Assembly: GCA_963528045.1 (NCBI GenBank)
Contig: CAURUA010000002.1
Span: 1,116-65,115 of the forward strand
Length of the DNA stretch: 64,000 bases
Direction: 5' to 3'
From: an uncultured Campylobacter sp.
GTDB taxonomy: Bacteria > Campylobacterota > Campylobacteria > Campylobacterales > Campylobacteraceae
Position numbers and translations under genes: made by a program. Below the pieces are notes generated by a model. It was not told the DNA's origin, searched no databases, and saw only the letters and a program-made list of their open reading frames with translations. Position 1 is the stretch's first letter; every line of letters starts with the position of its first letter. Positions 1 through 64,000 of this stretch are shown here, in pieces.

Positions 1-2048
1 CGCTGCTTCATAGATTTATGAACTTAAGCGGCGGCTTTACGGGCGTCACGGGCGATTATTCTACGGGCGCGGCCCAGGTCATCATGCCGTACGTAACGGG
101 CTCAAATCAGGTCTATGAGCAGCAAACCTCGTGGCCCGTGGTGCTTGAAAACTCCAAAGTAGTGGTCTTTTGGGGGCTTAATCCGATCTCTACGCTTCGC
201 GTGGCGTGGACGAGCTCGGATGAGCAGGGATTTAAGTATTTTGAGCAGCTAAAAAATAGCGACAAAGAGATCATCATCATCGATCCGATCAAAACCGTAA
301 GCGGCAAGTATTTCGAGGGCAAGGCGAAATGGATCACTCCTCGCCCTAACACCGACGTAGCGATGATGCTAGGCATGGCGCAGCACCTCTATTTGCAGGG
401 CAAGTACGATAAGGAATTTTTACAAAACTACACCGTGGGCTTTGAAAAATTCGTGCCGTACCTCACGGGGCAGAGCGACGGCGTGGCTAAGACGCCCGAG
501 TGGGCTAGTGAAATTTGCGGCATTAGCGCGGACGTGATTAAAGAGCTTGCGATAAAATTTTACGAAAACCGCACGATGATAATGGCGGGCTGGGGTATTC
601 AGCGCGCTCATCACGGCGAGCAGGCGCACTGGATGATCGTAACTTTGTGCGCGATGCTAGGACAGATCGGACTTGCAGGAGGCGGCTTCGGCTTTAGCTA
701 CCACTACGCTAACGGCGGCGCGCCTACCTGCGCGGGCGGCGTGATCGGCGGAATGAATGCGGCAAGCGTCGGCGTCGTTAAGAACGGCAAATTCCTGGGG
801 CTTGCGCAGGATCAGAAGCAAGGCGGCGAAGCAGCCCAAGCATGGCTGGTAAATACGGCGAAGGTTGCTTTCCCTCTAGCTCGTATCGCGGACGTGCTGC
901 TAAATCCGGGCAAGACGATCGACGCGAATGGCGCAAAGATCACTTATCCGAAGATCGATTTTATCTACTGGGTCGGCGGAAATCCGATCGTGCACCATCA
1001 AGACACCAACACCAATATCAAGGCTTGGCGCAAGCCTCGCACCATCGTAGTGAATGAAATTTACTGGACGCCGACTGCGAAGATGGCGGACATCGTGTTT
1101 CCGACCACGACGGAGTATGAGCGCAACGACATCACGATGAGCGGAGACTACTCCAACATGCATATCATCCCGATGAAGCAGGTCGTCGCCAAGCAGCACG
1201 GTGCGAAGGACGATTATCAAATTTTTACCGACCTTTGCAAGGCCTACGCCGACGGACTTGCCGAGGTTTATACGGACGGCGGCAAAACGGAGATGGATTG
1301 GATCAAAGAATTTTACGAAGGAGCGGCGAGCGCCGTGAACGCAAACACCGCTTTGGGAATACAGATGCCGAGCTTTGAGCAGTGGTGGGAGAAAAACGAG
1401 CCGACGGAATTTTACGAAACGCCAGAGAGTGCTGCATACGTGAGCTTTGAGGATTTTAGAAATGATCCCGTTTTGGAGGCTTTGGGAACGCCTAGCGGGC
1501 TGATTGAAATTTACTCCGACACGATCGCTGCGATGAACTACAAAGACTGCGGCGCGCATCCGATGTGGTTCGAGCCCGTCGAGTGGCTCGGGATGAAGGA
1601 TAGGCCTGCGAAATTTCACCTGCTTAGCCTGCATCCGCTCGATCGCTTGCATTCGCAGCAGAGCAATACCTCAAATCGCAAGAGATACGCCGTCGCGGAT
1701 CGCGAGCCGGTGCTGATCAATACAGAAGACGCTAAGGAGCTCGGCATCAAGCAGGGCGATCTGGTGCGCGTATATAACGCTCGCGGCGAAATTTTGGCGG
1801 GAGCCAACGTAAGCGGCGATATAATGCGTGGCGTGGTGCAGATTTTCGAAGGCGCGTGGTACGATCCTAATGCCGAGGGTCTTTGCAAAAACGGAAATCC
1901 AAACGTGCTTACGATCGACCTGCCTACGAGCGAGCTTGCCAACGGCAACATCTCCCACACGGCGCTGGTAGATATCGAGCTTTATAAACACAAGGCGGGC
2001 GAGGATATCAAGCTAACCGCGTTTATGCCGCCTAAAGGGGCGAAGTAG
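1..2048 (+). CDS. DMSO-reductase-family molybdopterin oxidoreductase (TorA/TorZ/BisC-like), 5' partial
   Basis: Frame is open to the window edge. Motifs DYSTGAA, PRPNTDVA, GWGIQRAHHGEQ, ADIVFPTTTEYERND and C-terminal H-x-DRLHSQ molybdopterin dinucleotide-binding domain. Confidence 0.9.
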   Translation, partial: LLHRFMNLSGGFTGVTGDYSTGAAQVIMPYVTGSNQVYEQQTSWPVVLENSKVVVFWGLNPISTLRVAWTSSDEQGFKYFEQLKNSDKEIIIIDPIKTVSGKYFEGKAKWITPRPNTDVAMMLGMAQHLYLQGKYDKEFLQNYTVGFEKFVPYLTGQSDGVAKTPEWASEICGISADVIKELAIKFYENRTMIMAGWGIQRAHHGEQAHWMIVTLCAMLGQIGLAGGGFGFSYHYANGGAPTCAGGVIGGMNAASVGVVKNGKFLGLAQDQKQGGEAAQAWLVNTAKVAFPLARIADVLLNPGKTIDANGAKITYPKIDFIYWVGGNPIVHHQDTNTNIKAWRKPRTIVVNEIYWTPTAKMADIVFPTTTEYERNDITMSGDYSNMHIIPMKQVVAKQHGAKDDYQIFTDLCKAYADGLAEVYTDGGKTEMDWIKEFYEGAASAVNANTALGIQMPSFEQWWEKNEPTEFYETPESAAYVSFEDFRNDPVLEALGTPSGLIEIYSDTIAAMNYKDCGAHPMWFEPVEWLGMKDRPAKFHLLSLHPLDRLHSQQSNTSNRKRYAVADREPVLINTEDAKELGIKQGDLVRVYNARGEILAGANVSGDIMRGVVQIFEGAWYDPNAEGLCKNGNPNVLTIDLPTSELANGNISHTALVDIELYKHKAGEDIKLTAFMPPKGAK

Positions 2049-2422
2049 GGATTGGGGGGCGGTTTAGGTTTTAAGACTGGCTCATTGCTGGCTTGGACTA
2101 GATACGCCGATCCTCTACGGGCTTTAGCCAAACTCGCCGTGGTTTTGCTACGGCGAGTCGGGTTTGTTTGACTTACCGCAGCTGCGGATCGTAGACGATT
2201 TAGCTTGCCGCAGCCTCGCGACTGCAACGATAGGTCGCGGGGCTGATTAAATTTTATAGCCTTGCGCTTGCAGTGATGACTGAGTTGATTTGATTTATCG
2301 TAACTTTGAGTTGCGGCAGGCTGGAGATAACAGCGAGCGGTATTCGTCTCGCTGCCCCACTCCGCCCTATTTACTCGTGAAATTCTCGCCAAATTTAAGA
2401 ACTTGCCGTTTGGGCTAGAATT

Positions 2423-2680
2423 TCAATCCAAACTAAAAAACCGCCTAAGTCTCCATTTAAAATTTTTCTTCGGAATTTGCGTATCGCTAAAATCGTCGCT
2501 GTAAATTTCATTTTTATCGGTGAAATAGCCGCTGTTTTGAGCCTGTGGTATAAAGTCGGTCTGATCTTCTATTTTTACGTTTAGCGCCTTGAAATATTGC
2601 AGCAGCTCACGATACTCTTTTGTAGATACGGCATTTATTAAAAAGTAATTTCTGTTGTTAAATTTAACAACAAAATTTCT
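2423..2680 (-). pseudogene. Start-less ORF remnant of unknown function
   Basis: About 85 stop-free codons reading like protein (YFLINAVSTKEYRELLQYFKALNVKIEDQTDF...FFSLD*), with no in-frame start after an upstream TGA. Confidence 0.3.
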
Positions 2681-2850
2681 TTTTCACAGCCAAGGTAAAA
2701 TTTTGAAATTTACTGCTTTAAATCTGCACTGAATTTCAAAATTTTAAGCCATAAAATAAGATAAAATTTTAAAATTCCACGCCTTTTTTGGGTGTGAAAG
2801 TTTTTTTGGACAAATCCTACCGCTTTGATATTGATGCTTTTGTGCGTATT

Positions 2851-3115
2851 TTACTTATCTCCATAGTGAGTTTTACACTGAGCTATTTCTATGGCGCCAT
2901 TAGATATTCTAAATACGAGCCGATTTTTTTCCATCTATTCTAACACTATAAAGCCCTGATAAATTACCCTTTAGCGCTTCGGGTTTGCCTATACAATCGT
3001 AGCCGTTACGCTCTATATCTAGGATTAACTTATTTATGCGCTTTAGGATATTTTTATCATTTTCCTGCCAATACAGATAATCCTTCCAAGCTTCTTGCGA
3101 CCAGATTTTTTTCAT
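2851..3115 (-). pseudogene. yoeB: Txe/YoeB-family toxin, +1 frameshift near 2924-2932
   Basis: N-terminus WSQEAWKDYLYWQ...GKPEALKGNLSGLYSVRID. Removing one base at GGAAAAAAAT restores (E/G)KNRLVFRISNGAIEIAQCKTHYGDK*, which includes the conserved C-terminal HY. Confidence 0.85.
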
Positions 3116-3375
3116 CGATCCGCTTCTAACAAATCGTGCTCAATCCCGCTATTTTCCTTTAATTCGTCAAAAGAGCGCTTAAGATGAGATAAATTTTCGT
3201 GGCTGTAAAAGGGATCTGCCGTCAACTCGAAAGGAATTTTGCGTTCTTGCAATACTTTTTTAGCAAATATTGTAAAAGCAGTAGTTAAATTTAGCCCCAT
3301 TTCAGAGCATACTTCCTCCAATCCTTTTTTAAGCTCGGCATCCATTCTAAAATTTACGTTTATAGATCGCGTCAT
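3112..3375 (-). CDS. RelB/DinJ-family antitoxin
   Basis: VNFRMDAELKK...MGLNLTTAFTIFAKKVLQERKIPFE ribbon-helix-helix pattern; 4-nt overlap with the toxin gene. Confidence 0.9.
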   Translation of the reverse strand: MTRSINVNFRMDAELKKGLEEVCSEMGLNLTTAFTIFAKKVLQERKIPFELTADPFYSHENLSHLKRSFDELKENSGIEHDLLEADR

Positions 3376-3390
3376 ATTGTCTCCTTTTTG

Positions 3391-3425
3391 ATTGCATTAT
3401 ACATTATTTATATGGATAATGCAAT
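3391..3425. promoter_or_regulatory. Inverted repeat, probable TA autoregulation operator
   Basis: ATTGCATTAT (3391-3400) and ATAATGCAAT (3416-3425) are perfect 10-bp inverted arms just upstream of the antitoxin start. Confidence 0.65.
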
Positions 3426-3499
3426 GATTTATAAATGTACTTTGCTAAAATTCCATTACGAGAGAACACTATTAATTCTAAATCTAGCAAGATTTTAAT

Positions 3500-4813
3500 T
3501 CAAAACGAAATATGCATACTAAGCGCGATTATGCATAAAAGTAGCGCCAGCGGGACATAGACAAAGCGCCCGATATCATACCAGAGCTTGCCGCGAGCCC
3601 TATCTGCGCCCAGATTGATCTCATCTAAAATTTCATTCCGCTTAATCACCCAAAACCACGATATCGCGCCGATTACTGCTCCGATCGGAATGATATAAAT
3701 CGATACGAAATCCATCCACGGACCCCATGAGCTTATCGCTTCCATACCAAGACCTGCGCTCAGGCAGATCGCGCACAATAACGCAAGCGTGAAGGCGCGG
3801 CTTAGCCTTGGAAACTTATGCATTAGCGATTCGGCGACTACTTCGAACATATTTTGAAGCGATGAAATTCCACCAAAAATCACGGCGGTAAATAAAATCA
3901 CTGCAAAAATTCTACCACCTGCCATATCTTGCAAAATTTTAGGCAGAGTTACGAAAAGTAGCTTAGGCCCCGCCGCAGGATCCATTCCGTAAGCAAATAC
4001 TGCAGGGATCATCACTAGCGCAGCTACCATTGCGGCTAGCGTGTCAAATAGCGCGGTATTTTTCGCTGCAGATACGATGTCTTCGTCCTTGGATAGATAC
4101 GCGCCATAGACGATCATCCCTGAGCCCGTAATCGATAGCGAGAAAAATGCCTGTCCCATCGCAGAAATCCAAACCATCGGATCTGCTAGCTTAGTAAAAT
4201 CAGCGCCGAAAAGAAACGCATATCCGCCCGCAGCGCCTTGCAGCGTCGCGACCCTAACCGCTAAAATCGCAAATAGCACGAAAAATAACGGCATCATAAT
4301 TTTATTCGTTTTTTCGATGCTTTTGGCGCCGAAAAACAGCGTCAGCAACGTGCCTGCGACGATTATGCAGTGATAAGGCACTACGGAGTAGGGCGTCAGG
4401 GCAAAGGAGTTGAACCATGTATCGGTATTTTCGCTCATTAGCGAGCCGTCTATGGCTTGGACTAGCGCCTTTAAAACGTAGGCGATGATGACGGCATAGC
4501 CCACTGCGATACACATCGAACCGGCAAGCGGCAACCAGCCGATAACCTTACCAATAGCGCCAAGTCCGCGGCTTTTCCACGCGTATTCGTATGAGCCTAG
4601 AGTGCCTGTTTTGGCGCGGCGACCGATCGCGTATTCGGCGCTTAGGCCTACGTATGAAAACAGCGCTACGAAAAAAACGTAGATTAGCAAAAATGCGCCG
4701 CCGCCGTTCGTGCCGAGTTTATAAGGGAAGCCCCAGACATTTGCCATACCTACGGCGGAGCCCACGCAAGCGATGATAAAAGCCCAACGCGATGAGAATT
4801 TGTGTTTTGTCAT
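3500..4813 (-). CDS. Sodium-dependent transporter (NSS/SNF family)
   Basis: GSAVGMANVWGFPY...NGGGAFLLIY and QAFFSLS motifs; multiple TM helices. Confidence 0.92.
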   Translation of the reverse strand: MTKHKFSSRWAFIIACVGSAVGMANVWGFPYKLGTNGGGAFLLIYVFFVALFSYVGLSAEYAIGRRAKTGTLGSYEYAWKSRGLGAIGKVIGWLPLAGSMCIAVGYAVIIAYVLKALVQAIDGSLMSENTDTWFNSFALTPYSVVPYHCIIVAGTLLTLFFGAKSIEKTNKIMMPLFFVLFAILAVRVATLQGAAGGYAFLFGADFTKLADPMVWISAMGQAFFSLSITGSGMIVYGAYLSKDEDIVSAAKNTALFDTLAAMVAALVMIPAVFAYGMDPAAGPKLLFVTLPKILQDMAGGRIFAVILFTAVIFGGISSLQNMFEVVAESLMHKFPRLSRAFTLALLCAICLSAGLGMEAISSWGPWMDFVSIYIIPIGAVIGAISWFWVIKRNEILDEINLGADRARGKLWYDIGRFVYVPLALLLCIIALSMHISF

Positions 4814-5476
4814 AAAGTCATCCGTGCAAAAAATTTTCGTTATGGTAGCAAAAAGGAATTTAAGATTTATTTATGCGGAATTTTAAGGCGTGCCGATTTG
4901 ATTACTTAGAAATTTTTAGAATTTAAAATCGAGAAGTTTTAAAGCAAGATTGGTGAAATTTTATGATCAAAATCGATAGAGTTAATTCTGCGATACTGCG
5001 CGGCAAAATTTTATCTTTATAATTTTAGAATTTCTTCGTGAAATTTCATGCTTAAGCTTTGGATTTAAAATTCGCTTGGCCTGAGCTTGCGGCGGGACTT
5101 GCTATTTAAGTTAGGCGAGAAATTTAGATCAATTGAAATTTTAAAATTCCGCGAAATTTTGAAATTTTTAAAATCTACGATTTCGCAAAATTTGAAAATA
5201 GGATCATCGAGAAATTCTATCTAGCGTCGCTCTTATAGAATTTTCGCGGTAGAATTTTTCGCCTTTCGTTTACAGCGCGCAGAAGGTTTATAGATAGCAC
5301 TTTTATGGCGCTCTGAAGGGCGGTGGAAATTCCTGTGCTCGCTATTAGGGCATCTATGTGGGAGCGGCGATAAATTTTTGCCCTATATGGGGATTGAGAG
5401 CGTCGCAAGCGGCAGCATGTTTGAAATTTCCGGCACGCAGCATCGCAGGGCGGAATTTATTAACCCATACTTTGGC

Positions 5477-6814
5477 TTAGTTATTTTTCTCAGCCTCTTC
5501 GTTTTCTTGCGGCTGCGAGACTGCTTTTTTGATCGCTTTTACGAGCGAAACTCTTGTGCCATCCATTCGCAGCACTTCATAGTCGCAGTTTTCATCGCTT
5601 ATTTTATCGCCGATTTCAGGTAGGCTGCCGAAGAGATTAAAGACGTAGCCGCCGATCGTTAGCTGCTCGGTCTCTTCGTCGAAGTCAATGCCCATCACTT
5701 CCTCGACGCCTTCGATCTCGAAGCGGCCTCTAAACTCAAAGGTATTCTCGTCGATACGTTTAAAATTTTGTGCATTCGCGTCGTGTTCATCGTTGATGTC
5801 GCCAAAAATTTCTTCTATTATATCTTCCATCGTCAAAAATCCCGCCGTGCCGCCGTATTCGTCGATGACGAGCGCTGCAAAAATGCGCTGCTTATTCATC
5901 ATCGGTAAAATTTTAGAGATCGGGCTGTTTTCAGGCACGATGATGAGCTTGCGCACGATTTTATCGAAGCTTTTATCTCCCTTTTGTTGGATGATGTCGC
6001 GGATGTGGATGAGGCCTAGGACGTTGTCTTTGCTGCCGTCGATATATGGGAAGCGCGTAAATTTCGACTGCAAGACGGTTGCGTAGTTTTCGTCGTAGCT
6101 TTTTTGCTTATTTAGGCAAACTAGATCGCGGCGCGGCGTCATTATCTCTTTGGCGACGGTGTCGCTGAAATCGACGGCATTTTTGATGATCTCGGTCTCT
6201 AGGCTATCGAGCACGCCGCCTTTTAGGCTCTCGCTCGCGATGATTTTGATCTCTTCGTCAGAAAGCGCGAGCTCGCTCTCTTTGGCGGGCTTTACGCCGA
6301 TGATTTTAAGTGAGACGGCAGCGATGAAGTCAAATGCCTTGATGATCGGAAAAAACATAATCCAAAAAATATGAAGCGGTCTGGAGATAAAAAGCACGAT
6401 CTTCTCGGTTTTAGCAATAGCGATGGATTTTGGCACCAGCTCGCCGAGCACGACGTGAAATAACGTAACGAGCGTAAAAGATATGACGAAGGCGATCGTA
6501 TGTGCCGCCGCTCCGCTGCCTATGCCGATGGATCTTAGCGGCAGCTCGATCAGTCTCGATACCGCGGGCTCACCGATCCAGCCGAGGGCGAGCGAGCTTA
6601 TCGTAATGCCTAGCTGAGTGGCGCTGAGATAGGTGTCTAGTGAGTTTGAAATTTTAAAAGCGAGCTTTGCGTTTGGAATTTTATCCTTGATAAGCTCTTC
6701 GAGGCGAGACTTTCTTACTTTGACGATTGAGAATTCCGAAAGAACAAAAAAAGCATTCATAAAGATGAATACAAAAGCTAAAACTAACATTAAAACTGAA
6801 CTGTCCGTGTCCAA
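5477..6814 (-). CDS. CNNM/CBS/CorC-HlyC hemolysin-family protein
   Basis: FVLSEFSIV, YLSATQLGITISSLALGWIGEP, GELVPKSIA, CBS pair with DEYGGTAG, and a CorC-like C-terminus. Confidence 0.92.
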   Translation of the reverse strand: MDTDSSVLMLVLAFVFIFMNAFFVLSEFSIVKVRKSRLEELIKDKIPNAKLAFKISNSLDTYLSATQLGITISSLALGWIGEPAVSRLIELPLRSIGIGSGAAAHTIAFVISFTLVTLFHVVLGELVPKSIAIAKTEKIVLFISRPLHIFWIMFFPIIKAFDFIAAVSLKIIGVKPAKESELALSDEEIKIIASESLKGGVLDSLETEIIKNAVDFSDTVAKEIMTPRRDLVCLNKQKSYDENYATVLQSKFTRFPYIDGSKDNVLGLIHIRDIIQQKGDKSFDKIVRKLIIVPENSPISKILPMMNKQRIFAALVIDEYGGTAGFLTMEDIIEEIFGDINDEHDANAQNFKRIDENTFEFRGRFEIEGVEEVMGIDFDEETEQLTIGGYVFNLFGSLPEIGDKISDENCDYEVLRMDGTRVSLVKAIKKAVSQPQENEEAEKNN

Positions 6815-7111
6815 ATTTCTTATCCTTTGAAATTTAAAAATAAATATTTATGATTATATCTAAAAACGCTTTAAAATCCAAAAGGCGCGGAAAATACCTC
6901 GCGCCCGCTCGTAGAATTTTGCGGTAATTTAAAATTTCTCGCCACGACAGGCTTTTGTCGCGGCTAGATTTTATCGCAATAGAGCTTGCTCGCGGCGGCG
7001 GATAATCCTAGCGCCGTGCGCAAGTCCATTAAGAAATTTAAATGCGACGATAAAACCTACTACTTAAAAAACCTCAGCGCGCAAACTCTAGCAAAATTTT
7101 GAATCGCAAGA

Positions 7112-7921
7112 CTATCTATTTCTTGTGGCAGCCTCGTAAAGCGGCAAGACTTTTGGCATTACCTCTTTTAGATCGGCGATGCGATCGTCGTTTGAAGGGT
7201 GCGTGGACATAAATTTAAGCGGATGGCTCTCGTTTAGCTTATTCATCTTCTCCCAGACGTTTATAGCCGCCCTTGGATCGTATCCTGCGCGCGCCATCAG
7301 CTCGACGCCCATCAAATCAGCCTCCGTCTCATGCGTGCGCGAAAACGGCAGCGTGAATGTGTATTGAGCCGCCATGTTCAAAGCCGCCGAGCCCAGATCC
7401 CCAAGCCCTGCTGCGGAGCTTGCTACAGCGATACCGACATCTTTCATCTGTTCAGTCGAGGCTCGCTCTCGGCTGTGTTCGCGCAGTGCGTGCGACATTT
7501 CGTGCCCCAAAATAGCAGCCAGCTCGGCATCGGTAAGCTTAAGCTTTTCGATGATGCCCGTATATACGACGATGCGACCGCCAGGCATACACCAAGCATT
7601 GATCGTAGGGTCGTTGATGACGTTTACCTGCCAGTTCCATTTCAGTGCATCTTTGCGAAATGCGCCAACTTGGGCGATTAGGCGCTTCGAGATGCCTCTG
7701 ACGCGATCAGTTAGCTTTTTATCGGTATTTAGGACATGTTTGGCGTTTGCTTGGGCGGTAATCTGCCTGTAGGCAAGCGCGGCACTTTGATCCATTTCAG
7801 CTTCGCTTACGGTGATGAATTGCGAGCGGTCGATGCCTACGGCGCCGCCTTGCGTGGTGCTCGCGCAGCCGGTAAAAATCATCATCGCAGCAAAGGATAT
7901 TAAAAGAGCTAATTTTTTCAT
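7112..7921 (-). CDS. M48-family metallopeptidase lipoprotein
   Basis: Lipobox FTGC; NAWCMPGG, HEMSH zinc motif, ETEAD, STHP. Confidence 0.92.
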   Translation of the reverse strand: MKKLALLISFAAMMIFTGCASTTQGGAVGIDRSQFITVSEAEMDQSAALAYRQITAQANAKHVLNTDKKLTDRVRGISKRLIAQVGAFRKDALKWNWQVNVINDPTINAWCMPGGRIVVYTGIIEKLKLTDAELAAILGHEMSHALREHSRERASTEQMKDVGIAVASSAAGLGDLGSAALNMAAQYTFTLPFSRTHETEADLMGVELMARAGYDPRAAINVWEKMNKLNESHPLKFMSTHPSNDDRIADLKEVMPKVLPLYEAATRNR

Positions 7922-9032
7922 CTTTTCTCCTTAAAATTTTGCGGCGATTTTAGCGAAATTTGATTAAATTTTTAGAATTTTATTTTGGATTGCCGGATTT
8001 TGCAGGCGCGATCTATTTGGAATTTGCCGTGAAATTTAAAGACGGCCGTCGCCTTTAAAATAGGATTGGGCTTTGTAATTTAGCGATAAAATTTAGCGGT
8101 GATTTCGCAGAATTTTATCGCGAAATAAACGAGGCGTTGCCATGCAAAAACAGGTGAGTTTTAATCCAAGCGCGGTGCTGTATAAATACGGCGCCTCTGC
8201 GCCTAAATAGAGCGGGGGCGGTTTCAAATTTATGCTACGTAGGCTACGATAAGTCTAGCGGAATTTTATTTGCACTAAGTGCTCGGTTTGGGCGGATAAG
8301 AGCAATTTGAAATTTGCGCAATCAAATCGTGCGATAAAATGGGTTCGGATGTCACTATGATTTGAGATGAGCCGCGCTAATCTTTGCAACGCAAAATTCT
8401 AATTGTTAGCTTAGCGGTATCCCTTCACATTGCATCTTGCACTGCAATGAAATTTCGTTGTGGGAATTGAAATGATCGCAGAAATGTCAAATGCCGTAGG
8501 TACTTTTTCGTAGAATTTATCTCGCGAAATTTCATTTGCGCGCGTCGGGATAAAATTTCAAACCGCAAATCGTGCTATATCACTTTAGGGCGGAATTTTA
8601 AATTTTATGCGTTTAGAATTTTAAAATTCTGCTACGCAAATTTACGCGATGAAATTTCGAGCTTAAAATTCCGCGTCGCCTTTGGAATTTTATATGTGCC
8701 GCGCCGGCGATAAAATTTTGCGCTTTAAATTTTATCACTGCGGCAAGATTTGGTTGGACCGGGGTCTCGCATCGCTGTAGGATTTTTGGCGGCACGGAAT
8801 TTTGCAGCGCGCATCTAAATTTAGCTATGCAAAATTCGTAAAATTCTTTATCAGTATGGAATTTTATATCGCCGTTAAAGCGCATAAAGAATTCCGCACA
8901 AGCCTCGCAAACTCTAACGAAAGCTCCATTATTTGGAGCGCGCGAGCTTTAAGGCATGCTAGTAAATTTTGCAGCGCAAAGTAGCGAGCGCCGAGTGTTT
9001 GCCGCTAGGGATTTCACACCTGTGGCGCCCAT

Positions 9033-10292
9033 TTAGTCCTTTTTGGATTTTAGCTTGGCGATCGTTTCTTTTGCGGCCTCGTAAGCCTTGGCGCTCATCT
9101 CGCGTGCCCTTTCGCTTACGTTTTTGGCGACGTCGGAGCTTTTTAACTCGGCAAATTTTTGGCTCATCTTCTTTTCAAACTCGCTAAGCTCTTTTTTGAT
9201 TGCATCCAGTTTCTCGTCCAGATCGAGGTTTTCGATGATTTTGGCGCTTTTTTGGCTCAGCTCTTGAGTGATTTCGCGCGCTTTGGCGCTCGCCTTTTTC
9301 GCGCGCTCGCCAAGCTCGATCTCGCCGATTTTGGCGCTTAGTTGCTCGGCAAGATCGCTTGAAATTTTTCTAAATTTAGCCAAATAGCCTCCGAATTCTT
9401 CATCGGCGATCTTGGCGATCTCGCTTTTAGCGGGCTCCTCCGAGCTTGCGACCGCGTCGCTTAGCACGGCGCTAAATAGCTCGCTCATCTGCGAAATTTG
9501 AAGTCTTTCGTTCTCTAGGCTCTGTGCGTCGCTTGCTGGCGAGAAACTTAGCTCGTCGCGGTATCTCTCGGCGGCTTTGTTTATGCCGTCGTAGCAGCCT
9601 AAAATCGCGCCTCTAATCAGCGCAGAGGCGGTATTTTTGCTCTCGTTTGCGACGAAAATCGCGCGATTTATGATGATTTTTGAAATTTCTTTAGTGCGGA
9701 ATTTCGTAAATTCTCCGTCGCAGATAGCCGAAAATGCGATGTTTTTCGCCGTTTCGTGCGCGGTATCCTCGATGTCGGTTCCGCTTTCGAGCACGCTTAT
9801 GAAGGCCAGTTCGCTTGCTTCTTTTAGCACGTCCGCAAGCGGAAGTTTGCTCGCGATCGCTCGCTGTAGCGCCGAGCCTATGCGCTCTTTTAGCTCTGTT
9901 TCACTTGCGTTTTGCAGCGCGGTATCCAGATCATCGTAGCTGCGCAAAACAAGTGCCTTAATAGCCTTTTGCTTACAAGCTATCTTTTTGCGCAGATCGT
10001 CGTAGTCGTAGATGAGCTTGTAAAGAGCCTGCTCGTCCTCGTCGCACAGCGCCTTTTTAACGCCGTTAAGTAGGGCTTCTGCCGTCTCATCGCTAAGCGA
10101 GCCCGCGTCTTTTAACTCGGCTGCGAAGTCTAGGATTAATTGCGTGCTTTTGGCGCTTTTACTCTCGTCGTCAAGCTCACACAAAGCCTTCGTGGCTTCT
10201 TGCAAGGCGAGCTCTTGCACATATGAGGCTAGCTCGGCTTGTGAAATTTGCGCGAGATCGGCGCCGAATTTTTTGATTATTGCTTCTTTCAT
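9033..10292 (-). CDS. Hypothetical helical/coiled-coil protein
   Basis: Long Ala/Glu/Lys-rich ORF; AGGAG RBS before ATG at 10292; third gene of the moaC operon. Confidence 0.75.
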   Translation of the reverse strand: MKEAIIKKFGADLAQISQAELASYVQELALQEATKALCELDDESKSAKSTQLILDFAAELKDAGSLSDETAEALLNGVKKALCDEDEQALYKLIYDYDDLRKKIACKQKAIKALVLRSYDDLDTALQNASETELKERIGSALQRAIASKLPLADVLKEASELAFISVLESGTDIEDTAHETAKNIAFSAICDGEFTKFRTKEISKIIINRAIFVANESKNTASALIRGAILGCYDGINKAAERYRDELSFSPASDAQSLENERLQISQMSELFSAVLSDAVASSEEPAKSEIAKIADEEFGGYLAKFRKISSDLAEQLSAKIGEIELGERAKKASAKAREITQELSQKSAKIIENLDLDEKLDAIKKELSEFEKKMSQKFAELKSSDVAKNVSERAREMSAKAYEAAKETIAKLKSKKD

Positions 10293-10303
10293 TTCATCTC
10301 CTG

Positions 10304-10564
10304 TCACAATACATATTTAAAGTGAACTTTTAAGCGCTCGAAAATTTCGTTTCGATGCAAGTCGTCTTTAACGAAAACGCTTACGTTGAAGCTCATATAT
10401 TTGCCGCCGTTTGAAAAGCGCGAAAAGTCTATTTTGTAATTTTCGCCCTTTAAAATTTCATCGATCTGCTCGCGCTTTTGGGTAGTCGCGTCTAGGACTA
10501 CTTTATATTCCCAAAAGAGTGGATAGTCGATTTTTGGCTTTTCAGCCCCTAATATACACGCCAC
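10304..10564 (-). CDS. DUF493/YbeD (HP0495-like) protein
   Basis: [15 protein letters not shown]...[13 protein letters not shown]...YVL; likely GTG start at 10564. Confidence 0.8.
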
Positions 10565-11012
10565 TCTTGCCCCCCTCTTTGCGCTGCAGCACGACATCGG
10601 TAATCTGCATCGATTTATCTATCGCTTTTAGCATATCATAAATCGTCAGCAGCCCCACGCTCACGCCCGTTAGTGCCTCCATCTCGACGCCCGTTTTGCC
10701 CGTGATTTTTACAGTTACAAAAAGCTTAAACGCGCATTCGCTCGCAAGCTCCTCAATATCCGTTTTAATCGAAGTAATCGTAAGCGGATGGGTCATTGGT
10801 ATTAGCTCGCTCGTCTTTTTAGCGCCCATTATCGCGGCAATGACGGCGGTTTGAAGTACGGGGCCTTTTTTGGCCGTATTTTGCTTGACGGCGGCAAATG
10901 CCTCCGCACTCATTCGTATGATACCGCTAGCGGTGGCTACGCGCTCGCTCTCGTCCTTGGCGCCGACATCTACCATGCGCGGCATATTGTTTTCGTCGAT
11001 ATGTGTAAGCAT
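10542..11012 (-). CDS. moaC: Cyclic pyranopterin monophosphate synthase
   Basis: LTHID...[54 protein letters not shown]. Start set at 11012, with its own TGCTATAAT at 11038-11046. Confidence 0.95.
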
Positions 11013-11058
11013 AAAATTCCTTGCAGTTTTTGGCGGGATTATAGCAGAATTTCGGGCA

Positions 11059-11090
11059 TAAAAAAAGCCCGAGCTTTTACGCCCGGGCTT
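11059..11090 (-). terminator. Rho-independent terminator
   Basis: 10-bp stem (one G-U pair) followed by a T run on the minus strand. Confidence 0.8.
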
Positions 11091-11123
11091 CATACAAAAA
11101 GGAGGTTTTATCTTGTCGGACAA
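11059..11123 (-). ncRNA. Candidate small RNA with exposed anti-Shine-Dalgarno motif
   Basis: -10 TATAAT at 11129-11134, 5' CTTGTC/GACAAG inverted repeat, unpaired AAAACCTCCTTTT, and terminator AAGCCCGGGC-GTAAAA-GCTCGGGCTT followed by a U-run. Confidence 0.6.
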
Positions 11124-11614
11124 GGACGATTATACTACCTAAACAGTAAATAGAAATAAAATATATCCTTTTTAGGCGAACTCTTTCGCGCTTAATTTAT
11201 AGCCGTTTTTAAAATTTAATGGCATGCTATGGTGCGCTGTGCGGGCATTTAAATGGGTGTCGAAATGAAACGGAGCCAAAAAGCGATTAAATTTAAAGCG
11301 GACGTTAAAGAGCAAAGATAAAATTAAAGCAGAGTTTTTGGTTATTTTGGCTCAGTATAGACGCTCAAAAGAGCGGAGCAGGGCGCTCTGCCGAGGCAGC
11401 ATAAATAAAATGCTACAAAGAAGCGGCTTAAATTTAATGCCGTCTAGTTATAAATTTAAGCTCGTTTTGCCTAAGTCCAAGGCATCGCGCGCAACGTAGC
11501 ATAAATTTAAACCCTTCACGCGAGCGTTAAACGGCGTAGGCGCGGATTAAAATAGCGCGCGCAAATTTAAATATCGTCGCGCAAAATCCGGCCTGCGTTT
11601 GAAATTTAGCTCGT

Positions 11615-12061
11615 TTAAATTTTAAACGTTTTTAGCAGGCTGCCTAAGCTTAACCCCTTATCTTCGCCGTTTGCGCCGCCTCCTAAAAGATCGCCCAAAA
11701 AGCTACTTGCGTCGTTGATATCGATTTTGCCGTCGCCGTTTACGTCGAGCTTGGCGCTTGCGATTTTGCCGATCAGCGCGCTAAAATCCACGCCTTTGCT
11801 ATCAACGGCGTTTGCTTGTATATCCTCGCCGCCGCCCAAAAGTCCGCCCAGCATCGAGCCTAGCGAGCTGGATCCGCCGCTTTCGTTTTTGCTTAAAAAA
11901 TTTGAGCTGATGCCCGCAATTATCGCATTTATCTGGTCGTCGGGCAGATCCACGCCTAGAAATTTTTCGATAAAAGCGACCGGACCGCTTTGAAATTCTC
12001 TTAAATTTTTATCGTCGCTTTTGAGAGCAGAGACCATATTTACAAGTCCGTTTATATCCAT
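11615..12061 (-). CDS. Hypothetical Gly-rich protein with EF-hand/dockerin-like loop
   Basis: DVNGDGKIDINDA motif; repeated LGGLLGGG segments. Confidence 0.7.
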   Translation of the reverse strand: MDINGLVNMVSALKSDDKNLREFQSGPVAFIEKFLGVDLPDDQINAIIAGISSNFLSKNESGGSSSLGSMLGGLLGGGEDIQANAVDSKGVDFSALIGKIASAKLDVNGDGKIDINDASSFLGDLLGGGANGEDKGLSLGSLLKTFKI

Positions 12062-12064
12062 TTA

Positions 12065-12427
12065 TTACGCCTCCTTGATCTTGGCTTTCGGAGCCTGTTT
12101 TACAATAAGCTCTATTACTTTTAGAGCGTCCGCTTTGGCTTCAAAATCCTTGCTAACGGCGATGATCTGTCCGTTGCTGGCCGTTAGGCGGAAGCGAACC
12201 TTGTCTGCTTTATCGGTGTAAAGCTCAAATTTCGGATTGTTTAGCTTTTCGCCGCCCGCGATTTGATCCTCGATCTTATTTAGCGCGGCGTTTTTTGCGA
12301 CGCTTTCGATGCCGTTTTTGCAAGCGGCCTTGCTCGTGTAAACCTCCGAAGTGCATAGCACATGCCCGTCATAAAGTAGATCGAATTTGCAGCCGTCCTT
12401 GGCGTCTTTGATTAAAAACTCAGCCAT
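12065..12427 (-). CDS. YegP/DUF1508 family protein
   Basis: Two repeats: SEVYTSKAACKNGIESV and FRLTASNGQIIAVS. Confidence 0.85.
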   Translation of the reverse strand: MAEFLIKDAKDGCKFDLLYDGHVLCTSEVYTSKAACKNGIESVAKNAALNKIEDQIAGGEKLNNPKFELYTDKADKVRFRLTASNGQIIAVSKDFEAKADALKVIELIVKQAPKAKIKEA

Positions 12428-12543
12428 TTTTCATCCTTTCGTAAAAGATATCGTTATTTTAGCTAAAATTTTAATAAATATTTTTAATAGGCGCGGAATT
12501 TTCTGCTAAAATTGCGCACAAATTTCATTTACAAAGGATCATA

Positions 12544-13023
12544 ATGATAAAGGCTATACGTTTTAGCTTGATTTTCGCCGCTACTTTAGGATTCGGCGCG
12601 GATGAGAGCGATGCATTATTTAAGGACATAAGGACGCGTCTGGGCTGCAATCTAGCCGCACAGGACTGCGAGACTAACGCGGGCGGGCAGAAGGCGCTCT
12701 TTAGCGTGGCGCGCCATCCGATCGAAGCGGGAGCAAACGAGCTAAGAATAAGCGGAATTTCGCGTGAGCTGAAAAATCCGAGCGTTAAAATTTCGGGCGT
12801 GAGTATGAATATGGGCAATGCGGAATTCCCGCTAAAGCGCAGTGCAGACGGCTATGAAGCGACGCTTGACGTTGCAGTATGCACGCACGCCGTAATGCGC
12901 TACAAACTTGAAATTTACGAGGATGGCGAGCCTAGCGGGCTTTTTGTGTATTTTGATCTACGAAAGCGCGCTACAGATCGAGACCGCGGCGAAGATATCC
13001 ACTTGCATCACCACGAGCATTAG
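12544..13023 (+). CDS. Exported hypothetical protein (YtkA/FixH-like, possible metal binding)
   Basis: Signal peptide, GVSMNMG, three Cys, His-rich tail HLHHHEH. Confidence 0.65.
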   Translation: MIKAIRFSLIFAATLGFGADESDALFKDIRTRLGCNLAAQDCETNAGGQKALFSVARHPIEAGANELRISGISRELKNPSVKISGVSMNMGNAEFPLKRSADGYEATLDVAVCTHAVMRYKLEIYEDGEPSGLFVYFDLRKRATDRDRGEDIHLHHHEH

Positions 13024-13446
13024 ACGCGCCCCGTTTGTGCGCGGGGTAAAATTTACGCTTCTTTGAGACGTCTGCTAAAATTTACATGCTGCTCGGAGAA
13101 AATTTTATAAATTTTAAAGCGCCGCTCGCGATAAATTTTTATTCGGCTTTCAAGTGGTGCCTATCGTGGGCAGATACGGGTGCCTAAACGAATACGCGAA
13201 TAGCCGTAGTGATCTAGGCGCGCTTCATTAGGGCGTTTACAAAAATGCCTTTATAAGCGCGCGGCTATTTGCCGCGCATTCGCCGCATGTGTTTCGTAAC
13301 CGCTACCGCAGCACATCAAATTTAGCCCCTCGCCGCCTTTAAATTTTAAAATTTTTAAAATTCGCTTGCGTTTCATACACCCAAGCTACGCGGAATTTTG
13401 AAATTCCTTGTATAATCTGAAATAAATTTTAAATCTAAGGAAAGCC

Positions 13447-14289
13447 ATGCAAATATTAAGACAAAAGCACTTTAGCGGCGAGCGCGCGCTGTTCGGCGCA
13501 AAAGATCTGCGGATCGAAAATTCCGTCTTCGGCGAGGGTGAGTCACCGCTAAAACACAGCGCAAATATCGTCGCGCAAAACTGTAAATTTGAGTGGAAAT
13601 ATCCGTTTTGGTATGCTGAAAATATCCGCGCGCAGGACTGCTTATTCGACGAGGTCGCGCGCGCAGGGATCTGGTATAGCCGCGGTGTGGTACTAAAAGA
13701 CTGCCTCTACGGCGCGCCCAAGGGGCTTCGCCGCGTAAAAGACGCCGCGTTGCAAAACGTAGAATTTCATGATGCGCAAGAGACCTTGTGGCACTGCAGC
13801 GACGTCACGCTAAAAAATGTCACCGCAAAGGGCGCGTATTTCGGGCTTGATTGCGAAAACTTAAGCATAGAAAATCTATCGCTCTTCGGGGATTACTGCT
13901 TCGACGGCTGCAGAAACGTAACGATCAAAAACTCCAAACTCCTATCCAAGGACGCGTTTTGGAACTGCGAAAATATCGTGGTCGAGGACTGCTTCATCGC
14001 GGGCGAATACTTCGGCTGGAATTCCAAAAATGTAACGCTGCGAAACTGCAAGATAGAGAGCCTGCAGGGCTTTTGCTATATGCAAAACCTGCGCTTGCAA
14101 GACTGCGAGCTTATAAATACGACGCTAGCGTTTGAATACAGCGATGTCCGTGCCGAGATAAAAGGTGCGATCGATAGCGTCAAAAATCCAAGCAGCGGGC
14201 TAATCCGCGCAGCAAGCATCGGCGAGCTGATCCTAGACGGCGCAACGGACGCGTCTAAAACTGAAATCATTACTGAATTAAGGGCGTAA
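13447..14289 (+). CDS. DUF3737 beta-helix protein
   Basis: GERALF, GESPLK, WKYPFW, SKDAFW, GEYFGW, IDSVKNP motifs. Confidence 0.88.
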   Translation: MQILRQKHFSGERALFGAKDLRIENSVFGEGESPLKHSANIVAQNCKFEWKYPFWYAENIRAQDCLFDEVARAGIWYSRGVVLKDCLYGAPKGLRRVKDAALQNVEFHDAQETLWHCSDVTLKNVTAKGAYFGLDCENLSIENLSLFGDYCFDGCRNVTIKNSKLLSKDAFWNCENIVVEDCFIAGEYFGWNSKNVTLRNCKIESLQGFCYMQNLRLQDCELINTTLAFEYSDVRAEIKGAIDSVKNPSSGLIRAASIGELILDGATDASKTEIITELRA

Positions 14290-14290
14290 G

Positions 14291-15484
14291 ATGGGACTTT
14301 TTGATTTTATAAGCGGCAAGGAGAAATATGATTTCGACACTCTGCCAAACCGCCGCGGCACGAAGTCGCTTAAATGGGACGTAGGCGAGAACGAGCTTCC
14401 GATGTGGGTCGCGGATATGGACTTTGCCGTAGCGCCCGAGATCATCGAGGCTCTGCAAAAGCGGCTAAATGAGCGAGTTTTGGGCTATTCGATTATCGAT
14501 GATGAGTGGCGCAGCGCGTATCAAGGCTGGTGGCTTGCACGTCACGATTATGAAATCCAAAAGGAGTGGCTGATCTATGCCGGCGGCACGCTGCCTGCGA
14601 TTGATTCGATCATCCGCAAGCTCACTTCGCCCGCCGAAAACGTTCTACTGATGAGCCCCGTTTATAACTGCTTTTACTACTGCATCAAAAACGCCGCCCG
14701 CGTGCCGTTGCAAAACGAGCTTGCCTACGCCGGCGGCGATTATAGCGTCGATTGGGCGGATCTACAGGCTAAGCTAGCCGATCCGCAGACGACGCTTTTT
14801 ATCCTTTGCAACCCGCACAATCCGGTCGGTCGCACCTTTAGCAGGGACGATCTTGCCCGCATTGGCGAGCTGTGTGAGAAGCACGGCGTGACGGTGCTTA
14901 GCGATGAAGTGCATTGCGATCTGACCGAGCCGGGCGTGCGTTACACGCCATTTGCTGCGGCAAGTAAAATTTGCGAGAGGATCTCGGCCAGCATAATCGC
15001 GCCAACCAAGGCGTTTAACATCGCGGGGCTGCAAAGCGCGGCGGTCTTTGCCGCGGATAAGCGCTTGCGTCATAAAATTTCGAAGGCGCTAAATTCCGAC
15101 GACATCGCCGAGCCGAATTTTTTTGGCGTCCAGGGCGCGATCGCTGCATTTACTAAGGGTGCGCCGTGGTTGGACGCGCTGCGCGAATACCTCAGCGAAA
15201 ATCGTAAATTCGCGGCGGAATTTATCGCGCGTGAGCTTCCACAGGTGCATGTCGTGCCGCAAGACGCGACCTATCTGATGTGGCTCGACGCGGGCGCTTA
15301 CACGCAGGATAGCACGGAGCTTGCGCGCTTCATCCGCGAAAAAACGGGGCTGTATCTCTCCTGCGGCGCGCAATACGGCAAGGGCGGCGAGAAATTTTTG
15401 CGCCTAAATATCGCGACCTCTAGGGCGCTGCTAAAAGACGGGCTAGGGCGGCTGAAAGAGGCGCTAAAGATTTGCCCGCATTAA
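14291..15484 (+). CDS. MalY/PatB-family PLP-dependent C-S lyase
   Basis: LPMWVADMDF, LCNPHNPVG, SDEVHCD, PTKAFNIAG, ATYLMWLD. Confidence 0.92.
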   Translation: MGLFDFISGKEKYDFDTLPNRRGTKSLKWDVGENELPMWVADMDFAVAPEIIEALQKRLNERVLGYSIIDDEWRSAYQGWWLARHDYEIQKEWLIYAGGTLPAIDSIIRKLTSPAENVLLMSPVYNCFYYCIKNAARVPLQNELAYAGGDYSVDWADLQAKLADPQTTLFILCNPHNPVGRTFSRDDLARIGELCEKHGVTVLSDEVHCDLTEPGVRYTPFAAASKICERISASIIAPTKAFNIAGLQSAAVFAADKRLRHKISKALNSDDIAEPNFFGVQGAIAAFTKGAPWLDALREYLSENRKFAAEFIARELPQVHVVPQDATYLMWLDAGAYTQDSTELARFIREKTGLYLSCGAQYGKGGEKFLRLNIATSRALLKDGLGRLKEALKICPH

Positions 15485-15661
15485 ACGAACTGCGGCGCGG
15501 CAAGGACGAAATTTAAAATTTTACAGCGGCCAAATTTAAAGCAGCGGAGTAAATTTTAAAATTTTGCGGCAGAGCGCGAGTTTTGCGCTAAATTTAGCGA
15601 CGATCAGGCGGCGGCGTGCGAGCGTTTCAATTTAGCGCGCGACAAATAAACCGGCGCTTAA

Positions 15662-17071
15662 ATGCGTTACAAAAGGCGGATTATGGATAGAAACGGCGAT
15701 CTGGAGGAGCTTTACCTGCTTGAAAAACGGCGCGAAAAGCTCGCACGCATTAGCAAGCTCGTCTCATTTTTGATAACCCTGTTGCTAGTCGGGCTCTATG
15801 TATTTTTGAATACCAGGGCAGAGCCCGTCTCGTTTGATACAAACTGGCTCGTAGTCGCGCTTTTCATCATCTTCCCGGTTTTAAACGGACTGCTTTACCG
15901 TCTATTTTGCAGCTTGAGCTCTAGCAAAAACGAGGGCGCGCAGCGCGCAAATTTTGATAAATTTAGCGGCTTTGATACGGCGCAAGACAGCAGGGGTGCG
16001 CTAGGGCAGGGCGCGGCGCAAGATGGTCAAATTTTAAGCGCTGATGCGAAAGAGAGGCAGGTATTAAAAGCCGAAGCGGGCGAGGGTAGAGGCTTTAAAG
16101 ACAGCAATAGCCGCATGAGCGCTATTTACGGGAGGTTTGAGCCCAAAGCCGCCGAAGAAGAGGGCGGGAGCGAAAAAGACGGAGTAGTCGGGTCAAAATT
16201 TAACTTTCTAGCCGATCTACAGAGCCTAGAGGATGAGCGCGCGGCGCTGCAAAAAGCGGTGAAAAAGGCCGGTCTAATCGCCGCTGCCGTAGGGACCGGC
16301 GTGGGCGCGCTGGTGGCGCGCTTTTGGGACGAAGCGGCGGCCGGCGTATTTTTCGGCATCTCCGTTTACGGCGTCGTGAGCGCTCTTTTGACGGCGAGTA
16401 AAAGACGGAATTTCAGATCAAATTTTAAAAGCAGGATCGTCGCGAGCATCGCAAAAAGCTTCGGACTTAGCTACGATGAAAGTGACGGGCTGGGGACGGA
16501 CAAGTTTTTTGAAATTTACGACTGCTACATAAACGAGCAATCGAGCGAGGATATGATGAGCGGGGAAGTGCAGGGCGTGCGCGTTAGATTTAGCGACTTT
16601 TATGCTGCCGAAAAGGTGCGCACCAAAAACGGCACTCGCACCGACGTAAAATTCCACGGAGTGCTTTTCGTCGCGGATTTTCACAAAAGGCTTAACTGCG
16701 AGGTGCGGGTGTGCCACAAAAACTCGCGAAATCTGCGCAAATACGGGCAGCGAGCGAATATGGACGACGTGAAATTTGAGGAATTTTTCGACGTCTATAC
16801 GACCGATCAGGTAGGCGCGAGATACGCCCTAACGCCGCTTTTGATGCAGCGACTGACGGAGGTTTATCTAAGACTGGGCTCGCAGATAAACGCGGTGCTA
16901 AGGGAGGATAAAATTTACGTGGCGATCGAGACCTGGCGCGATAATTTCGAGCCTAGAATCGACTGCTCGCTAAAGCAGGATGCCACGATAGCGCTTTACG
17001 TAGATGAGATCGGCGCGCTTGTGGGTATCGTGAGCGAGCTAAATTTGAACCGCAAAATTTGGAGCGAATGA
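15662..17071 (+). CDS. DUF3137-domain membrane protein with N-terminal extension
   Basis: TM helices; EDMMSG, FHGVLFVADFHK, FEEFFDVYTTDQVGARYALTPLLMQRL, LNLNRKIW. Confidence 0.8.
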   Translation: MRYKRRIMDRNGDLEELYLLEKRREKLARISKLVSFLITLLLVGLYVFLNTRAEPVSFDTNWLVVALFIIFPVLNGLLYRLFCSLSSSKNEGAQRANFDKFSGFDTAQDSRGALGQGAAQDGQILSADAKERQVLKAEAGEGRGFKDSNSRMSAIYGRFEPKAAEEEGGSEKDGVVGSKFNFLADLQSLEDERAALQKAVKKAGLIAAAVGTGVGALVARFWDEAAAGVFFGISVYGVVSALLTASKRRNFRSNFKSRIVASIAKSFGLSYDESDGLGTDKFFEIYDCYINEQSSEDMMSGEVQGVRVRFSDFYAAEKVRTKNGTRTDVKFHGVLFVADFHKRLNCEVRVCHKNSRNLRKYGQRANMDDVKFEEFFDVYTTDQVGARYALTPLLMQRLTEVYLRLGSQINAVLREDKIYVAIETWRDNFEPRIDCSLKQDATIALYVDEIGALVGIVSELNLNRKIWSE

Positions 17072-17695
17072 GGCGGGCGGCGGCGCGGTGGAGTATGGCG
17101 GAGGCGGCGGGCTGCATACGGCTCTGGCGATACACAGATATGTAGACAAAGTGCGCGGGATCGTAGGTTTAGCGGCACAGATGCGCTGTATAGCTGAGCG
17201 TGGAAATGGATGCGTTGCGCGGATTGTGCGTTTAGGTGGACATGTGATCGCTCCTTCGCGCGAGCCAATCGAAAGATAGAATGCACGCGGGAGGCGTTCG
17301 TATAAGATTTTGCAGGCTGCATGAGCCGCTAAATTTTTAAATTCCCGATCCGTTTAGCGAGCGGGCACTTGCGATTTACCATCGTTCGTGCGGCATAAAT
17401 TTTACCGCACGAGCAGTTTGCATTAGAATTCTACTATCACTTGAAATTTTACGCCGCCGTGCGCGACTTAAATTTTGCCGCGACGATCCGCGCTAAGCTG
17501 CATTTTGGCTCAGCTAAATTTGTCGTGCGGAAGCAAAACTTTGCCGCTAGATCGATAAATTTAGCTAGCTTATAAAAGTGCTCGCCTCCTATGAGCGTTT
17601 ATAGACGCCGTTTCTGTAAAGCTACAACGCCTCGTCGCTGCGAGCTTGCGGGGCTTAGTAAAATCGCTCCGCTAAGCTAGACGGCGAATCTAAAT

Positions 17696-18556
17696 TTATA
17701 ACTTCCCGCCCTCGATTACGACATCATCAGCCTTGATGTCGTCGCCGTAAATGGGCGCTAGCGTCGCATCGTAGTCGGCGTGGAAAAATTTCTCGTCCGC
17801 GAGTTTTACGATTAGATCGTCAAGCCATTTGCGAAGCTCGTCGTTACCCTTTTTGACCGCAGGCGCGATGACGTCCTGATCGCCCAGCGAGCGGATACCT
17901 ACCTTAAAGCCCGGGTTTGACTTAGTCCATGCGAATAAAAGCGTATTATCATGCGCGATCGCATCGCCCCTGCCGTCCAGCATCGCACCGAAAGTCTCGG
18001 TATTTTGGTCAAATTTTAAAAGCTTGATCTCGGGATGGTTTTTCGTAAAATACAGATCCGCGGTTGTGCCTTTGTTGATTAAAAGCGTTTTGTCTTTAAG
18101 CTGCGAAATGTCAGTGATATCGCCATTCGGGCTTGCAACGCCGAGGGCTACCTTCATATACGGCAGTGCGAAATCCACGACCTCTTTGCGCTCCGGCGTG
18201 ACGGTAAAATTTGCAAGCGTGATGTCGACCTTATCCGACGCCAAAAATTCTGCGCGATTGGCGGCCTCTACGAGCACGAACTGAACCTTGCTCTCATCGC
18301 CTAAAAGCTCTTTTGCGATACGTTTTGCAAAATACACGTCATATCCCGCGTTTTTACCCGTCTCGTCGATATAACCAAACGGCGGCTTGTCGCCGAAAAC
18401 CGCGATCCTTACTACGCCGCGCTTTTTAATCCCGTCGATATAACTTTGCGGCGTGGCGGAACCTTGCGCGGAATTTGAAGAGCCTTTGCCCTCGTCGTTG
18501 CAGCCTGCGAAAAATAACGCACCTAAGATAAAAAACGTGCTTAGCGTTTTTTTCAT
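17696..18556 (-). CDS. Amino-acid (cysteine-type, CjaA-like) ABC substrate-binding lipoprotein
   Basis: Lipobox FAGC; VFGDKPPFGY, KVDITLANFTVTPER, KGTTAD. Confidence 0.9.
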   Translation of the reverse strand: MKKTLSTFFILGALFFAGCNDEGKGSSNSAQGSATPQSYIDGIKKRGVVRIAVFGDKPPFGYIDETGKNAGYDVYFAKRIAKELLGDESKVQFVLVEAANRAEFLASDKVDITLANFTVTPERKEVVDFALPYMKVALGVASPNGDITDISQLKDKTLLINKGTTADLYFTKNHPEIKLLKFDQNTETFGAMLDGRGDAIAHDNTLLFAWTKSNPGFKVGIRSLGDQDVIAPAVKKGNDELRKWLDDLIVKLADEKFFHADYDATLAPIYGDDIKADDVVIEGGKL

Positions 18557-18576
18557 CTTTTCTCCTTTATTAAAAT

Positions 18577-19314
18577 TTATTTTTTAAATTCGAACATATT
18601 TAGAAATTTCTTCGCACGCTCGCTCTTCGGAGCGGTAAAGAACGCCTCCGGCTCGTTAATCTCGACGATGCTTCCATCGTCCATAAAAACTATGCGATCG
18701 GCTACGGCGCGCGCAAAGCCCATCTCGTGCGTTACGATTAGCATCGTCTGCCCCTCTTTGGCGAGATTTAGCATTACGTCGAGCACCTCGCGCACAATCT
18801 CGGGATCAAGTGCCGCGGTAACCTCGTCAAAAAGCATGATCTTGGGCTTCATCGCAAGGCTTCGTACGATTGCGATACGCTGCTTTTGCCCGCCGCTAAG
18901 CTCTTTGGGGTAGGAGTTCTCCTTATCCGCAAGACCTACGATCTTTAGCCATTCGCGTGCTAGAGTTATCGCTTCCTCTTTCGGGACGTTTTGTACCTTC
19001 ATCGGGCCTAAGATTATGTTGTGCAGCACATTTAAGTGATCGAAAAGTTCGTAGCTTTGAAAGACCATACCGATCTTTTGTCTGATCCTACGCCACTCTT
19101 TGAAATTTTGATCGATCCGCTCGCCCTCGATTATAAAATTTCCGCTTTGTACCGGCTCTAACCCGTTGATCGTGCGAAGTAGGGTGCTTTTGCCGCAGCC
19201 GCTGGGGCCCAGGATCACTACGACTTCGCCCTGCGCGACGCTAAGACTGACGTCTTTTAACGCGTGCAGCTCGCCGTAAAATTTATTAACTTTGTCGATT
19301 TTTAGAATTTCCAT
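18577..19314 (-). CDS. Amino-acid ABC transporter ATP-binding protein
   Basis: GPSGCGKST, LSGGQKQR, LFDEVTAALDPE; ATGA overlap with the permease gene. Confidence 0.95.
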   Translation of the reverse strand: MEILKIDKVNKFYGELHALKDVSLSVAQGEVVVILGPSGCGKSTLLRTINGLEPVQSGNFIIEGERIDQNFKEWRRIRQKIGMVFQSYELFDHLNVLHNIILGPMKVQNVPKEEAITLAREWLKIVGLADKENSYPKELSGGQKQRIAIVRSLAMKPKIMLFDEVTAALDPEIVREVLDVMLNLAKEGQTMLIVTHEMGFARAVADRIVFMDDGSIVEINEPEAFFTAPKSERAKKFLNMFEFKK

Positions 19315-19970
19315 CAGTTCCACCTGTTTTCTAGTTTTTTCGAAAGCGCCGAGATCGGGTAGCAGATCAAAAAATATACGAAAAATATCGCTCCGTAGAT
19401 GATTAGCGGCGCGTAATTGTCGCGGAAGACATTCACTTCGATTATCTGCTGTCCGACCTTGACGAGCTCGATGACGCCGATGAGTACGGCGATCGAGGTT
19501 GTTTTTATCATCCTGCTGAATAAATTTATCGTTGCGGGCACTAGGCGCCTCATTGCAAGCGGCAGGATCACGTAGAGATAAATTTGCGATCTGCTAAATG
19601 CGAGCGCTTCGGCGCTTTCGAACTGATGCTTGGGTATGCTAAGCACGGCGCCGCGCACCAGATCCATCATCTCAAAAACGCCCCAGACGCTAAAGACGAT
19701 GATCGAAGCCGCGATATTTGAGATGTGGATGCCAAATGCCTTGCTCGCGCCGAAATATACGATAAATAGCCAAACGATAGGCGGCATGATGCGCACGATC
19801 TCTAGGCAAATTTTAAGCGGGATGTATAAGGCTCTGCGCCCGGAGGCCATTAAAATTCCAAGTACCAAGCCTAGAGCGAGCGAAACCGCGATCGAAATGA
19901 GCGCGATTTGCAGCGTGATCCCGAGCCCGCCAAGAAGCCTGATTAAATTTTCGCCGCTTAAGAGTTCCAT
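19314..19970 (-). CDS. Amino-acid ABC permease
   Basis: TM helices; EAA-like loop RGAVLSIPKHQFESAEAL. Confidence 0.92.
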   Translation of the reverse strand: MELLSGENLIRLLGGLGITLQIALISIAVSLALGLVLGILMASGRRALYIPLKICLEIVRIMPPIVWLFIVYFGASKAFGIHISNIAASIIVFSVWGVFEMMDLVRGAVLSIPKHQFESAEALAFSRSQIYLYVILPLAMRRLVPATINLFSRMIKTTSIAVLIGVIELVKVGQQIIEVNVFRDNYAPLIIYGAIFFVYFLICYPISALSKKLENRWN

Positions 19971-19972
19971 CG

Positions 19973-20626
19973 CTAGCCTCTCATATACGCAAGGCGCTTT
20001 TCAAGCAGCGTAAGCGCTAGCGAAAGCGGCAGGATTATGATCAGATACGAAACGCTTAACATAAACAGCGCCTCGTTCGTCTTGTAATACAGCCCGATCA
20101 CGTCCTTTGCGGCATAAACGAGATCGGCGAGCGCTACGATGCTAACGATCGAGGTTTCTTTAAGCAGAAAGATTATGTTTGCGCTGATAGAGGGCAGGGC
20201 GATCGCAAAGGCGCGCGGCAGCACGACGTAAAAGACTATCTGTGCTTCGCTAAGACCTAGGCTCATCGCACTTTCGATCTGGGATTTTTTTATCGCCTCA
20301 AAACCGAGCCTAAAGCTCTCGCTCATATAGCTTCCGCCCAAAAACGCAAGCCCCACGATCGCGCAGGTAAAGCCTGAAATTTGAACGCCCAGCTTCGGCA
20401 GGCCGTAGTATAGAAAAAATAGCTGAATTAAAAGCGGAGTATTGCGCGATAGCTCGATATATGCGCTCACGAGCGGGCTTAACAGCGGCAATCTTTTATA
20501 TTTTATCAGCGTGCAGATAAAACCGATGATGATGGATAGTAAAATCCCGTAAAATGCGAGCTTTAGCGTTAAAATTCCCGCCTTTACGAACATCGGGCTA
20601 AATTTAGCTATAAAATCAAAATCCAT
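19973..20626 (-). CDS. Amino-acid ABC permease
   Basis: RNTPLLIQLFFLYYGLP, SESFRLG, LLKETSIVS. Confidence 0.92.
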   Translation of the reverse strand: MDFDFIAKFSPMFVKAGILTLKLAFYGILLSIIIGFICTLIKYKRLPLLSPLVSAYIELSRNTPLLIQLFFLYYGLPKLGVQISGFTCAIVGLAFLGGSYMSESFRLGFEAIKKSQIESAMSLGLSEAQIVFYVVLPRAFAIALPSISANIIFLLKETSIVSIVALADLVYAAKDVIGLYYKTNEALFMLSVSYLIIILPLSLALTLLEKRLAYMRG

Positions 20627-20792
20627 AAAATCTTCTTTCCGTAAAATATGCGTATTATACAGATAACTGATTAAAATAGTATTAAATTAGAATTTTTTTA
20701 TAAAAATTCCGAAAATTTAGGAGTTTAAAAATATATCTTATAAATATATTTAGTCCGAGCAGATACCCGGACTATAGAATTTTGACGGAATT

Positions 20793-22265
20793 TTACGAGT
20801 AAAAAATATACGCGTAGCCCGAGACCAAAATTGCAGAAACCACGGCCAAAATTCCACCGCTTCGCACCATCTCTATCTGACGGATACGTCCCGTGCCGAA
20901 AACCAAAGCATTCGGCGGCGTCGCTACTGGCATTACGAAAGCGCAGCTCGCGCCTACGCCGATGATAATCGTAAGAGTTTCTTTCGGTAGCCCCATCTGA
21001 GCCGCTACTCCCGCAAATACGGGCACTAAAAGCGCAGCAGAGGCGGTATTGCTGGTAAATTCCGTTAAGCAGATAATAAAGATCGCCGTTACAAGCAGTA
21101 TGACGTAAGTAGGCGCTCTGCCGAAAGTGTGCGCGACTAGATCACCAAGCACCTTAGAAGCTCCGGAATCGCCTAAAACCGCACTTAGCGTAAGTCCGCC
21201 GCCAAAAAGCAGCAGCACGCCCCACTCGGTGTTTTCGGCGATGTCATGCCATTTAGCAAGCCCTAGTATGACGATTACGACTGCCGAGCAGATGGCGACG
21301 TAAGCATCATCCACTTTAAAGCCCACAAGGGCTGAAATTTGCTTTGAAAATATCCAGCCAAGCGCTGTTAGAGCAAATACGACGATCGTAATAATGCGCT
21401 CGCGCGTCCAAGGGATATGCTCCAGATTCATCTCTATTTTATGACTTAAATTCGGCTTGAAAATTATATAAAGCACCATAAGCATTATCGGCAGCATCAC
21501 GCACATTAGCGGCAAACCTACCTTCATCCAGTCCGCGAAGCTGTAGTGCAAGGCTTGAGCCACGATTAAATTTGGCGGAGATCCCACGAGCGTGCCCAGA
21601 CCTCCGATGCTTGCAGAATACGCGATGCCTAAAAGCAAAAACACGAGCGTGCCGCGATCTTTGCTCTCGTCCATATTAGCACAAATTCCAAGCGCGATCG
21701 GAAGCATCATCGCAGCAGTTGCGGTGTTTGAAACCCACATCGAAAGGATCGCCGTAGCAAGGCAGATCAAAATCGCAGCTACACCCAAGCGACCGCCTGC
21801 GCGGGTGATTAGCCACATCGCGATCTTTTTGTCTAGCTTTTGCATATGCAGAGCCGTTGCCAGAGCAAAACCGCCGAAAAAGGTAAAGATCGTAGGGTTT
21901 GCAAAATTTGCAAGCGTGCTTTTGATGGTGGCAGCCGTGAAAGTGCCGTCCTTAGCGAATTTACCAAGCCCTATAGCTACCGCAAGCACCGGCACCATAA
22001 GCGCGGTTACCGTGATATGCACGGCCTCTGTAAGCCACATAATCGCGATAAAAGCAAGTAGTGCAAGGCCTTTTTTGACATTGGGCTCAAATGGTAACGC
22101 GGCATATAGAGCAAAGCCCACTGCAGCGGCAATCGCCATAATAATTACTCCGCGCTTAGGAAATGGCACGGTGTCGGTGAGCCTGTCTAAACCCAGCTCG
22201 TCTACGTCTGAGTCCAGTGGTCCTTGCAAGCGGGAGTTACGTAACTCCACTTTGTGTTCTTCCAT
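20793..22265 (-). CDS. DASS/SLC13 di-/tricarboxylate:sodium symporter
   Basis: Two SNT motifs (MWVSNTATAAMMLP, EFTSNTASAALLVP), GSPPN, VATPPNA. Confidence 0.92.
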   Translation of the reverse strand: MEEHKVELRNSRLQGPLDSDVDELGLDRLTDTVPFPKRGVIIMAIAAAVGFALYAALPFEPNVKKGLALLAFIAIMWLTEAVHITVTALMVPVLAVAIGLGKFAKDGTFTAATIKSTLANFANPTIFTFFGGFALATALHMQKLDKKIAMWLITRAGGRLGVAAILICLATAILSMWVSNTATAAMMLPIALGICANMDESKDRGTLVFLLLGIAYSASIGGLGTLVGSPPNLIVAQALHYSFADWMKVGLPLMCVMLPIMLMVLYIIFKPNLSHKIEMNLEHIPWTRERIITIVVFALTALGWIFSKQISALVGFKVDDAYVAICSAVVIVILGLAKWHDIAENTEWGVLLLFGGGLTLSAVLGDSGASKVLGDLVAHTFGRAPTYVILLVTAIFIICLTEFTSNTASAALLVPVFAGVAAQMGLPKETLTIIIGVGASCAFVMPVATPPNALVFGTGRIRQIEMVRSGGILAVVSAILVSGYAYIFYS

Positions 22266-22633
22266 AGATACTCCTTTTTTGGATTTGGCTTATGATACAA
22301 AAATGAGACGGGAATTTTATAAATTCCAAATCAAATCGTCTTAAATTTTTAAAAGTGCAGTTACTATCGGTAACACGGCACTTATCTCGTGTGTAAATTT
22401 TAAATTATACATAAAAACGAACAACTAAATAGGCGATTTAAATTTCATCACAGATTATTTTTTAATGGTGTCCGGTGTTTAAATTTGCTAGCTGTTCACG
22501 GGGCGGCGACGTAGAATTTCGTCGAATTCCGTGCTGGCAATCGAGATAGAATTCTGTCCTTAGCAAGCGAGATAAAATTTTATCCAAGGCGAGTGAGATA
22601 AAATTCTGCGTTTTACCTTAAAAATTTATCGAA

Positions 22634-22661
22634 ATTTAAGTGGGGGGGGGGCTATTATAAT
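22634..22661 (+). promoter_or_regulatory. Sigma70 promoter with G10 tract in the spacer
   Basis: TTTAAGT-G10(22642-22651)-CTAT-TATAAT(22656-22661) upstream of the OMP gene. Confidence 0.7.
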
Positions 22662-22783
22662 CAACAAATTTTAAACGGATTTGTAAGCGAATCCGGTGGA
22701 GGAGGCTCAAAGATCGTAAGTTATAAAACGGTAAGAGCGGCTGTGGCGAGAAGCCTTGAAATCGTAAATTGTAAGGAGAAAAT

Positions 22784-23413
22784 ATGAAAAACAAAATTTT
22801 AATCGCGGCATTTGCCGCTGCGGCTTGCGTTAGCGTAGGCTCTAGCGAGGGTTTACTTTTAGGCATCGAGGGGGATTATTCATTTAAATCTAGCATTACT
22901 TCTAAGTGGACGGACGAGGATTATTCGGATACAAATAAAGACAGTAAAGGGCAAGCTGCGATAGGTTTTAAAGGCGGCTATGATTTTGACATAGCTAGGG
23001 TATACGGTGAGTATATGTATGACTTCAAGACTTCAAAAAGCGGTAGTGATGAATATGGAAATTTCAAGCACGAGTGGAGCAAACATAGCCTGTTAGTAGG
23101 TGGGGATTTTACGCCCGAGATTACAAATGGCTTTAAACTTGTAGCGGGCGCATATACGGGAGTTTCATTTTTGAAATACAAAGATTCTTATAACGACTTT
23201 GACGGCACTAGCGGCTCCGTATCTAAGACCGCACCGGGTTGGGTCATTGGCGCAAGACTGGGCGGTTTATATAGCTTTGATGAGCATAACGAGATCGAGT
23301 TTGGCTACAAGGCGGACTATACGAGATACAAGGCTAGCAAACTAGATGAAGACTTAGATAAAGTATATGAAACCAACCACGGGCTATATCTAGGATATAA
23401 CTTTAAATTCTAA
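22784..23413 (+). CDS. Small outer-membrane beta-barrel protein
   Basis: Signal peptide, alternating amphipathic strands, C-terminal GLYLGYNFKF ending in Phe. Confidence 0.85.
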   Translation: MKNKILIAAFAAAACVSVGSSEGLLLGIEGDYSFKSSITSKWTDEDYSDTNKDSKGQAAIGFKGGYDFDIARVYGEYMYDFKTSKSGSDEYGNFKHEWSKHSLLVGGDFTPEITNGFKLVAGAYTGVSFLKYKDSYNDFDGTSGSVSKTAPGWVIGARLGGLYSFDEHNEIEFGYKADYTRYKASKLDEDLDKVYETNHGLYLGYNFKF

Positions 23414-23434
23414 AAATTCTAACGTGCTAGCGCA

Positions 23435-23470
23435 GGATGGAGCGAACGAACTCCCGCCCCATCCGTTTTA
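23435..23470 (+). terminator. Probable terminator after the OMP gene
   Basis: GGATGGAGCG...CGCCCCATCC followed by GTTTT. Confidence 0.5.
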
Positions 23471-24219
23471 AATTCCAAATAATTATTAGACGTCAAATCG
23501 CAGGATTGTTTAATCCGAAATTTGCTAGCAATTCAGACATAATTATATGATAATCAAGGATGCTGCCGATATTAGACGTCAAATTTTACCCGCTTACGCG
23601 TATAAAATTTTAAAATTTTTAAAAATATCATTACCCAAGCTTAATTTCCTATTTTTAGTGCTATCTGCTAAGCGCTTAAATTGATGGAATTTATGAAATT
23701 TTACTCAATCTGCTTTTTTCTAAGAATCGTTAAAATCTCAAGTTGAAAAAGCGGAATTTTATTAATGTCTCCATTTGCCACTTTAAATTTGTTTCATAAT
23801 TGCTTCGGATATCTCACGACCCTTAGCTTGAGCCAACGCAGAAGTGCCATTTTGCTTTATGGAAATCTCGCATTTACATCTTCGGGATTAGCACTTAAAT
23901 TTTGCGGTAAAATTCTAAAACTACTGCGTCTAAGAATTTTAACGTTTTAAAGCATTAAATTTTTATGATTTTAATGTTAGTCGAAAGCGTAGAATTTTAC
24001 CTTTATAAATTCGCGGTAAAAGCAGTGACGCCTGTCGTGCGGATTTAGATGCCAGATTTATCCACAAGCGCTACGCTTTTACTAAAATTTTATCTTTATC
24101 AAAATTTTAAAATTTCAATCGCTGTTTTTAAAGTGCTTCGGCGCAAACATAAATTTCTAGCCGCTTCGCTACATTTTGTAGGCTGGCTTGGAGCTTTAAA
24201 ATAGCAAGCCACGTTTCTG

Positions 24220-25551
24220 CTATTTGCCAAAAACCCTAGCGAAAATCGCGTCTACATTTTTGGTGTAATATCCGTAGTCAAAGCACTCTTTAATCTCGCT
24301 TTCGCTTAGCTTTTCTCGTAGCTTTGTATCTGCGAGCAGATTTTGCAAAAACAGGCTATGCCCTTGCTCATCTATAGCTTTTTTGCCCTCTTGCAGATCC
24401 GCCCAGACCTTCATTGCATTACGCTGTACAATCTTATAGGCATCCTCTCTGCTAACTCCTCGTTTAGGCAGCTCTAGTAGCACGCGCTGCGAAAACACGA
24501 GCCCGCCGGTTAAATTTAGATTTCTCATCATATTTTCGGGATATACGAGCAGTTTTTCGATCAAGCTCGTCAAGCGATTTAGCATAAAATCGGCGGTTAT
24601 AAAGCCATCAGGGAGGATAAATCGCTCGACCGAGCTATGGCTGATGTCGCGTTCGTGCCATAGCGCTACATCCTCCATCGCGGGTATTGCGAAGCTGCGG
24701 ATCATACGGCATAGTCCCGTTACGTTTTCGCTAAGCACAGGATTTCGTTTGTGCGGCATCGCGCTAGAGCCCTTTTGACCTGGGCTAAAAAATTCCTCTG
24801 CCTCATAAACCTCGGTGCGTTGATAGTGGCGGATTGCGATAGCGATCTTTTCGCAGCTGGAAGCCAGGATCGCAAGTGCGCTCATTACCTGCGCGTAGCG
24901 ATCGCGCTGGATGACTTGATTGGACGCGGGGGCGGGCTTTAGCCCCAGATATTCGCACACCAGCTCTTCCAGCTCTAGTGGAGCGTGGGCGAAATTCCCC
25001 ATCGCACCGCTTATTTTGCCGTAGCTGATGACGCTTTTTGCATGTTGCAAAAGCTCTAGCGCGCGATTTATCTCATCATACCAGACTGCAAGCACGAGCC
25101 CGAAGGTGATCGGCTCGCCGTGGATACCGTGGCTGCGTCCGACCATCAGCGTCATTTTATGCTTCATGGCTTGAGATTTTATCGCGGCTTTTAAATTTTG
25201 CACATCCTCAATGATGAGCTCCATGCTTTCTTTGATTTGTAGAGCGACGGCGGTATCGATGCAGTCACTGCTAGTCATTCCGTAATGCACGAAGCGGCTC
25301 TCCTGCCCAAGGCTCTCACTCACGCTCGTTAGAAACGCAATGACGTCGTGCTTGGTGGTCTTTTCGATCTCATCTATCCGCTCGATCCTAAAGCTTGCGT
25401 TTTGTAGAATTTTATCTTTATCGCAGTCACTTATTAGACCTAGCTTATTCCACGCCTTAACTGCTGCGAGCTCGACTTTTAGCCACGCGTCGTATTTGGC
25501 TTGCAAGCTCCATTTTTCAGACATCTCTTTTCTTGCGTATCTTTCGACCAT
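24220..25551 (-). CDS. purB: Adenylosuccinate lyase
   Basis: MVERY start, TKHDVIAF, HYGMTSSD, GRSHGIHGEP, signature GSSAMPHKRNP. Confidence 0.97.
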   Translation of the reverse strand: MVERYARKEMSEKWSLQAKYDAWLKVELAAVKAWNKLGLISDCDKDKILQNASFRIERIDEIEKTTKHDVIAFLTSVSESLGQESRFVHYGMTSSDCIDTAVALQIKESMELIIEDVQNLKAAIKSQAMKHKMTLMVGRSHGIHGEPITFGLVLAVWYDEINRALELLQHAKSVISYGKISGAMGNFAHAPLELEELVCEYLGLKPAPASNQVIQRDRYAQVMSALAILASSCEKIAIAIRHYQRTEVYEAEEFFSPGQKGSSAMPHKRNPVLSENVTGLCRMIRSFAIPAMEDVALWHERDISHSSVERFILPDGFITADFMLNRLTSLIEKLLVYPENMMRNLNLTGGLVFSQRVLLELPKRGVSREDAYKIVQRNAMKVWADLQEGKKAIDEQGHSLFLQNLLADTKLREKLSESEIKECFDYGYYTKNVDAIFARVFGK

Positions 25552-25626
25552 TTTAGTAGCCTTTCGGTTAGAATTTCTTGTATAATGATGGCAAAAATTA
25601 TATAAAAATGGGGCTGAAAGTTTAAT

Positions 25627-27024
25627 ATGGGTTATGAGAAAAGAAGCTTGGGAAGCTTTGAGGGGCGCAAAATTTACGAAATTCTGCTTAGCCTCGGGTA
25701 CGATATGAAATCCGCGCAGCGCATCTGTGACAAGCATCGCGTAACCGATGCAGAGGATCAGAATTTGCATAAAAATTCCGTCGCGCACGGAGAAATTTTT
25801 TTGATCGATTACAAATGCAAGCCGCGCGGACTGAAGCCGATCTTTGAGTGCGATGCGTTTGCGGCATTTGACAAACCGAGTGGAATTTTAAGCCATCCGA
25901 GCGGGCGCAACTCGCCTTATAATATGTATGACGAGATCTGGTCGCTATACGGACAGGACGCGTGCGTGGCGCACAGGCTCGATCTTGAAACCAGCGGAAT
26001 TCTTATCGTCGCCAAGGATAAAGACGCGGCGCGCGAGCTTAAAGAGTGCTTCGAACAGCGTAGGGTGATGAAAAGCTATCTAGCGCTCGTGCAAGGGGAT
26101 TTGCAAAGTGCTGCTTGCAATGGCGAGATAGAGAACTGCTATGTGCTAGGTTCGTATGAAATTTGCGGATCAAAATTTGCGGACGATGCTGTGAGTTTAC
26201 CAGATAACGTGTCGGATCTGCGCGATACACTAGCTCTAAAAGGAGTAGGCAATAAATTTGGATTTAATATCTTGTCTAATAGTGCGAGTAGGGGATTATG
26301 GCGCAGCGCTCTATCTGACGACGCGCAGGCTAAATTTAAATCTGGCGCTCCTACTGGCGATGTTGGCAGCGGATCTGAATTTGATGACTTATCCTGCGGC
26401 GTGAGCGATAAGCTTAAACCCGCTATCGCGATGAGTAGCGCGGATAACGGACATAAACCTTGCGCCTTATCTGTGGCTAAATCTATGCCGGCTACTTCTA
26501 TGGGCTACGTAAATTTAAAAAAATTTGAGCCTGCAAAATACGCAAAATTTAGTGAGAAACTGAAATTTTTAAAGGATTTTGAGGGGTTTGTGATTGATGC
26601 TTTGATCGCCCCTAGCGACGAGTTTGCCGATCTTAAAATTCGTATGAAAATATCGCGCGACGGAAAAGAGGCGATCACGCTGATACGCCCGCTGCGATAT
26701 TTCTCGGACATGGACGCTAGCCTGATTGAGTGCTATCCGCTGACGGGTAGGCAGCATCAGATCAGGCTGCATCTATTCGTCGCGGGCGCACCGATACTGG
26801 GAGAGCCGCTGTATGGGCTTTCGCGAGAGCAAGCGGAGCGGATATTGGATAAAAAAATGGATGAAACGGAGCGGATCAGAACGACGGGAGCGCCGAGATT
26901 GTTGCTGCACGCGAATGCAATTTGCTTCGAACTAGGCGGCGAACGATACGAGATAAAAAGCAAATTCGACGCCGCGAGAGAGTTTTATAATTTCGCGAAA
27001 ATCGGTAAAATTTGGGTAACTTAA
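25627..27024 (+). CDS. RluA-family pseudouridine synthase with long internal insertion
   Basis: DKPSGILSHP, catalytic HRLDLETSG, TGRQHQIRLH, LLLHA; about 150-aa low-complexity insert. Confidence 0.88.
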   Translation: MGYEKRSLGSFEGRKIYEILLSLGYDMKSAQRICDKHRVTDAEDQNLHKNSVAHGEIFLIDYKCKPRGLKPIFECDAFAAFDKPSGILSHPSGRNSPYNMYDEIWSLYGQDACVAHRLDLETSGILIVAKDKDAARELKECFEQRRVMKSYLALVQGDLQSAACNGEIENCYVLGSYEICGSKFADDAVSLPDNVSDLRDTLALKGVGNKFGFNILSNSASRGLWRSALSDDAQAKFKSGAPTGDVGSGSEFDDLSCGVSDKLKPAIAMSSADNGHKPCALSVAKSMPATSMGYVNLKKFEPAKYAKFSEKLKFLKDFEGFVIDALIAPSDEFADLKIRMKISRDGKEAITLIRPLRYFSDMDASLIECYPLTGRQHQIRLHLFVAGAPILGEPLYGLSREQAERILDKKMDETERIRTTGAPRLLLHANAICFELGGERYEIKSKFDAAREFYNFAKIGKIWVT

Positions 27025-27139
27025 TAAAATTTTGAAGCGGCGATGATTATTTTTATGACGAGGATTTTGCTTTTGCTGGTTTTTATAAAATTTTGTACTT
27101 ACAACGGCATTAATTTATTAATTTCTCATCTATGGTTAT

Positions 27140-27502
27140 TTGAAAATTTTAAGACGATTTTATTTTACGATGGCTATATTGGGAAAAAGCGTTACAGCTA
27201 TAAAAGCACATAATTCAGCTTGGCTAGACGGTGGATTTCATATATTTATTTTCGGTAGCGAAAATTACGGTAAATTTGAGCTCAGAGCGCATAAATATTG
27301 GACGTTTCAAGATAAGTTGGGTGGCAGTATAAAAGATTTTAAATCTGGTGTTGATTCTTTTAAAAAATACAATCAAGAATATAGAATATTTAAAAAAGAA
27401 TTTGACGAATACGTTAATTTCCTATTTAAGCAAAAGGGTGGGGCGGGAAGCTCTGTTAATTTAGAAAGCTCGGCATTAATAGTAAGCATGGGGAGCAGGT
27501 AG
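27140..27502 (+). CDS. AT-rich hypothetical ORF, possibly a gene fragment
   Basis: 120-codon ORF in an AT-rich patch; no clear RBS or motif. Confidence 0.3.
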   Translation: MKILRRFYFTMAILGKSVTAIKAHNSAWLDGGFHIFIFGSENYGKFELRAHKYWTFQDKLGGSIKDFKSGVDSFKKYNQEYRIFKKEFDEYVNFLFKQKGGAGSSVNLESSALIVSMGSR

Positions 27503-27995
27503 TTGCTTCTTTTGGAGAATATTGCAAGAGGGTGCTTCATCTGGAGAATAGTAAAAAACAAGAGCGTACAATAGAGATAACACCACCAAGCAGAGGTATG
27601 GGCTTTGGGCTATAATTATTCTTTAGTATCTATAGTATAAAAACTTGAAAGACAGAGGGAGAGGTAAGAACTGTGGATTGTTTTAGTTATTTGTTTTGGT
27701 TCGGTATGTAATATAGAAGTTGAATGGCGACATATATATTGTAAGCGCGAAACTTTATAAACAGCAAAGAGAATGCTATATTCCTCGTTGTATCGATAAA
27801 ATTCTATATCTATTTATTTGTGCAATCATAATTATAGATTAGTATGAAATTCGATCGATAAAATTTGCGTGAGATTGAGCTATGACATCTAATTTTTATT
27901 ATTTCGGCTTCTTGCGTTTACATACGGTAAAAGCGATAAAAAAATACGTAAAATTTAGCCTAAAAAGTAACTATAAAAAATTTGGTTTATTTGAT

Positions 27996-28893
27996 TTAAG
28001 TGGTTAGAAGCGCTACTTCCACTTCGCCGATATTTATGGCCTTGCCTTTGCGCGTCATCACGCCTAGGCCATGCTCCATGTTCCACGAGCAGCTAAACTC
28101 AAAGCCGATTTTCGCGCCGTCTAGGATATAGATATTTTGCAGTTCCAATAGTTCGCTAAGCTCCTGCGGCGTGCAGATGTCGGGCATGAAATCGCTTTTC
28201 GTCTCGCTCGGATAGTCGTAGATCTCCTGCCATTTTGGGTAGTTTTTTAAAATTTCAGCTAAGATGCCCGTTAAAATTTCTTCCTGATTTTGCTTTAGAA
28301 ACTCTAGCGCGTTCAATTGCGCCTGGCTTGGCTCGTCCGTCTCTTCGCTGTCTTCATCTAAAAAGGTGCAGCGAAACTCGCCCTCTTGCTCTAAAGCTTT
28401 ACCGAAATACTCCAGTCGCAGCGGAAAGCTTAAGTCCTCGTATTCCTCATCTTCAAATTTAGGCAAAATTTTAGGCTCCGCAAGATGTGCATTAAAAAAC
28501 TCCGCGACCTTTGGACTGCGGGTGAAAAGATACTCCTCATCCGCTTCGTAGCTTTTGCGCAAAAACTCAAGCGCCTCTTGCTCTGCTCCGCACTCCAAGC
28601 GGCACTCGCCCTTGTAATAATCGCTCACGTAAGGCGGATTTTCCTTGCTCCTGGCGTGCTTATCCATCTCGCCTAGCCAGCGCAGCATATTTGGGGCGTC
28701 GCGCCCATTTGTACTCATTTACCATGCGCGCCGCGTAGAGGTATGAGTCGTAGACGCGGTATTTCTCATCGTCCGCCTCCGCCCATTTTGCCTCGATAAA
28801 GCGGATAATTTCCGCCTTTGTGATCTTGAATTTTTTAAGCAGCGATCTGTCTAAGAAGACGCCGATCTCATCCACTATTTTTTGCGCGCTCAT
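27996..28893 (-). pseudogene. Frameshifted hypothetical protein (helical N-terminus, acidic immunity-like C-terminal domain)
   Basis: ORFs 28660-28893 and 27996-28718 overlap and join near 28700 as ...VNEYKWAR/DAPNMLRWL.... C-terminus IGFEFSCSWNMEHGLGV. Confidence 0.65.
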
Positions 28894-28957
28894 TGCTACT
28901 CCGCTATAAATTTTTTGCCGATCTGCTTTGTGATCTGGAAATATTAGCCGATTTTTT

Positions 28958-30067
28958 CTATCTTTTTAAAATTTTATCCATATTGACGCCATTTTGATCT
29001 AAAATTTTATCTTGCTCGTTTCTTTGTTTGAGCTGTCCGCACGCCGCACTGATATCTAGCCCCTTGCTCTGGCGGATCGTGCAAGTAATACCGTGCGCAC
29101 AGAGATAGTCTTGGAATTTCACCATGTTTTCGGGGCTTGGCCTGCCAAAGCTCGAGCCTTCGTGCGGATTAAAATAGATCAGATTTACTTTTGCGCGGAT
29201 GCCGTGCAGAAGCTTCACTAGCGTTTTGGCATCGCTTGGGCGGTCGTTTACGCCATCGATCATTAGGTATTCAAACATCACGCGCTTTCGCAGATCGATT
29301 GGGAACTCGCGCACCGCTTGCATGATCGATGCGATATTGTAGGCGCGATTTATCGGCATTAGTTTTTCACGCAGTTCGTCATCCACTGCATGCAGCGAGA
29401 TTGCAAGCAGCACGCCAAGATCCATTTCGCCAAGCTTTTTTATCTGCGTAGAAAGTCCGCTAGTGCTTATCGTTTGGCGACGTGGCGCTATGGCGAGTCC
29501 GTCGTTTTCTTTTAAAATTTGCACGGCTTTGGCAACGTTGTCTAGGTTATTAAGCGGTTCGCCCATCCCCATATATACGACATTGACGCGGCGCTCGTAC
29601 GGGATCGCGTTCATTTTCTTGATGAGCCAAATTTGAGCCACGATTTCGCCTGGAGTTAAATTCCGTACGAAGCCACCTTTTGCTGTCAGGCAAAAGCTGC
29701 AGCCAATTTTGCAACCCACTTGCGAACTTACGCAGATTGAATAGCGCGCGTGTCTTATAATTTTTTCGTTTTCATCTCGCAGCTCATCCTTCATCGGTAG
29801 CAGAACGCTTTCGATCGTCTTGCCATCTTTGAGAGCGAAAAGGTATTTGATACTGCCATCGCTACTTGTTTCGGATCCGATGCATTTAAGCGGATCTAAA
29901 TAAAAATTTTGAGCTAAACTTTGACGGATCTCTTTTGGTAGATTTAGCATTTGTGCAAAGTCGTCCACGTTCTTTTTGTAAATCCATTCGTAAATTTGCT
30001 TGGCTCTAAATTTTGGTTCGACGAAATTTTCAAGCTCTTTCATTGTAAAATCAAAGATATTTTTCAA
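28958..30067 (-). CDS. rlmN: Dual-specificity RNA methyltransferase RlmN
   Basis: Radical SAM motif [24 protein letters not shown]. Confidence 0.97.
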
Positions 30068-30609
30068 ATTAATGCCTTAGTTTTTAGATATTTAGTTAAA
30101 TTTTCTTTTGCAGCGGCGTGATTTTTTAAAAAATCTGCGTGAGCGTTTGAATCGCAGAAATTCGTCGCACAAAAAATTCCGTAAGCGGGAATTTCAAATT
30201 TTTGTGCTACTTTGAGAACCGCAAAAAATTCCATATTTTCTAAAAAATAACCTCGTTCAAAGAATTTTAGCGCGAATTTTTTATCGGTCGTGATAAAATT
30301 TGAGCTATTAGTTATTGTTTCATATGAAACATCGACAGAATTCCTAGCTATAATTTCATAGCTAATCGGGGAGTATGAAAGCTCATAAAGCGCCGATATC
30401 TCGCAGTTTGCAGCCGATCTGCTTTCATAAATTTTTAGAATTTTACCTTCTTTATATAGCCCTGCAGAACCCACGAAAATGATTTCACTCGGCAAGCTTT
30501 GTCTATTTTCGCATAAAAATTTAGTCAAATTTATACTCATATCCACTAGCCCTACGCCCATAGGCAGGGCAAAATCAAAAATTTCATTTCGTCCGGCAGA
30601 GATTATCAT
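30064..30609 (-). CDS. Nucleoside phosphorylase-like protein
   Basis: [23 protein letters not shown]; coupled to rlmN. Confidence 0.75.
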
Positions 30610-30960
30610 TTATGGATCCACGCTTTCGTTATTTTTCACTAATCATAGCAAAATGACGATAAATTTAAAGCTAAATTTTGAAATTTTTTCGTCGTAAAGT
30701 ATCGGGTGAAATTAAAATCAATTTAAGCAAATATCTATGAGAGATGTACTCTTACCTTCCATAATGGAGTAGTACAGGTGGTGGGTAGAAGATGAAAAAA
30801 TATCATAAAAAAAGCTTATGATTTAGCTAAAACGAAGAAATTTTATCTAAGTAAAAATGATGCTTGCAAAAAAACTTGCAAGATGATGATGGGTTAAAAT
30901 AAAATTGTTTAGTTGCCTTGACAGCTAAACTTGAGTCACGTAGTATAAATCTGACTGAAT

Positions 30961-31770
30961 TTACAGTCTCACTTCGATGCCTTGCTCCTGCAGATATGCT
31001 TTTAGCGCCTTAATTTCGATTTCTCTGAAGTGAAAGATCGACGCTGCCAAGCATGCGTCCGCGCCTGATAAAAACGCGTCCTTAAAATGCTCCATTTTAC
31101 CCGCACCGCCGCTTGCGATCACAGGGATGTCAAGCGCGCTAAAAATCCGCATCAAATTTAGCTCAAAGCCGTTTTTAACGCCGTCGCAGTCCATCGACGT
31201 GAGTAAAATTTCGCCTGCACCGCGCTCCTGCGCCTCTTTTGCCCAAGCAAGCGCGTCCTTGCCGGTATCTAACCTGCCGCCGTTTATAAACACGCTATAG
31301 CTGCAAGGCTCGCTGTTTCCAGCTAAAATTTCATCCTGCGCGCCGCGCGAAATTTCACTCGAATTTCGTTTCGCATCGATCGCTATCACGACGCACTGCG
31401 AGCCGAATTTATTCGCCGCTTCGTCTATCAAATTTGGATTTTTTATCGCGGCCGAGTTGAGGCTAATCTTATCGCAACCGACGTTTAGCAAGCGCGAGAT
31501 ATCATCGATCGTGCGTATGCCGCCGCCCACGGTCAGCGGGATAAAAAGCTCGCGCGCGACACGTTCTACGACGTCCACGATCGTATCGCGCCCCAGATGC
31601 GACGCCGTGATGTCAAGGAAGCACAGTTCGTCCGCGCCCTCTTCATTGTAGCGTTTGGCTATCTCGACCGGATCGCCTGCATCGCGTAAATTTATGAAAT
31701 TTATCCCCTTTACGACGCGCCCTTCATTTACGTCAAGGCATGGGATGATGCGCTTTGCAAACTTATTCAC
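30961..31770 (-). CDS. hisF: Imidazole glycerol phosphate synthase cyclase subunit
   Basis: [39 protein letters not shown]. Confidence 0.97.
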
Positions 31771-31859
31771 GGCGACCTTTCTGCGTTAAATTCCGTGATT
31801 TTAGCCAAATTTTACTTAACATAATGACTTTATAAGTAAAATTTGGCTAAACTCTCGCG

Positions 31860-32720
31860 ATGATTAGGGCGAAAAAAGAGTTCGGGCAAAATTTTTTAAA
31901 AGACGAAGCCGTCTTAAGCAAGATCATCCAAGCGATTCCCGAGAATGTACAGAATGTCGTTGAGATCGGGGCTGGCTTAGGTGATTTAACTCATAAACTT
32001 TTGGAATTTTACAGATTAAAAAGTTTCGAGATAGATGAAGATTTATATCAAATTTTAAGTGCTAAATTTGCGCAGCAGATCGCTAGCGGCGAGCTTGAGC
32101 TCGTTTTGGGCGATGCTTTGCGGATTTGGCAGGAGCGGGGTCTTGAGCGCGGCGAATATTTTTTGGTCGCAAATTTGCCCTACTACGTCGCTACAAAGAT
32201 GATTTTGCAGGCGATCGACGATGAGCTATGCGGCGGATTTTTGGTGATGATCCAAAAGGAGGTCGCTTTAAAATTCTGCGCTAGAGCAGGGCAGAGCGAT
32301 TTTAGCGCCCTTTCGATTCTGGCCGATTTTGCGGGCGGCTGCGAGCTTTTGTTTGACGTTGAGCCCGGCTGCTTCGAGCCCGCGCCGAAGGTGACCTCAT
32401 CGGTGATTAGGCTCGTAAAAGGCAAAAATTTCAAGCCCAGCCTCGAGATAAACGCAGATGATCTTAGCGTAAAAAGTTGCGTCCGCTTCCAAAATCTCGA
32501 TGAATACGAGAAATTTAAAAGCTTTTTGCGCGTATCTTTCAGTGCGCCGCGAAAGACGCTTATTAAAAATTTAAGCGCAAAATTTGATAGAGGCTTAGCC
32601 GAAGAGATCTTTTTAAATTTGAAAATTCCGCCCACGGTTCGGGCGCACGAGTTAAATTCCACCCTTTTTTTAGAAATTTTTAAAAATTTGAAGGTAAAAG
32701 ATGGAAGAAAACAGAAATGA
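31860..32720 (+). CDS. rsmA: 16S rRNA m6,2A dimethyltransferase
   Basis: KKEFGQNFL, VEIGAGLG, VANLPYY, MIQKEVA. Confidence 0.95.
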   Translation: MIRAKKEFGQNFLKDEAVLSKIIQAIPENVQNVVEIGAGLGDLTHKLLEFYRLKSFEIDEDLYQILSAKFAQQIASGELELVLGDALRIWQERGLERGEYFLVANLPYYVATKMILQAIDDELCGGFLVMIQKEVALKFCARAGQSDFSALSILADFAGGCELLFDVEPGCFEPAPKVTSSVIRLVKGKNFKPSLEINADDLSVKSCVRFQNLDEYEKFKSFLRVSFSAPRKTLIKNLSAKFDRGLAEEIFLNLKIPPTVRAHELNSTLFLEIFKNLKVKDGRKQK

Positions 32721-34926
32721 AAACGGCGTCGAACGACTCAAAAAAAGCAATCGCTATAAAAAACGCAAGGAAAATCTAAAAAAATCTATCGCAAGCGAAG
32801 GCTCTGCGGGCGGTGCAGAATTCGGCGGCGAGCATGAAAACGGCTCTCGCAAAAACAAAGGCGCGAAAAACGAGCAAAATTCCGCTCGTTCAAAGGGTTC
32901 AAAAAATGGCTCTCGCAACGGATCAAATTCTGCGGGCGGTTCGTCCCGCGGCGACACGGACGGTGCGAATGGTGCGCATTTCGGCGGCGCATATCCAAAA
33001 AACAACGAAAACGGCGCGAGCGGTTCAAATTTAAACCGCGACGGCCGCGCAAAACCAGGCGGCAATAACGCAAAGGGCGCAAATTCTAGCGCCGCAGGCG
33101 ATGCAAGCTCCTCAGACGCTCAGAAAAAGAAAAAGCATAAAAAGCGCTCAAATATGCCAAAAAGCCTTACTGGCAACGAGCCGTGGCAGAAGGCGATGGA
33201 CGATGCGATCGCGAAAAACAAGCTGATCCACGAGGAGCGCCTGCACCCGCTTAAAGACGCTAATCGCAGCGATGAGACGGTGCGTATCACGCCGCTTGGC
33301 GGACTGGGTGAGATCGGCGCGAATATGACCGTTTTTGAGACCAATACGAGCGCGATCATCGTCGATGTGGGCATGAGCTTTCCGGAGGAGAGTATGCTTG
33401 GCGTGGATATTTTGATCCCTGATTTTGATTACATCCGCAAGATAAAAAATAAGATCAAAGGCATCCTCATCACCCACGCGCACGAGGATCATATCGGCGC
33501 GATGCCATATTTTTTCAAAGAATTTCAATTCCCGATCTACGCTACGCCGCTTCCTTTGGGGATGATAAGCAATAAATTTGAAGAGCACGGCCTAAAAGCC
33601 GAACGCAGCTACTTCCGCCCCGTGCAGAAGCGCCAGCTCTATCAGATCGGCGATTTTGAGGTCGAGTTTATCCACATAACGCACTCAATCATCGACGCAA
33701 GTGCGCTTGCGATCACGACGAAGGCGGGCACGATCATCCACACGGGCGATTTTAAGATCGATCACACGCCGATCGACGGCTATCCGACTGATCTGAACCG
33801 CCTAGCTTATTACGGCGATCGCGGAGTTATGCTTTTGATGAGCGATAGCACAAATTCGCACAAAGAGGGGATCACAAAGTCCGAAAGCTCGGTAGGGAAG
33901 ACCTTTGATACAATATTTTCAAGCTGCAAGGGGCGCGTGATAATGAGCACCTTCAGCTCAAACATCCACCGCGTCTATCAGGCTATTGAGCGCGGCGTAA
34001 AATACGGCCGCAAGGTTTGCGTCATCGGACGAAGCATGGAGCGAAATTTATTTACCGCGATGGAGCTTGGATATGTAAATTTAGACAAAAAAATCTTCGT
34101 CGATGCCGATCAGGTCTCCAAATATCCCGATAATGAGGTTTTAATCGTTACTACCGGCTCGCAAGGCGAGACGATGAGCGCGCTGTATCGCATGGCGACG
34201 GATGAGCACAAATACATTAAAATCAAATCCACCGACCAAGTAATCATCAGCGCCAAAGCGATCCCCGGCAACGAAAGCAGCGTCTCGACCGTGCTTAACT
34301 ACCTGCTAAAAAGCGGCGCGAAGGTCGCGTATCAGGACTTCAGCGAGATACACGTAAGCGGGCACGCCTCGATCGAGGAGCAAAAACTCATGCTGCGCCT
34401 GATAAAGCCGAAATTTTTCCTACCCGTGCACGGCGAATACAACCACATCGTAAAGCACAAAGAGACCGCGATGGAGTGCGGTATCGAGGAGAAAAATATC
34501 TATCTGATGAACGATGGCGATCAGATGGAGGTCTGCGAAAAATATCTAAAGCGCGTCAAGACCGTCAAGACGGGCAAGGTATTCATCGACAATCAGATCA
34601 ACAAGCAGATATCCGACGAGATCGTCAAGCACCGTCAAAATTTAGCCGATGCGGGCGTCGCGGTCATCATCGCGCAGATAGACAAAAACGAAAAGAGGCT
34701 CATCCAGACGCGCGTCATTACCTACGGGCTCGTCGCCGATAATCAAACGGCGCACTTTACCAAGGAGATGCAGGGCATCATCGAGCAGTTTTTGGCAAAT
34801 TTAAAAGATGAAATTTTGCTCGATCACTGGGCGCTAGAGGGCAAGATTCGCCAGGCCGTGCGAAAGCATATTTTTAGAAAGATCAAAAAATATCCGACCA
34901 TCGTGCCGGTGATCTATTTGATGTAG
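32701..34926 (+). CDS. rnj: Ribonuclease J with disordered N-terminal extension
   Basis: LGGLGEIGANM, THAHEDHIG, HTGDFK, HVSGH, PVHGE. Confidence 0.95.
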   Translation: MEENRNENGVERLKKSNRYKKRKENLKKSIASEGSAGGAEFGGEHENGSRKNKGAKNEQNSARSKGSKNGSRNGSNSAGGSSRGDTDGANGAHFGGAYPKNNENGASGSNLNRDGRAKPGGNNAKGANSSAAGDASSSDAQKKKKHKKRSNMPKSLTGNEPWQKAMDDAIAKNKLIHEERLHPLKDANRSDETVRITPLGGLGEIGANMTVFETNTSAIIVDVGMSFPEESMLGVDILIPDFDYIRKIKNKIKGILITHAHEDHIGAMPYFFKEFQFPIYATPLPLGMISNKFEEHGLKAERSYFRPVQKRQLYQIGDFEVEFIHITHSIIDASALAITTKAGTIIHTGDFKIDHTPIDGYPTDLNRLAYYGDRGVMLLMSDSTNSHKEGITKSESSVGKTFDTIFSSCKGRVIMSTFSSNIHRVYQAIERGVKYGRKVCVIGRSMERNLFTAMELGYVNLDKKIFVDADQVSKYPDNEVLIVTTGSQGETMSALYRMATDEHKYIKIKSTDQVIISAKAIPGNESSVSTVLNYLLKSGAKVAYQDFSEIHVSGHASIEEQKLMLRLIKPKFFLPVHGEYNHIVKHKETAMECGIEEKNIYLMNDGDQMEVCEKYLKRVKTVKTGKVFIDNQINKQISDEIVKHRQNLADAGVAVIIAQIDKNEKRLIQTRVITYGLVADNQTAHFTKEMQGIIEQFLANLKDEILLDHWALEGKIRQAVRKHIFRKIKKYPTIVPVIYLM

Positions 34927-35226
34927 GCGCGGCTAAATTTAGCGAGCAGGGCGGATTTGATCTGCGGCGGGCGAATGAAATTTTATGGCGCGGGCGAGTT
35001 TTGCGACGCTGAATTTAAAGCGGCTAGTAAAATTTAAGCGCAATTTTGGCGTAAAGCGAAATTTAAATAGCATCTAGTAAGTCCGCGGCGAGTGGGCAAG
35101 CGGCGCGCGATTTTGTAGATTAGAATTTTATGGCGAAAATTCCAAAGGCATGAAATTTCGGCTAGCGCAAATTTAGGCGCGGCGCAAAGAGGCGTAAATG
35201 AAAGTAAATTTTAAAAAGAAGGTTGA

Positions 35227-36189
35227 ATGAGTGAAATTTTAGATACGGCACGAGAGGTGCTGAGGCTCGAAGGAGCGGAGCTTTTGCGGCATGCGGATCT
35301 TATCAGTACAGAGATTGAGCGAGCCGTAAACTTGATCCTTGCTTGCAAGGGCAAGGTAATCGTCACCGGCGTGGGCAAGAGCGGCCACATAGGCGTTAAG
35401 ATCGCCGCGACGCTTGCCAGCACCGGCACGCCGTCGTTTTTCGTCCATCCTACCGAGGCGCTGCACGGCGATCTGGGCATGATCGGCAAGGACGACATGG
35501 TGCTTGCGATCAGTTTTAGCGGCGAGAGCGAGGAGCTGGTTAGAATTTTACCTCATCTCAAACGCTTCGGCGTAAAGATCATCGCGATGGCGCGCGATAA
35601 AAACAGCTCGCTCGGTAAGGTTAGCGATGAGTTCATAAGTCTAAATATCGTCAAAGAGGCCTGCCCGCTAGGTGCGGCGCCGACGGTTTCTACGACACTA
35701 ACACTTGCGTTAGGAGATGCGTTGGCGATCTGTTTGATGAGGCAGCGCAGATTCGGCAAGGAGGATTTCGCAAATTTTCATCCCGGCGGCAGCCTCGGCA
35801 AGCGGCTTTTCGTCAAAGTAAAAGATGTGATGCAAAGTAAAAATTTGCCAGTCGCAAGCCGTAACGCCAGCTTAAAACAAGCTATCGACGTTATGACGCA
35901 TGGAAAGCTTGGCACTGTTTTGTTAGTGGACGAAAAAGGCGCGCTCGAGGCGATCTTAAGCGACGGTGATCTGCGCCGAGCGCTGATGCGAGATGATTTT
36001 GACATCAATGATGGCGCGCTAAAATATGCCACCAAAAATCCTAAAATGCTAGACGATAAAAATATGCTCGCAATAGATGCGCTAAATTTGATCGAGCAAT
36101 TTAAAATTCAAGTCCTGCCCGTGGTCGAAAATGGCGTGCCCGTGGGGATCTTGCATATCCACGATCTAACGAGCTTGGGACTAAAATAA
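35227..36189 (+). CDS. kdsD: Arabinose-5-phosphate isomerase (KpsF/GutQ, SIS + CBS)
   Basis: GVGKSGHIG, HPTEALHGDLG, FHPGGSLG, CBS pair. Confidence 0.92.
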   Translation: MSEILDTAREVLRLEGAELLRHADLISTEIERAVNLILACKGKVIVTGVGKSGHIGVKIAATLASTGTPSFFVHPTEALHGDLGMIGKDDMVLAISFSGESEELVRILPHLKRFGVKIIAMARDKNSSLGKVSDEFISLNIVKEACPLGAAPTVSTTLTLALGDALAICLMRQRRFGKEDFANFHPGGSLGKRLFVKVKDVMQSKNLPVASRNASLKQAIDVMTHGKLGTVLLVDEKGALEAILSDGDLRRALMRDDFDINDGALKYATKNPKMLDDKNMLAIDALNLIEQFKIQVLPVVENGVPVGILHIHDLTSLGLK

Positions 36190-36959
36190 TGCAAAAGATG
36201 CGTCTGAATAAATTTATCTCCCATAACACCGGCTACTCACGCCGTGAGGCTGACGAGCTGATCAAGCAGGGTAAGGTTAGCATTAACGGTCGCATCGTTA
36301 GCGATTTTATAGAGGTTAGCGGCGAGGAGAAGATCCGCATCGGCTCGCGCCTCATTAAGCCCAAGACGGAATTTACGATGATCGTTTATAACAAACGCAA
36401 AGGCGAGTTAGTTACTAAAAAGGACGATCGCGGCAGGCGGACGATTTACGATAGCTTGCCTGAGGGCTTTAGTAGATTTGTTAGCGTAGGGCGTTTGGAT
36501 TTTGCAAGCGAGGGGCTTTTGCTACTAACCGATGCACCCGCAATCGCTACGGCGCTGATGAACAGCGACATCGAGCGAGAGTACTATCTAAAGGTAAAAG
36601 GCGAGGTGAAGGAGGAGGTAGTAACGGCGATCCGTGAGGGCTTTTTTGCCGCAGATGCGAGCAAGGGCGCGCACGCTAAAAGCAAGATCAAATCGATGGA
36701 ATTTAAGCCCTTTTTGGGCTACCGCATAATGCCTAGCAGCGGCGGTTATACGAAGATCAAGGCGATCATTAATGAGGGGCAAAACCGCGAGCTGCGTAGA
36801 TTTTTCGGCTATTTCGATCTGGATGTCGTGGAGCTTAAGCGCACGGCATTCGGCAGAATGACGCTTGGAACGCTAAAGCCCGGCAAATGGCGCTATTTCG
36901 ATCAGAACGAATACGAAGATCTGCGCGATTTTTTGAAAGAAAACAAAATCCGCTATTAA
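36189..36959 (+). CDS. RsuA/RluB-family pseudouridine synthase
   Basis: S4 domain RLNKFIS...SRREAD, VGRLDFASEGLLLLTD, EGQNRELRR. Confidence 0.92.
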   Translation: MQKMRLNKFISHNTGYSRREADELIKQGKVSINGRIVSDFIEVSGEEKIRIGSRLIKPKTEFTMIVYNKRKGELVTKKDDRGRRTIYDSLPEGFSRFVSVGRLDFASEGLLLLTDAPAIATALMNSDIEREYYLKVKGEVKEEVVTAIREGFFAADASKGAHAKSKIKSMEFKPFLGYRIMPSSGGYTKIKAIINEGQNRELRRFFGYFDLDVVELKRTAFGRMTLGTLKPGKWRYFDQNEYEDLRDFLKENKIRY

Positions 36960-36978
36960 ATTTAAGAAAAGAGGCGAA

Positions 36979-37452
36979 ATGAGCTCAAAAACAAACGCCG
37001 CGCGCGTACTGGACGGTCTGAAAATCCACTACGAGATCAAAGAATACGCGGTTGATCCTTTAAATTTAGACGCGGTGCACGTGGCAAACAGCGTGAGCGA
37101 GCCGATCGAGCGGGTCTATAAAACGATAGTTTGTACGGCGGATCATGAATATGTCGTAGCCTGCCTGCAAGGCGATCTAAATCTAGATCTCAAGGCGCTC
37201 GCGCACATCTGCGGCGCGAAACGTTGCGAGCTGATGGATTTGAAGGATTTGCAAAAGGTAACGGGCTATGTCAGGGGCGGCTGCTCACCGCTTGGGATGA
37301 AAAAGCACTTCCGCACCTTCATCGACGAGCGAGCGCTAACGCAGGAGAAAATTTACGTTAGCGCGGGCGTACGCGGAAAACAGATCGCTCTTGCGCCGAA
37401 GGACCTCGCAACTGCGACCGAGGCGCAAATTTGCAAAATAACGCATGACTAA
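36979..37452 (+). CDS. ybaK: Cys-tRNA(Pro) deacylase
   Basis: KTNAARVL, YKTIV, TGYVRGGCSPLGMKK, SAGVRG. Confidence 0.92.
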   Translation: MSSKTNAARVLDGLKIHYEIKEYAVDPLNLDAVHVANSVSEPIERVYKTIVCTADHEYVVACLQGDLNLDLKALAHICGAKRCELMDLKDLQKVTGYVRGGCSPLGMKKHFRTFIDERALTQEKIYVSAGVRGKQIALAPKDLATATEAQICKITHD

Positions 37453-37803
37453 CGTGGCGTTACTTTTGTCGCCACTTGCGTAAGTAACGCTGGTAGCGAG
37501 CTAGCTAAAATTTACACTGCGAGATTTAGACTTTTAAAATTTGGCGTTGCGCCGCTTGTTAAAACAATGTCCTGTACGGCAAGAAAATACAAATCAAATT
37601 AATTTCGTAAAATTTTATTGTTAAAATTCTAAGTACCGTGCGCCGAAAAATATCTCAAACGAGATGACGAGCACGCGGGGGGGCAAAGCAAGTCTATTTT
37701 AAGGACATGCTCTTTGTGCGCGATCTGTTTTGCTTGCTATAAATTTAGCCTTTCGGCGCTCGGCATTTTTGCGATGAAATTTTAAAATTTCATCGCGAAT
37801 TTT

Positions 37804-38379
37804 CTACGCCTCGCGCCTATTTTTGAAAAGCTCAGAGACGTTCGGAGCTTGCTTTTCTTGCTCGCTAGCGGCGAAAAATTCCGCTTTGACGAAGTTAAAA
37901 ACGTTAGCGATTATGTTAGTAGGAAACATCTCGCAAGCGTTATTATAGACCGTAACGGCGCCGTTATAAGCGCGGCGTGCGGCGCTAATCTGCTCTTCGC
38001 ACTCGCCTAACGCGTTTTGTAGCTTGGCAAACGATTCGTTAGCCTTGAGGTTTGGATACGCCTCTACTGCAACGCGTATCTGTCCCAAAAGAGCCGAAAT
38101 TTCGCTATTCAGTCTAAATTTATCGGCGTTAGAGCTTGCGCTGATCGCTTGTGAGCGAAGCTCGCTAACGCGCGTTAGCACGGAGTTCTCGTGGCTCATA
38201 TATTCTCGCGTGGCGCTAACTAGATTGGGGATTAGGTCGTAGCGTTTTTTAAGCTGTGTATCGACTGTGGAAGCGATATTTCGCACCTGGTTGCGCTTGG
38301 CGATGAACGAGTTATAAACACCCACTAACGCCAAAACTAACAAAACTATGACGACTAATAAAATCAAAGCCGCATTCAT
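37804..38379 (-). CDS. lemA: LemA family protein
   Basis: N-terminal TM, QLKKRYDLIPNLV, EAYPNLKANE, ARRAYN, FPTNIIA. Confidence 0.93.
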   Translation of the reverse strand: MNAALILLVVIVLLVLALVGVYNSFIAKRNQVRNIASTVDTQLKKRYDLIPNLVSATREYMSHENSVLTRVSELRSQAISASSNADKFRLNSEISALLGQIRVAVEAYPNLKANESFAKLQNALGECEEQISAARRAYNGAVTVYNNACEMFPTNIIANVFNFVKAEFFAASEQEKQAPNVSELFKNRREA

Positions 38380-38449
38380 TTTCTCTCCTTTTAAAGTATT
38401 TCAATTAAAAATAAGAATATTTAGCTATACTTGCCATTTCTTTTCGCGT

Positions 38450-38526
38450 GTCAAGGTAGCTCAGCTGGTTAGAGCGCTGGTCTCATAAGCCGGAGGTCGA
38501 GAGTTCAAGTCTCTCTCTTGACACCA
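38450..38526 (+). tRNA. tRNA with CAT anticodon (probably elongator Met; Ile2 not excluded)
   Basis: GTCAAGG...TCTTGAC acceptor stem, D-arm AGCTCAGCTGGTTAGAGC, anticodon loop CTCATAA, TTCAA T-loop, CCA end. Confidence 0.93.
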
Positions 38527-38795
38527 TCTTCAAATTACCTTTAAGAGCGCAACGGCGCCTCAAAAAAGTTCGAGATTATATCTTACTTATACTTGAAAAA
38601 TAATGAAAATTAGCAAAAGTATAAAATCATATAAAATTTATCCTATTGGTGCGCCTTTCATGCAACCTAAATTCAAATGCTAGCCGAGATAAAATTCGCT
38701 CTTAATTGCCGGCAATTAGGTGAGCATCTTGGCTAGTCTAAAACACAAAAGCTCATTTTATAGTATAATTTTCTCAAAAATACAAAAGGTCATTC

Positions 38796-39608
38796 ATGCT
38801 TAAATATTTAGAGCTAGGCGTTTGCGGCACGGATTTAAAGCCCTCGCATCCTTTTATTGGCTCGGCGATCAGGGGCGCTTTTGGATACGCTCTTAGAAAG
38901 GCGAGTTGTCCTTTCGTAAGTGCAAGCTGCGAGAAATGCGACATCTTCGGCGAATGCGTGTATAATGAATTTTTTGAAAATGTATCCGATACGCCAAATT
39001 TCAGGCTAGATATCGATCTTAATCAAAAGAGCTTTGATTTTAAAATTTTACTTTTCGAACATGCCGTGCGCTACCTGCCTCACGTCGCTATCGCTATTGC
39101 AAATATGCAAGAAATCGGGCTTGAGGTAAGTAGACGCAAGTTTAAATTTTCAAATTTTACTCTAAACGGCGAAATCGTAGAGCCTAAATTTCTACTTTCA
39201 AATGAGCCTGAGCTGCTAAATTTCACGCCCGATTTTGCTGCGGGCGATTATGAAATTTCGCTTCCTACCCCGCTTCGTATGAAGCAAAAAAACGTCCTCG
39301 TCCGTCGCGAGATCGACTTTAAGTCCTTTATTCGCCAAATCGCTATGAGATTTGAGAACATAACGGGCGATGCTATAGATAAATTCGAGGTAAAATTCCG
39401 CCGCTTCGAGCAGGATTTGCACTTTTACGACATCAATCGCTACTCAAACCGCCAGCACACTAAAATGCAATTTGGCGGCGTGATCGGACAGATGCGAGTT
39501 TTTGGGCTTGATGAGCGCTCGGTAAAGCTTTTGCAACTCGCTCAAATTACCGGAGTCGGCAAAAGCACGATTTTCGGACTAGGCAAGATAGGGGTGGCGC
39601 GGATTTAA
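38796..39608 (+). CDS. cas6: CRISPR-associated endoribonuclease Cas6
   Basis: GSAIRGAFG, Cys cluster CP-x4-CEKC-x5-C, C-terminal Gly-rich loop GVGKSTIFGLG; next to cas1. Confidence 0.9.
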   Translation: MLKYLELGVCGTDLKPSHPFIGSAIRGAFGYALRKASCPFVSASCEKCDIFGECVYNEFFENVSDTPNFRLDIDLNQKSFDFKILLFEHAVRYLPHVAIAIANMQEIGLEVSRRKFKFSNFTLNGEIVEPKFLLSNEPELLNFTPDFAAGDYEISLPTPLRMKQKNVLVRREIDFKSFIRQIAMRFENITGDAIDKFEVKFRRFEQDLHFYDINRYSNRQHTKMQFGGVIGQMRVFGLDERSVKLLQLAQITGVGKSTIFGLGKIGVARI

Positions 39609-39740
39609 ATTTCGCCGTGGATTGCGATGTGGAATTTAAATTGCACCGCGAGTCGCGGAGCGGATAAATTTGCCGTAGATTACGGTATCGGCGCATTTTA
39701 CGCGATATCTACTAGCTAAATGCAATGACGGGGAGGCGTT

Positions 39741-41936
39741 ATGTTTGATCTAAGTTTAGAGGATATTTTTACCGCAGGCGCCTTTGAATATGCCTTAAAA
39801 AGGCTAAAGCGCACGGCTTTGGGGCTTGATGGACTTAGCGCTGAGGATATTTGCTCGGGCGAATTTTATGCCGAGCTAAAGAGCGAAATTTTTAGCCTTT
39901 CTTATTCGCCCCAGCCCCTTAAGCGAGCATTTGTTCCTAAAGAAAACAAAGACGAGCTTCGCAAGCTAGCCATCCCCTCGCTAAAAGATAAATTTGCGCA
40001 AAATATCCTCACTCGCGAGCTTTCAGGCTATTTTGATAAAAACTTTTCAAACCGCTCTTATGCTTATCGAAACGGTAAATCCTATGCTAACGCTATCTTT
40101 CGCGCTCGTGATTTTTTTAAAATTTACGACTTCGCCGTCAAAACCGACATCAAAGATTTCTTTGAAAATATCGATCACAAAAAATTGCTTGAAATTTTAT
40201 GCGCAAATATCCGTGACGCTCGCATCATTAGGCTCATCGAGCTTTGGATCAAAAACGGAATTTTTGAGCGCTTTGATTACCGCGCTCATGCAAAAGGCGT
40301 TCATCAAGGAGACGTCCTAAGCCCGCTACTTTCGAATATTTATCTAAATCAGATGGATAAATTTTTAGAAAACTCGGGCGTAGAGTTCGTCCGATACGCC
40401 GATGATTTCGTTATGTTTTTTGCCTCGCAGAAAGCCGCCGAAATGGAGCTTGCGCGCCTAAAAGATTTTCTAAAAACGATAAGCCTATCGTTAAATGAAG
40501 CCAAAACCTCCATCTGCGGCAAAGATAGCGAATTTGTCTTTTTGGGCGTAAGCTTTAAGGGTGCAAATTTAAGCATCGGCGAGGAAAAATTTAAGCGCAT
40601 TCTAGCCAAACTCGCAAGCTCGGCGAAAAAGCAGGCGATAAGCCAAAGCTTAGAAAATTTAAACACCTATGTGTATCATCTAAAAGCCATTTCGCTTAAG
40701 CTTTTTTCGCCTTCGCAAAAAGATAGGTTTTGCTTGCATTTTGGCGAGGTCGTAACGAGCCTAATACGTAGATTTCTAAAAACTGCAGACAAGCGGACGC
40801 TAGCAGAAGCCTTAATCAACCTAAACTTCCCCTACGAGCTAGGCAAAACGGCTAGAAAGGCTAAAATTCTAACCTACTTCAAAAACGCCAAGCGTCCTGC
40901 CGTCAAATCCGTCCAAAACGCCCTTGAGGCCAAAAAGCGCGAATACCTAAAAACCTTCTCGCAAAACTCGATTATCCACATCACGACGCCGTTTTATTTC
41001 CTCGCTCTGTCGCAAGGGAAATTCGTCTTAAAAAGCAAAGGCGCTATCAAGCACAAATTCCCCATAAATCAAATCAGCCAGATCATCATCAACGCTCAAA
41101 TTTCGCTTAGCTCCGCCGTCATCAAAGAGTGCGCCAAAAAGAAAATTTCCATAAATTTTATCGACGAAAAGACAAATCTCAGCTACGCCACGCTCATTAG
41201 CGCAAATTCTGCCATACCCAAAACCGCCGCTTCGCAAATTTCGCTGCTAACGACCAAAAAATCACTCCGCATCGCCCAACAGTTCATCATCGGCAAGCTA
41301 AAAAATCAGATCAACTATCTAAAATATCTAGGCAAATACCATAAAAATATAGACGCCGAAATTAAAGCGATGCAAGAAATTTTAAAGCTCCGCGTCCCAG
41401 ACGCCGCAAGCGTAAGCGAGCTTCTGGGCTTTGAAGGAAGCGCCGCAAACTCCTACTGGCAGGCTATCGCAAAGGCGATCGACTACGAGTTTGGCTTTAG
41501 TGCGCGAGTGACGCAGGGCGCTACCGACGTCGTAAATTCCGCCCTAAACTACGGCTATGCGATCCTTTATTCAAAAATTTTAAAATCCATTACCGCCGCA
41601 GGTCTGTCGCCGCATGTATCCTATCTGCACGCGCTTGATGAGCAAAAGCCCACTCTCGCCTTCGATCTCATCGAGGAATTTCGAGCCTTCATCGTCGATC
41701 GCGCCGTAATCTCGATGGTCAATAAAAACGAGCCCTTTGAAATAAAAGATGGGCTCCTATCTGTCGCAACCAGGCAAAATATCGCTAAAAACGTAAATGA
41801 AAAGCTCTTCGCTTGCACGCAGTACAGAGGCGAACAGCTAAAAGCGCAGGATATCATAGATAGGCAAGCCTACGCCCTAAAACGCGCCGTAACCCAAAAC
41901 GAAAAATATAAGCCTTTCATCGGGAGATTTCAATGA
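39741..41936 (+). CDS. cas1: Reverse transcriptase-Cas1 fusion
   Basis: RT motifs LAIPSLKD, DIKDFFENIDH, GVHQGDVLSPLLSNIYL, RYADD, FVFLG. Cas1 motifs LGFEGSAANSYW, NSALNYGYAIL, YLH, LAFDLIEEFR. Confidence 0.95.
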   Translation: MFDLSLEDIFTAGAFEYALKRLKRTALGLDGLSAEDICSGEFYAELKSEIFSLSYSPQPLKRAFVPKENKDELRKLAIPSLKDKFAQNILTRELSGYFDKNFSNRSYAYRNGKSYANAIFRARDFFKIYDFAVKTDIKDFFENIDHKKLLEILCANIRDARIIRLIELWIKNGIFERFDYRAHAKGVHQGDVLSPLLSNIYLNQMDKFLENSGVEFVRYADDFVMFFASQKAAEMELARLKDFLKTISLSLNEAKTSICGKDSEFVFLGVSFKGANLSIGEEKFKRILAKLASSAKKQAISQSLENLNTYVYHLKAISLKLFSPSQKDRFCLHFGEVVTSLIRRFLKTADKRTLAEALINLNFPYELGKTARKAKILTYFKNAKRPAVKSVQNALEAKKREYLKTFSQNSIIHITTPFYFLALSQGKFVLKSKGAIKHKFPINQISQIIINAQISLSSAVIKECAKKKISINFIDEKTNLSYATLISANSAIPKTAASQISLLTTKKSLRIAQQFIIGKLKNQINYLKYLGKYHKNIDAEIKAMQEILKLRVPDAASVSELLGFEGSAANSYWQAIAKAIDYEFGFSARVTQGATDVVNSALNYGYAILYSKILKSITAAGLSPHVSYLHALDEQKPTLAFDLIEEFRAFIVDRAVISMVNKNEPFEIKDGLLSVATRQNIAKNVNEKLFACTQYRGEQLKAQDIIDRQAYALKRAVTQNEKYKPFIGRFQ

Positions 41937-42205
41937 ATTTAATCATCTGCTACGACGTTTGCAAAACTAAGCGCCGCAATAAGCTTGCCGCTTTGCTGGA
42001 AAGCTACGGGCTACGAGCGAATTATTCGGTATTCGAGCTAGACATTTCCGAGCGCGAATACGTCCTCATAAAAGACCGCATCGCGCGCATAATCGAGCCT
42101 AAAACCGACAAAGTCCTATTCTACCGCATCTGCAAAACCTGTATGGCTAAGAGCGAAAGCCTAGGCGAAGGCGAGATCTTTCGTTCCCCTGGCACCTACG
42201 TCTAA
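41933..42205 (+). CDS. cas2: CRISPR-associated Cas2
   Basis: IICYDV...RRNKLAALLESYG.RANYSVFE; C-terminal CKTC. Confidence 0.95.
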   Translation: MNLIICYDVCKTKRRNKLAALLESYGLRANYSVFELDISEREYVLIKDRIARIIEPKTDKVLFYRICKTCMAKSESLGEGEIFRSPGTYV

Positions 42206-42636
42206 GTCCCATTTTTAGGGATTTGATTTTCGGACTTTTCTTAAATTTAAAACCCCGAATTTAGCGCACTTTTATATTCTATTAAGCTTTAAAATGTCCG
42301 CAAAGCTTAAATTTCGCTCACACCAAAAACCCTTTCTCGGACTTCCGCTATTTAGCCTATTTTTAAAGCCCCATTTTTAGGGCTTTTTACGTTTGCGGAA
42401 TTTAGCAGAAATTCGAAAAAGCCTAAAATTTTAATTTTTGCGTTTAGATTTTCGGACTTTTGCGCTTGCGCAAAGACGCTTAAATCCACACTTTTAAGCC
42501 TGCCTTAAGCAAAAACTTCGAAATTTGAAATTAATTTTTCGCCCCTTTCTCGGACTTTTTCGCGTTTTGTGATATAATGGCGCTCGCAAATAGTTCTTTA
42601 AAAACTCATTGTCAATTTTAATGCGGTTTTTGGGCT
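42206..42636 (+). promoter_or_regulatory. CRISPR leader with extended -10 promoter
   Basis: AT-rich non-coding stretch; TGATATAAT at 42570-42578; repeated TCGGACTT motifs. Confidence 0.8.
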
Positions 42637-43816
42637 ATTTGATTAGAATTTCCCCGATCTAGGGGATTGAAACCTGTAAACGACCGCCTCCATAAACAGT
42701 CTTAATGCCATATTTGATTAGAATTTCCCCGATCTAGGGGATTGAAACACTTCCTTACTGAGAACGTCGAAAAAACGTTACCCGAACCGGATTTGATTAG
42801 AATTTCCCCGATCTAGGGGATTGAAACTATCATCTAGTATGCTAGTAATGAAGTCTAGGTCTAGGCTAATTTGATTAGAATTTCCCCGATCTAGGGGATT
42901 GAAACAGAAACATACTAAGCATAGTAAACTCCTTGAATTAATTTCATTTGATTAGAATTTCCCCGATCTAGGGGATTGAAACGCCGGTTTTCATAAACTC
43001 CTTAACGACTGAAGCGATAGGAAATTTGATTAGAATTTCCCCGATCTAGGGGATTGAAACAACCTTGTTGTTGATAGCCGCCATTCTGCTGGTTTTGAGG
43101 AGAATTTGATTAGAATTTCCCCGATCTAGGGGATTGAAACAAATCTTCTATGATTTTACCAGCTTTGGTGAAGCCATAGATTTGATTAGAATTTCCCCGA
43201 TCTAGGGGATTGAAACCTTTTATTCAAAACCTTTGCAGCTTCCACAGAAGCTCATTTGATTAGAATTTCCCCGATCTAGGGGATTGAAACGAAAAATGGA
43301 ATTCCCGCTCAAGATGCAACTCATCGAGCATTTGATTAGAATTTCCCCGATCTAGGGGATTGAAACAACCAGCTCTGTTTTTGAGCTTTGAATTACTTAG
43401 ATCGCATTTATTTGATTAGAATTTCCCCGATCTAGGGGATTGAAACGAGCTGACTTCCTTAGAATGATAGAATCTAAGCAGAGCTTTAATTTGATTAGAA
43501 TTTCCCCGATCTAGGGGATTGAAACACAACTAGTTATTGTCTTTCCATATTAGAGTTAGCCAGTTCTTTATTTGATTAGAATTTCCCCGATCTAGGGGAT
43601 TGAAACCTCCTACTCCACTCTAGTCTAGTCTCCCAGTTACTCTTATATTTGATTAGAATTTCCCCGATCTAGGGGATTGAAACTTACCTCACATTGAGGT
43701 ATCAGCGACAAATACGATGGTGCAATTTGATTAGAATTTCCCCGATCTAGGGGATTGGGACAAACGGGTTTTGCCTCGGATAATGCTGTGTGATCACGCT
43801 GATTTGATTAAATTTC
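42637..43816 (+). CRISPR. CRISPR array: 37-nt repeat ATTTGATTAGAATTTCCCCGATCTAGGGGATTGAAAC, 14 perfect + 1 variant repeat + terminal remnant, 15 spacers of 37-44 nt
   Basis: Repeats start at 42637, 42712, 42791, 42869, 42946, 43024, 43104, 43180, 43254, 43330, 43410, 43489, 43570, 43647 and 43725 (ends GGGAC). Remnant ATTTGATTAAATTTC at 43802. CCCC/GGGG stem and ATTGAAAC 3' end. Confidence 0.99.
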
Positions 43817-43864
43817 AAGATATACAACTAAAATTTAATGGATTTTTTAAAAGCACTCCGTAAA

Positions 43865-43909
43865 TTGACAGAATTTGACAACTAAACTCCCTATAATCAC
43901 GCCCAAAGT
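43865..43909 (+). promoter_or_regulatory. Promoter copy 1: TTGACAGAATTTGACA-N11-TATAAT
   Basis: Tandem TTGACA at 43865 and 43875, TATAAT at 43892; 32/45 gapless identity with 45601-45645. Confidence 0.7.
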
Positions 43910-43983
43910 TGATATGGCGGGTTTGAATTCTATGAATAATTTTGTTATTTTTCGAAAAAGAATTTTAAAACAAAGGAGAAAGT

Positions 43984-44589
43984 ATGAAAATTTTGTTTAA
44001 AGTGTTTTTGCTTGGTTTGATCGGAGTTATGTTTTCCGGTTGTTTTATCGTAATGCCGCCTGATAAAGAAACGGTAATGGCTCAGCAGCTAGATGTTTGG
44101 TGTATCCTTAGAGAGAATAAGGATAAGGAAAGATATGAGGAATCTATACGTAAAGCAAAGTCGTTCCTTGATAAAGATAAGTATGGAGATAGAGTTCAAA
44201 TAGCTCCGAGAGGAGAGTATAGCGTTTCGCTATTAGATAGAGCTTTTAGTGGTGACAATCACCCGGGACTATACTGGCGTGAGTATGGTTTGGTATATAA
44301 GCCGATAACTTGCGACAGAGAAAATAAAAAGCTTAACATGGTTGTAGAAATCACACCTCATAAAGTTAAAGCTCAGAATGAGAAAGATGGAAAAAACGAA
44401 GACGCTTATACCTTTATTAACTTTTTAAAAGAGCGAACGGCTCAATTGCTTTATTCCTCTAAGGAGATCGGAGAGCTAATGGAGTTAGGCTCATCACTCG
44501 ATTTAATTTTTATTGATTATGAAACAAGGAAAGAGATCGATAAAAGTACTTATGATTTTGCGGGTTACAAAGCGTATAATGAAAAGTAG
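43984..44589 (+). CDS. Uncharacterised lipoprotein
   Basis: AAGGAG RBS; signal peptide II MKILFKVFLLGLIGVMFSG-C. Confidence 0.8.
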   Translation: MKILFKVFLLGLIGVMFSGCFIVMPPDKETVMAQQLDVWCILRENKDKERYEESIRKAKSFLDKDKYGDRVQIAPRGEYSVSLLDRAFSGDNHPGLYWREYGLVYKPITCDRENKKLNMVVEITPHKVKAQNEKDGKNEDAYTFINFLKERTAQLLYSSKEIGELMELGSSLDLIFIDYETRKEIDKSTYDFAGYKAYNEK

Positions 44590-44753
44590 GTATAAGTTCA
44601 ACTACCTGACAAGTGATTATCGAGTATTCGCCGCGAGAATTAAATAAGATAGCTAATTTTTGCTTTGCTTCAATTGGAAAGCGATGTGACAGATAGAATA
44701 ACCGGCTTTTCAAATTACCCGATTGTTTGTAAATTTAAAGGAAGGAAAATGTT

Positions 44754-45407
44754 ATGAGAACACTGTTTTTAGTATTAATTGCTCTATTTTTAATAGGATG
44801 TGTAGAACCGGACCCGGAAAGCTACTATGGAAGGGTTAATAGAAAAGATGAGTTTACGAGCAACTTTCAAAGCAGAAGGCTTGCTAACGAGCTAATCGTC
44901 TTATTTGATATGGGCGAAAAATCTCAATATGGAAACGATTACTTTGATAATTCGCTTAAGATAGCCGATTACGAAAACGATGTAAAGCTTTCAGAAGTTA
45001 AAAGCTTTTTAGCTTCAAAAGGAGCTGCGCCGTTACGCGTTTATGAACGTGCGGTTAAAAGTAGCGGCAAGAATAAGTTTAAGAGATATTCGGGCAGGCT
45101 GAATGCCGAAGTCGCTTCTCTCGTTCCTTTCGACACTCAGTTTCGAAAGGCGCAAAAGAACTGCTTTGATGGCACTTCCCTATGCTTATTTAACGAATTT
45201 CCTTTGCTAACCGAAACGGATGTGGAAGGAGATATGGCTTCAATGATGATAAATTTTGTTGAAGTAAAATCGGCTTTCAATAACTATCAAGATGGCTTTA
45301 CGCCAGTAAAGATCATCATCCATACCGCAACTTATACCGGTGCGAAGCTCAACGCTATCTTAAGTAAAATTCCGAAAAAAGCATTTGAAAATAATGAGTT
45401 AAACTAA
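44754..45407 (+). CDS. Uncharacterised lipoprotein
   Basis: AAGGA RBS; signal peptide II MRTLFLVLIALFLIG-C; Cys pair CFDGTSLC. Confidence 0.8.
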   Translation: MRTLFLVLIALFLIGCVEPDPESYYGRVNRKDEFTSNFQSRRLANELIVLFDMGEKSQYGNDYFDNSLKIADYENDVKLSEVKSFLASKGAAPLRVYERAVKSSGKNKFKRYSGRLNAEVASLVPFDTQFRKAQKNCFDGTSLCLFNEFPLLTETDVEGDMASMMINFVEVKSAFNNYQDGFTPVKIIIHTATYTGAKLNAILSKIPKKAFENNELN

Positions 45408-45484
45408 ATAAGAGAGTCGGATGAATGAGCTAGAATGGCTCAATAAATATGGCTTTTGCTAGGAATGATTTTAGGTGGCGAGGG

Positions 45485-45573
45485 ATTCGGTTAGAATTTC
45501 CCCGATATAGGGGATTGGTTTCTCTTTACATACAAAATTTTCAATCTATCCTCCTGATTTAATTAAAATTTCC
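45485..45573 (+). CRISPR. Degenerate mini-array (repeat - 35-nt spacer - half repeat)
   Basis: ATTCGGTTAGAATTTCCCCGATATAGGGGATTGGTTT (30/37 to consensus, stem intact), spacer 45522-45556, then ATTTAATTAAAATTTCC (15/17 to the repeat 5' half). Confidence 0.75.
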
Positions 45574-45600
45574 ATCTCATTTTTCAAGGTTTCCCCTTGG

Positions 45601-45645
45601 CTGACAGAATCTGACACTATGGCTCACTATAATTGCGTTCAAAGT
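45601..45645 (+). promoter_or_regulatory. Promoter copy 2: CTGACAGAATCTGACA-N11-TATAAT
   Basis: Same geometry as 43865-43909, including CAAAGT 6 nt after the -10. Confidence 0.7.
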
Positions 45646-45685
45646 CGGAGGTAAAACGCCGACGAGATCAATTAAAGGGGTTGTA

Positions 45686-45858
45686 ATGAAAAAGATTGCG
45701 TTGTCGCTAGCAGCGGCTGGAGTTATGAGTGGCGCTTTAGCGCAAGAGGTGCCGAATTAGCCAATATCGCACCGAGCAATTACGGCTCGTACGTCCCTAC
45801 GCTTAATTTTTACGTCAAAGGCAAGGATATAACGAACAGTGCGTCTTTTGCGATTTGA
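45686..45858 (+). pseudogene. Remnant of an exported-protein gene
   Basis: RBS AAAGGGG. MKKIALSLAAAGVMSGALA-QEVPN* (45686-45760) is a clean Sec signal peptide; a shifted frame continues AELANIAPSNYGSYVPTLNFYVKGKDITNSASFAI*. Confidence 0.55.
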
Positions 45859-45937
45859 AGGAGATCTATTTTATATTACTTTTATTAAAAATAGGTGCGA
45901 GAAGTAAATATATTTTAAGCAAATAAAAAATAATCTA

Positions 45938-45946
45938 TGCTAAAAT
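45938..45946 (+). promoter_or_regulatory. Extended -10 upstream of cas10
   Basis: TGCTAAAAT 27 nt before the cas10 ATG; AGGAG RBS. Confidence 0.55.
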
Positions 45947-45973
45947 ATCAAAAATTAATAGATAGGAGTATAA

Positions 45974-47605
45974 ATGGCGAAATACCTTTACGGCGCGAGT
46001 ATCCAGGGTATACAAGAGTATATTTACGCCACGAACAAGTTGCAAGAGATCATCGGTGCCAGCGAAATAATAGATTCGCTCAGACAAAAATTTGATGAAA
46101 AAAAGGATTACGGCGAGATATACGCTGTTTTTGATAAACTAAGAGAAAACGACTTAGTGGAGCAAATTTTGCTTAACGCGGCGGGAAATTTTAGAGCGAT
46201 TGTAGATGGCGAGGAAAATTTAAAAAAGATCGTCAGGGATCTGCCTAAAAAGATAATGCAAAATGCTTACGGCATTACCATTTCTCAGGCTACCGCTCCT
46301 TATAATGACAACGACTACGAAACGGCGTCGAAAGAGCTTGAACAAAAGCTAAAAACTCAGCGCAACCGCCCGAGCTTGCCGCTTGATATGAGTATAAATT
46401 TTATGGCTCTTGCACCGAAAACGGCGCGACCTATCGTGAAATTTGACGACGCCTTAGATATATCGTGCGATCAAAAGAGGAAGGCGCACGGAAGGTGGGC
46501 TGAAAAACGCCGCAAAGAATATGAGGAAAAATGTAAAAAATGCATAGGGCCAGAGGAGTCCGACAAAATTCCATTCTTAGAATTGAAAGAATTCAGCGAG
46601 ATTTCAAACGATAAGAATAAACTAGCCGTTATCCACGCAGACGGCAACGGGCTTGGCGTGCTGGTTAAAAATCTAACGGACGAAGTAAAAAATACGGGCA
46701 AATTAGACGTGATAGCTAATTTTTCAAAAGCGCTTGATAATGCTACGAAAGATGCTTACGAAAATGCCATAGCAAAAACCAAGGAAGTTTTCGGCAAAGA
46801 TGATCTAAAGATAAAAGCGCTAATTTTAAGCGGCGACGATATGACGGCGGTTTGCGATGCAGACATAGCGTTAGAATTTACTAAAAATTTCATCGAGGGA
46901 TTTGAAAAGGAAACGGACAATAAAAAGCCCGATATAAAGGAAAAGCTCACGATGTGTGCGGGGATTGCTTATTGTAACGAAAAATTCCCATTTCATTATG
47001 CGGCAGGCCTAGCCGAGGAGCTTTGCGGTGCGGCGAAAAAGCATAGCAAGGATCGCTACGTAAATGATGCCGAAAAAGACATAGCGCCAAGCTGCTTAAT
47101 GTTTCATAATATCCAGAGCTCAAATTTTCAAAGCTGGGATAAATTTATAAAAGATGAACTGACGATCGGGGGCGAAAAAGAAGGATGCGCGGCCGATGGC
47201 AAAAACACTAGCGAAATCAGATGCGATTTCGGACCTTATTATTTAGGCGATACGAACAAATCAAAAAGCGAGCCAAAGGTAGAAAATTTTGTAAATTTAG
47301 TCGAAATGTATCGCGGCGAAAAAAGCCCCAAGGGCAAACTGCGAGAGTGGATAAAGGAGCTCGGTATAAACGATAGATTAGCCAAAGTTATGCTTGATAG
47401 AATAAATGAAATTCTAGAAAACAAAAGTGAATTCGATAAGGCTCTGAAGGCTCTTTACGGCGAGTTGTCGTGCGGAAATTTGATTTTAGAAAAGGACGGA
47501 GCGCAAAAAACGCCGATTTATGACGTATTGCAATTTCTCTCCGTTACTTCGAGCACAGAAGATAAAAAAGCGGAGGGCAAAAATGACGATAAATTACGAG
47601 CTTAA
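45974..47605 (+). CDS. cas10: Cas10, short HD-less form
   Basis: SIQGIQEYIY...IGAS palm-1, AVIHADGNGLG, ILSGDD cyclase motif, CAGIAY...FPF; no N-terminal HD domain. Confidence 0.92.
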   Translation: MAKYLYGASIQGIQEYIYATNKLQEIIGASEIIDSLRQKFDEKKDYGEIYAVFDKLRENDLVEQILLNAAGNFRAIVDGEENLKKIVRDLPKKIMQNAYGITISQATAPYNDNDYETASKELEQKLKTQRNRPSLPLDMSINFMALAPKTARPIVKFDDALDISCDQKRKAHGRWAEKRRKEYEEKCKKCIGPEESDKIPFLELKEFSEISNDKNKLAVIHADGNGLGVLVKNLTDEVKNTGKLDVIANFSKALDNATKDAYENAIAKTKEVFGKDDLKIKALILSGDDMTAVCDADIALEFTKNFIEGFEKETDNKKPDIKEKLTMCAGIAYCNEKFPFHYAAGLAEELCGAAKKHSKDRYVNDAEKDIAPSCLMFHNIQSSNFQSWDKFIKDELTIGGEKEGCAADGKNTSEIRCDFGPYYLGDTNKSKSEPKVENFVNLVEMYRGEKSPKGKLREWIKELGINDRLAKVMLDRINEILENKSEFDKALKALYGELSCGNLILEKDGAQKTPIYDVLQFLSVTSSTEDKKAEGKNDDKLRA

Positions 47606-48137
47606 ATTTTTCGACTACTGGCACGTCAGCAGCGGCCTTAGCGGCGGAGCAGCGCTTGATAGCTACGTGGTAAAAGACTCCGCAGGCTTTCCATATGTGC
47701 CAGGCAAAACCATAAAAGGACTCGTGCGTGAGGCGGCGGAGCTATTTTGGGATCAGGGCGATATAGATAAGTGCTTCGGTTCTAGAGGCAGCAAAGTGGA
47801 GCAAAAAGATAACGACGATACTACGCAGGCACAGTGTTATTTTAGCAGCGCTACGATAGATGAAAAAATCGCTGCCGAAATTACGTCAAATAACTTGCAG
47901 CGCAATCTTTTTGAAATCATTTCGGCTACCAAAATCGACGACAACGGCATTGCGGTAGATAATTCGCTAAGAGATATAGAGGTGGTTTTACCTATGAGTT
48001 TAAAAGGCGAGATAAGAAACGTAAACGACGAAATCGCGCAAAATTTAAAACGTGCGCTAGAGATGATAAAGCGGATGGGGCTAAACCGCAACCGAGGCCT
48101 CGGCAGATGCGAATTTAAAGTTAAGGAGCTACGATGA
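47583..48137 (+). CDS. Cas7-group RAMP (Csm3-like)
   Basis: WHVSSG...ALD, PYVPGKTIKGLVRE, MGLNRNRGLG; start at ATG 47583. Confidence 0.9.
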   Translation: MTINYELKFFDYWHVSSGLSGGAALDSYVVKDSAGFPYVPGKTIKGLVREAAELFWDQGDIDKCFGSRGSKVEQKDNDDTTQAQCYFSSATIDEKIAAEITSNNLQRNLFEIISATKIDDNGIAVDNSLRDIEVVLPMSLKGEIRNVNDEIAQNLKRALEMIKRMGLNRNRGLGRCEFKVKELR

Positions 48138-49534
48138 GAGAGCTTAGATTTGAGATAACTTTTAAAAGTCCCGTTATTTTGCAGGCAAGCTCCAATACGC
48201 AGGGCAAGATGAGCTCGCTTGATTTTATCCCGGGAAGTGCATTTTTGGGTATGGCGGCTAGCAGATACGGCGAGTTTAGCGATCCTTTTAAAATTTTTCA
48301 TAGCGGTGCGGTAAAATTTTGCGATGCCGCGCCGATCAAAGACGGCAAAGAATTTTTTAAAATTCCGTTTTCCTATTTTCACGAAAAGCTCGATAGCAGC
48401 AAAATTTATAACCACCATCTGTTATGCAAATATAAAGATGAGGAGCGGAACAAATTTGACGATTTTACCCAGCTAAAACAGATGCGAAGCGGCTATATAA
48501 ATGACAAAAAAGAAAAACTTAGCCTAAAATATGAATATTCTCAAAAAAGCGCCTACGATAAAGAAAAAAGACGCTCTATGGATAGTCAGATGTACGGCTA
48601 TGAGGCGTTTAGGGCCGGAATGAAATGGCGATTTAGCGTTAAATTTGAGCCTAGCGTGAGCGAAGACGACATCAGTCGCGCAAAAGAAACGCTAGAGCGC
48701 TCAACTAGGCTCGGCAAATCAAAAAGCGCCGAGTATGGGGCGGTAGAGATTAAATTTATAGGCGAAAATACGGATGAAATCCAAAGCTTTACGCCGCCTG
48801 AGGGATATACTTTCGTTTATGCCAAATCCCGTCTTGCGTTAATCGATGAAAACGGCAATCCGAGCTATGACGTAAAATATATTTTGCCAAGCTTGGACGC
48901 GAATAATGTCGATTATGAAAAGACGCAGATTAGAATTTCAAATTTCACCCCTTATAACGGCGCCCGTAGTACGAAAGACTACGAGCGAGCCTGCATAAAC
49001 AAAGGCAGCGTCATTGCTTTAAAGAATTTAAGTGCCGAGCAGATAGCCGCGCTAAAAAACGGCGTCGGAGCGTATTTGAGCGAGGGTTTTGGCCAAGTGC
49101 TGATAAATCCGTGGTTTTTAGACGGCGGTGACGCGAAGAATAACCCGATAGAATTCCAAAAAGAAGCGCAGACTGAACGCTTGATTAAAGAAATACCGAT
49201 GCAAAGTGATTTGGCTAAATTTTTAAAACAAAAGCAGACCATGAAAGACCAAGCTCTTGAAATAGCCGAGAGGGTGGCTGATTTTATAGAAAGCCATAAA
49301 GATAAATTTAGCAAAATTTCAAAATCGCAATGGGGCGCAATAAGGGCGCTTTGTAAATCAAGCGCAGATATTCAAAAAGATGTGGGTGAATTTATAGGCG
49401 AAGGTGTTGAAAAAGATAAATGGAGCGACGCAAAAGAAACGCTCCTAGAAGCTATTGAAAAAAGTAGAGACCCGCTTAAATTTGCTCTACTTTTATCAAT
49501 GCAAATGCCAAAAATCACAGGAGAAAAGCAATGA
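48134..49534 (+). CDS. Cas5-group RAMP (Csx10-like) with probable C-terminal small-subunit (Cas11-like) domain
   Basis: DFIPGSAFLG, LGKSKSAEYG, GVGAYLSEGFG, then a ~110-aa helical tail with ISKSQWGAIR. Confidence 0.8.
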   Translation: MRELRFEITFKSPVILQASSNTQGKMSSLDFIPGSAFLGMAASRYGEFSDPFKIFHSGAVKFCDAAPIKDGKEFFKIPFSYFHEKLDSSKIYNHHLLCKYKDEERNKFDDFTQLKQMRSGYINDKKEKLSLKYEYSQKSAYDKEKRRSMDSQMYGYEAFRAGMKWRFSVKFEPSVSEDDISRAKETLERSTRLGKSKSAEYGAVEIKFIGENTDEIQSFTPPEGYTFVYAKSRLALIDENGNPSYDVKYILPSLDANNVDYEKTQIRISNFTPYNGARSTKDYERACINKGSVIALKNLSAEQIAALKNGVGAYLSEGFGQVLINPWFLDGGDAKNNPIEFQKEAQTERLIKEIPMQSDLAKFLKQKQTMKDQALEIAERVADFIESHKDKFSKISKSQWGAIRALCKSSADIQKDVGEFIGEGVEKDKWSDAKETLLEAIEKSRDPLKFALLLSMQMPKITGEKQ

Positions 49535-50874
49535 AAAGATTTTTAGCGCACGTCGTCATAGAAGCCAAAACTCCGTTAAAAGTCGGCGGCGGCAAAAATG
49601 ATCTATTTTTGGATGCACCGGTGCAAAGAGATTGGAACGGCTTGCCGATGATTTTAGGCACTTCGGTTGCAGGGATTTTGCGCAGGGCGTTTGAAGATCG
49701 CAAGGGCGAAGATGATACAAATGAAATTTTCGGTACGAAAGACGAACAAGATCCAAATAAACAAAAAGGCTCAAGACTAATTATCTCAAACGCTCTGTTG
49801 CTCGTCGATAAGCATAACAAGGTTTGCGAAGAGTTGCTTTTAGAAAAGAGCGAGTTTTTGCGACTTTTTGATATTTTGCCTATTAGAGATCATGTAGCCA
49901 TAGGCGCGAACGGCGCAGCGAAAGATGCAGGCAAATTTGACGAAGAAGTCGTATTTAAAGGCACTAGATTTAAATTCTCGCTTGAGCTTGACGGAAGCGA
50001 AGAGGAGTTTAAGAAAATTTTAAATTTGCTTTGTGATCCTACGCTAAGGCTTGGCGGCGGAAGCTCGAAAGGCTTTGGCTCGCTTGGAATTTCAGAGATA
50101 AAATGGGGCGAGTTTGAGCCGGACAGATACTCTAACAGTTTAAATTTTAGCTCCAATGGGTTTGCGAAATTTACGCCCGATAGCGCAGCGGACGGTAATT
50201 TGAAAAGACATATCAGATACGAACTTAAAATTTCACCCGATGATTTCTTTATGTTTGGAAGCGGTTTTGGCGACAAGGATGCGGATCAAACGCCGGTGCT
50301 TGAGAGCGTGATAGACTATGAAAACAAATGCCTCAGCAAACGTAAAATTCTAATCCCGGTAAGTTCAGTAAAAGGCGCATTATCGCACCGAACGGCGTTT
50401 CATTTTAATAAAATCAATAAACAATTCGGTGAAAAAGCCAAGGTCGGCAGTGAAAACGAAGCCGTAAGGGAAATTTTCGGCTACGAAAAGAATAAAAACA
50501 ATAAAGGCGCCAAAGGCAAAATTTTAATCAGTGATTGCTTTTTGGATTACGACGAAGCAAAAGATATGAAGGTCTTCGAACACGTTAGCATCGACCGCTT
50601 CACGGGCGGCGCGATAGACAGCGCCTTATTTCAAGAAAAGGCAGTCGCAAAAAGAGACGAATTTATAATAGAAATTTTGCTTAGAAACGACGTGTGCGGT
50701 GACAAAGAGAAAGAAAAAACTTTTAATAATGCATTAGAGGCTTTTGAGGCGACTTTAGACGACGTAGTCGAAGGGCGCTTGTCGCTTGGTGGAGCAACCA
50801 CAAAAGGGTATGGATTTTTCAAAGGCAAGGCCTTAAAATACAACGAAGGACGGATCGAAAATGAAAAAAAATAG
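49531..50874 (+). CDS. Tandem Cas7-Cas7 RAMP
   Basis: Two RAMP units: TPLKVGGG...GTSVAGILR...LGGGSSKGFG and FMFGSG...SSVKGAL...HVSIDRFTGG...LGGATTKGYG. Confidence 0.88.
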   Translation: MKRFLAHVVIEAKTPLKVGGGKNDLFLDAPVQRDWNGLPMILGTSVAGILRRAFEDRKGEDDTNEIFGTKDEQDPNKQKGSRLIISNALLLVDKHNKVCEELLLEKSEFLRLFDILPIRDHVAIGANGAAKDAGKFDEEVVFKGTRFKFSLELDGSEEEFKKILNLLCDPTLRLGGGSSKGFGSLGISEIKWGEFEPDRYSNSLNFSSNGFAKFTPDSAADGNLKRHIRYELKISPDDFFMFGSGFGDKDADQTPVLESVIDYENKCLSKRKILIPVSSVKGALSHRTAFHFNKINKQFGEKAKVGSENEAVREIFGYEKNKNNKGAKGKILISDCFLDYDEAKDMKVFEHVSIDRFTGGAIDSALFQEKAVAKRDEFIIEILLRNDVCGDKEKEKTFNNALEAFEATLDDVVEGRLSLGGATTKGYGFFKGKALKYNEGRIENEKK

Positions 50875-51346
50875 AGACGAAATTTTAAAATACGTGAATG
50901 AAAATTTAAAAGGCTACGAGGGCTACATCCAGCTAATAGGTGAAAAAATCGACGAAAAGCACTTGTTTTTAGCGGGTGAGCGAACTCCTAGTCTAGGCGA
51001 AGACGAGCTTATTTATGAGGCGCATTTCTTTGATGAGAAGTCCAAAAAGAGCGTTTCTATCCGCCAGATAAACGACGCTTGGTTTGTCGATGAGACAGAG
51101 TTGGGGGGCGCAAATTTATATCCGAAGAAAAATCCCGACATAAAAGAATTTCACTCTAAATTTAAACCTGAGTTTTCTGCCAAATTCAAAGAAGTCAAAA
51201 TAAAAATGGCTCAAATTTGGCAAGATGAAAAAGACGAGTTTTGCGAAGTGCCTCAAGATAATGGAACTCTTGAGGGTTTGCCAGTGTTGAAGCTTCAAAA
51301 GATAGTATTTGTGGGCTTTGCAAAAAATGAAAAGGATAAAAAATGA
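50861..51346 (+). CDS. Csx19-like type III-D subunit
   Basis: Small protein between Cas7 genes; GYEGYIQ, IYEAHFF, C-terminal VFVGF. Confidence 0.7.
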   Translation: MKKNRDEILKYVNENLKGYEGYIQLIGEKIDEKHLFLAGERTPSLGEDELIYEAHFFDEKSKKSVSIRQINDAWFVDETELGGANLYPKKNPDIKEFHSKFKPEFSAKFKEVKIKMAQIWQDEKDEFCEVPQDNGTLEGLPVLKLQKIVFVGFAKNEKDKK

Positions 51347-53490
51347 TAACCGCTCCATATAATTTTGTGCCACTAAACGATAAAATTTTCTACCCGCCGT
51401 GGGCTAGCGAGGATACTCTTAAAAACATCCACGACGTGCCGTTTGAAGATGGCGAAAGCGGCGTAATTGAGCTTGAAGTAACCGCCAAAAGTCCTATTTT
51501 TATAAAGGACGGCAAAAATCCGAGCGAGTTTTGCCATTTCGGCGATGAAGAGTATTATATCCCGGCAACCAGCATAAAAGGTATGATAAGAAATGTACTT
51601 GAGATAATGAGCTTTTCGGCCATGAACTTTATAGATGATAAAAAGTATTCTATGCGGGATTTTACGGACGAATACAAAAATAAAGTCCTAAAAGATATTA
51701 AATGTGGCTGGCTTTATAAAGAGAATGGTGCAATAAAGATAAGAGAATGCGACGGAATTTATCGCATAAAGTATCAAGAGATAGAATATAAATTTAAGAA
51801 ACAAGGTTATAGAAATCGCTTTTTGTGGGGCAACTTTGATGATAAAAACGATCCACTTAAAAACGCTTGCGCCAAATATGATTTAGTCAAATTTGAAAAT
51901 GTAGATAAAATTTATAATTTTTCAAAAGAGGGGTCTAAAAACGGTAGAAATATAGTGAAATTTGATGACAGAGGCTCGTTATTAGGTAAAGTTGTGTTAA
52001 CAGGACATCCGTCGGCTAGAAAAGACGATAAGGTAAACCCAAGTGGGAAAAATTATGATTTTGTCTTTATGCAAAAACAAGATGCGAAAATTTTTAATGT
52101 AAGTGAGCGTGTGTTTGAAGTGTTTAAATTTGCTTATTTTGACGGCAGGAAAAAGCAGCCCGTGCAGTCTGCCGACTGGACTTTCTGGAAAGAAAAACTA
52201 AAAAGTGGCAAAGAAATCCCCGTGTTTTTTCATGCTAACGGCAATGAGGTCATTCATTTTGGGCTTTCTTATCTTTATAAATTACCTTTTGATAAATCCG
52301 TAAAAGAGGTCTTGGCTCATACACAAATAAAAGAGAGTAAGCCCGATTTATCAGAAATTATATTTGGATATAGTAGAAAAATTAAAAATAAACAAGAGTC
52401 CTTAAAAGGAAGGGTTTTTGTATCTCACGCCAAAGCTATCCAAAATGTAAATTTAGGCAATGAGGTAAAAGTAGTCTTGGGTTCCCCAAAAGCATCTTAT
52501 TATCCGATTTACATAAAGCAAAATGGCGAAAAATACGCTACTTATAATGATAGAAATGCCACACTATCTGGTTTTAAGCGATACCCGACGCATAAAGGTC
52601 AAAGCGTCGCTACAAGTGATACTGGTGATAAAACAGCAAATATAGAAACAGCTATCACGCCACTTCAGTCGGGAGCAAAATTTAGATGCAAAATATTAGT
52701 CCATAATCTCTTGCCTATTGAGATTGGAGCATTGCTATCAGCTATTACATTTCATCAAAACGATCTTTGCTATCATTCTATCGGTATGGCGAAGCCTTTA
52801 GGATATGGCAAAATTAAACTCAGCGTCTTAGACCTCAATGGATTTAGCAAAGAAGTTAAGGAGTATTTAAAGGATTTTGAGTCGGCTATGAACGGTGAAA
52901 TTTTCGACGGCAAGATAAAATGGCACGAAAGCGAGCAGATAAAAAATTTATTTTCAATGGCTAGCGAGCAAGACAACGAAGGTAATTCTGAATTGGTATA
53001 TATGAATCTTGAAGATTTTGCAAAAAGTAAAAATAGCGATCGTCGCTATTATTTGGATAGGTATATTAAACTTACAAATGTAAATACGGTACAGGCAGTT
53101 CCATTATCCGATCAACAAAGTATATCGTCATATCAAAAATTTGCAAACGATCTAATAGAAAAAGAGAAGGCCTTAAAAGAGGAAATAGAACTTCGAAGGA
53201 AAGAAAAAGAGCTACAAGAAGCTACAAGCAATATGAGCGAACTGGATAAAAGAATTTATAAGCTCAAAAACGATCCCATTTACAAAAATATGCCCGAAGC
53301 GACAGTCTTATTTAAAGCGATAAGTCAAACCGATAAATTTGACGATATGAAATTTGAAGCGCTTTGTGGGTTAAGAGACATGTTTAAAAAGATTGGAAGA
53401 TGGAAAGAACAGACCAAGCAAAAAAGGCCGGAAAAAGACAGAGACTATCAAGATACGTTAAAGATAATGGAGATGCTAAAGGAATTTTAA
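51343..53490 (+). CDS. Cas7 with large insertion (TIGR03986-like)
   Basis: APYNFVPL, IPATSIKGMIRNVLEIMS, LKGRV, LGSPKASY, GFKRY, IGMAKPLGYG. Confidence 0.9.
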   Translation: MITAPYNFVPLNDKIFYPPWASEDTLKNIHDVPFEDGESGVIELEVTAKSPIFIKDGKNPSEFCHFGDEEYYIPATSIKGMIRNVLEIMSFSAMNFIDDKKYSMRDFTDEYKNKVLKDIKCGWLYKENGAIKIRECDGIYRIKYQEIEYKFKKQGYRNRFLWGNFDDKNDPLKNACAKYDLVKFENVDKIYNFSKEGSKNGRNIVKFDDRGSLLGKVVLTGHPSARKDDKVNPSGKNYDFVFMQKQDAKIFNVSERVFEVFKFAYFDGRKKQPVQSADWTFWKEKLKSGKEIPVFFHANGNEVIHFGLSYLYKLPFDKSVKEVLAHTQIKESKPDLSEIIFGYSRKIKNKQESLKGRVFVSHAKAIQNVNLGNEVKVVLGSPKASYYPIYIKQNGEKYATYNDRNATLSGFKRYPTHKGQSVATSDTGDKTANIETAITPLQSGAKFRCKILVHNLLPIEIGALLSAITFHQNDLCYHSIGMAKPLGYGKIKLSVLDLNGFSKEVKEYLKDFESAMNGEIFDGKIKWHESEQIKNLFSMASEQDNEGNSELVYMNLEDFAKSKNSDRRYYLDRYIKLTNVNTVQAVPLSDQQSISSYQKFANDLIEKEKALKEEIELRRKEKELQEATSNMSELDKRIYKLKNDPIYKNMPEATVLFKAISQTDKFDDMKFEALCGLRDMFKKIGRWKEQTKQKRPEKDRDYQDTLKIMEMLKEF

Positions 53491-53492
53491 AA

Positions 53493-54288
53493 ATGACGCA
53501 TTACGAAAAAAGAAATTTTCAAAAAATAATCGTTTCGCTTTTGGGAAGTTCTCTTTTAGGGTATAGGGCGTTTTTTATCATCGCGGGAGTATTGCTGTTT
53601 TTCGCTTGGTTGCCGGACGGAATGTCGTCGCTACTAGATAAAATTTTCGGCGGCGAAATTTTAAAATGGAGCGCCAAAGACGGCACTATGCTGGTTCAAA
53701 TTTTAGGCTCTATAGTGATTTTTGGGGTAATCAAACGAATAATTCCCAAAGGCATCCCTAATGTCGATATAGATATAAATGATAGACCCAAAAGGGCTAA
53801 AGTTCTAGTGCTATTTTTAAGCGAAAATAATAGCGGAATAGAAGAAATTTTGAAATTTAAAACTATCGATGAGTATGGAAGAAATAATTATAGAATGCCG
53901 CTAAAAGCGATAGATTATCACAAACAAAGACTTAAAAAGATTATAGTCGCTTGTTCCGAAAAATCTCACGGAGATAGAGAGAAATTTTTAAAATGCGTGC
54001 AAAATCTCTTTAGTAAGGAGCTTGCGGATATGACAAATGTACGATGTATAAAGAATTTCGAAGACGCAAAAAGCGTCTATAAATTTTTTAGAAAGCGTAT
54101 ATAGCCAGCTTAAGTAAGAGGGTTTTATAGAGGACGACATCGTATTTGATGTCACGGGAGGACAAAAGGCGATAAGTATAGCCGGAGCGATGTTTGCGAT
54201 ACCCAACGACAGGCATTTGCAGTACGTCTCCACTAGCGATTATATTGTCAAGCACTATGATTTAACTTATATGCAAAATGAGGAGTAA
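53493..54288 (+). pseudogene. Two-TM + CARF membrane effector (Cam1-like), broken by a frameshift and a stop
   Basis: Two N-terminal TM helices, Rossmann-like VLVLFLS strand. Extra T in T6 at 54084-54089 and in-frame TAA at 54115; the restored frame reads IVFDVTGGQKAISIAG...LQYVS to the stop at 54288. Confidence 0.8.
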
Positions 54289-54291
54289 AAT

Positions 54292-55536
54292 ATGAAAATT
54301 ATAACGATTTTAGGCTTAATTTCAAAAAATGAAGAAATCGGAATTCCTATTTATAGATATGACGATAAGCTTAAAGGCTCATTTTCTTTAAAAAGAGAAC
54401 GATATATAAATATGTTTTCGCTCTTAATAGATAATTTTGGAGCTCAAGATATTGTTCCTATTTTTACGCAATTGGCTAAAAAAATTCAAATCGGTGTTTT
54501 GAAAGAAGAGTTTCAAAATGAGTATAATGAAATCTTTAACGATAGAAATTTTATTGACGGTGAGAAGGACTTCTATAAAATTTTACGCATCATAAACGAT
54601 GCTACTAGCGATGATGACAAATATATAATTGATCTGACCCATGGTTTTAGGCATATACCTATATTAGCGACTATATCATTAATATCAAAAAGCCTAAGCA
54701 ATACAGAAAAAATCAAACATATATTTTTTGCGAAAGAGATAGAACCGAAAAAGGAGTATGAAATAATTGACCTAAAGGAATATCTAGAGCTTGCAAATAT
54801 GTCGTATGTACTAGAAACTTTTAATCATAATTACACGGTTTCATTGGTTTCTAAATTTAAAAATAAGAATTTTTGCAACCTTGTAAGTCGGTTATCAACC
54901 ATCTCTAATCATATACTATCGAATTCGCTAAAAGCTCTTAATAAAGATGTCGATAAAATTCTAAGCGATATAGATTTTATTTTAAAGAATGAGCAAATAG
55001 AAACTTTTAAAGGCAGTCTTGAAGATATACAACGACACATAAGGGAGCTTCAAGAAATAGGTAAAGAAAAAGATTCCATAAAATTTTATAGAATGTCTAG
55101 AATTCTAAACTCCAAAGGTTATTTATTAAACGCTATAACTTTGCTATTTGAGGCCATAGGATATTACTGCGCGGAAAGCTTTGAGTGCTTTGGCGACGAT
55201 ATAAAAGCGCATATAAATAACTTTAAAAACAGTAGAAAATTTAATGCTTATGATTTGACACATGAGTCTAGGACCATTGTAAAAAAAATGGGATTGAGGA
55301 ATGGAGCCTATTTAACAAGCATTGCAGTGCATGATAATATACAAAAGAAGTTAGAAAGCATAAAAACTCTTGGTGCCTTTAGGGATTTTATAAAAGATGC
55401 CGAAAAATTAAGAAATAATCTAGCTCATGGTAATGCCAACGAAAGGATAGAAGACTCAAAGCAAGAGTTATCAAGATTATTAGATAAATATAATTCATTT
55501 TGTATACAGCAAAATATATTGGGAAATAAAATATGA
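54292..55536 (+). CDS. CARF-HEPN ribonuclease (Csx1/TM1812-like)
   Basis: IITILG first strand, DLTHGFRH CARF motif, C-terminal RNNLAH HEPN motif. Confidence 0.88.
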   Translation: MKIITILGLISKNEEIGIPIYRYDDKLKGSFSLKRERYINMFSLLIDNFGAQDIVPIFTQLAKKIQIGVLKEEFQNEYNEIFNDRNFIDGEKDFYKILRIINDATSDDDKYIIDLTHGFRHIPILATISLISKSLSNTEKIKHIFFAKEIEPKKEYEIIDLKEYLELANMSYVLETFNHNYTVSLVSKFKNKNFCNLVSRLSTISNHILSNSLKALNKDVDKILSDIDFILKNEQIETFKGSLEDIQRHIRELQEIGKEKDSIKFYRMSRILNSKGYLLNAITLLFEAIGYYCAESFECFGDDIKAHINNFKNSRKFNAYDLTHESRTIVKKMGLRNGAYLTSIAVHDNIQKKLESIKTLGAFRDFIKDAEKLRNNLAHGNANERIEDSKQELSRLLDKYNSFCIQQNILGNKI

Positions 55537-55913
55537 AAACCTTCTTTACGTTGATAAACCACACCTTGACGTCGGAGCAAGAAGAGGACGCGAGGAGGAA
55601 TTTAAATGTCGATAAATTCGTAAATATAACCGATGCGAGGTGGAGCGATATTGACCCGTCTGAAAAAAGCACAATAAAATTCGTTGAAGTGTATAAGGAT
55701 AAACTTAAAAAGCAAGCAAAAGCGGGCGACGTGTTACTGGTGCAGGGCGATTTCGGAGCGACTTATAATATGATAAGGTTTGCTAAAAATATGGGTCTGA
55801 TAGCCGTGTATGCGACCACCAACCGCATCGTAAGCGAGCAGGTAGAAAACGGCAAAGTCGTGATTAAACGAGAATTTAAACACGCAAGATTTAGAGAATA
55901 CGAGGAGTTATAA
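55533..55913 (+). CDS. csx20: Csx20-like protein, predicted ring nuclease
   Basis: LINHTLTSEQ, WSDIDP, LLVQGDFGATY, VYATT.R, F.H.RFREY. Confidence 0.78.
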   Translation: MKTFFTLINHTLTSEQEEDARRNLNVDKFVNITDARWSDIDPSEKSTIKFVEVYKDKLKKQAKAGDVLLVQGDFGATYNMIRFAKNMGLIAVYATTNRIVSEQVENGKVVIKREFKHARFREYEEL

Positions 55914-56917
55914 TGTCATCAGATGCAGACAATAAAACGATAGTTATCTTTGAAATTTTAAAAAAGTTAGTTGCAAAGCAAGAAATTTATCTTACCGATA
56001 CAGAGCTTTTAGATGAGCTAAGGATTAAAGAAAGAACGCTTAGAAGGTATATGGGCGAAATCGACAAGTTATTTCCGTATGCTTTTAGGATAGAAAGCAA
56101 GCTCATAGGCCATGGCAAGAGACCGGTAAAAGTATTAAGAGTATATGACAAAAACAAAGATATAATCGGCGTTTTAAAATGTCTTTTAGAATATGGCAAT
56201 GATCTAGGCTGGCTAATTAGTTTATTAAACGACAATGATCCTAGGTTGTTTAACGATTTAGATAAACATGATAAAGAGAAGGTATCTAAACAATTAAAAG
56301 AGGATTCGGACATATTTTTATTTAGAACCAATCCCTTAGAGGTTTTGCAAGATGAACTAAGTAAAAGATATTTGAGCGAGCTTCGAAATGCCGTTAAAAA
56401 TAAAGAATGCCGAAATATCAAGTATAAATATATCGGTGAAATGGAGAATTTAATCGATGCAAAATGCCTAAAAATAGTTTTTACCGACAATAATTGGTAC
56501 TTGGCTATTGAGGATGTCAAGGGAAATTTTAGGCTTTTAAGAGTGGCTTTTATCATATCGCTTAGCAAAAGCTCAAAAAAATACGAAAAGACCTTGAAGG
56601 AATACGAAACGTATTTTAATAAAATACAAAATGCTATGAGCTTACCGTCAGAGACAACGCGAAGGGCGCTATTAAAAGCCTCCCCGAAAGTGGCTATATA
56701 TTTTAAGGAGGGTATGAAACTATTTTTCCCAACTCAAAAATTTAAAAAGAAGCTAGCGGATGGTAGCATTATTTTTAGCATAGATTTTACTCAAGATATG
56801 GAGATATTGCCGTTTATAAAAAAGTGGCTTCCAGATATCGAGATACTAGAACCAAAAGATCTGAGAGAAACCTTTAAAGAGCAATTAAAAGCGGCTCTTG
56901 ATATATTAAGTAAGTAG
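55913..56917 (+). CDS. HTH-WYL-WCX transcriptional regulator
   Basis: N-terminal HTH (ERTLRRYM), NNWYLA, FRLLRVAFI, C-terminal KKWLPDIEILEPKDLR. Confidence 0.9.
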   Translation: MSSDADNKTIVIFEILKKLVAKQEIYLTDTELLDELRIKERTLRRYMGEIDKLFPYAFRIESKLIGHGKRPVKVLRVYDKNKDIIGVLKCLLEYGNDLGWLISLLNDNDPRLFNDLDKHDKEKVSKQLKEDSDIFLFRTNPLEVLQDELSKRYLSELRNAVKNKECRNIKYKYIGEMENLIDAKCLKIVFTDNNWYLAIEDVKGNFRLLRVAFIISLSKSSKKYEKTLKEYETYFNKIQNAMSLPSETTRRALLKASPKVAIYFKEGMKLFFPTQKFKKKLADGSIIFSIDFTQDMEILPFIKKWLPDIEILEPKDLRETFKEQLKAALDILSK

Positions 56918-57212
56918 AAAAGACACGCATTGCCGCGCTAATAGCGAAACGAAATTTGCTCTGAGTCTATTCACGTGCTACGAAGCGGTAAAATTTTAGA
57001 GTGTTTGATGAAATTTGAGGTGCATAAAGCCTCATCGCAATCTCATATAAAGATCGTGTGCCGTAGGCGGCAGTGGCAAGATCATAATGCTATACAGAGC
57101 GGATTTGCACGAGCATAAATTTATAGGCGAGTGATAAAATCTAATTAAAATTTAACGCAAAATCTCATAAAATTCTGCTCGGCGGATTTTTACAAATAAC
57201 GTGTCATCATTA

Positions 57213-57362
57213 ATGCTTAGTATTGTCTTGGACGAAAGCGGAGCCGAAAAGCTTCTAGGCGCAGGCGATATGCTAGTAAAACTAAGTGGCTCGCAGCCGC
57301 AGCATATATTTGCGCCGTATTTAAGCAAGGGCGATATTAAACGGCTTTTAGAGCTGAAATAA
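57213..57362 (+). pseudogene. C-terminal fragment of an FtsK/SpoIIIE-like ATPase
   Basis: 49-aa ORF containing VLDESGAEKLLGAGDML, matching the FtsK ILD..GAE.LLG.GDML motif. Confidence 0.7.
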
Positions 57363-57593
57363 TTTAGATCGCTGATTTTGTCACAATATGCTAGGGCGAA
57401 ATAGCCAAAAGCCGCAAAAATCCTATGTTGCAAAATTTGCGTCGCTACAACAATCTTATAAATTCCATGGCTTAAATGCGCCGTGGAATTTCAGGCGGAA
57501 TTTTGTTGCAGCGGTTACGGTGTAGTAGCGCGTAAATTTAAAGCAAAATTTCAAAATTTCGCGGCGATCTATACCTTAAATCGGAGCTTTAAT

Positions 57594-58628
57594 TTAATCT
57601 TGCCAGATATTTTCGTTTAATTTTAGACTTTTTACGATGGAGAGAAAGAATAGAAGCTCGTGCTTGATAGACGCGGCGGGATCAAAGCCAAATACGCTGC
57701 GATCCACGCTAGGCTCGAAACTATCGTATCCCGTGCGGATGAAAATATAGACGTTTCTGCCCGAAAAGCTTAAACTGATCGGTCCGTCGGCACCGCTTCT
57801 AAAGCGAAGCAAGCGCCGCATAAAGGCGGGTGTGAGGGCATACATTGCAGACACCGCATCGGCGCTATATACGCTAAATGCGGAGCTAAACTCGCTATCG
57901 TCCATCGCGATCTTCTTAAGTCCGCCGAGTGTTGGCCTCGCGCTGAGCGAAGGCAGAATCACCGCCATCGAGTTTACGCGCTTTTTAAATTCCGCGTAGA
58001 AAAAGATCCCCCTGCTGCTACGTCGTTCGTCAGTATGAGTCACACAAACATCCGCAAAGTTGAAAAATACTCCGTCATAAACGCCGGAAATTTTATCTTC
58101 GCAATCAAAATAGCTTATGCCGTCCACAAATAGACCGCTAGCGCGTAGATACGCCGGTCGAAACGAGCCTGAAATTTCATAGCGGTAGCCTAGGCTTGCC
58201 ATATAAGGCGCGATATATTGTTGTTTAAAGGCGCGGACGAATTTTTTGGATCTGTTGTGTTTGATCCGCTCCAGCGCGGCGCCCGCGATATTAAACAAAG
58301 AAAGGCAGATGGTTACGAGTGCGATGACGAAGCGCAAGGTATCATTCTTGCATATTTCTACGCCTTTGGCAAGTATACCCAGCAAGATGCAAAAGATAAA
58401 TACGTGCACTATATTTGCATCTTTATTCACTACTCTATAAGAGATACTGCCGCAGCTAAATGCCACTATGATCCAGCAGAGAACCATTGCTGCATTTTGA
58501 TCTCTAAAATTGAAAAATAGCCACAGCGCTGAGGCTAGCACCGCTATTATCGAAAACGCCGTATCCTTGTACTGCTCCGCCTCATCCAGGATACCAAGCC
58601 TTAGTTTTTCCAGTTCGTTTGCGGTTAT
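57594..58628 (-). CDS. DUF3137-domain membrane protein (start uncertain: ATA 58628 or GTG 58541)
   Basis: EDKISG, FFYAEFKK, MDDSEFSSAFSVY...YALTPAFMRRL, LKLNENIW; paralog of 15662-17071. Confidence 0.78.
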   Translation of the reverse strand: MTANELEKLRLGILDEAEQYKDTAFSIIAVLASALWLFFNFRDQNAAMVLCWIIVAFSCGSISYRVVNKDANIVHVFIFCILLGILAKGVEICKNDTLRFVIALVTICLSLFNIAGAALERIKHNRSKKFVRAFKQQYIAPYMASLGYRYEISGSFRPAYLRASGLFVDGISYFDCEDKISGVYDGVFFNFADVCVTHTDERRSSRGIFFYAEFKKRVNSMAVILPSLSARPTLGGLKKIAMDDSEFSSAFSVYSADAVSAMYALTPAFMRRLLRFRSGADGPISLSFSGRNVYIFIRTGYDSFEPSVDRSVFGFDPAASIKHELLFFLSIVKSLKLNENIWQD

Positions 58629-58773
58629 CTTTCTCTTTTTAAATTTATCGAAGCAAATTTTAAAATTTAGCTTCGAATTCGCCCCTAAATTTAAAAGACT
58701 AAGCTTTAAAATTTACAAAATCCGCGGAATTCGCTCTTTAAATTTAGCGCGAATTTCTGCGCTAAATTTAGCT

Positions 58774-59346
58774 TTAGCACAAAATTTCTACAATCACCTG
58801 CGGCAATAGCTCATGCTCGATCTCGTGGATTTTGGCTTCGTAAGCTTCAAAGCTCATTCCCGCGCTCTTTTCAAACGCGCGCTGGGCGATGATCGCGCCG
58901 CCGTCAAGCTCCTCGCTGACCCAGTGCACGCTCACGCCGCCCACCTTCATATCGCTTTCAAAACTTTCTTTTATCGCGTTTGCGCCCTTAAAAAGCGGTA
59001 GCAGCGACGGGTGTAAATTTATCGCACGGACCCTGCTCGTAAAAACAGGCGTGAGAATGCGCATAAAGCCCGCAAGCACCGTAAGCTCCGCGCCGCTTTT
59101 TTCGATCTCGCGCACGAGGGCGGCGTCGAATTCCTCGCGGCTAGCAAAATCTTTGTGATTTAGGATCACGCTTTGAAGTCCAAATTTCGCGGCCTTTGCG
59201 ATACCGCCGGCGTTAGCTTTGTTGCTTAGCGTTAGCGCGACTTCGATCTTGGTGCCCCCAAAAGTTTTGCCGTGCAGCTTCTGCAAGATCGCCTCTAAAT
59301 TCGAGCCGCCGCCGCTAAAAAGCACGGCGAGCTTTTTCACAACCAT
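58774..59346 (-). CDS. purN: Phosphoribosylglycinamide formyltransferase
   Basis: SGGGSNL, LAGFMRIL, NLHPSLLP, VHWVSEELDGG. Confidence 0.96.
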   Translation of the reverse strand: MVVKKLAVLFSGGGSNLEAILQKLHGKTFGGTKIEVALTLSNKANAGGIAKAAKFGLQSVILNHKDFASREEFDAALVREIEKSGAELTVLAGFMRILTPVFTSRVRAINLHPSLLPLFKGANAIKESFESDMKVGGVSVHWVSEELDGGAIIAQRAFEKSAGMSFEAYEAKIHEIEHELLPQVIVEILC

Positions 59347-60977
59347 TTTACCTCCTCGATGAGATCGAGCGGATTTAGCGCGTAGGAGTTTTTGGCGAAG
59401 GCTCGCGCAGCGAGTGCGTGGGCTAGGACGCCGCAGATTGAGGCTTGCAGAGGCGAGTAGTTTTGCGCGAGCAGCCCGCCGATGAGCCCTGCGAGTACGT
59501 CGCCGCTGCCGCCCTTTGCGAGCGCGGCACTGCCCTTGTCGCAGACGTAGATGATGCCTGCCTGCGCGATGAGCGTATTTGCGCCCTTTAGCACGAGCAC
59601 GCCGCTAAATTTTTCGCTCCACGCCCGCGCAAACTCGAAGCGGCGCTCTTGCAGCTCGCTCACGCTAAGATCTGCGATGCCCGCGATCTTTAAAAGCGAG
59701 CAGAACTCCTTCGGATGGGGCGTTAGGATTAAATTTGAATTGGCATTTAGCAGACTTAAAATTTCGCTCTCGTAGCACAGATCGGCGTCGATGACGCAGC
59801 TTTTGTCTCGTAGCGCGGCAAGATCGATCTTTCGCTTCCCCAGCCCGCAGCCGCAGACTACGACCCGCGCGGCATCGAATGAGCTTTTTTGCATCAAAAT
59901 CGGGCTTAAATTTAATGGCTTCTCACTAACGACGCTAACGAGCCCGCTGCCGATCGCATGAGCTGCCAGAGCCGCCATCTGCGCCGCTCCGCTCATCTGC
60001 CCGCTTACGACGTAGGTGTGCCCGAAATCGCCCTTATTGGTGTTTTGCTTCCTGCGTAGCGGCAGCTTCAGATCGCTTTTTTGAAGCAGAAAATATTCGC
60101 TCCGTCCTTCGAAATTTGAGCGCGAAATTCCAAGATTTGCGACCTTGATCCGTCCTACCTGATCCTTCGCGCCGTCCGAAAACAGCGCGAGTTTGAGTGC
60201 TCCCATCGCGATCGTCAAATCCGCGCAAAATGCACCGCCTAAAATGCGCCCGCTCCCATCGATGCCGCTTGGGATATCGACTGCGATTTTTAGGGATTTT
60301 GAGCTATTTGCGAGAGATAAAATTTCACAAATTTCAGAGCTTATCGGTTTATTCAAACCGCTGCCGAAAATCCCGTCGATTATGCAGTCTGCGCTTGTAA
60401 TCTCATCGTGCAGGACGCTCGGCTCGCCGCACTCGCCGCCTAGATTGCCGCATTCGTCGCCGCGCCCCGCGATCTCAAATTTAGTGCTCGTAAATTTCGC
60501 GCTTAATTTATCGCCGTCACCTGAAATGTCCGCGCCGCTTAGGCTTTCGAGCTCGCCCCGTGGCTCGCTCGCGCCCTTTAAAGAGGAGCCGCCTACGCCT
60601 TCATGCGCGCAAGTATCCTTGCTAGACGCACCCTCTACGTGCCCGCAATCGTCTTTTGCGCTCGCGATATCGATAAACTTAACGCCTGCAGCCTGCGCCG
60701 CATCCGCTTGAAATTTGCCCGCCGCGCTTCTATTTTCCAGCACGCAAAGCACCGTGCAGCTAAAATCCCCGCTTAATTTTCGCAGCGCCGCCATCGCGTC
60801 GGCGCCGTTATTTCCGCCGCCGCAAAGCGCCAAAACGCGCGAGCCCTTTTTGAGCCGCTTTCTGATCTCGCCCTCGATCTTGCCCGCGGCGTTTTCCATT
60901 AAAATTTGCTCGCCAAGTCCAAATTTCGCACTTGCTCGCGCATCGAGCTCCTCGGTGCTAAAGAAAATTTTTTTCAA
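59337..60977 (-). CDS. nnr: Bifunctional NAD(P)H-hydrate epimerase/dehydratase
   Basis: LMENAA, GGGNNGAD, DGIFGSG, VDIPSG, NKGDFG, TPHPKEF, GGSGDVLAG. Confidence 0.92.
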   Translation of the reverse strand: MKKIFFSTEELDARASAKFGLGEQILMENAAGKIEGEIRKRLKKGSRVLALCGGGNNGADAMAALRKLSGDFSCTVLCVLENRSAAGKFQADAAQAAGVKFIDIASAKDDCGHVEGASSKDTCAHEGVGGSSLKGASEPRGELESLSGADISGDGDKLSAKFTSTKFEIAGRGDECGNLGGECGEPSVLHDEITSADCIIDGIFGSGLNKPISSEICEILSLANSSKSLKIAVDIPSGIDGSGRILGGAFCADLTIAMGALKLALFSDGAKDQVGRIKVANLGISRSNFEGRSEYFLLQKSDLKLPLRRKQNTNKGDFGHTYVVSGQMSGAAQMAALAAHAIGSGLVSVVSEKPLNLSPILMQKSSFDAARVVVCGCGLGKRKIDLAALRDKSCVIDADLCYESEILSLLNANSNLILTPHPKEFCSLLKIAGIADLSVSELQERRFEFARAWSEKFSGVLVLKGANTLIAQAGIIYVCDKGSAALAKGGSGDVLAGLIGGLLAQNYSPLQASICGVLAHALAARAFAKNSYALNPLDLIEEVKWL

Positions 60978-62491
60978 ATTTCGCTCCTTATGCGAAAGCT
61001 AAGAGCCTCCAAAATATGCGCCTTGGCGATGATCTCAGCGCCTGCTAGATCGGCGATAGTGCGCGCAAGCTTTAGCGTCTTATTCACGCCGCGCTGCGAA
61101 AGGTCGTAGCGGGTGATCGCCGTTTGCAAAATATCCCGCGCAGCGCTTTCGCAGATACAAAATTTTTCAGTCTCCTCGTCGCGCAGCTTTGCGTTTAGCT
61201 CGCTCTGCCCTCGACCCTTTTGTGCGCGAAACGCCAGTAGCACCGCATCCGCCATCTCTTCGCTGCAAACGTCGCTTCTGTCGTCCGCACCGGTCTCGTC
61301 CATCGCGACGTATATGTCGATGCGATCAAGCAGCGGCGCGGAGATCGTGTTTTTGTAACGCCTGATGTCGTTTAGCGAGCAGGTGCAGGTTAGGTTTTTA
61401 GAGAATAGATTTCCGCACGGGCAGGGGTTTTGCGCCGCGACGAAGATAAATTTTGTTTGGTATTCGACCTTGGAATTTACGCGCGAAATCAAAATTCTAT
61501 TATCTTCTAACGGCTCGCGCAGGCTTTCTAAAATTTGCTTGCCGAAGTGCGGCAGCTCGTCGAAAAACAGTTCGCCGCCGTTTGCGAGCGCGACCTCGCC
61601 GATCTTTGCGCCGCTACTGCCGCCGCCGAAAATGGAGCTGCGCGTGCTGGTGTGGTGCGGCGAGCGGAAGGGGCGCAGCGCGCTGAAATCAACGTCTTTG
61701 TTATTTAGCGACTCGTAGGCGCACGAGAGCAGCACTTCGCCTAGGCTCTGCGGAGGCAGAATTCTGGCTATCCGCTTGGCGCACATGCTTTTGCCGCAAC
61801 CCGGGCTGCCCTCAAAGAGGATGTTGTGCATGCCGCACGCGGCGATCAGGCTCGCGCGCTTGGCACGCTTTTGCCCTTTTACGTCTTTGAAATCAAGCGA
61901 AAAATCGCGGTTGGGGACGTAAGCTTGCCCGTCAATTTCCACGACGTTTTTAAAAAGCGGATGGGTTTCTCGCATGAGCCTGCTTGCGGCGAACTCTTCA
62001 TCTAAAAAAAATCTGACCGCATCGCTTAGGCTACTCACCGCATAAACGTCGTAGTTTGGGATCGTGCAGGCCTTTAGAGCAATGCTTTGCGGCACTAAAA
62101 TTTTAGCGCGCTTCACCTTCGTGCTTAAAAAAAGCAGGATCGAAAAGAGGCTCGCCGTGCTCTTTAAGCTGCCGTCTAAACCGAGCTCGCCGAAGACGAA
62201 GAAATCGCCGTCGATGCGCTCTTTTTGCAGCGCGATTAGAAGCGCGATCGCAAGATCGAAGTGCGAGCCGTTTTTGGGCGTGTCGGAGGGGGAGAGATTT
62301 ATGATGATTTTGGATGCGGGAAATTTAAAATTTAGGCTCACAAGCGCCGCTTTTACGCGGCTTTCACTCTCTTTTATCGTAGCGCCCGCAAGACCGACGA
62401 TATTAAATCCCGGCAGCCCCCGCACGAATGTCGACTCGACCTCTACGGGGATCAGTGCATCCGTGAAGGCAGCGCATTTTAGGGATTTCAT
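60974..62491 (-). CDS. comM: YifB/ComM Mg-chelatase-like AAA+ ATPase
   Basis: INLSPSD..K.GSHFDLAIA, GSPGCGKS, PFRSPHHT, FDELPHF, NPCPCG. Confidence 0.92.
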   Translation of the reverse strand: MKSLKCAAFTDALIPVEVESTFVRGLPGFNIVGLAGATIKESESRVKAALVSLNFKFPASKIIINLSPSDTPKNGSHFDLAIALLIALQKERIDGDFFVFGELGLDGSLKSTASLFSILLFLSTKVKRAKILVPQSIALKACTIPNYDVYAVSSLSDAVRFFLDEEFAASRLMRETHPLFKNVVEIDGQAYVPNRDFSLDFKDVKGQKRAKRASLIAACGMHNILFEGSPGCGKSMCAKRIARILPPQSLGEVLLSCAYESLNNKDVDFSALRPFRSPHHTSTRSSIFGGGSSGAKIGEVALANGGELFFDELPHFGKQILESLREPLEDNRILISRVNSKVEYQTKFIFVAAQNPCPCGNLFSKNLTCTCSLNDIRRYKNTISAPLLDRIDIYVAMDETGADDRSDVCSEEMADAVLLAFRAQKGRGQSELNAKLRDEETEKFCICESAARDILQTAITRYDLSQRGVNKTLKLARTIADLAGAEIIAKAHILEALSFRIRSEI

Positions 62492-63006
62492 TTCGATTTT
62501 TCTTTTAGACTTTTTTTGAATTCTTTATCAAATTTTTTGCGTTTATTGTATCCGATGCGCTCGATGAAAAGATGTCCGTCGAGGTGGTCCATCTCGTGCT
62601 GGATACAGACGGCTAGCAGCTCGCTGGCGTCCATTTGGCGGGTATTGCCGGCGCGGTCTTGAAACTGCACCGTGATAAATTCGGCGCGCGTGACGTCCTC
62701 ATAAAAGCCGGGCACCGACAGGCAGCCCTCCTGAAATACGACCTCGCCCTCCTTTTTTAAAATTTGCGGATTGATGATCTCGATGAGGTCTTTTTTGTCT
62801 TGGATTTTTTCCTCATTGGCTAAATTTATGATCAAAGCGCGCACGGGCCTGCCTATCTGGATGGCGGCAAGGCCTATGCCGTTTTTTGCGATCATCGTCT
62901 CATACATATCATCCAAAAGCTCGCCCAGCGCCGCGTCGAATTTCACGACCTCGGTCGATCTTTGATAAAGCTTTTTATTCGGATAGGTAAGGACGTCCAG
63001 GATCAT
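62488..63006 (-). CDS. def: Peptide deformylase
   Basis: GIGLAAIQ, EGCLS, QHEMDHL. Confidence 0.97.
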   Translation of the reverse strand: MILDVLTYPNKKLYQRSTEVVKFDAALGELLDDMYETMIAKNGIGLAAIQIGRPVRALIINLANEEKIQDKKDLIEIINPQILKKEGEVVFQEGCLSVPGFYEDVTRAEFITVQFQDRAGNTRQMDASELLAVCIQHEMDHLDGHLFIERIGYNKRKKFDKEFKKSLKEKSK

Positions 63007-63594
63007 CTATTTAAAGCTCTTTTGAAGTACTTGATCGATCAGTCCGTATTGCACGGCATCCTCGGCGCTCATAAAAAAGTCGCGATCGGTGTCCTTTTCG
63101 ACCTGCGCAAGATCTTTGCCGGAATTTTGCGAAAGGATGTTGTTTAGAATTTCTTTCATTCGTAAAATTTCTTTGGCTTGAATCTCGATGTCGGTAGCCT
63201 GGCCTTGCGCGCCGCCGAGTGGCTGGTGGATCATTATGCGCGAGTTTGGAAGCGCGTAACGTTTGCCTTTGGCTCCGCAGCTTAGCAAAAACGCTCCCAT
63301 CGACGCCGCTTGACCGATGCAGATCGTGCTTACGTCGGGTTTGATGTAATTCATCGTGTCATAAATGCTAAATCCGCTCGTAACCACGCCGCCAGGGGAG
63401 TTGATGTATAGATAGATATCCTTATCCGGATCCTCCGCCTCCAAAAACAGAAGCTGCGCGACGATCGAGCTTGCTACCGCGTCGTCGATCTCGCCGCTAA
63501 GCATTACGATACGGTCTTTTAGCAGCCTCGAGTAGATGTCGTAGCTGCGCTCTCCGCGACTAGTTTGTTCGATAACGTAAGGAATCACCATCAT
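63007..63594 (-). CDS. clpP: ATP-dependent Clp protease proteolytic subunit
   Basis: [28 protein letters not shown]. Confidence 0.98.
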
Positions 63595-64000
63595 TCGCCT
63601 TTCTCTTCACCACTCTTTTTGCCTTGCTTCGTGAAGATGTCGTTAAATAGCTTCTCCTCTATAAGTGCCATCTTAACGGCCGGCAGCATGCCGTTGTTGC
63701 GGTATCTATTTAGATGCTCCTTCGGATCGGCGCCGTAGGTGTAGGCCTCCATATAGACCGCTTGGACGAGCTCCTGATCGCTCACATCGATATTGCGTTT
63801 TTTGGCTAGCTCGTCGATTAGGAATGTCAGTTTGACGCTGTTTTCGGCAGCCTTTCTAAACTCTTCGCGCTTTTTATCCAGGGCGTCTTTGTTGTTTTTA
63901 AATTCCTCGATCTGCTCCTTTGAAAAGCCACTCCAGGCGTTGTTAAATTGCAAATTAATCTCCTGCTCGACGATCGCTTTTGGAAGCGCGAAGTTAAATT
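63591..64000 (-). CDS. tig: Trigger factor, C-terminal part (5' end outside window)
   Basis: [16 protein letters not shown]...[13 protein letters not shown], directly upstream of clpP; frame open to the window edge. Confidence 0.85.

Follow-up and report, generated by a model that had tools for sequence, protein, structure and literature searches.

Envelope-protein genes related to conjugative elements behind a duplicated putative promoter in a Campylobacter type III-D CRISPR-Cas locus

Closest described systems

In PMC11493245, orphan Sfx lipoproteins (Sfx being known from IncC/IncA) encoded on integrative mobilizable elements are proposed to be defensive, their use being directed against F-type conjugative plasmids. 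The locus analysed here lies in a 64,000-nt window of an uncultured Campylobacter sp. (assembly GCA_963528045.1, contig CAURUA010000002.1) and carries, between the array and the effector genes of a CRISPR-Cas system, two predicted lipoproteins (L1 and L2) and the remnant of an outer-membrane protein (OMP). It resembles the Sfx case in that a plasmid-family lipoprotein sits in a chromosomal element without transfer genes of its own. It differs in that no sequence similarity was detected (tblastn of the cargo proteins against PLSDB), in that L2 is not adjacent to traN, and in that its carrier, a CRISPR-Cas locus, has spacers matching the same class of elements. Exclusion factors (Sfx, TraT, Eex) are exported lipoproteins or outer-membrane proteins, and such is the predicted localisation of L1 and L2, from their lipoboxes, and of OMP. 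None of the three has a Pfam or NCBIfam hit; with neither a tblastn match in PLSDB (72,556 plasmids, E 0.01) nor an exclusion-family HMM hit, they are therefore not recognisable TraT, Sfx or Eex proteins.

The membrane proteins linked to type III CRISPR systems (PMC6546367; 10.1101/270033, main texts) are similar in that non-core, membrane-associated genes are stably embedded in a III-D locus and apparently share a transcript with the effector genes. According to the same texts, those proteins are integral membrane or CARF proteins, whereas the present ones are exported and without CARF or PADLOC match; the terms 'lipoprotein', 'signal peptide' and 'outer membrane' do not occur in either main text. 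A described type I-D system likewise has standalone repeats next to a cargo that precedes its effector operon, and empty versions are known from relatives. Its cargo is a toxin-antitoxin or regulator and its spacer targets lie in promoters, whereas the present system is of type III-D, with no target found, a fixed cargo and a duplicated, putatively protein-binding promoter. A literature search, with most subscription journals outside its coverage, returned no description of the present locus, nor any of exclusion genes within CRISPR loci.

Organisation of the locus and of its two putative promoter copies

The host locus encodes a Campylobacter CRISPR-Cas system of type III-D that includes RT-Cas1, as shown by the presence of Cas10, Csx10 (Cas5 of III-D), Csx19, several Csm3 RAMPs and an RT-Cas1 fusion. 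All features below are on the forward strand. The adaptation module, made of cas6, the RT-Cas1 fusion and cas2 (38796..42205; Pfam PF10040, PF00078+PF01867 and PF09827, respectively), is followed by a putative leader (42206..42636), so placed from its location behind cas2 and the repeat polarity, and by an array in which 14 exact repeats of 37 nt alternate with 37-44-nt spacers (42637..43724, the repeats spanning 42637-43683). The effector genes (cas10, csm3, csx10, csm3-csm3, csx19 and a large RAMP gene) occupy 45974..53490, and the genes for a TM-CARF protein (broken here), a Csx1-type CARF-HEPN protein, Csx20 and a WYL-WCX protein 53493..56917, the last of them at 55913-56917. PADLOC gave strong matches for TM-CARF and Csx1 and none for L1, L2 or OMP. 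These three were also considered as cOA-dependent ancillary effectors, an option rejected because PADLOC revealed no CARF, SAVED or other cOA-sensing domain.

Between the array and cas10, the initial annotation had described a twofold arrangement of variant repeat, spacer, half repeat, promoter and signal-peptide genes, and all of these features are present. The trailer of unit 1 (43725..43816) comprises a terminal repeat at 43725 (35/37 identical to the array repeat, ending in GGGAC), a relic spacer (43762-43801) and a half repeat from 43802; that of unit 2 (45485..45574) has an orphan repeat at 45485 (30/37, ending in GGTTT), a relic spacer (45522-45556) and a half repeat from 45557. The half repeats are weaker, with 12/18 gapless matches at 43802 (by eye 15/16 with one base deleted) and 15/18 at 45557. 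Unit 2 consists of two repeats and a spacer in 5 of the 17 same-genus genomes. The two relic spacers are unrelated to each other (6/35), and the distance from half repeat to motif is unequal (46 nt in unit 1 vs. 27 nt in unit 2).

Both units share the motif TGAC-N6-TGACA-N11-TATAAT. Copy 1 (43866..43910) reads TGACA-N5-TGACA (43866-43880), 11 nt, then TATAAT (43892-43897). Copy 2, together with an inverted repeat, spans 45602..45663, with its boxes at 45602-45616 and TATAAT at 45628-45633, and would be the promoter of an OMP-cas10 operon; the short 5'-UTR inverted repeat (45644-45663) was read by eye. The 45-mers at 43866-43910 and 45602-45646 are identical at 32/45 positions, the best score among 40 shuffled 45-mers across the window being 29. 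With a weight matrix built from six lineage variants, the two copies scored 28.7 and 27.1, well above every other site of the 2.06-Mb genome (15.4 for the third-ranked one), and neither copy was listed by a standard sigma-70 scan. A genome-wide regulon was rejected, as this genome (G000) has just two strong sites. The motif is invariant across the six variants, with variation in the 11-nt spacer between box and -10. It was matched in 12 of 142 genomes of genus g20, all 12 at this locus (reversed-pattern control, 0), and in 16 of the 77 other genomes of genus g1, a patchy distribution of the locus. Outside the family, four matches occurred in a 301-genome sample of the order, none near cas genes.

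Single-copy relatives are ordered array-motif-OMP-cas10, and in G242 the motif stands before cas10 without any cargo. Its most plausible role is therefore that of a promoter for the effector operon with cas10, and the cargo-specific promoter proposed in the initial annotation was not borne out. The WYL-WCX protein encoded at the 3' end of the locus is a candidate regulator: WYL regulators (SiwR, PMC10693628; PafBC) act at a -26 promoter element, and the locus combines a WYL-WCX gene with a proximal box located 16-12 nt ahead of the -10 hexamer. The SiwR site is palindromic (PMC10693628), as opposed to the direct repeat found here. A regulator of the OmpR type is just as good a candidate, and the co-occurrence of WYL with the motif reflects shared inheritance. 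The promoter spacing of PafBC would match that of the motif.

Cargo genes and the targeted conjugative elements

As initially annotated, unit 1 carries two lipoproteins. L1 (43984..44589) is a 201-aa predicted lipoprotein with lipobox FSGC, whose structure model (pLDDT 82) adopts an AspS/GspS-beta pilotin-like fold. The model shares its alpha/beta fold with AspS/GspS-beta pilotins and PA3611 (PDB 4ftf, 6i2v, 3npd; Z 8.9-9.9), with an rmsd of 3.9 over 111 aligned residues for 3npd (Z 9.9) and of 3.6 over 107 for 4ftf (Z 8.9). It departs from these pilotins by an identity of 8-12%, about 80 extra residues and the lack of a secretin gene in the locus; the shared fold shows no function for L1. Homologues of 40% identity are chromosomal, adjoin the S10 ribosomal operon and are unlinked to cas genes (2 of 118 g20 genomes), and no element-borne homologue was found in the data examined. 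A profile search over 1.84 billion representatives returned 5 hits only, and the best match to viral structures was not significant (E 0.028). L1 and L2 were rejected as paralogues, with no significant BLASTP alignment between them and no further copies in the genome.

L2 (44754..45407) is a 217-aa lipoprotein of no known family with lipobox LIGC. Its structure model was unusable (pLDDT 34), and neither L2 nor OMP has sequence relatives in PDB. Homologues of L2 with 79-93% identity occur on large F-type conjugative elements; among the alleles placed, the most divergent (79-82%) are on elements, and a 65% cluster is found on contigs of up to 250 kb. Out of 23 metagenome L2 loci, 18 are CRISPR-linked and have the same L1+L2 pair as far as the contig extends, and four (L143-L146) are without CRISPR. 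The L143 allele nests within clade A of the CRISPR/chromosomal alleles (99/99 support, in a midpoint-rooted tree that does not give the direction of transfer), so the exchange is recent. Both lipoprotein genes are under purifying selection (dN/dS 0.10 for L1 and 0.06-0.07 for L2; 0.10 for cas2). Their GC content (36-38%) resembles that of the elements, the genome having 47%; the cas genes are also GC-poor (41-44%).

What the initial annotation took for a truncated secreted protein is indeed a truncated gene, but its nature had been missed: it is the remnant pseudogene (45686..45858; a 24-aa ORF here) of a 222-aa outer-membrane beta-barrel. Each of the 17 same-genus loci has OMP in pseudogene form, 83 aa being left in most of these relatives; the gene is intact in the sister clade and in g20 (dN/dS 0.05-0.11). 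It has a signal peptide, a terminal Phe and a weak OMP_b-brl_3 match (E 1e-4, below cut-off). Matches were found in 27 of 301 genomes searched, in this locus apart from two exceptions, namely a weak partial hit in G246 (32%, with a stop) and a full-length homologue on a conjugative contig. The latter (G271:C31; 187 kb, 35% GC) bears TraC/L/E/K/B/V/G/W/U/TrbC/TraN-like genes, and the homologue (36% over 213 aa, E 2e-38) is inside its tra region, four genes past the TraN-like hit. G271 has neither L1 nor L2, and OMP was not seen within the 32.5 kb examined of L143-L146.

The gene clusters of L143-L146 extend to contigs of 219-250 kb. Their assignment as conjugative elements rests on homology to G271:C31, with which they have five gene families in common (25-42% identity). 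On the elements, L2 lies among small variable genes, five genes after a large Cys-rich protein that may be TraN-like, and is beside neither traN nor traG; known exclusion genes adjoin one or the other. The L143-L146 element was not found in 78 g1 genomes, 142 g20 genomes or PLSDB. The start of L143 is 100 nt ahead of L2, and L142 appears to be a chimera; these loci may thus contain assembly artefacts.

Using a match threshold of at least 75%, 13 of 614 spacers matched the 32.5 kb of L143-L146. All 13 are antisense, and thus complementary to invader transcripts; 12 lie in or at a gene and one just 3' of a gene. Control searches gave 0/614 both for reversed spacers and for 32.5 kb of host chromosome. 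Spacer 8 of the window array (43217..43253) matches L143 at 32/37 positions, antisense to its 286-aa gene, and two further spacers match the ssb gene of G271:C31 (32/35 and 31/32). By these sequence matches, the arrays target the class of elements that bears the L2 and OMP homologues. The initial annotation had missed this link of L2 and OMP to spacer-targeted conjugative elements. No self-targeting was observed outside the array (0/455 spacers at E 1e-4), the window array gave three chance-level hits only against a phage collection, and viral-contig scans with L2, L1 and a 389-aa element protein found no matches. Spacer-protospacer recombination was rejected as a capture route: between a unit-2 relic spacer and the beginning of the YopX gene, which stands after L2 in L143, only 26/36 positions agree, and the orientation is antisense.

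Concerning the relatives, members of two GTDB genera preserve both the architecture and the motif, with an envelope protein as cargo, in line with the initial annotation. Single-copy loci ordered array-motif-OMP were found in 10 g20 genomes and in G051. The latter lacks L1 and L2, its array being joined straight to unit 2; in G133, two full repeats directly flank another gene, which encodes 175 aa, has a ribosome-binding site and a terminator-like hairpin of its own and lacks the motif. This insert had no match in the viral-contig scan and no phage tblastn hit. Repeat-bounded gain or loss, as initially suggested, thus occurs, and the interval between array and cas10 does differ in cargo state (G051, G133, G242), but among 29 genomes, all 17 lipoprotein-bearing loci (two seen partly) carry the same L1+L2 pair. 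This does not support a regular exchange of cargo downstream of one promoter, and for the most part the slot shows no variation. Moreover, cas10 is deleted and the cargo kept in 4/17 g1 and 6/12 g20 loci, with L1 and L2 intact; the cargo is therefore not coupled to Cas10.

Origin and possible function of the envelope genes

The ancestral order would be cas6-RTcas1-cas2, array, decayed trailer, motif, OMP, cas10 and onward to WYL, with the motif as effector-operon promoter and its two TGAC(A) boxes as a transcription factor site immediately before the -10. A further copy of trailer and promoter, diverged in sequence and bearing L1 and L2, would have been inserted in front in one lineage, probably once and probably by recombination between repeats of two locus alleles; the whole unit appears to have been retained since, a clean deletion between repeats being possible, as G051 suggests. 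We are confident in this structural and evolutionary part. L2 and OMP belong to gene families also present on large F-type conjugative elements, whose transcripts the III-D/RT-Cas1 system targets. Once captured, the envelope genes may hinder mating-pair formation or element entry, as a surface-exclusion-like, crRNA-independent layer whose promoter would be of the type that also drives the Cas10 machinery. Overall, we tentatively prefer the explanation that plasmid envelope genes were domesticated and now form such a barrier; the exclusion function taken by itself is put forward with slightly greater reserve.

Rather unlikely, in our judgement, is a cargo function unrelated to plasmid entry, whether as orphan immunity lipoproteins against competitor toxins, as a secretin-binding pilotin-like protein or in envelope maintenance, the cargo having settled downstream of a duplicated promoter, within a defence island prone to recombination, and L2 being ordinary accessory cargo on elements. 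The pilotin-like fold of L1, its locally diverged alleles (70-92%) and its chromosomal homologues away from cas genes argue for it, as do the persistence of the cargo after cas10 loss and the variable small genes around the element L2; against it, two of the three cargo families tie to the element class matched by the spacers, and OMP opens the operon in two genera and lies nearly always in this locus. That envelope cargo is regularly exchanged by repeat recombination behind a dedicated promoter seems improbable. The four states of the slot (L1+L2 then OMP; OMP only; none, in G242; the 175-aa gene of G133) and the direct junction of array and unit 2 in G051 speak for such exchange, but the pair is constant despite about 30% divergence of cas10, the G133 insert lacks the motif, and the motif precedes cas10 when cargo is absent.

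A reverse or mutualistic flow, in which the elements took L2 from the chromosome or OMP and the lipoproteins help the elements to mobilise the locus, would agree with the nesting of the L143 allele in chromosomal clade A, the OMP homologue within a tra region and the patchy distribution of the locus. We consider it still less probable, given that the most divergent placed L2 alleles are on the elements, that the large contigs of the 65% cluster may point the same way, and that the spacers are hostile to them. The layout of the repeat-spacer-half repeat units recalls published mini-arrays whose distal repeat is degenerate (10.1101/2023.03.03.530964), and as CreA/CreR-like regulators they might direct the effector to cargo or cas genes and so repress these. 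This is very improbable: the relic spacers have no target in the locus above shuffle (best 22/40 and 23/35; shuffle maxima 24 and 23), none is complementary to a promoter there, and they differ between clades instead of being conserved. The same source regards the mini-arrays of type III systems as degraded repeats.

The domestication reading can be carried further, to a doubtful extension. The promoter boxes resemble a site upstream of the element's most-targeted gene (22/23 and 20/23 matches), so plasmid entry could switch on both layers. The III-D/RT-Cas1 system would then be specialised against little-described large F-type plasmids, whose envelope genes were domesticated under effector-promoter copies, and whole genes might be fixable between repeats like oversized spacers (G133).

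Through this locus, large conjugative elements for which no close PLSDB relative was found are linked to a chromosomal III-D system with RT-Cas1. It also yields a conserved promoter motif of a cas operon, for which the WYL protein is a candidate regulator. Three uncharacterised envelope families become candidate exclusion factors, and a possible route emerges by which CRISPR loci may gain a sequence-independent barrier from the very invaders that they target.

The CRISPR locus and its duplicated array end

The genome holding the window (2.06 Mb, 47% GC), whose close relatives have record titles reading 'uncultured Campylobacter sp.', carries a type III-D CRISPR locus with an RT-Cas1 fusion. 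The genes cas6, RT-Cas1 and cas2, the leader and the array are followed by the lipoprotein genes L1 and L2, an orphan repeat, a short ORF and cas10, and then by csm3, csx10, csm3-csm3, csx19, a large RAMP gene, TM-CARF, Csx1, Csx20 and WYL. Judged by the repeat polarity and the position of the leader, the duplicated cassette sits at the trailer, i.e. old, end of the array.

The duplicated array-end architecture reported in the initial annotation was recovered. Variant repeats are present at 43725 (unit 1; 35/37 identity to the consensus) and 45485 (unit 2; 30/37), the half repeats have gapless identities of 12/18 and 15/18, respectively, and the two 45-mers are identical at 32 of 45 positions, as had been claimed, 40 shuffles reaching 29 at best. 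When the genome was scanned with the motif matrix, these two were the only strong sites. Units 1 and 2 have unrelated relic spacers (6/35), which makes the duplication old, and the retention of two repeats and a spacer in unit 2 of five of the 17 genomes from the window's genus (g1) marks this unit as a relic array end.

The motif was tabulated in 29 genomes in which both it and the locus are visible, 17 from g1 and 12 from a second genus, g20; g1 genomes whose short contigs hold no more than cas10 fragments, or whose III-D loci are more distant, lie outside this count, and a scan of five distant III-D loci of g1 genomes gave no motif copy. Ten g20 genomes have a single copy, in the order array, 96-97 nt, motif, 222-aa protein (intact in nine, fragmented in G319), then cas10 or TM-CARF. 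In G242, one repeat and the motif are followed by cas10, with no cargo. The pattern TGAC-N6-TGACA-N11-TATAAT is invariant across six lineage variants, with a variable 11-nt spacer, and was found in 12 of the 142 g20 genomes, with 0 control matches. From this we infer that the motif is the effector-operon promoter, its tandem boxes serving a transcription factor. The WYL protein of the locus is a candidate regulator (the WYL activator SiwR works at a -26 region, according to passages of PMC10693628); the second candidate is an OmpR-type regulator, as three of the four out-of-family motif matches in a 301-genome sample of the order adjoin putative response-regulator ORFs, as read by eye. A weak matrix match at 38593-38625, ~200 nt upstream of cas6 (score 14.5, the fourth best of the genome), may be due to chance.

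As for the effector genes (window 48134-55536), they are mosaic among close relatives (L043-L051): large RAMP alleles are of about 720 aa or 590 aa, with 43% identity to each other, and Csx1 has at least three alleles. In the window, the TM-CARF gene (53493-54290) is interrupted by a change of frame and a stop; G051 has the same shortened ORF, and in other relatives the protein is 264 aa long.

Cargo between the array and cas10

The variable cargo slot proposed initially was not borne out as regards routine swapping: 15 genomes carry both motifs with L1 and L2, two others show part of this cassette at a contig end, and in none of the 29 genomes was another gene found behind the duplicated motif. 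Concerning the suggested recombination between repeats, repeat-bounded changes do occur in two genomes, but regular cargo exchange was not seen. G051 lacks the L1-L2 cassette (array, motif, remnant of the 222-aa protein, cas10), and in G133 two full repeats directly flank an unrelated 175-aa gene, with no motif. This G133 insert (L209:8354-8991), at the trailer end, is an ORF for a hydrophobic protein, complete with ribosome-binding site and terminator-like hairpin, and is comparable to an oversized spacer of ~640 nt; it has no match in Pfam, NCBIfam, PADLOC, or phage or viral contigs. Among 23 metagenome loci with L2, 18 show the CRISPR arrangement, four have no CRISPR (L143-L146) and one, probably chimeric, is mixed (L142).

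The product of unit 2, annotated as a truncated secreted protein, is indeed truncated, and corresponds to the first part of an outer-membrane beta-barrel (OMP). The intact protein, 222 aa with a terminal Phe and a weak profile match to OMP_b-brl_3, is found in the sister clade (L147, L148 and G333) and in g20; the 17 g1 loci all retain at most 83 aa of it, and the window 24 aa. The predicted fold of L1 resembles AspS/GspS-beta pilotins, and L2 has no family assignment and an unusable structure model. None of the three belongs to a CRISPR or defence family in Pfam, NCBIfam or PADLOC.

Values of dN/dS (0.10 for L1, 0.06-0.07 for L2, 0.10 for cas2 and 0.23 for the 83-aa remnant) indicate purifying selection on L1 and L2, as on cas2. 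Four g1 loci without the cas10-to-large RAMP segment still have intact L1 and L2, as far as the contigs reach, and OMP is retained in six g20 loci with a similar loss. The deletion, found in both genera (L059, L060, L061 and L011; L204, L205, L207, L208, L214 and L215), leaves the array, TM-CARF, Csx1, Csx20, WYL and cargo, some g20 loci also missing part of RT-Cas1 and cas2.

In 2 of 118 g20 genomes, homologues of L1 (about 40%; L080:9453-10076 and L081:9194-9820) stand alone, without the motif, directly before the S10 ribosomal protein operon. In g20, WYL is followed downstream (L204:13520-17743; L207:176-5206) by one or two lipoprotein-like genes (~200-220 aa) and then by a gene of ~1,190 aa, a layout that, at a guess, resembles an immunity-effector island.

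Cargo genes on putative conjugative elements matched by the spacers

The L2 genes of L143-L146 (79-93% identity) are surrounded by small genes of unknown function and by genes for YopX, an HNH nuclease, a replication-protein-like product and a ~1,300-aa Cys-rich protein. Protein clusters from these loci were found on contigs of up to 219-250 kb, and five gene families of L143-L146 are also represented by homologues on the F-type conjugative contig G271:C31 (187 kb, 35% GC). The latter carries TraC, L, E, K, B, V, two TraG, W, U, TrbC and a TraN-like protein, assigned with significant E-values and scores under the NCBIfam curated cut-offs; the best-covered PLSDB relative of its TraC is 29% identical. 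An OMP homologue (36%) lies inside the tra region. The contig also encodes a type IV-E CRISPR module (L236:8537-13726; Csf2, Cas6, Csf3-Csf1 and DinG), DnaE, DnaB, RecJ, topoisomerase III, HU and SSB. Because the element allele L143 is nested in the chromosomal g1 clade of the L2 tree (31 rows, L142 left out), and mosaic L2 blocks are common to element and chromosomal alleles, exchange of L2 between elements and chromosome is recent.

Distinct spacers pooled over all loci examined (614) were compared with 32.5 kb of L143-L146 at a 75% threshold. Thirteen match (best 34/34, 36/38 and 37/40), all antisense and in or beside two genes, among them spacer 8 of the window at 32/37; reversed spacers and a host-chromosome control each gave 0/614. 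Two further spacers match the ssb gene of G271:C31. Judged by these matches, the arrays target these elements.

The matched genes encode proteins of 183 aa and 286-298 aa, and for several spacers the antisense match covers ribosome-binding sites and start codons of element genes (L144:3956-3992; L143:4974-5013), a pattern which suggests acquisition from abundant transcripts. Upstream of the most-targeted gene, a site matches the CRISPR promoter at 22/23 positions (G051 variant) or 20/23 (unit 1), vs. 17-19 in the controls (eight shuffles plus a piece of chromosome); the three remaining variants compared, at 17-18, fall inside the control range. On the element the site is palindromic, unlike the directly repeated CRISPR boxes, and it is absent from G271:C31. 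This likeness is taken as a lead only.

Origin and possible function

The simplest history would be one recombination between repeats of two locus alleles, placing trailer, promoter, L1 and L2 ahead of trailer, promoter, OMP and cas10. As for function, a captured, putative exclusion-like barrier is tentatively favoured, since the proteins are predicted to be exported, two are common to the targeted elements, they are selected without Cas10, and there is a precedent in orphan exclusion lipoproteins on non-conjugative elements (passages of PMC11493245). Several points count against this barrier: L1, L2 and OMP showed no similarity to known exclusion proteins in PLSDB searches, L2 does not adjoin traN or traG, the sole placed outside homologues of L1 are chromosomal, and OMP is decayed in g1. 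The main rival, an envelope role independent of CRISPR, is considered somewhat less likely. That the units are regulatory mini-arrays is unlikely: their relic spacers have no target above shuffle level, and type III mini-arrays are regarded as degraded repeats in the relevant passages of 10.1101/2023.03.03.530964.

Type III loci are already known to carry membrane-linked accessory genes (PMC6546367; 10.1101/270033); the comparison concerns text passages of both, and their supplementary tables could list the L1, L2 or OMP families. No description of such an arrangement was found in the literature, surveyed mostly at title level. The arrangement combines known kinds, namely CRISPR cargo and domesticated plasmid genes. 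The duplication itself is ordinary, and it is the link between cargo and target that is the surprising, testable part.
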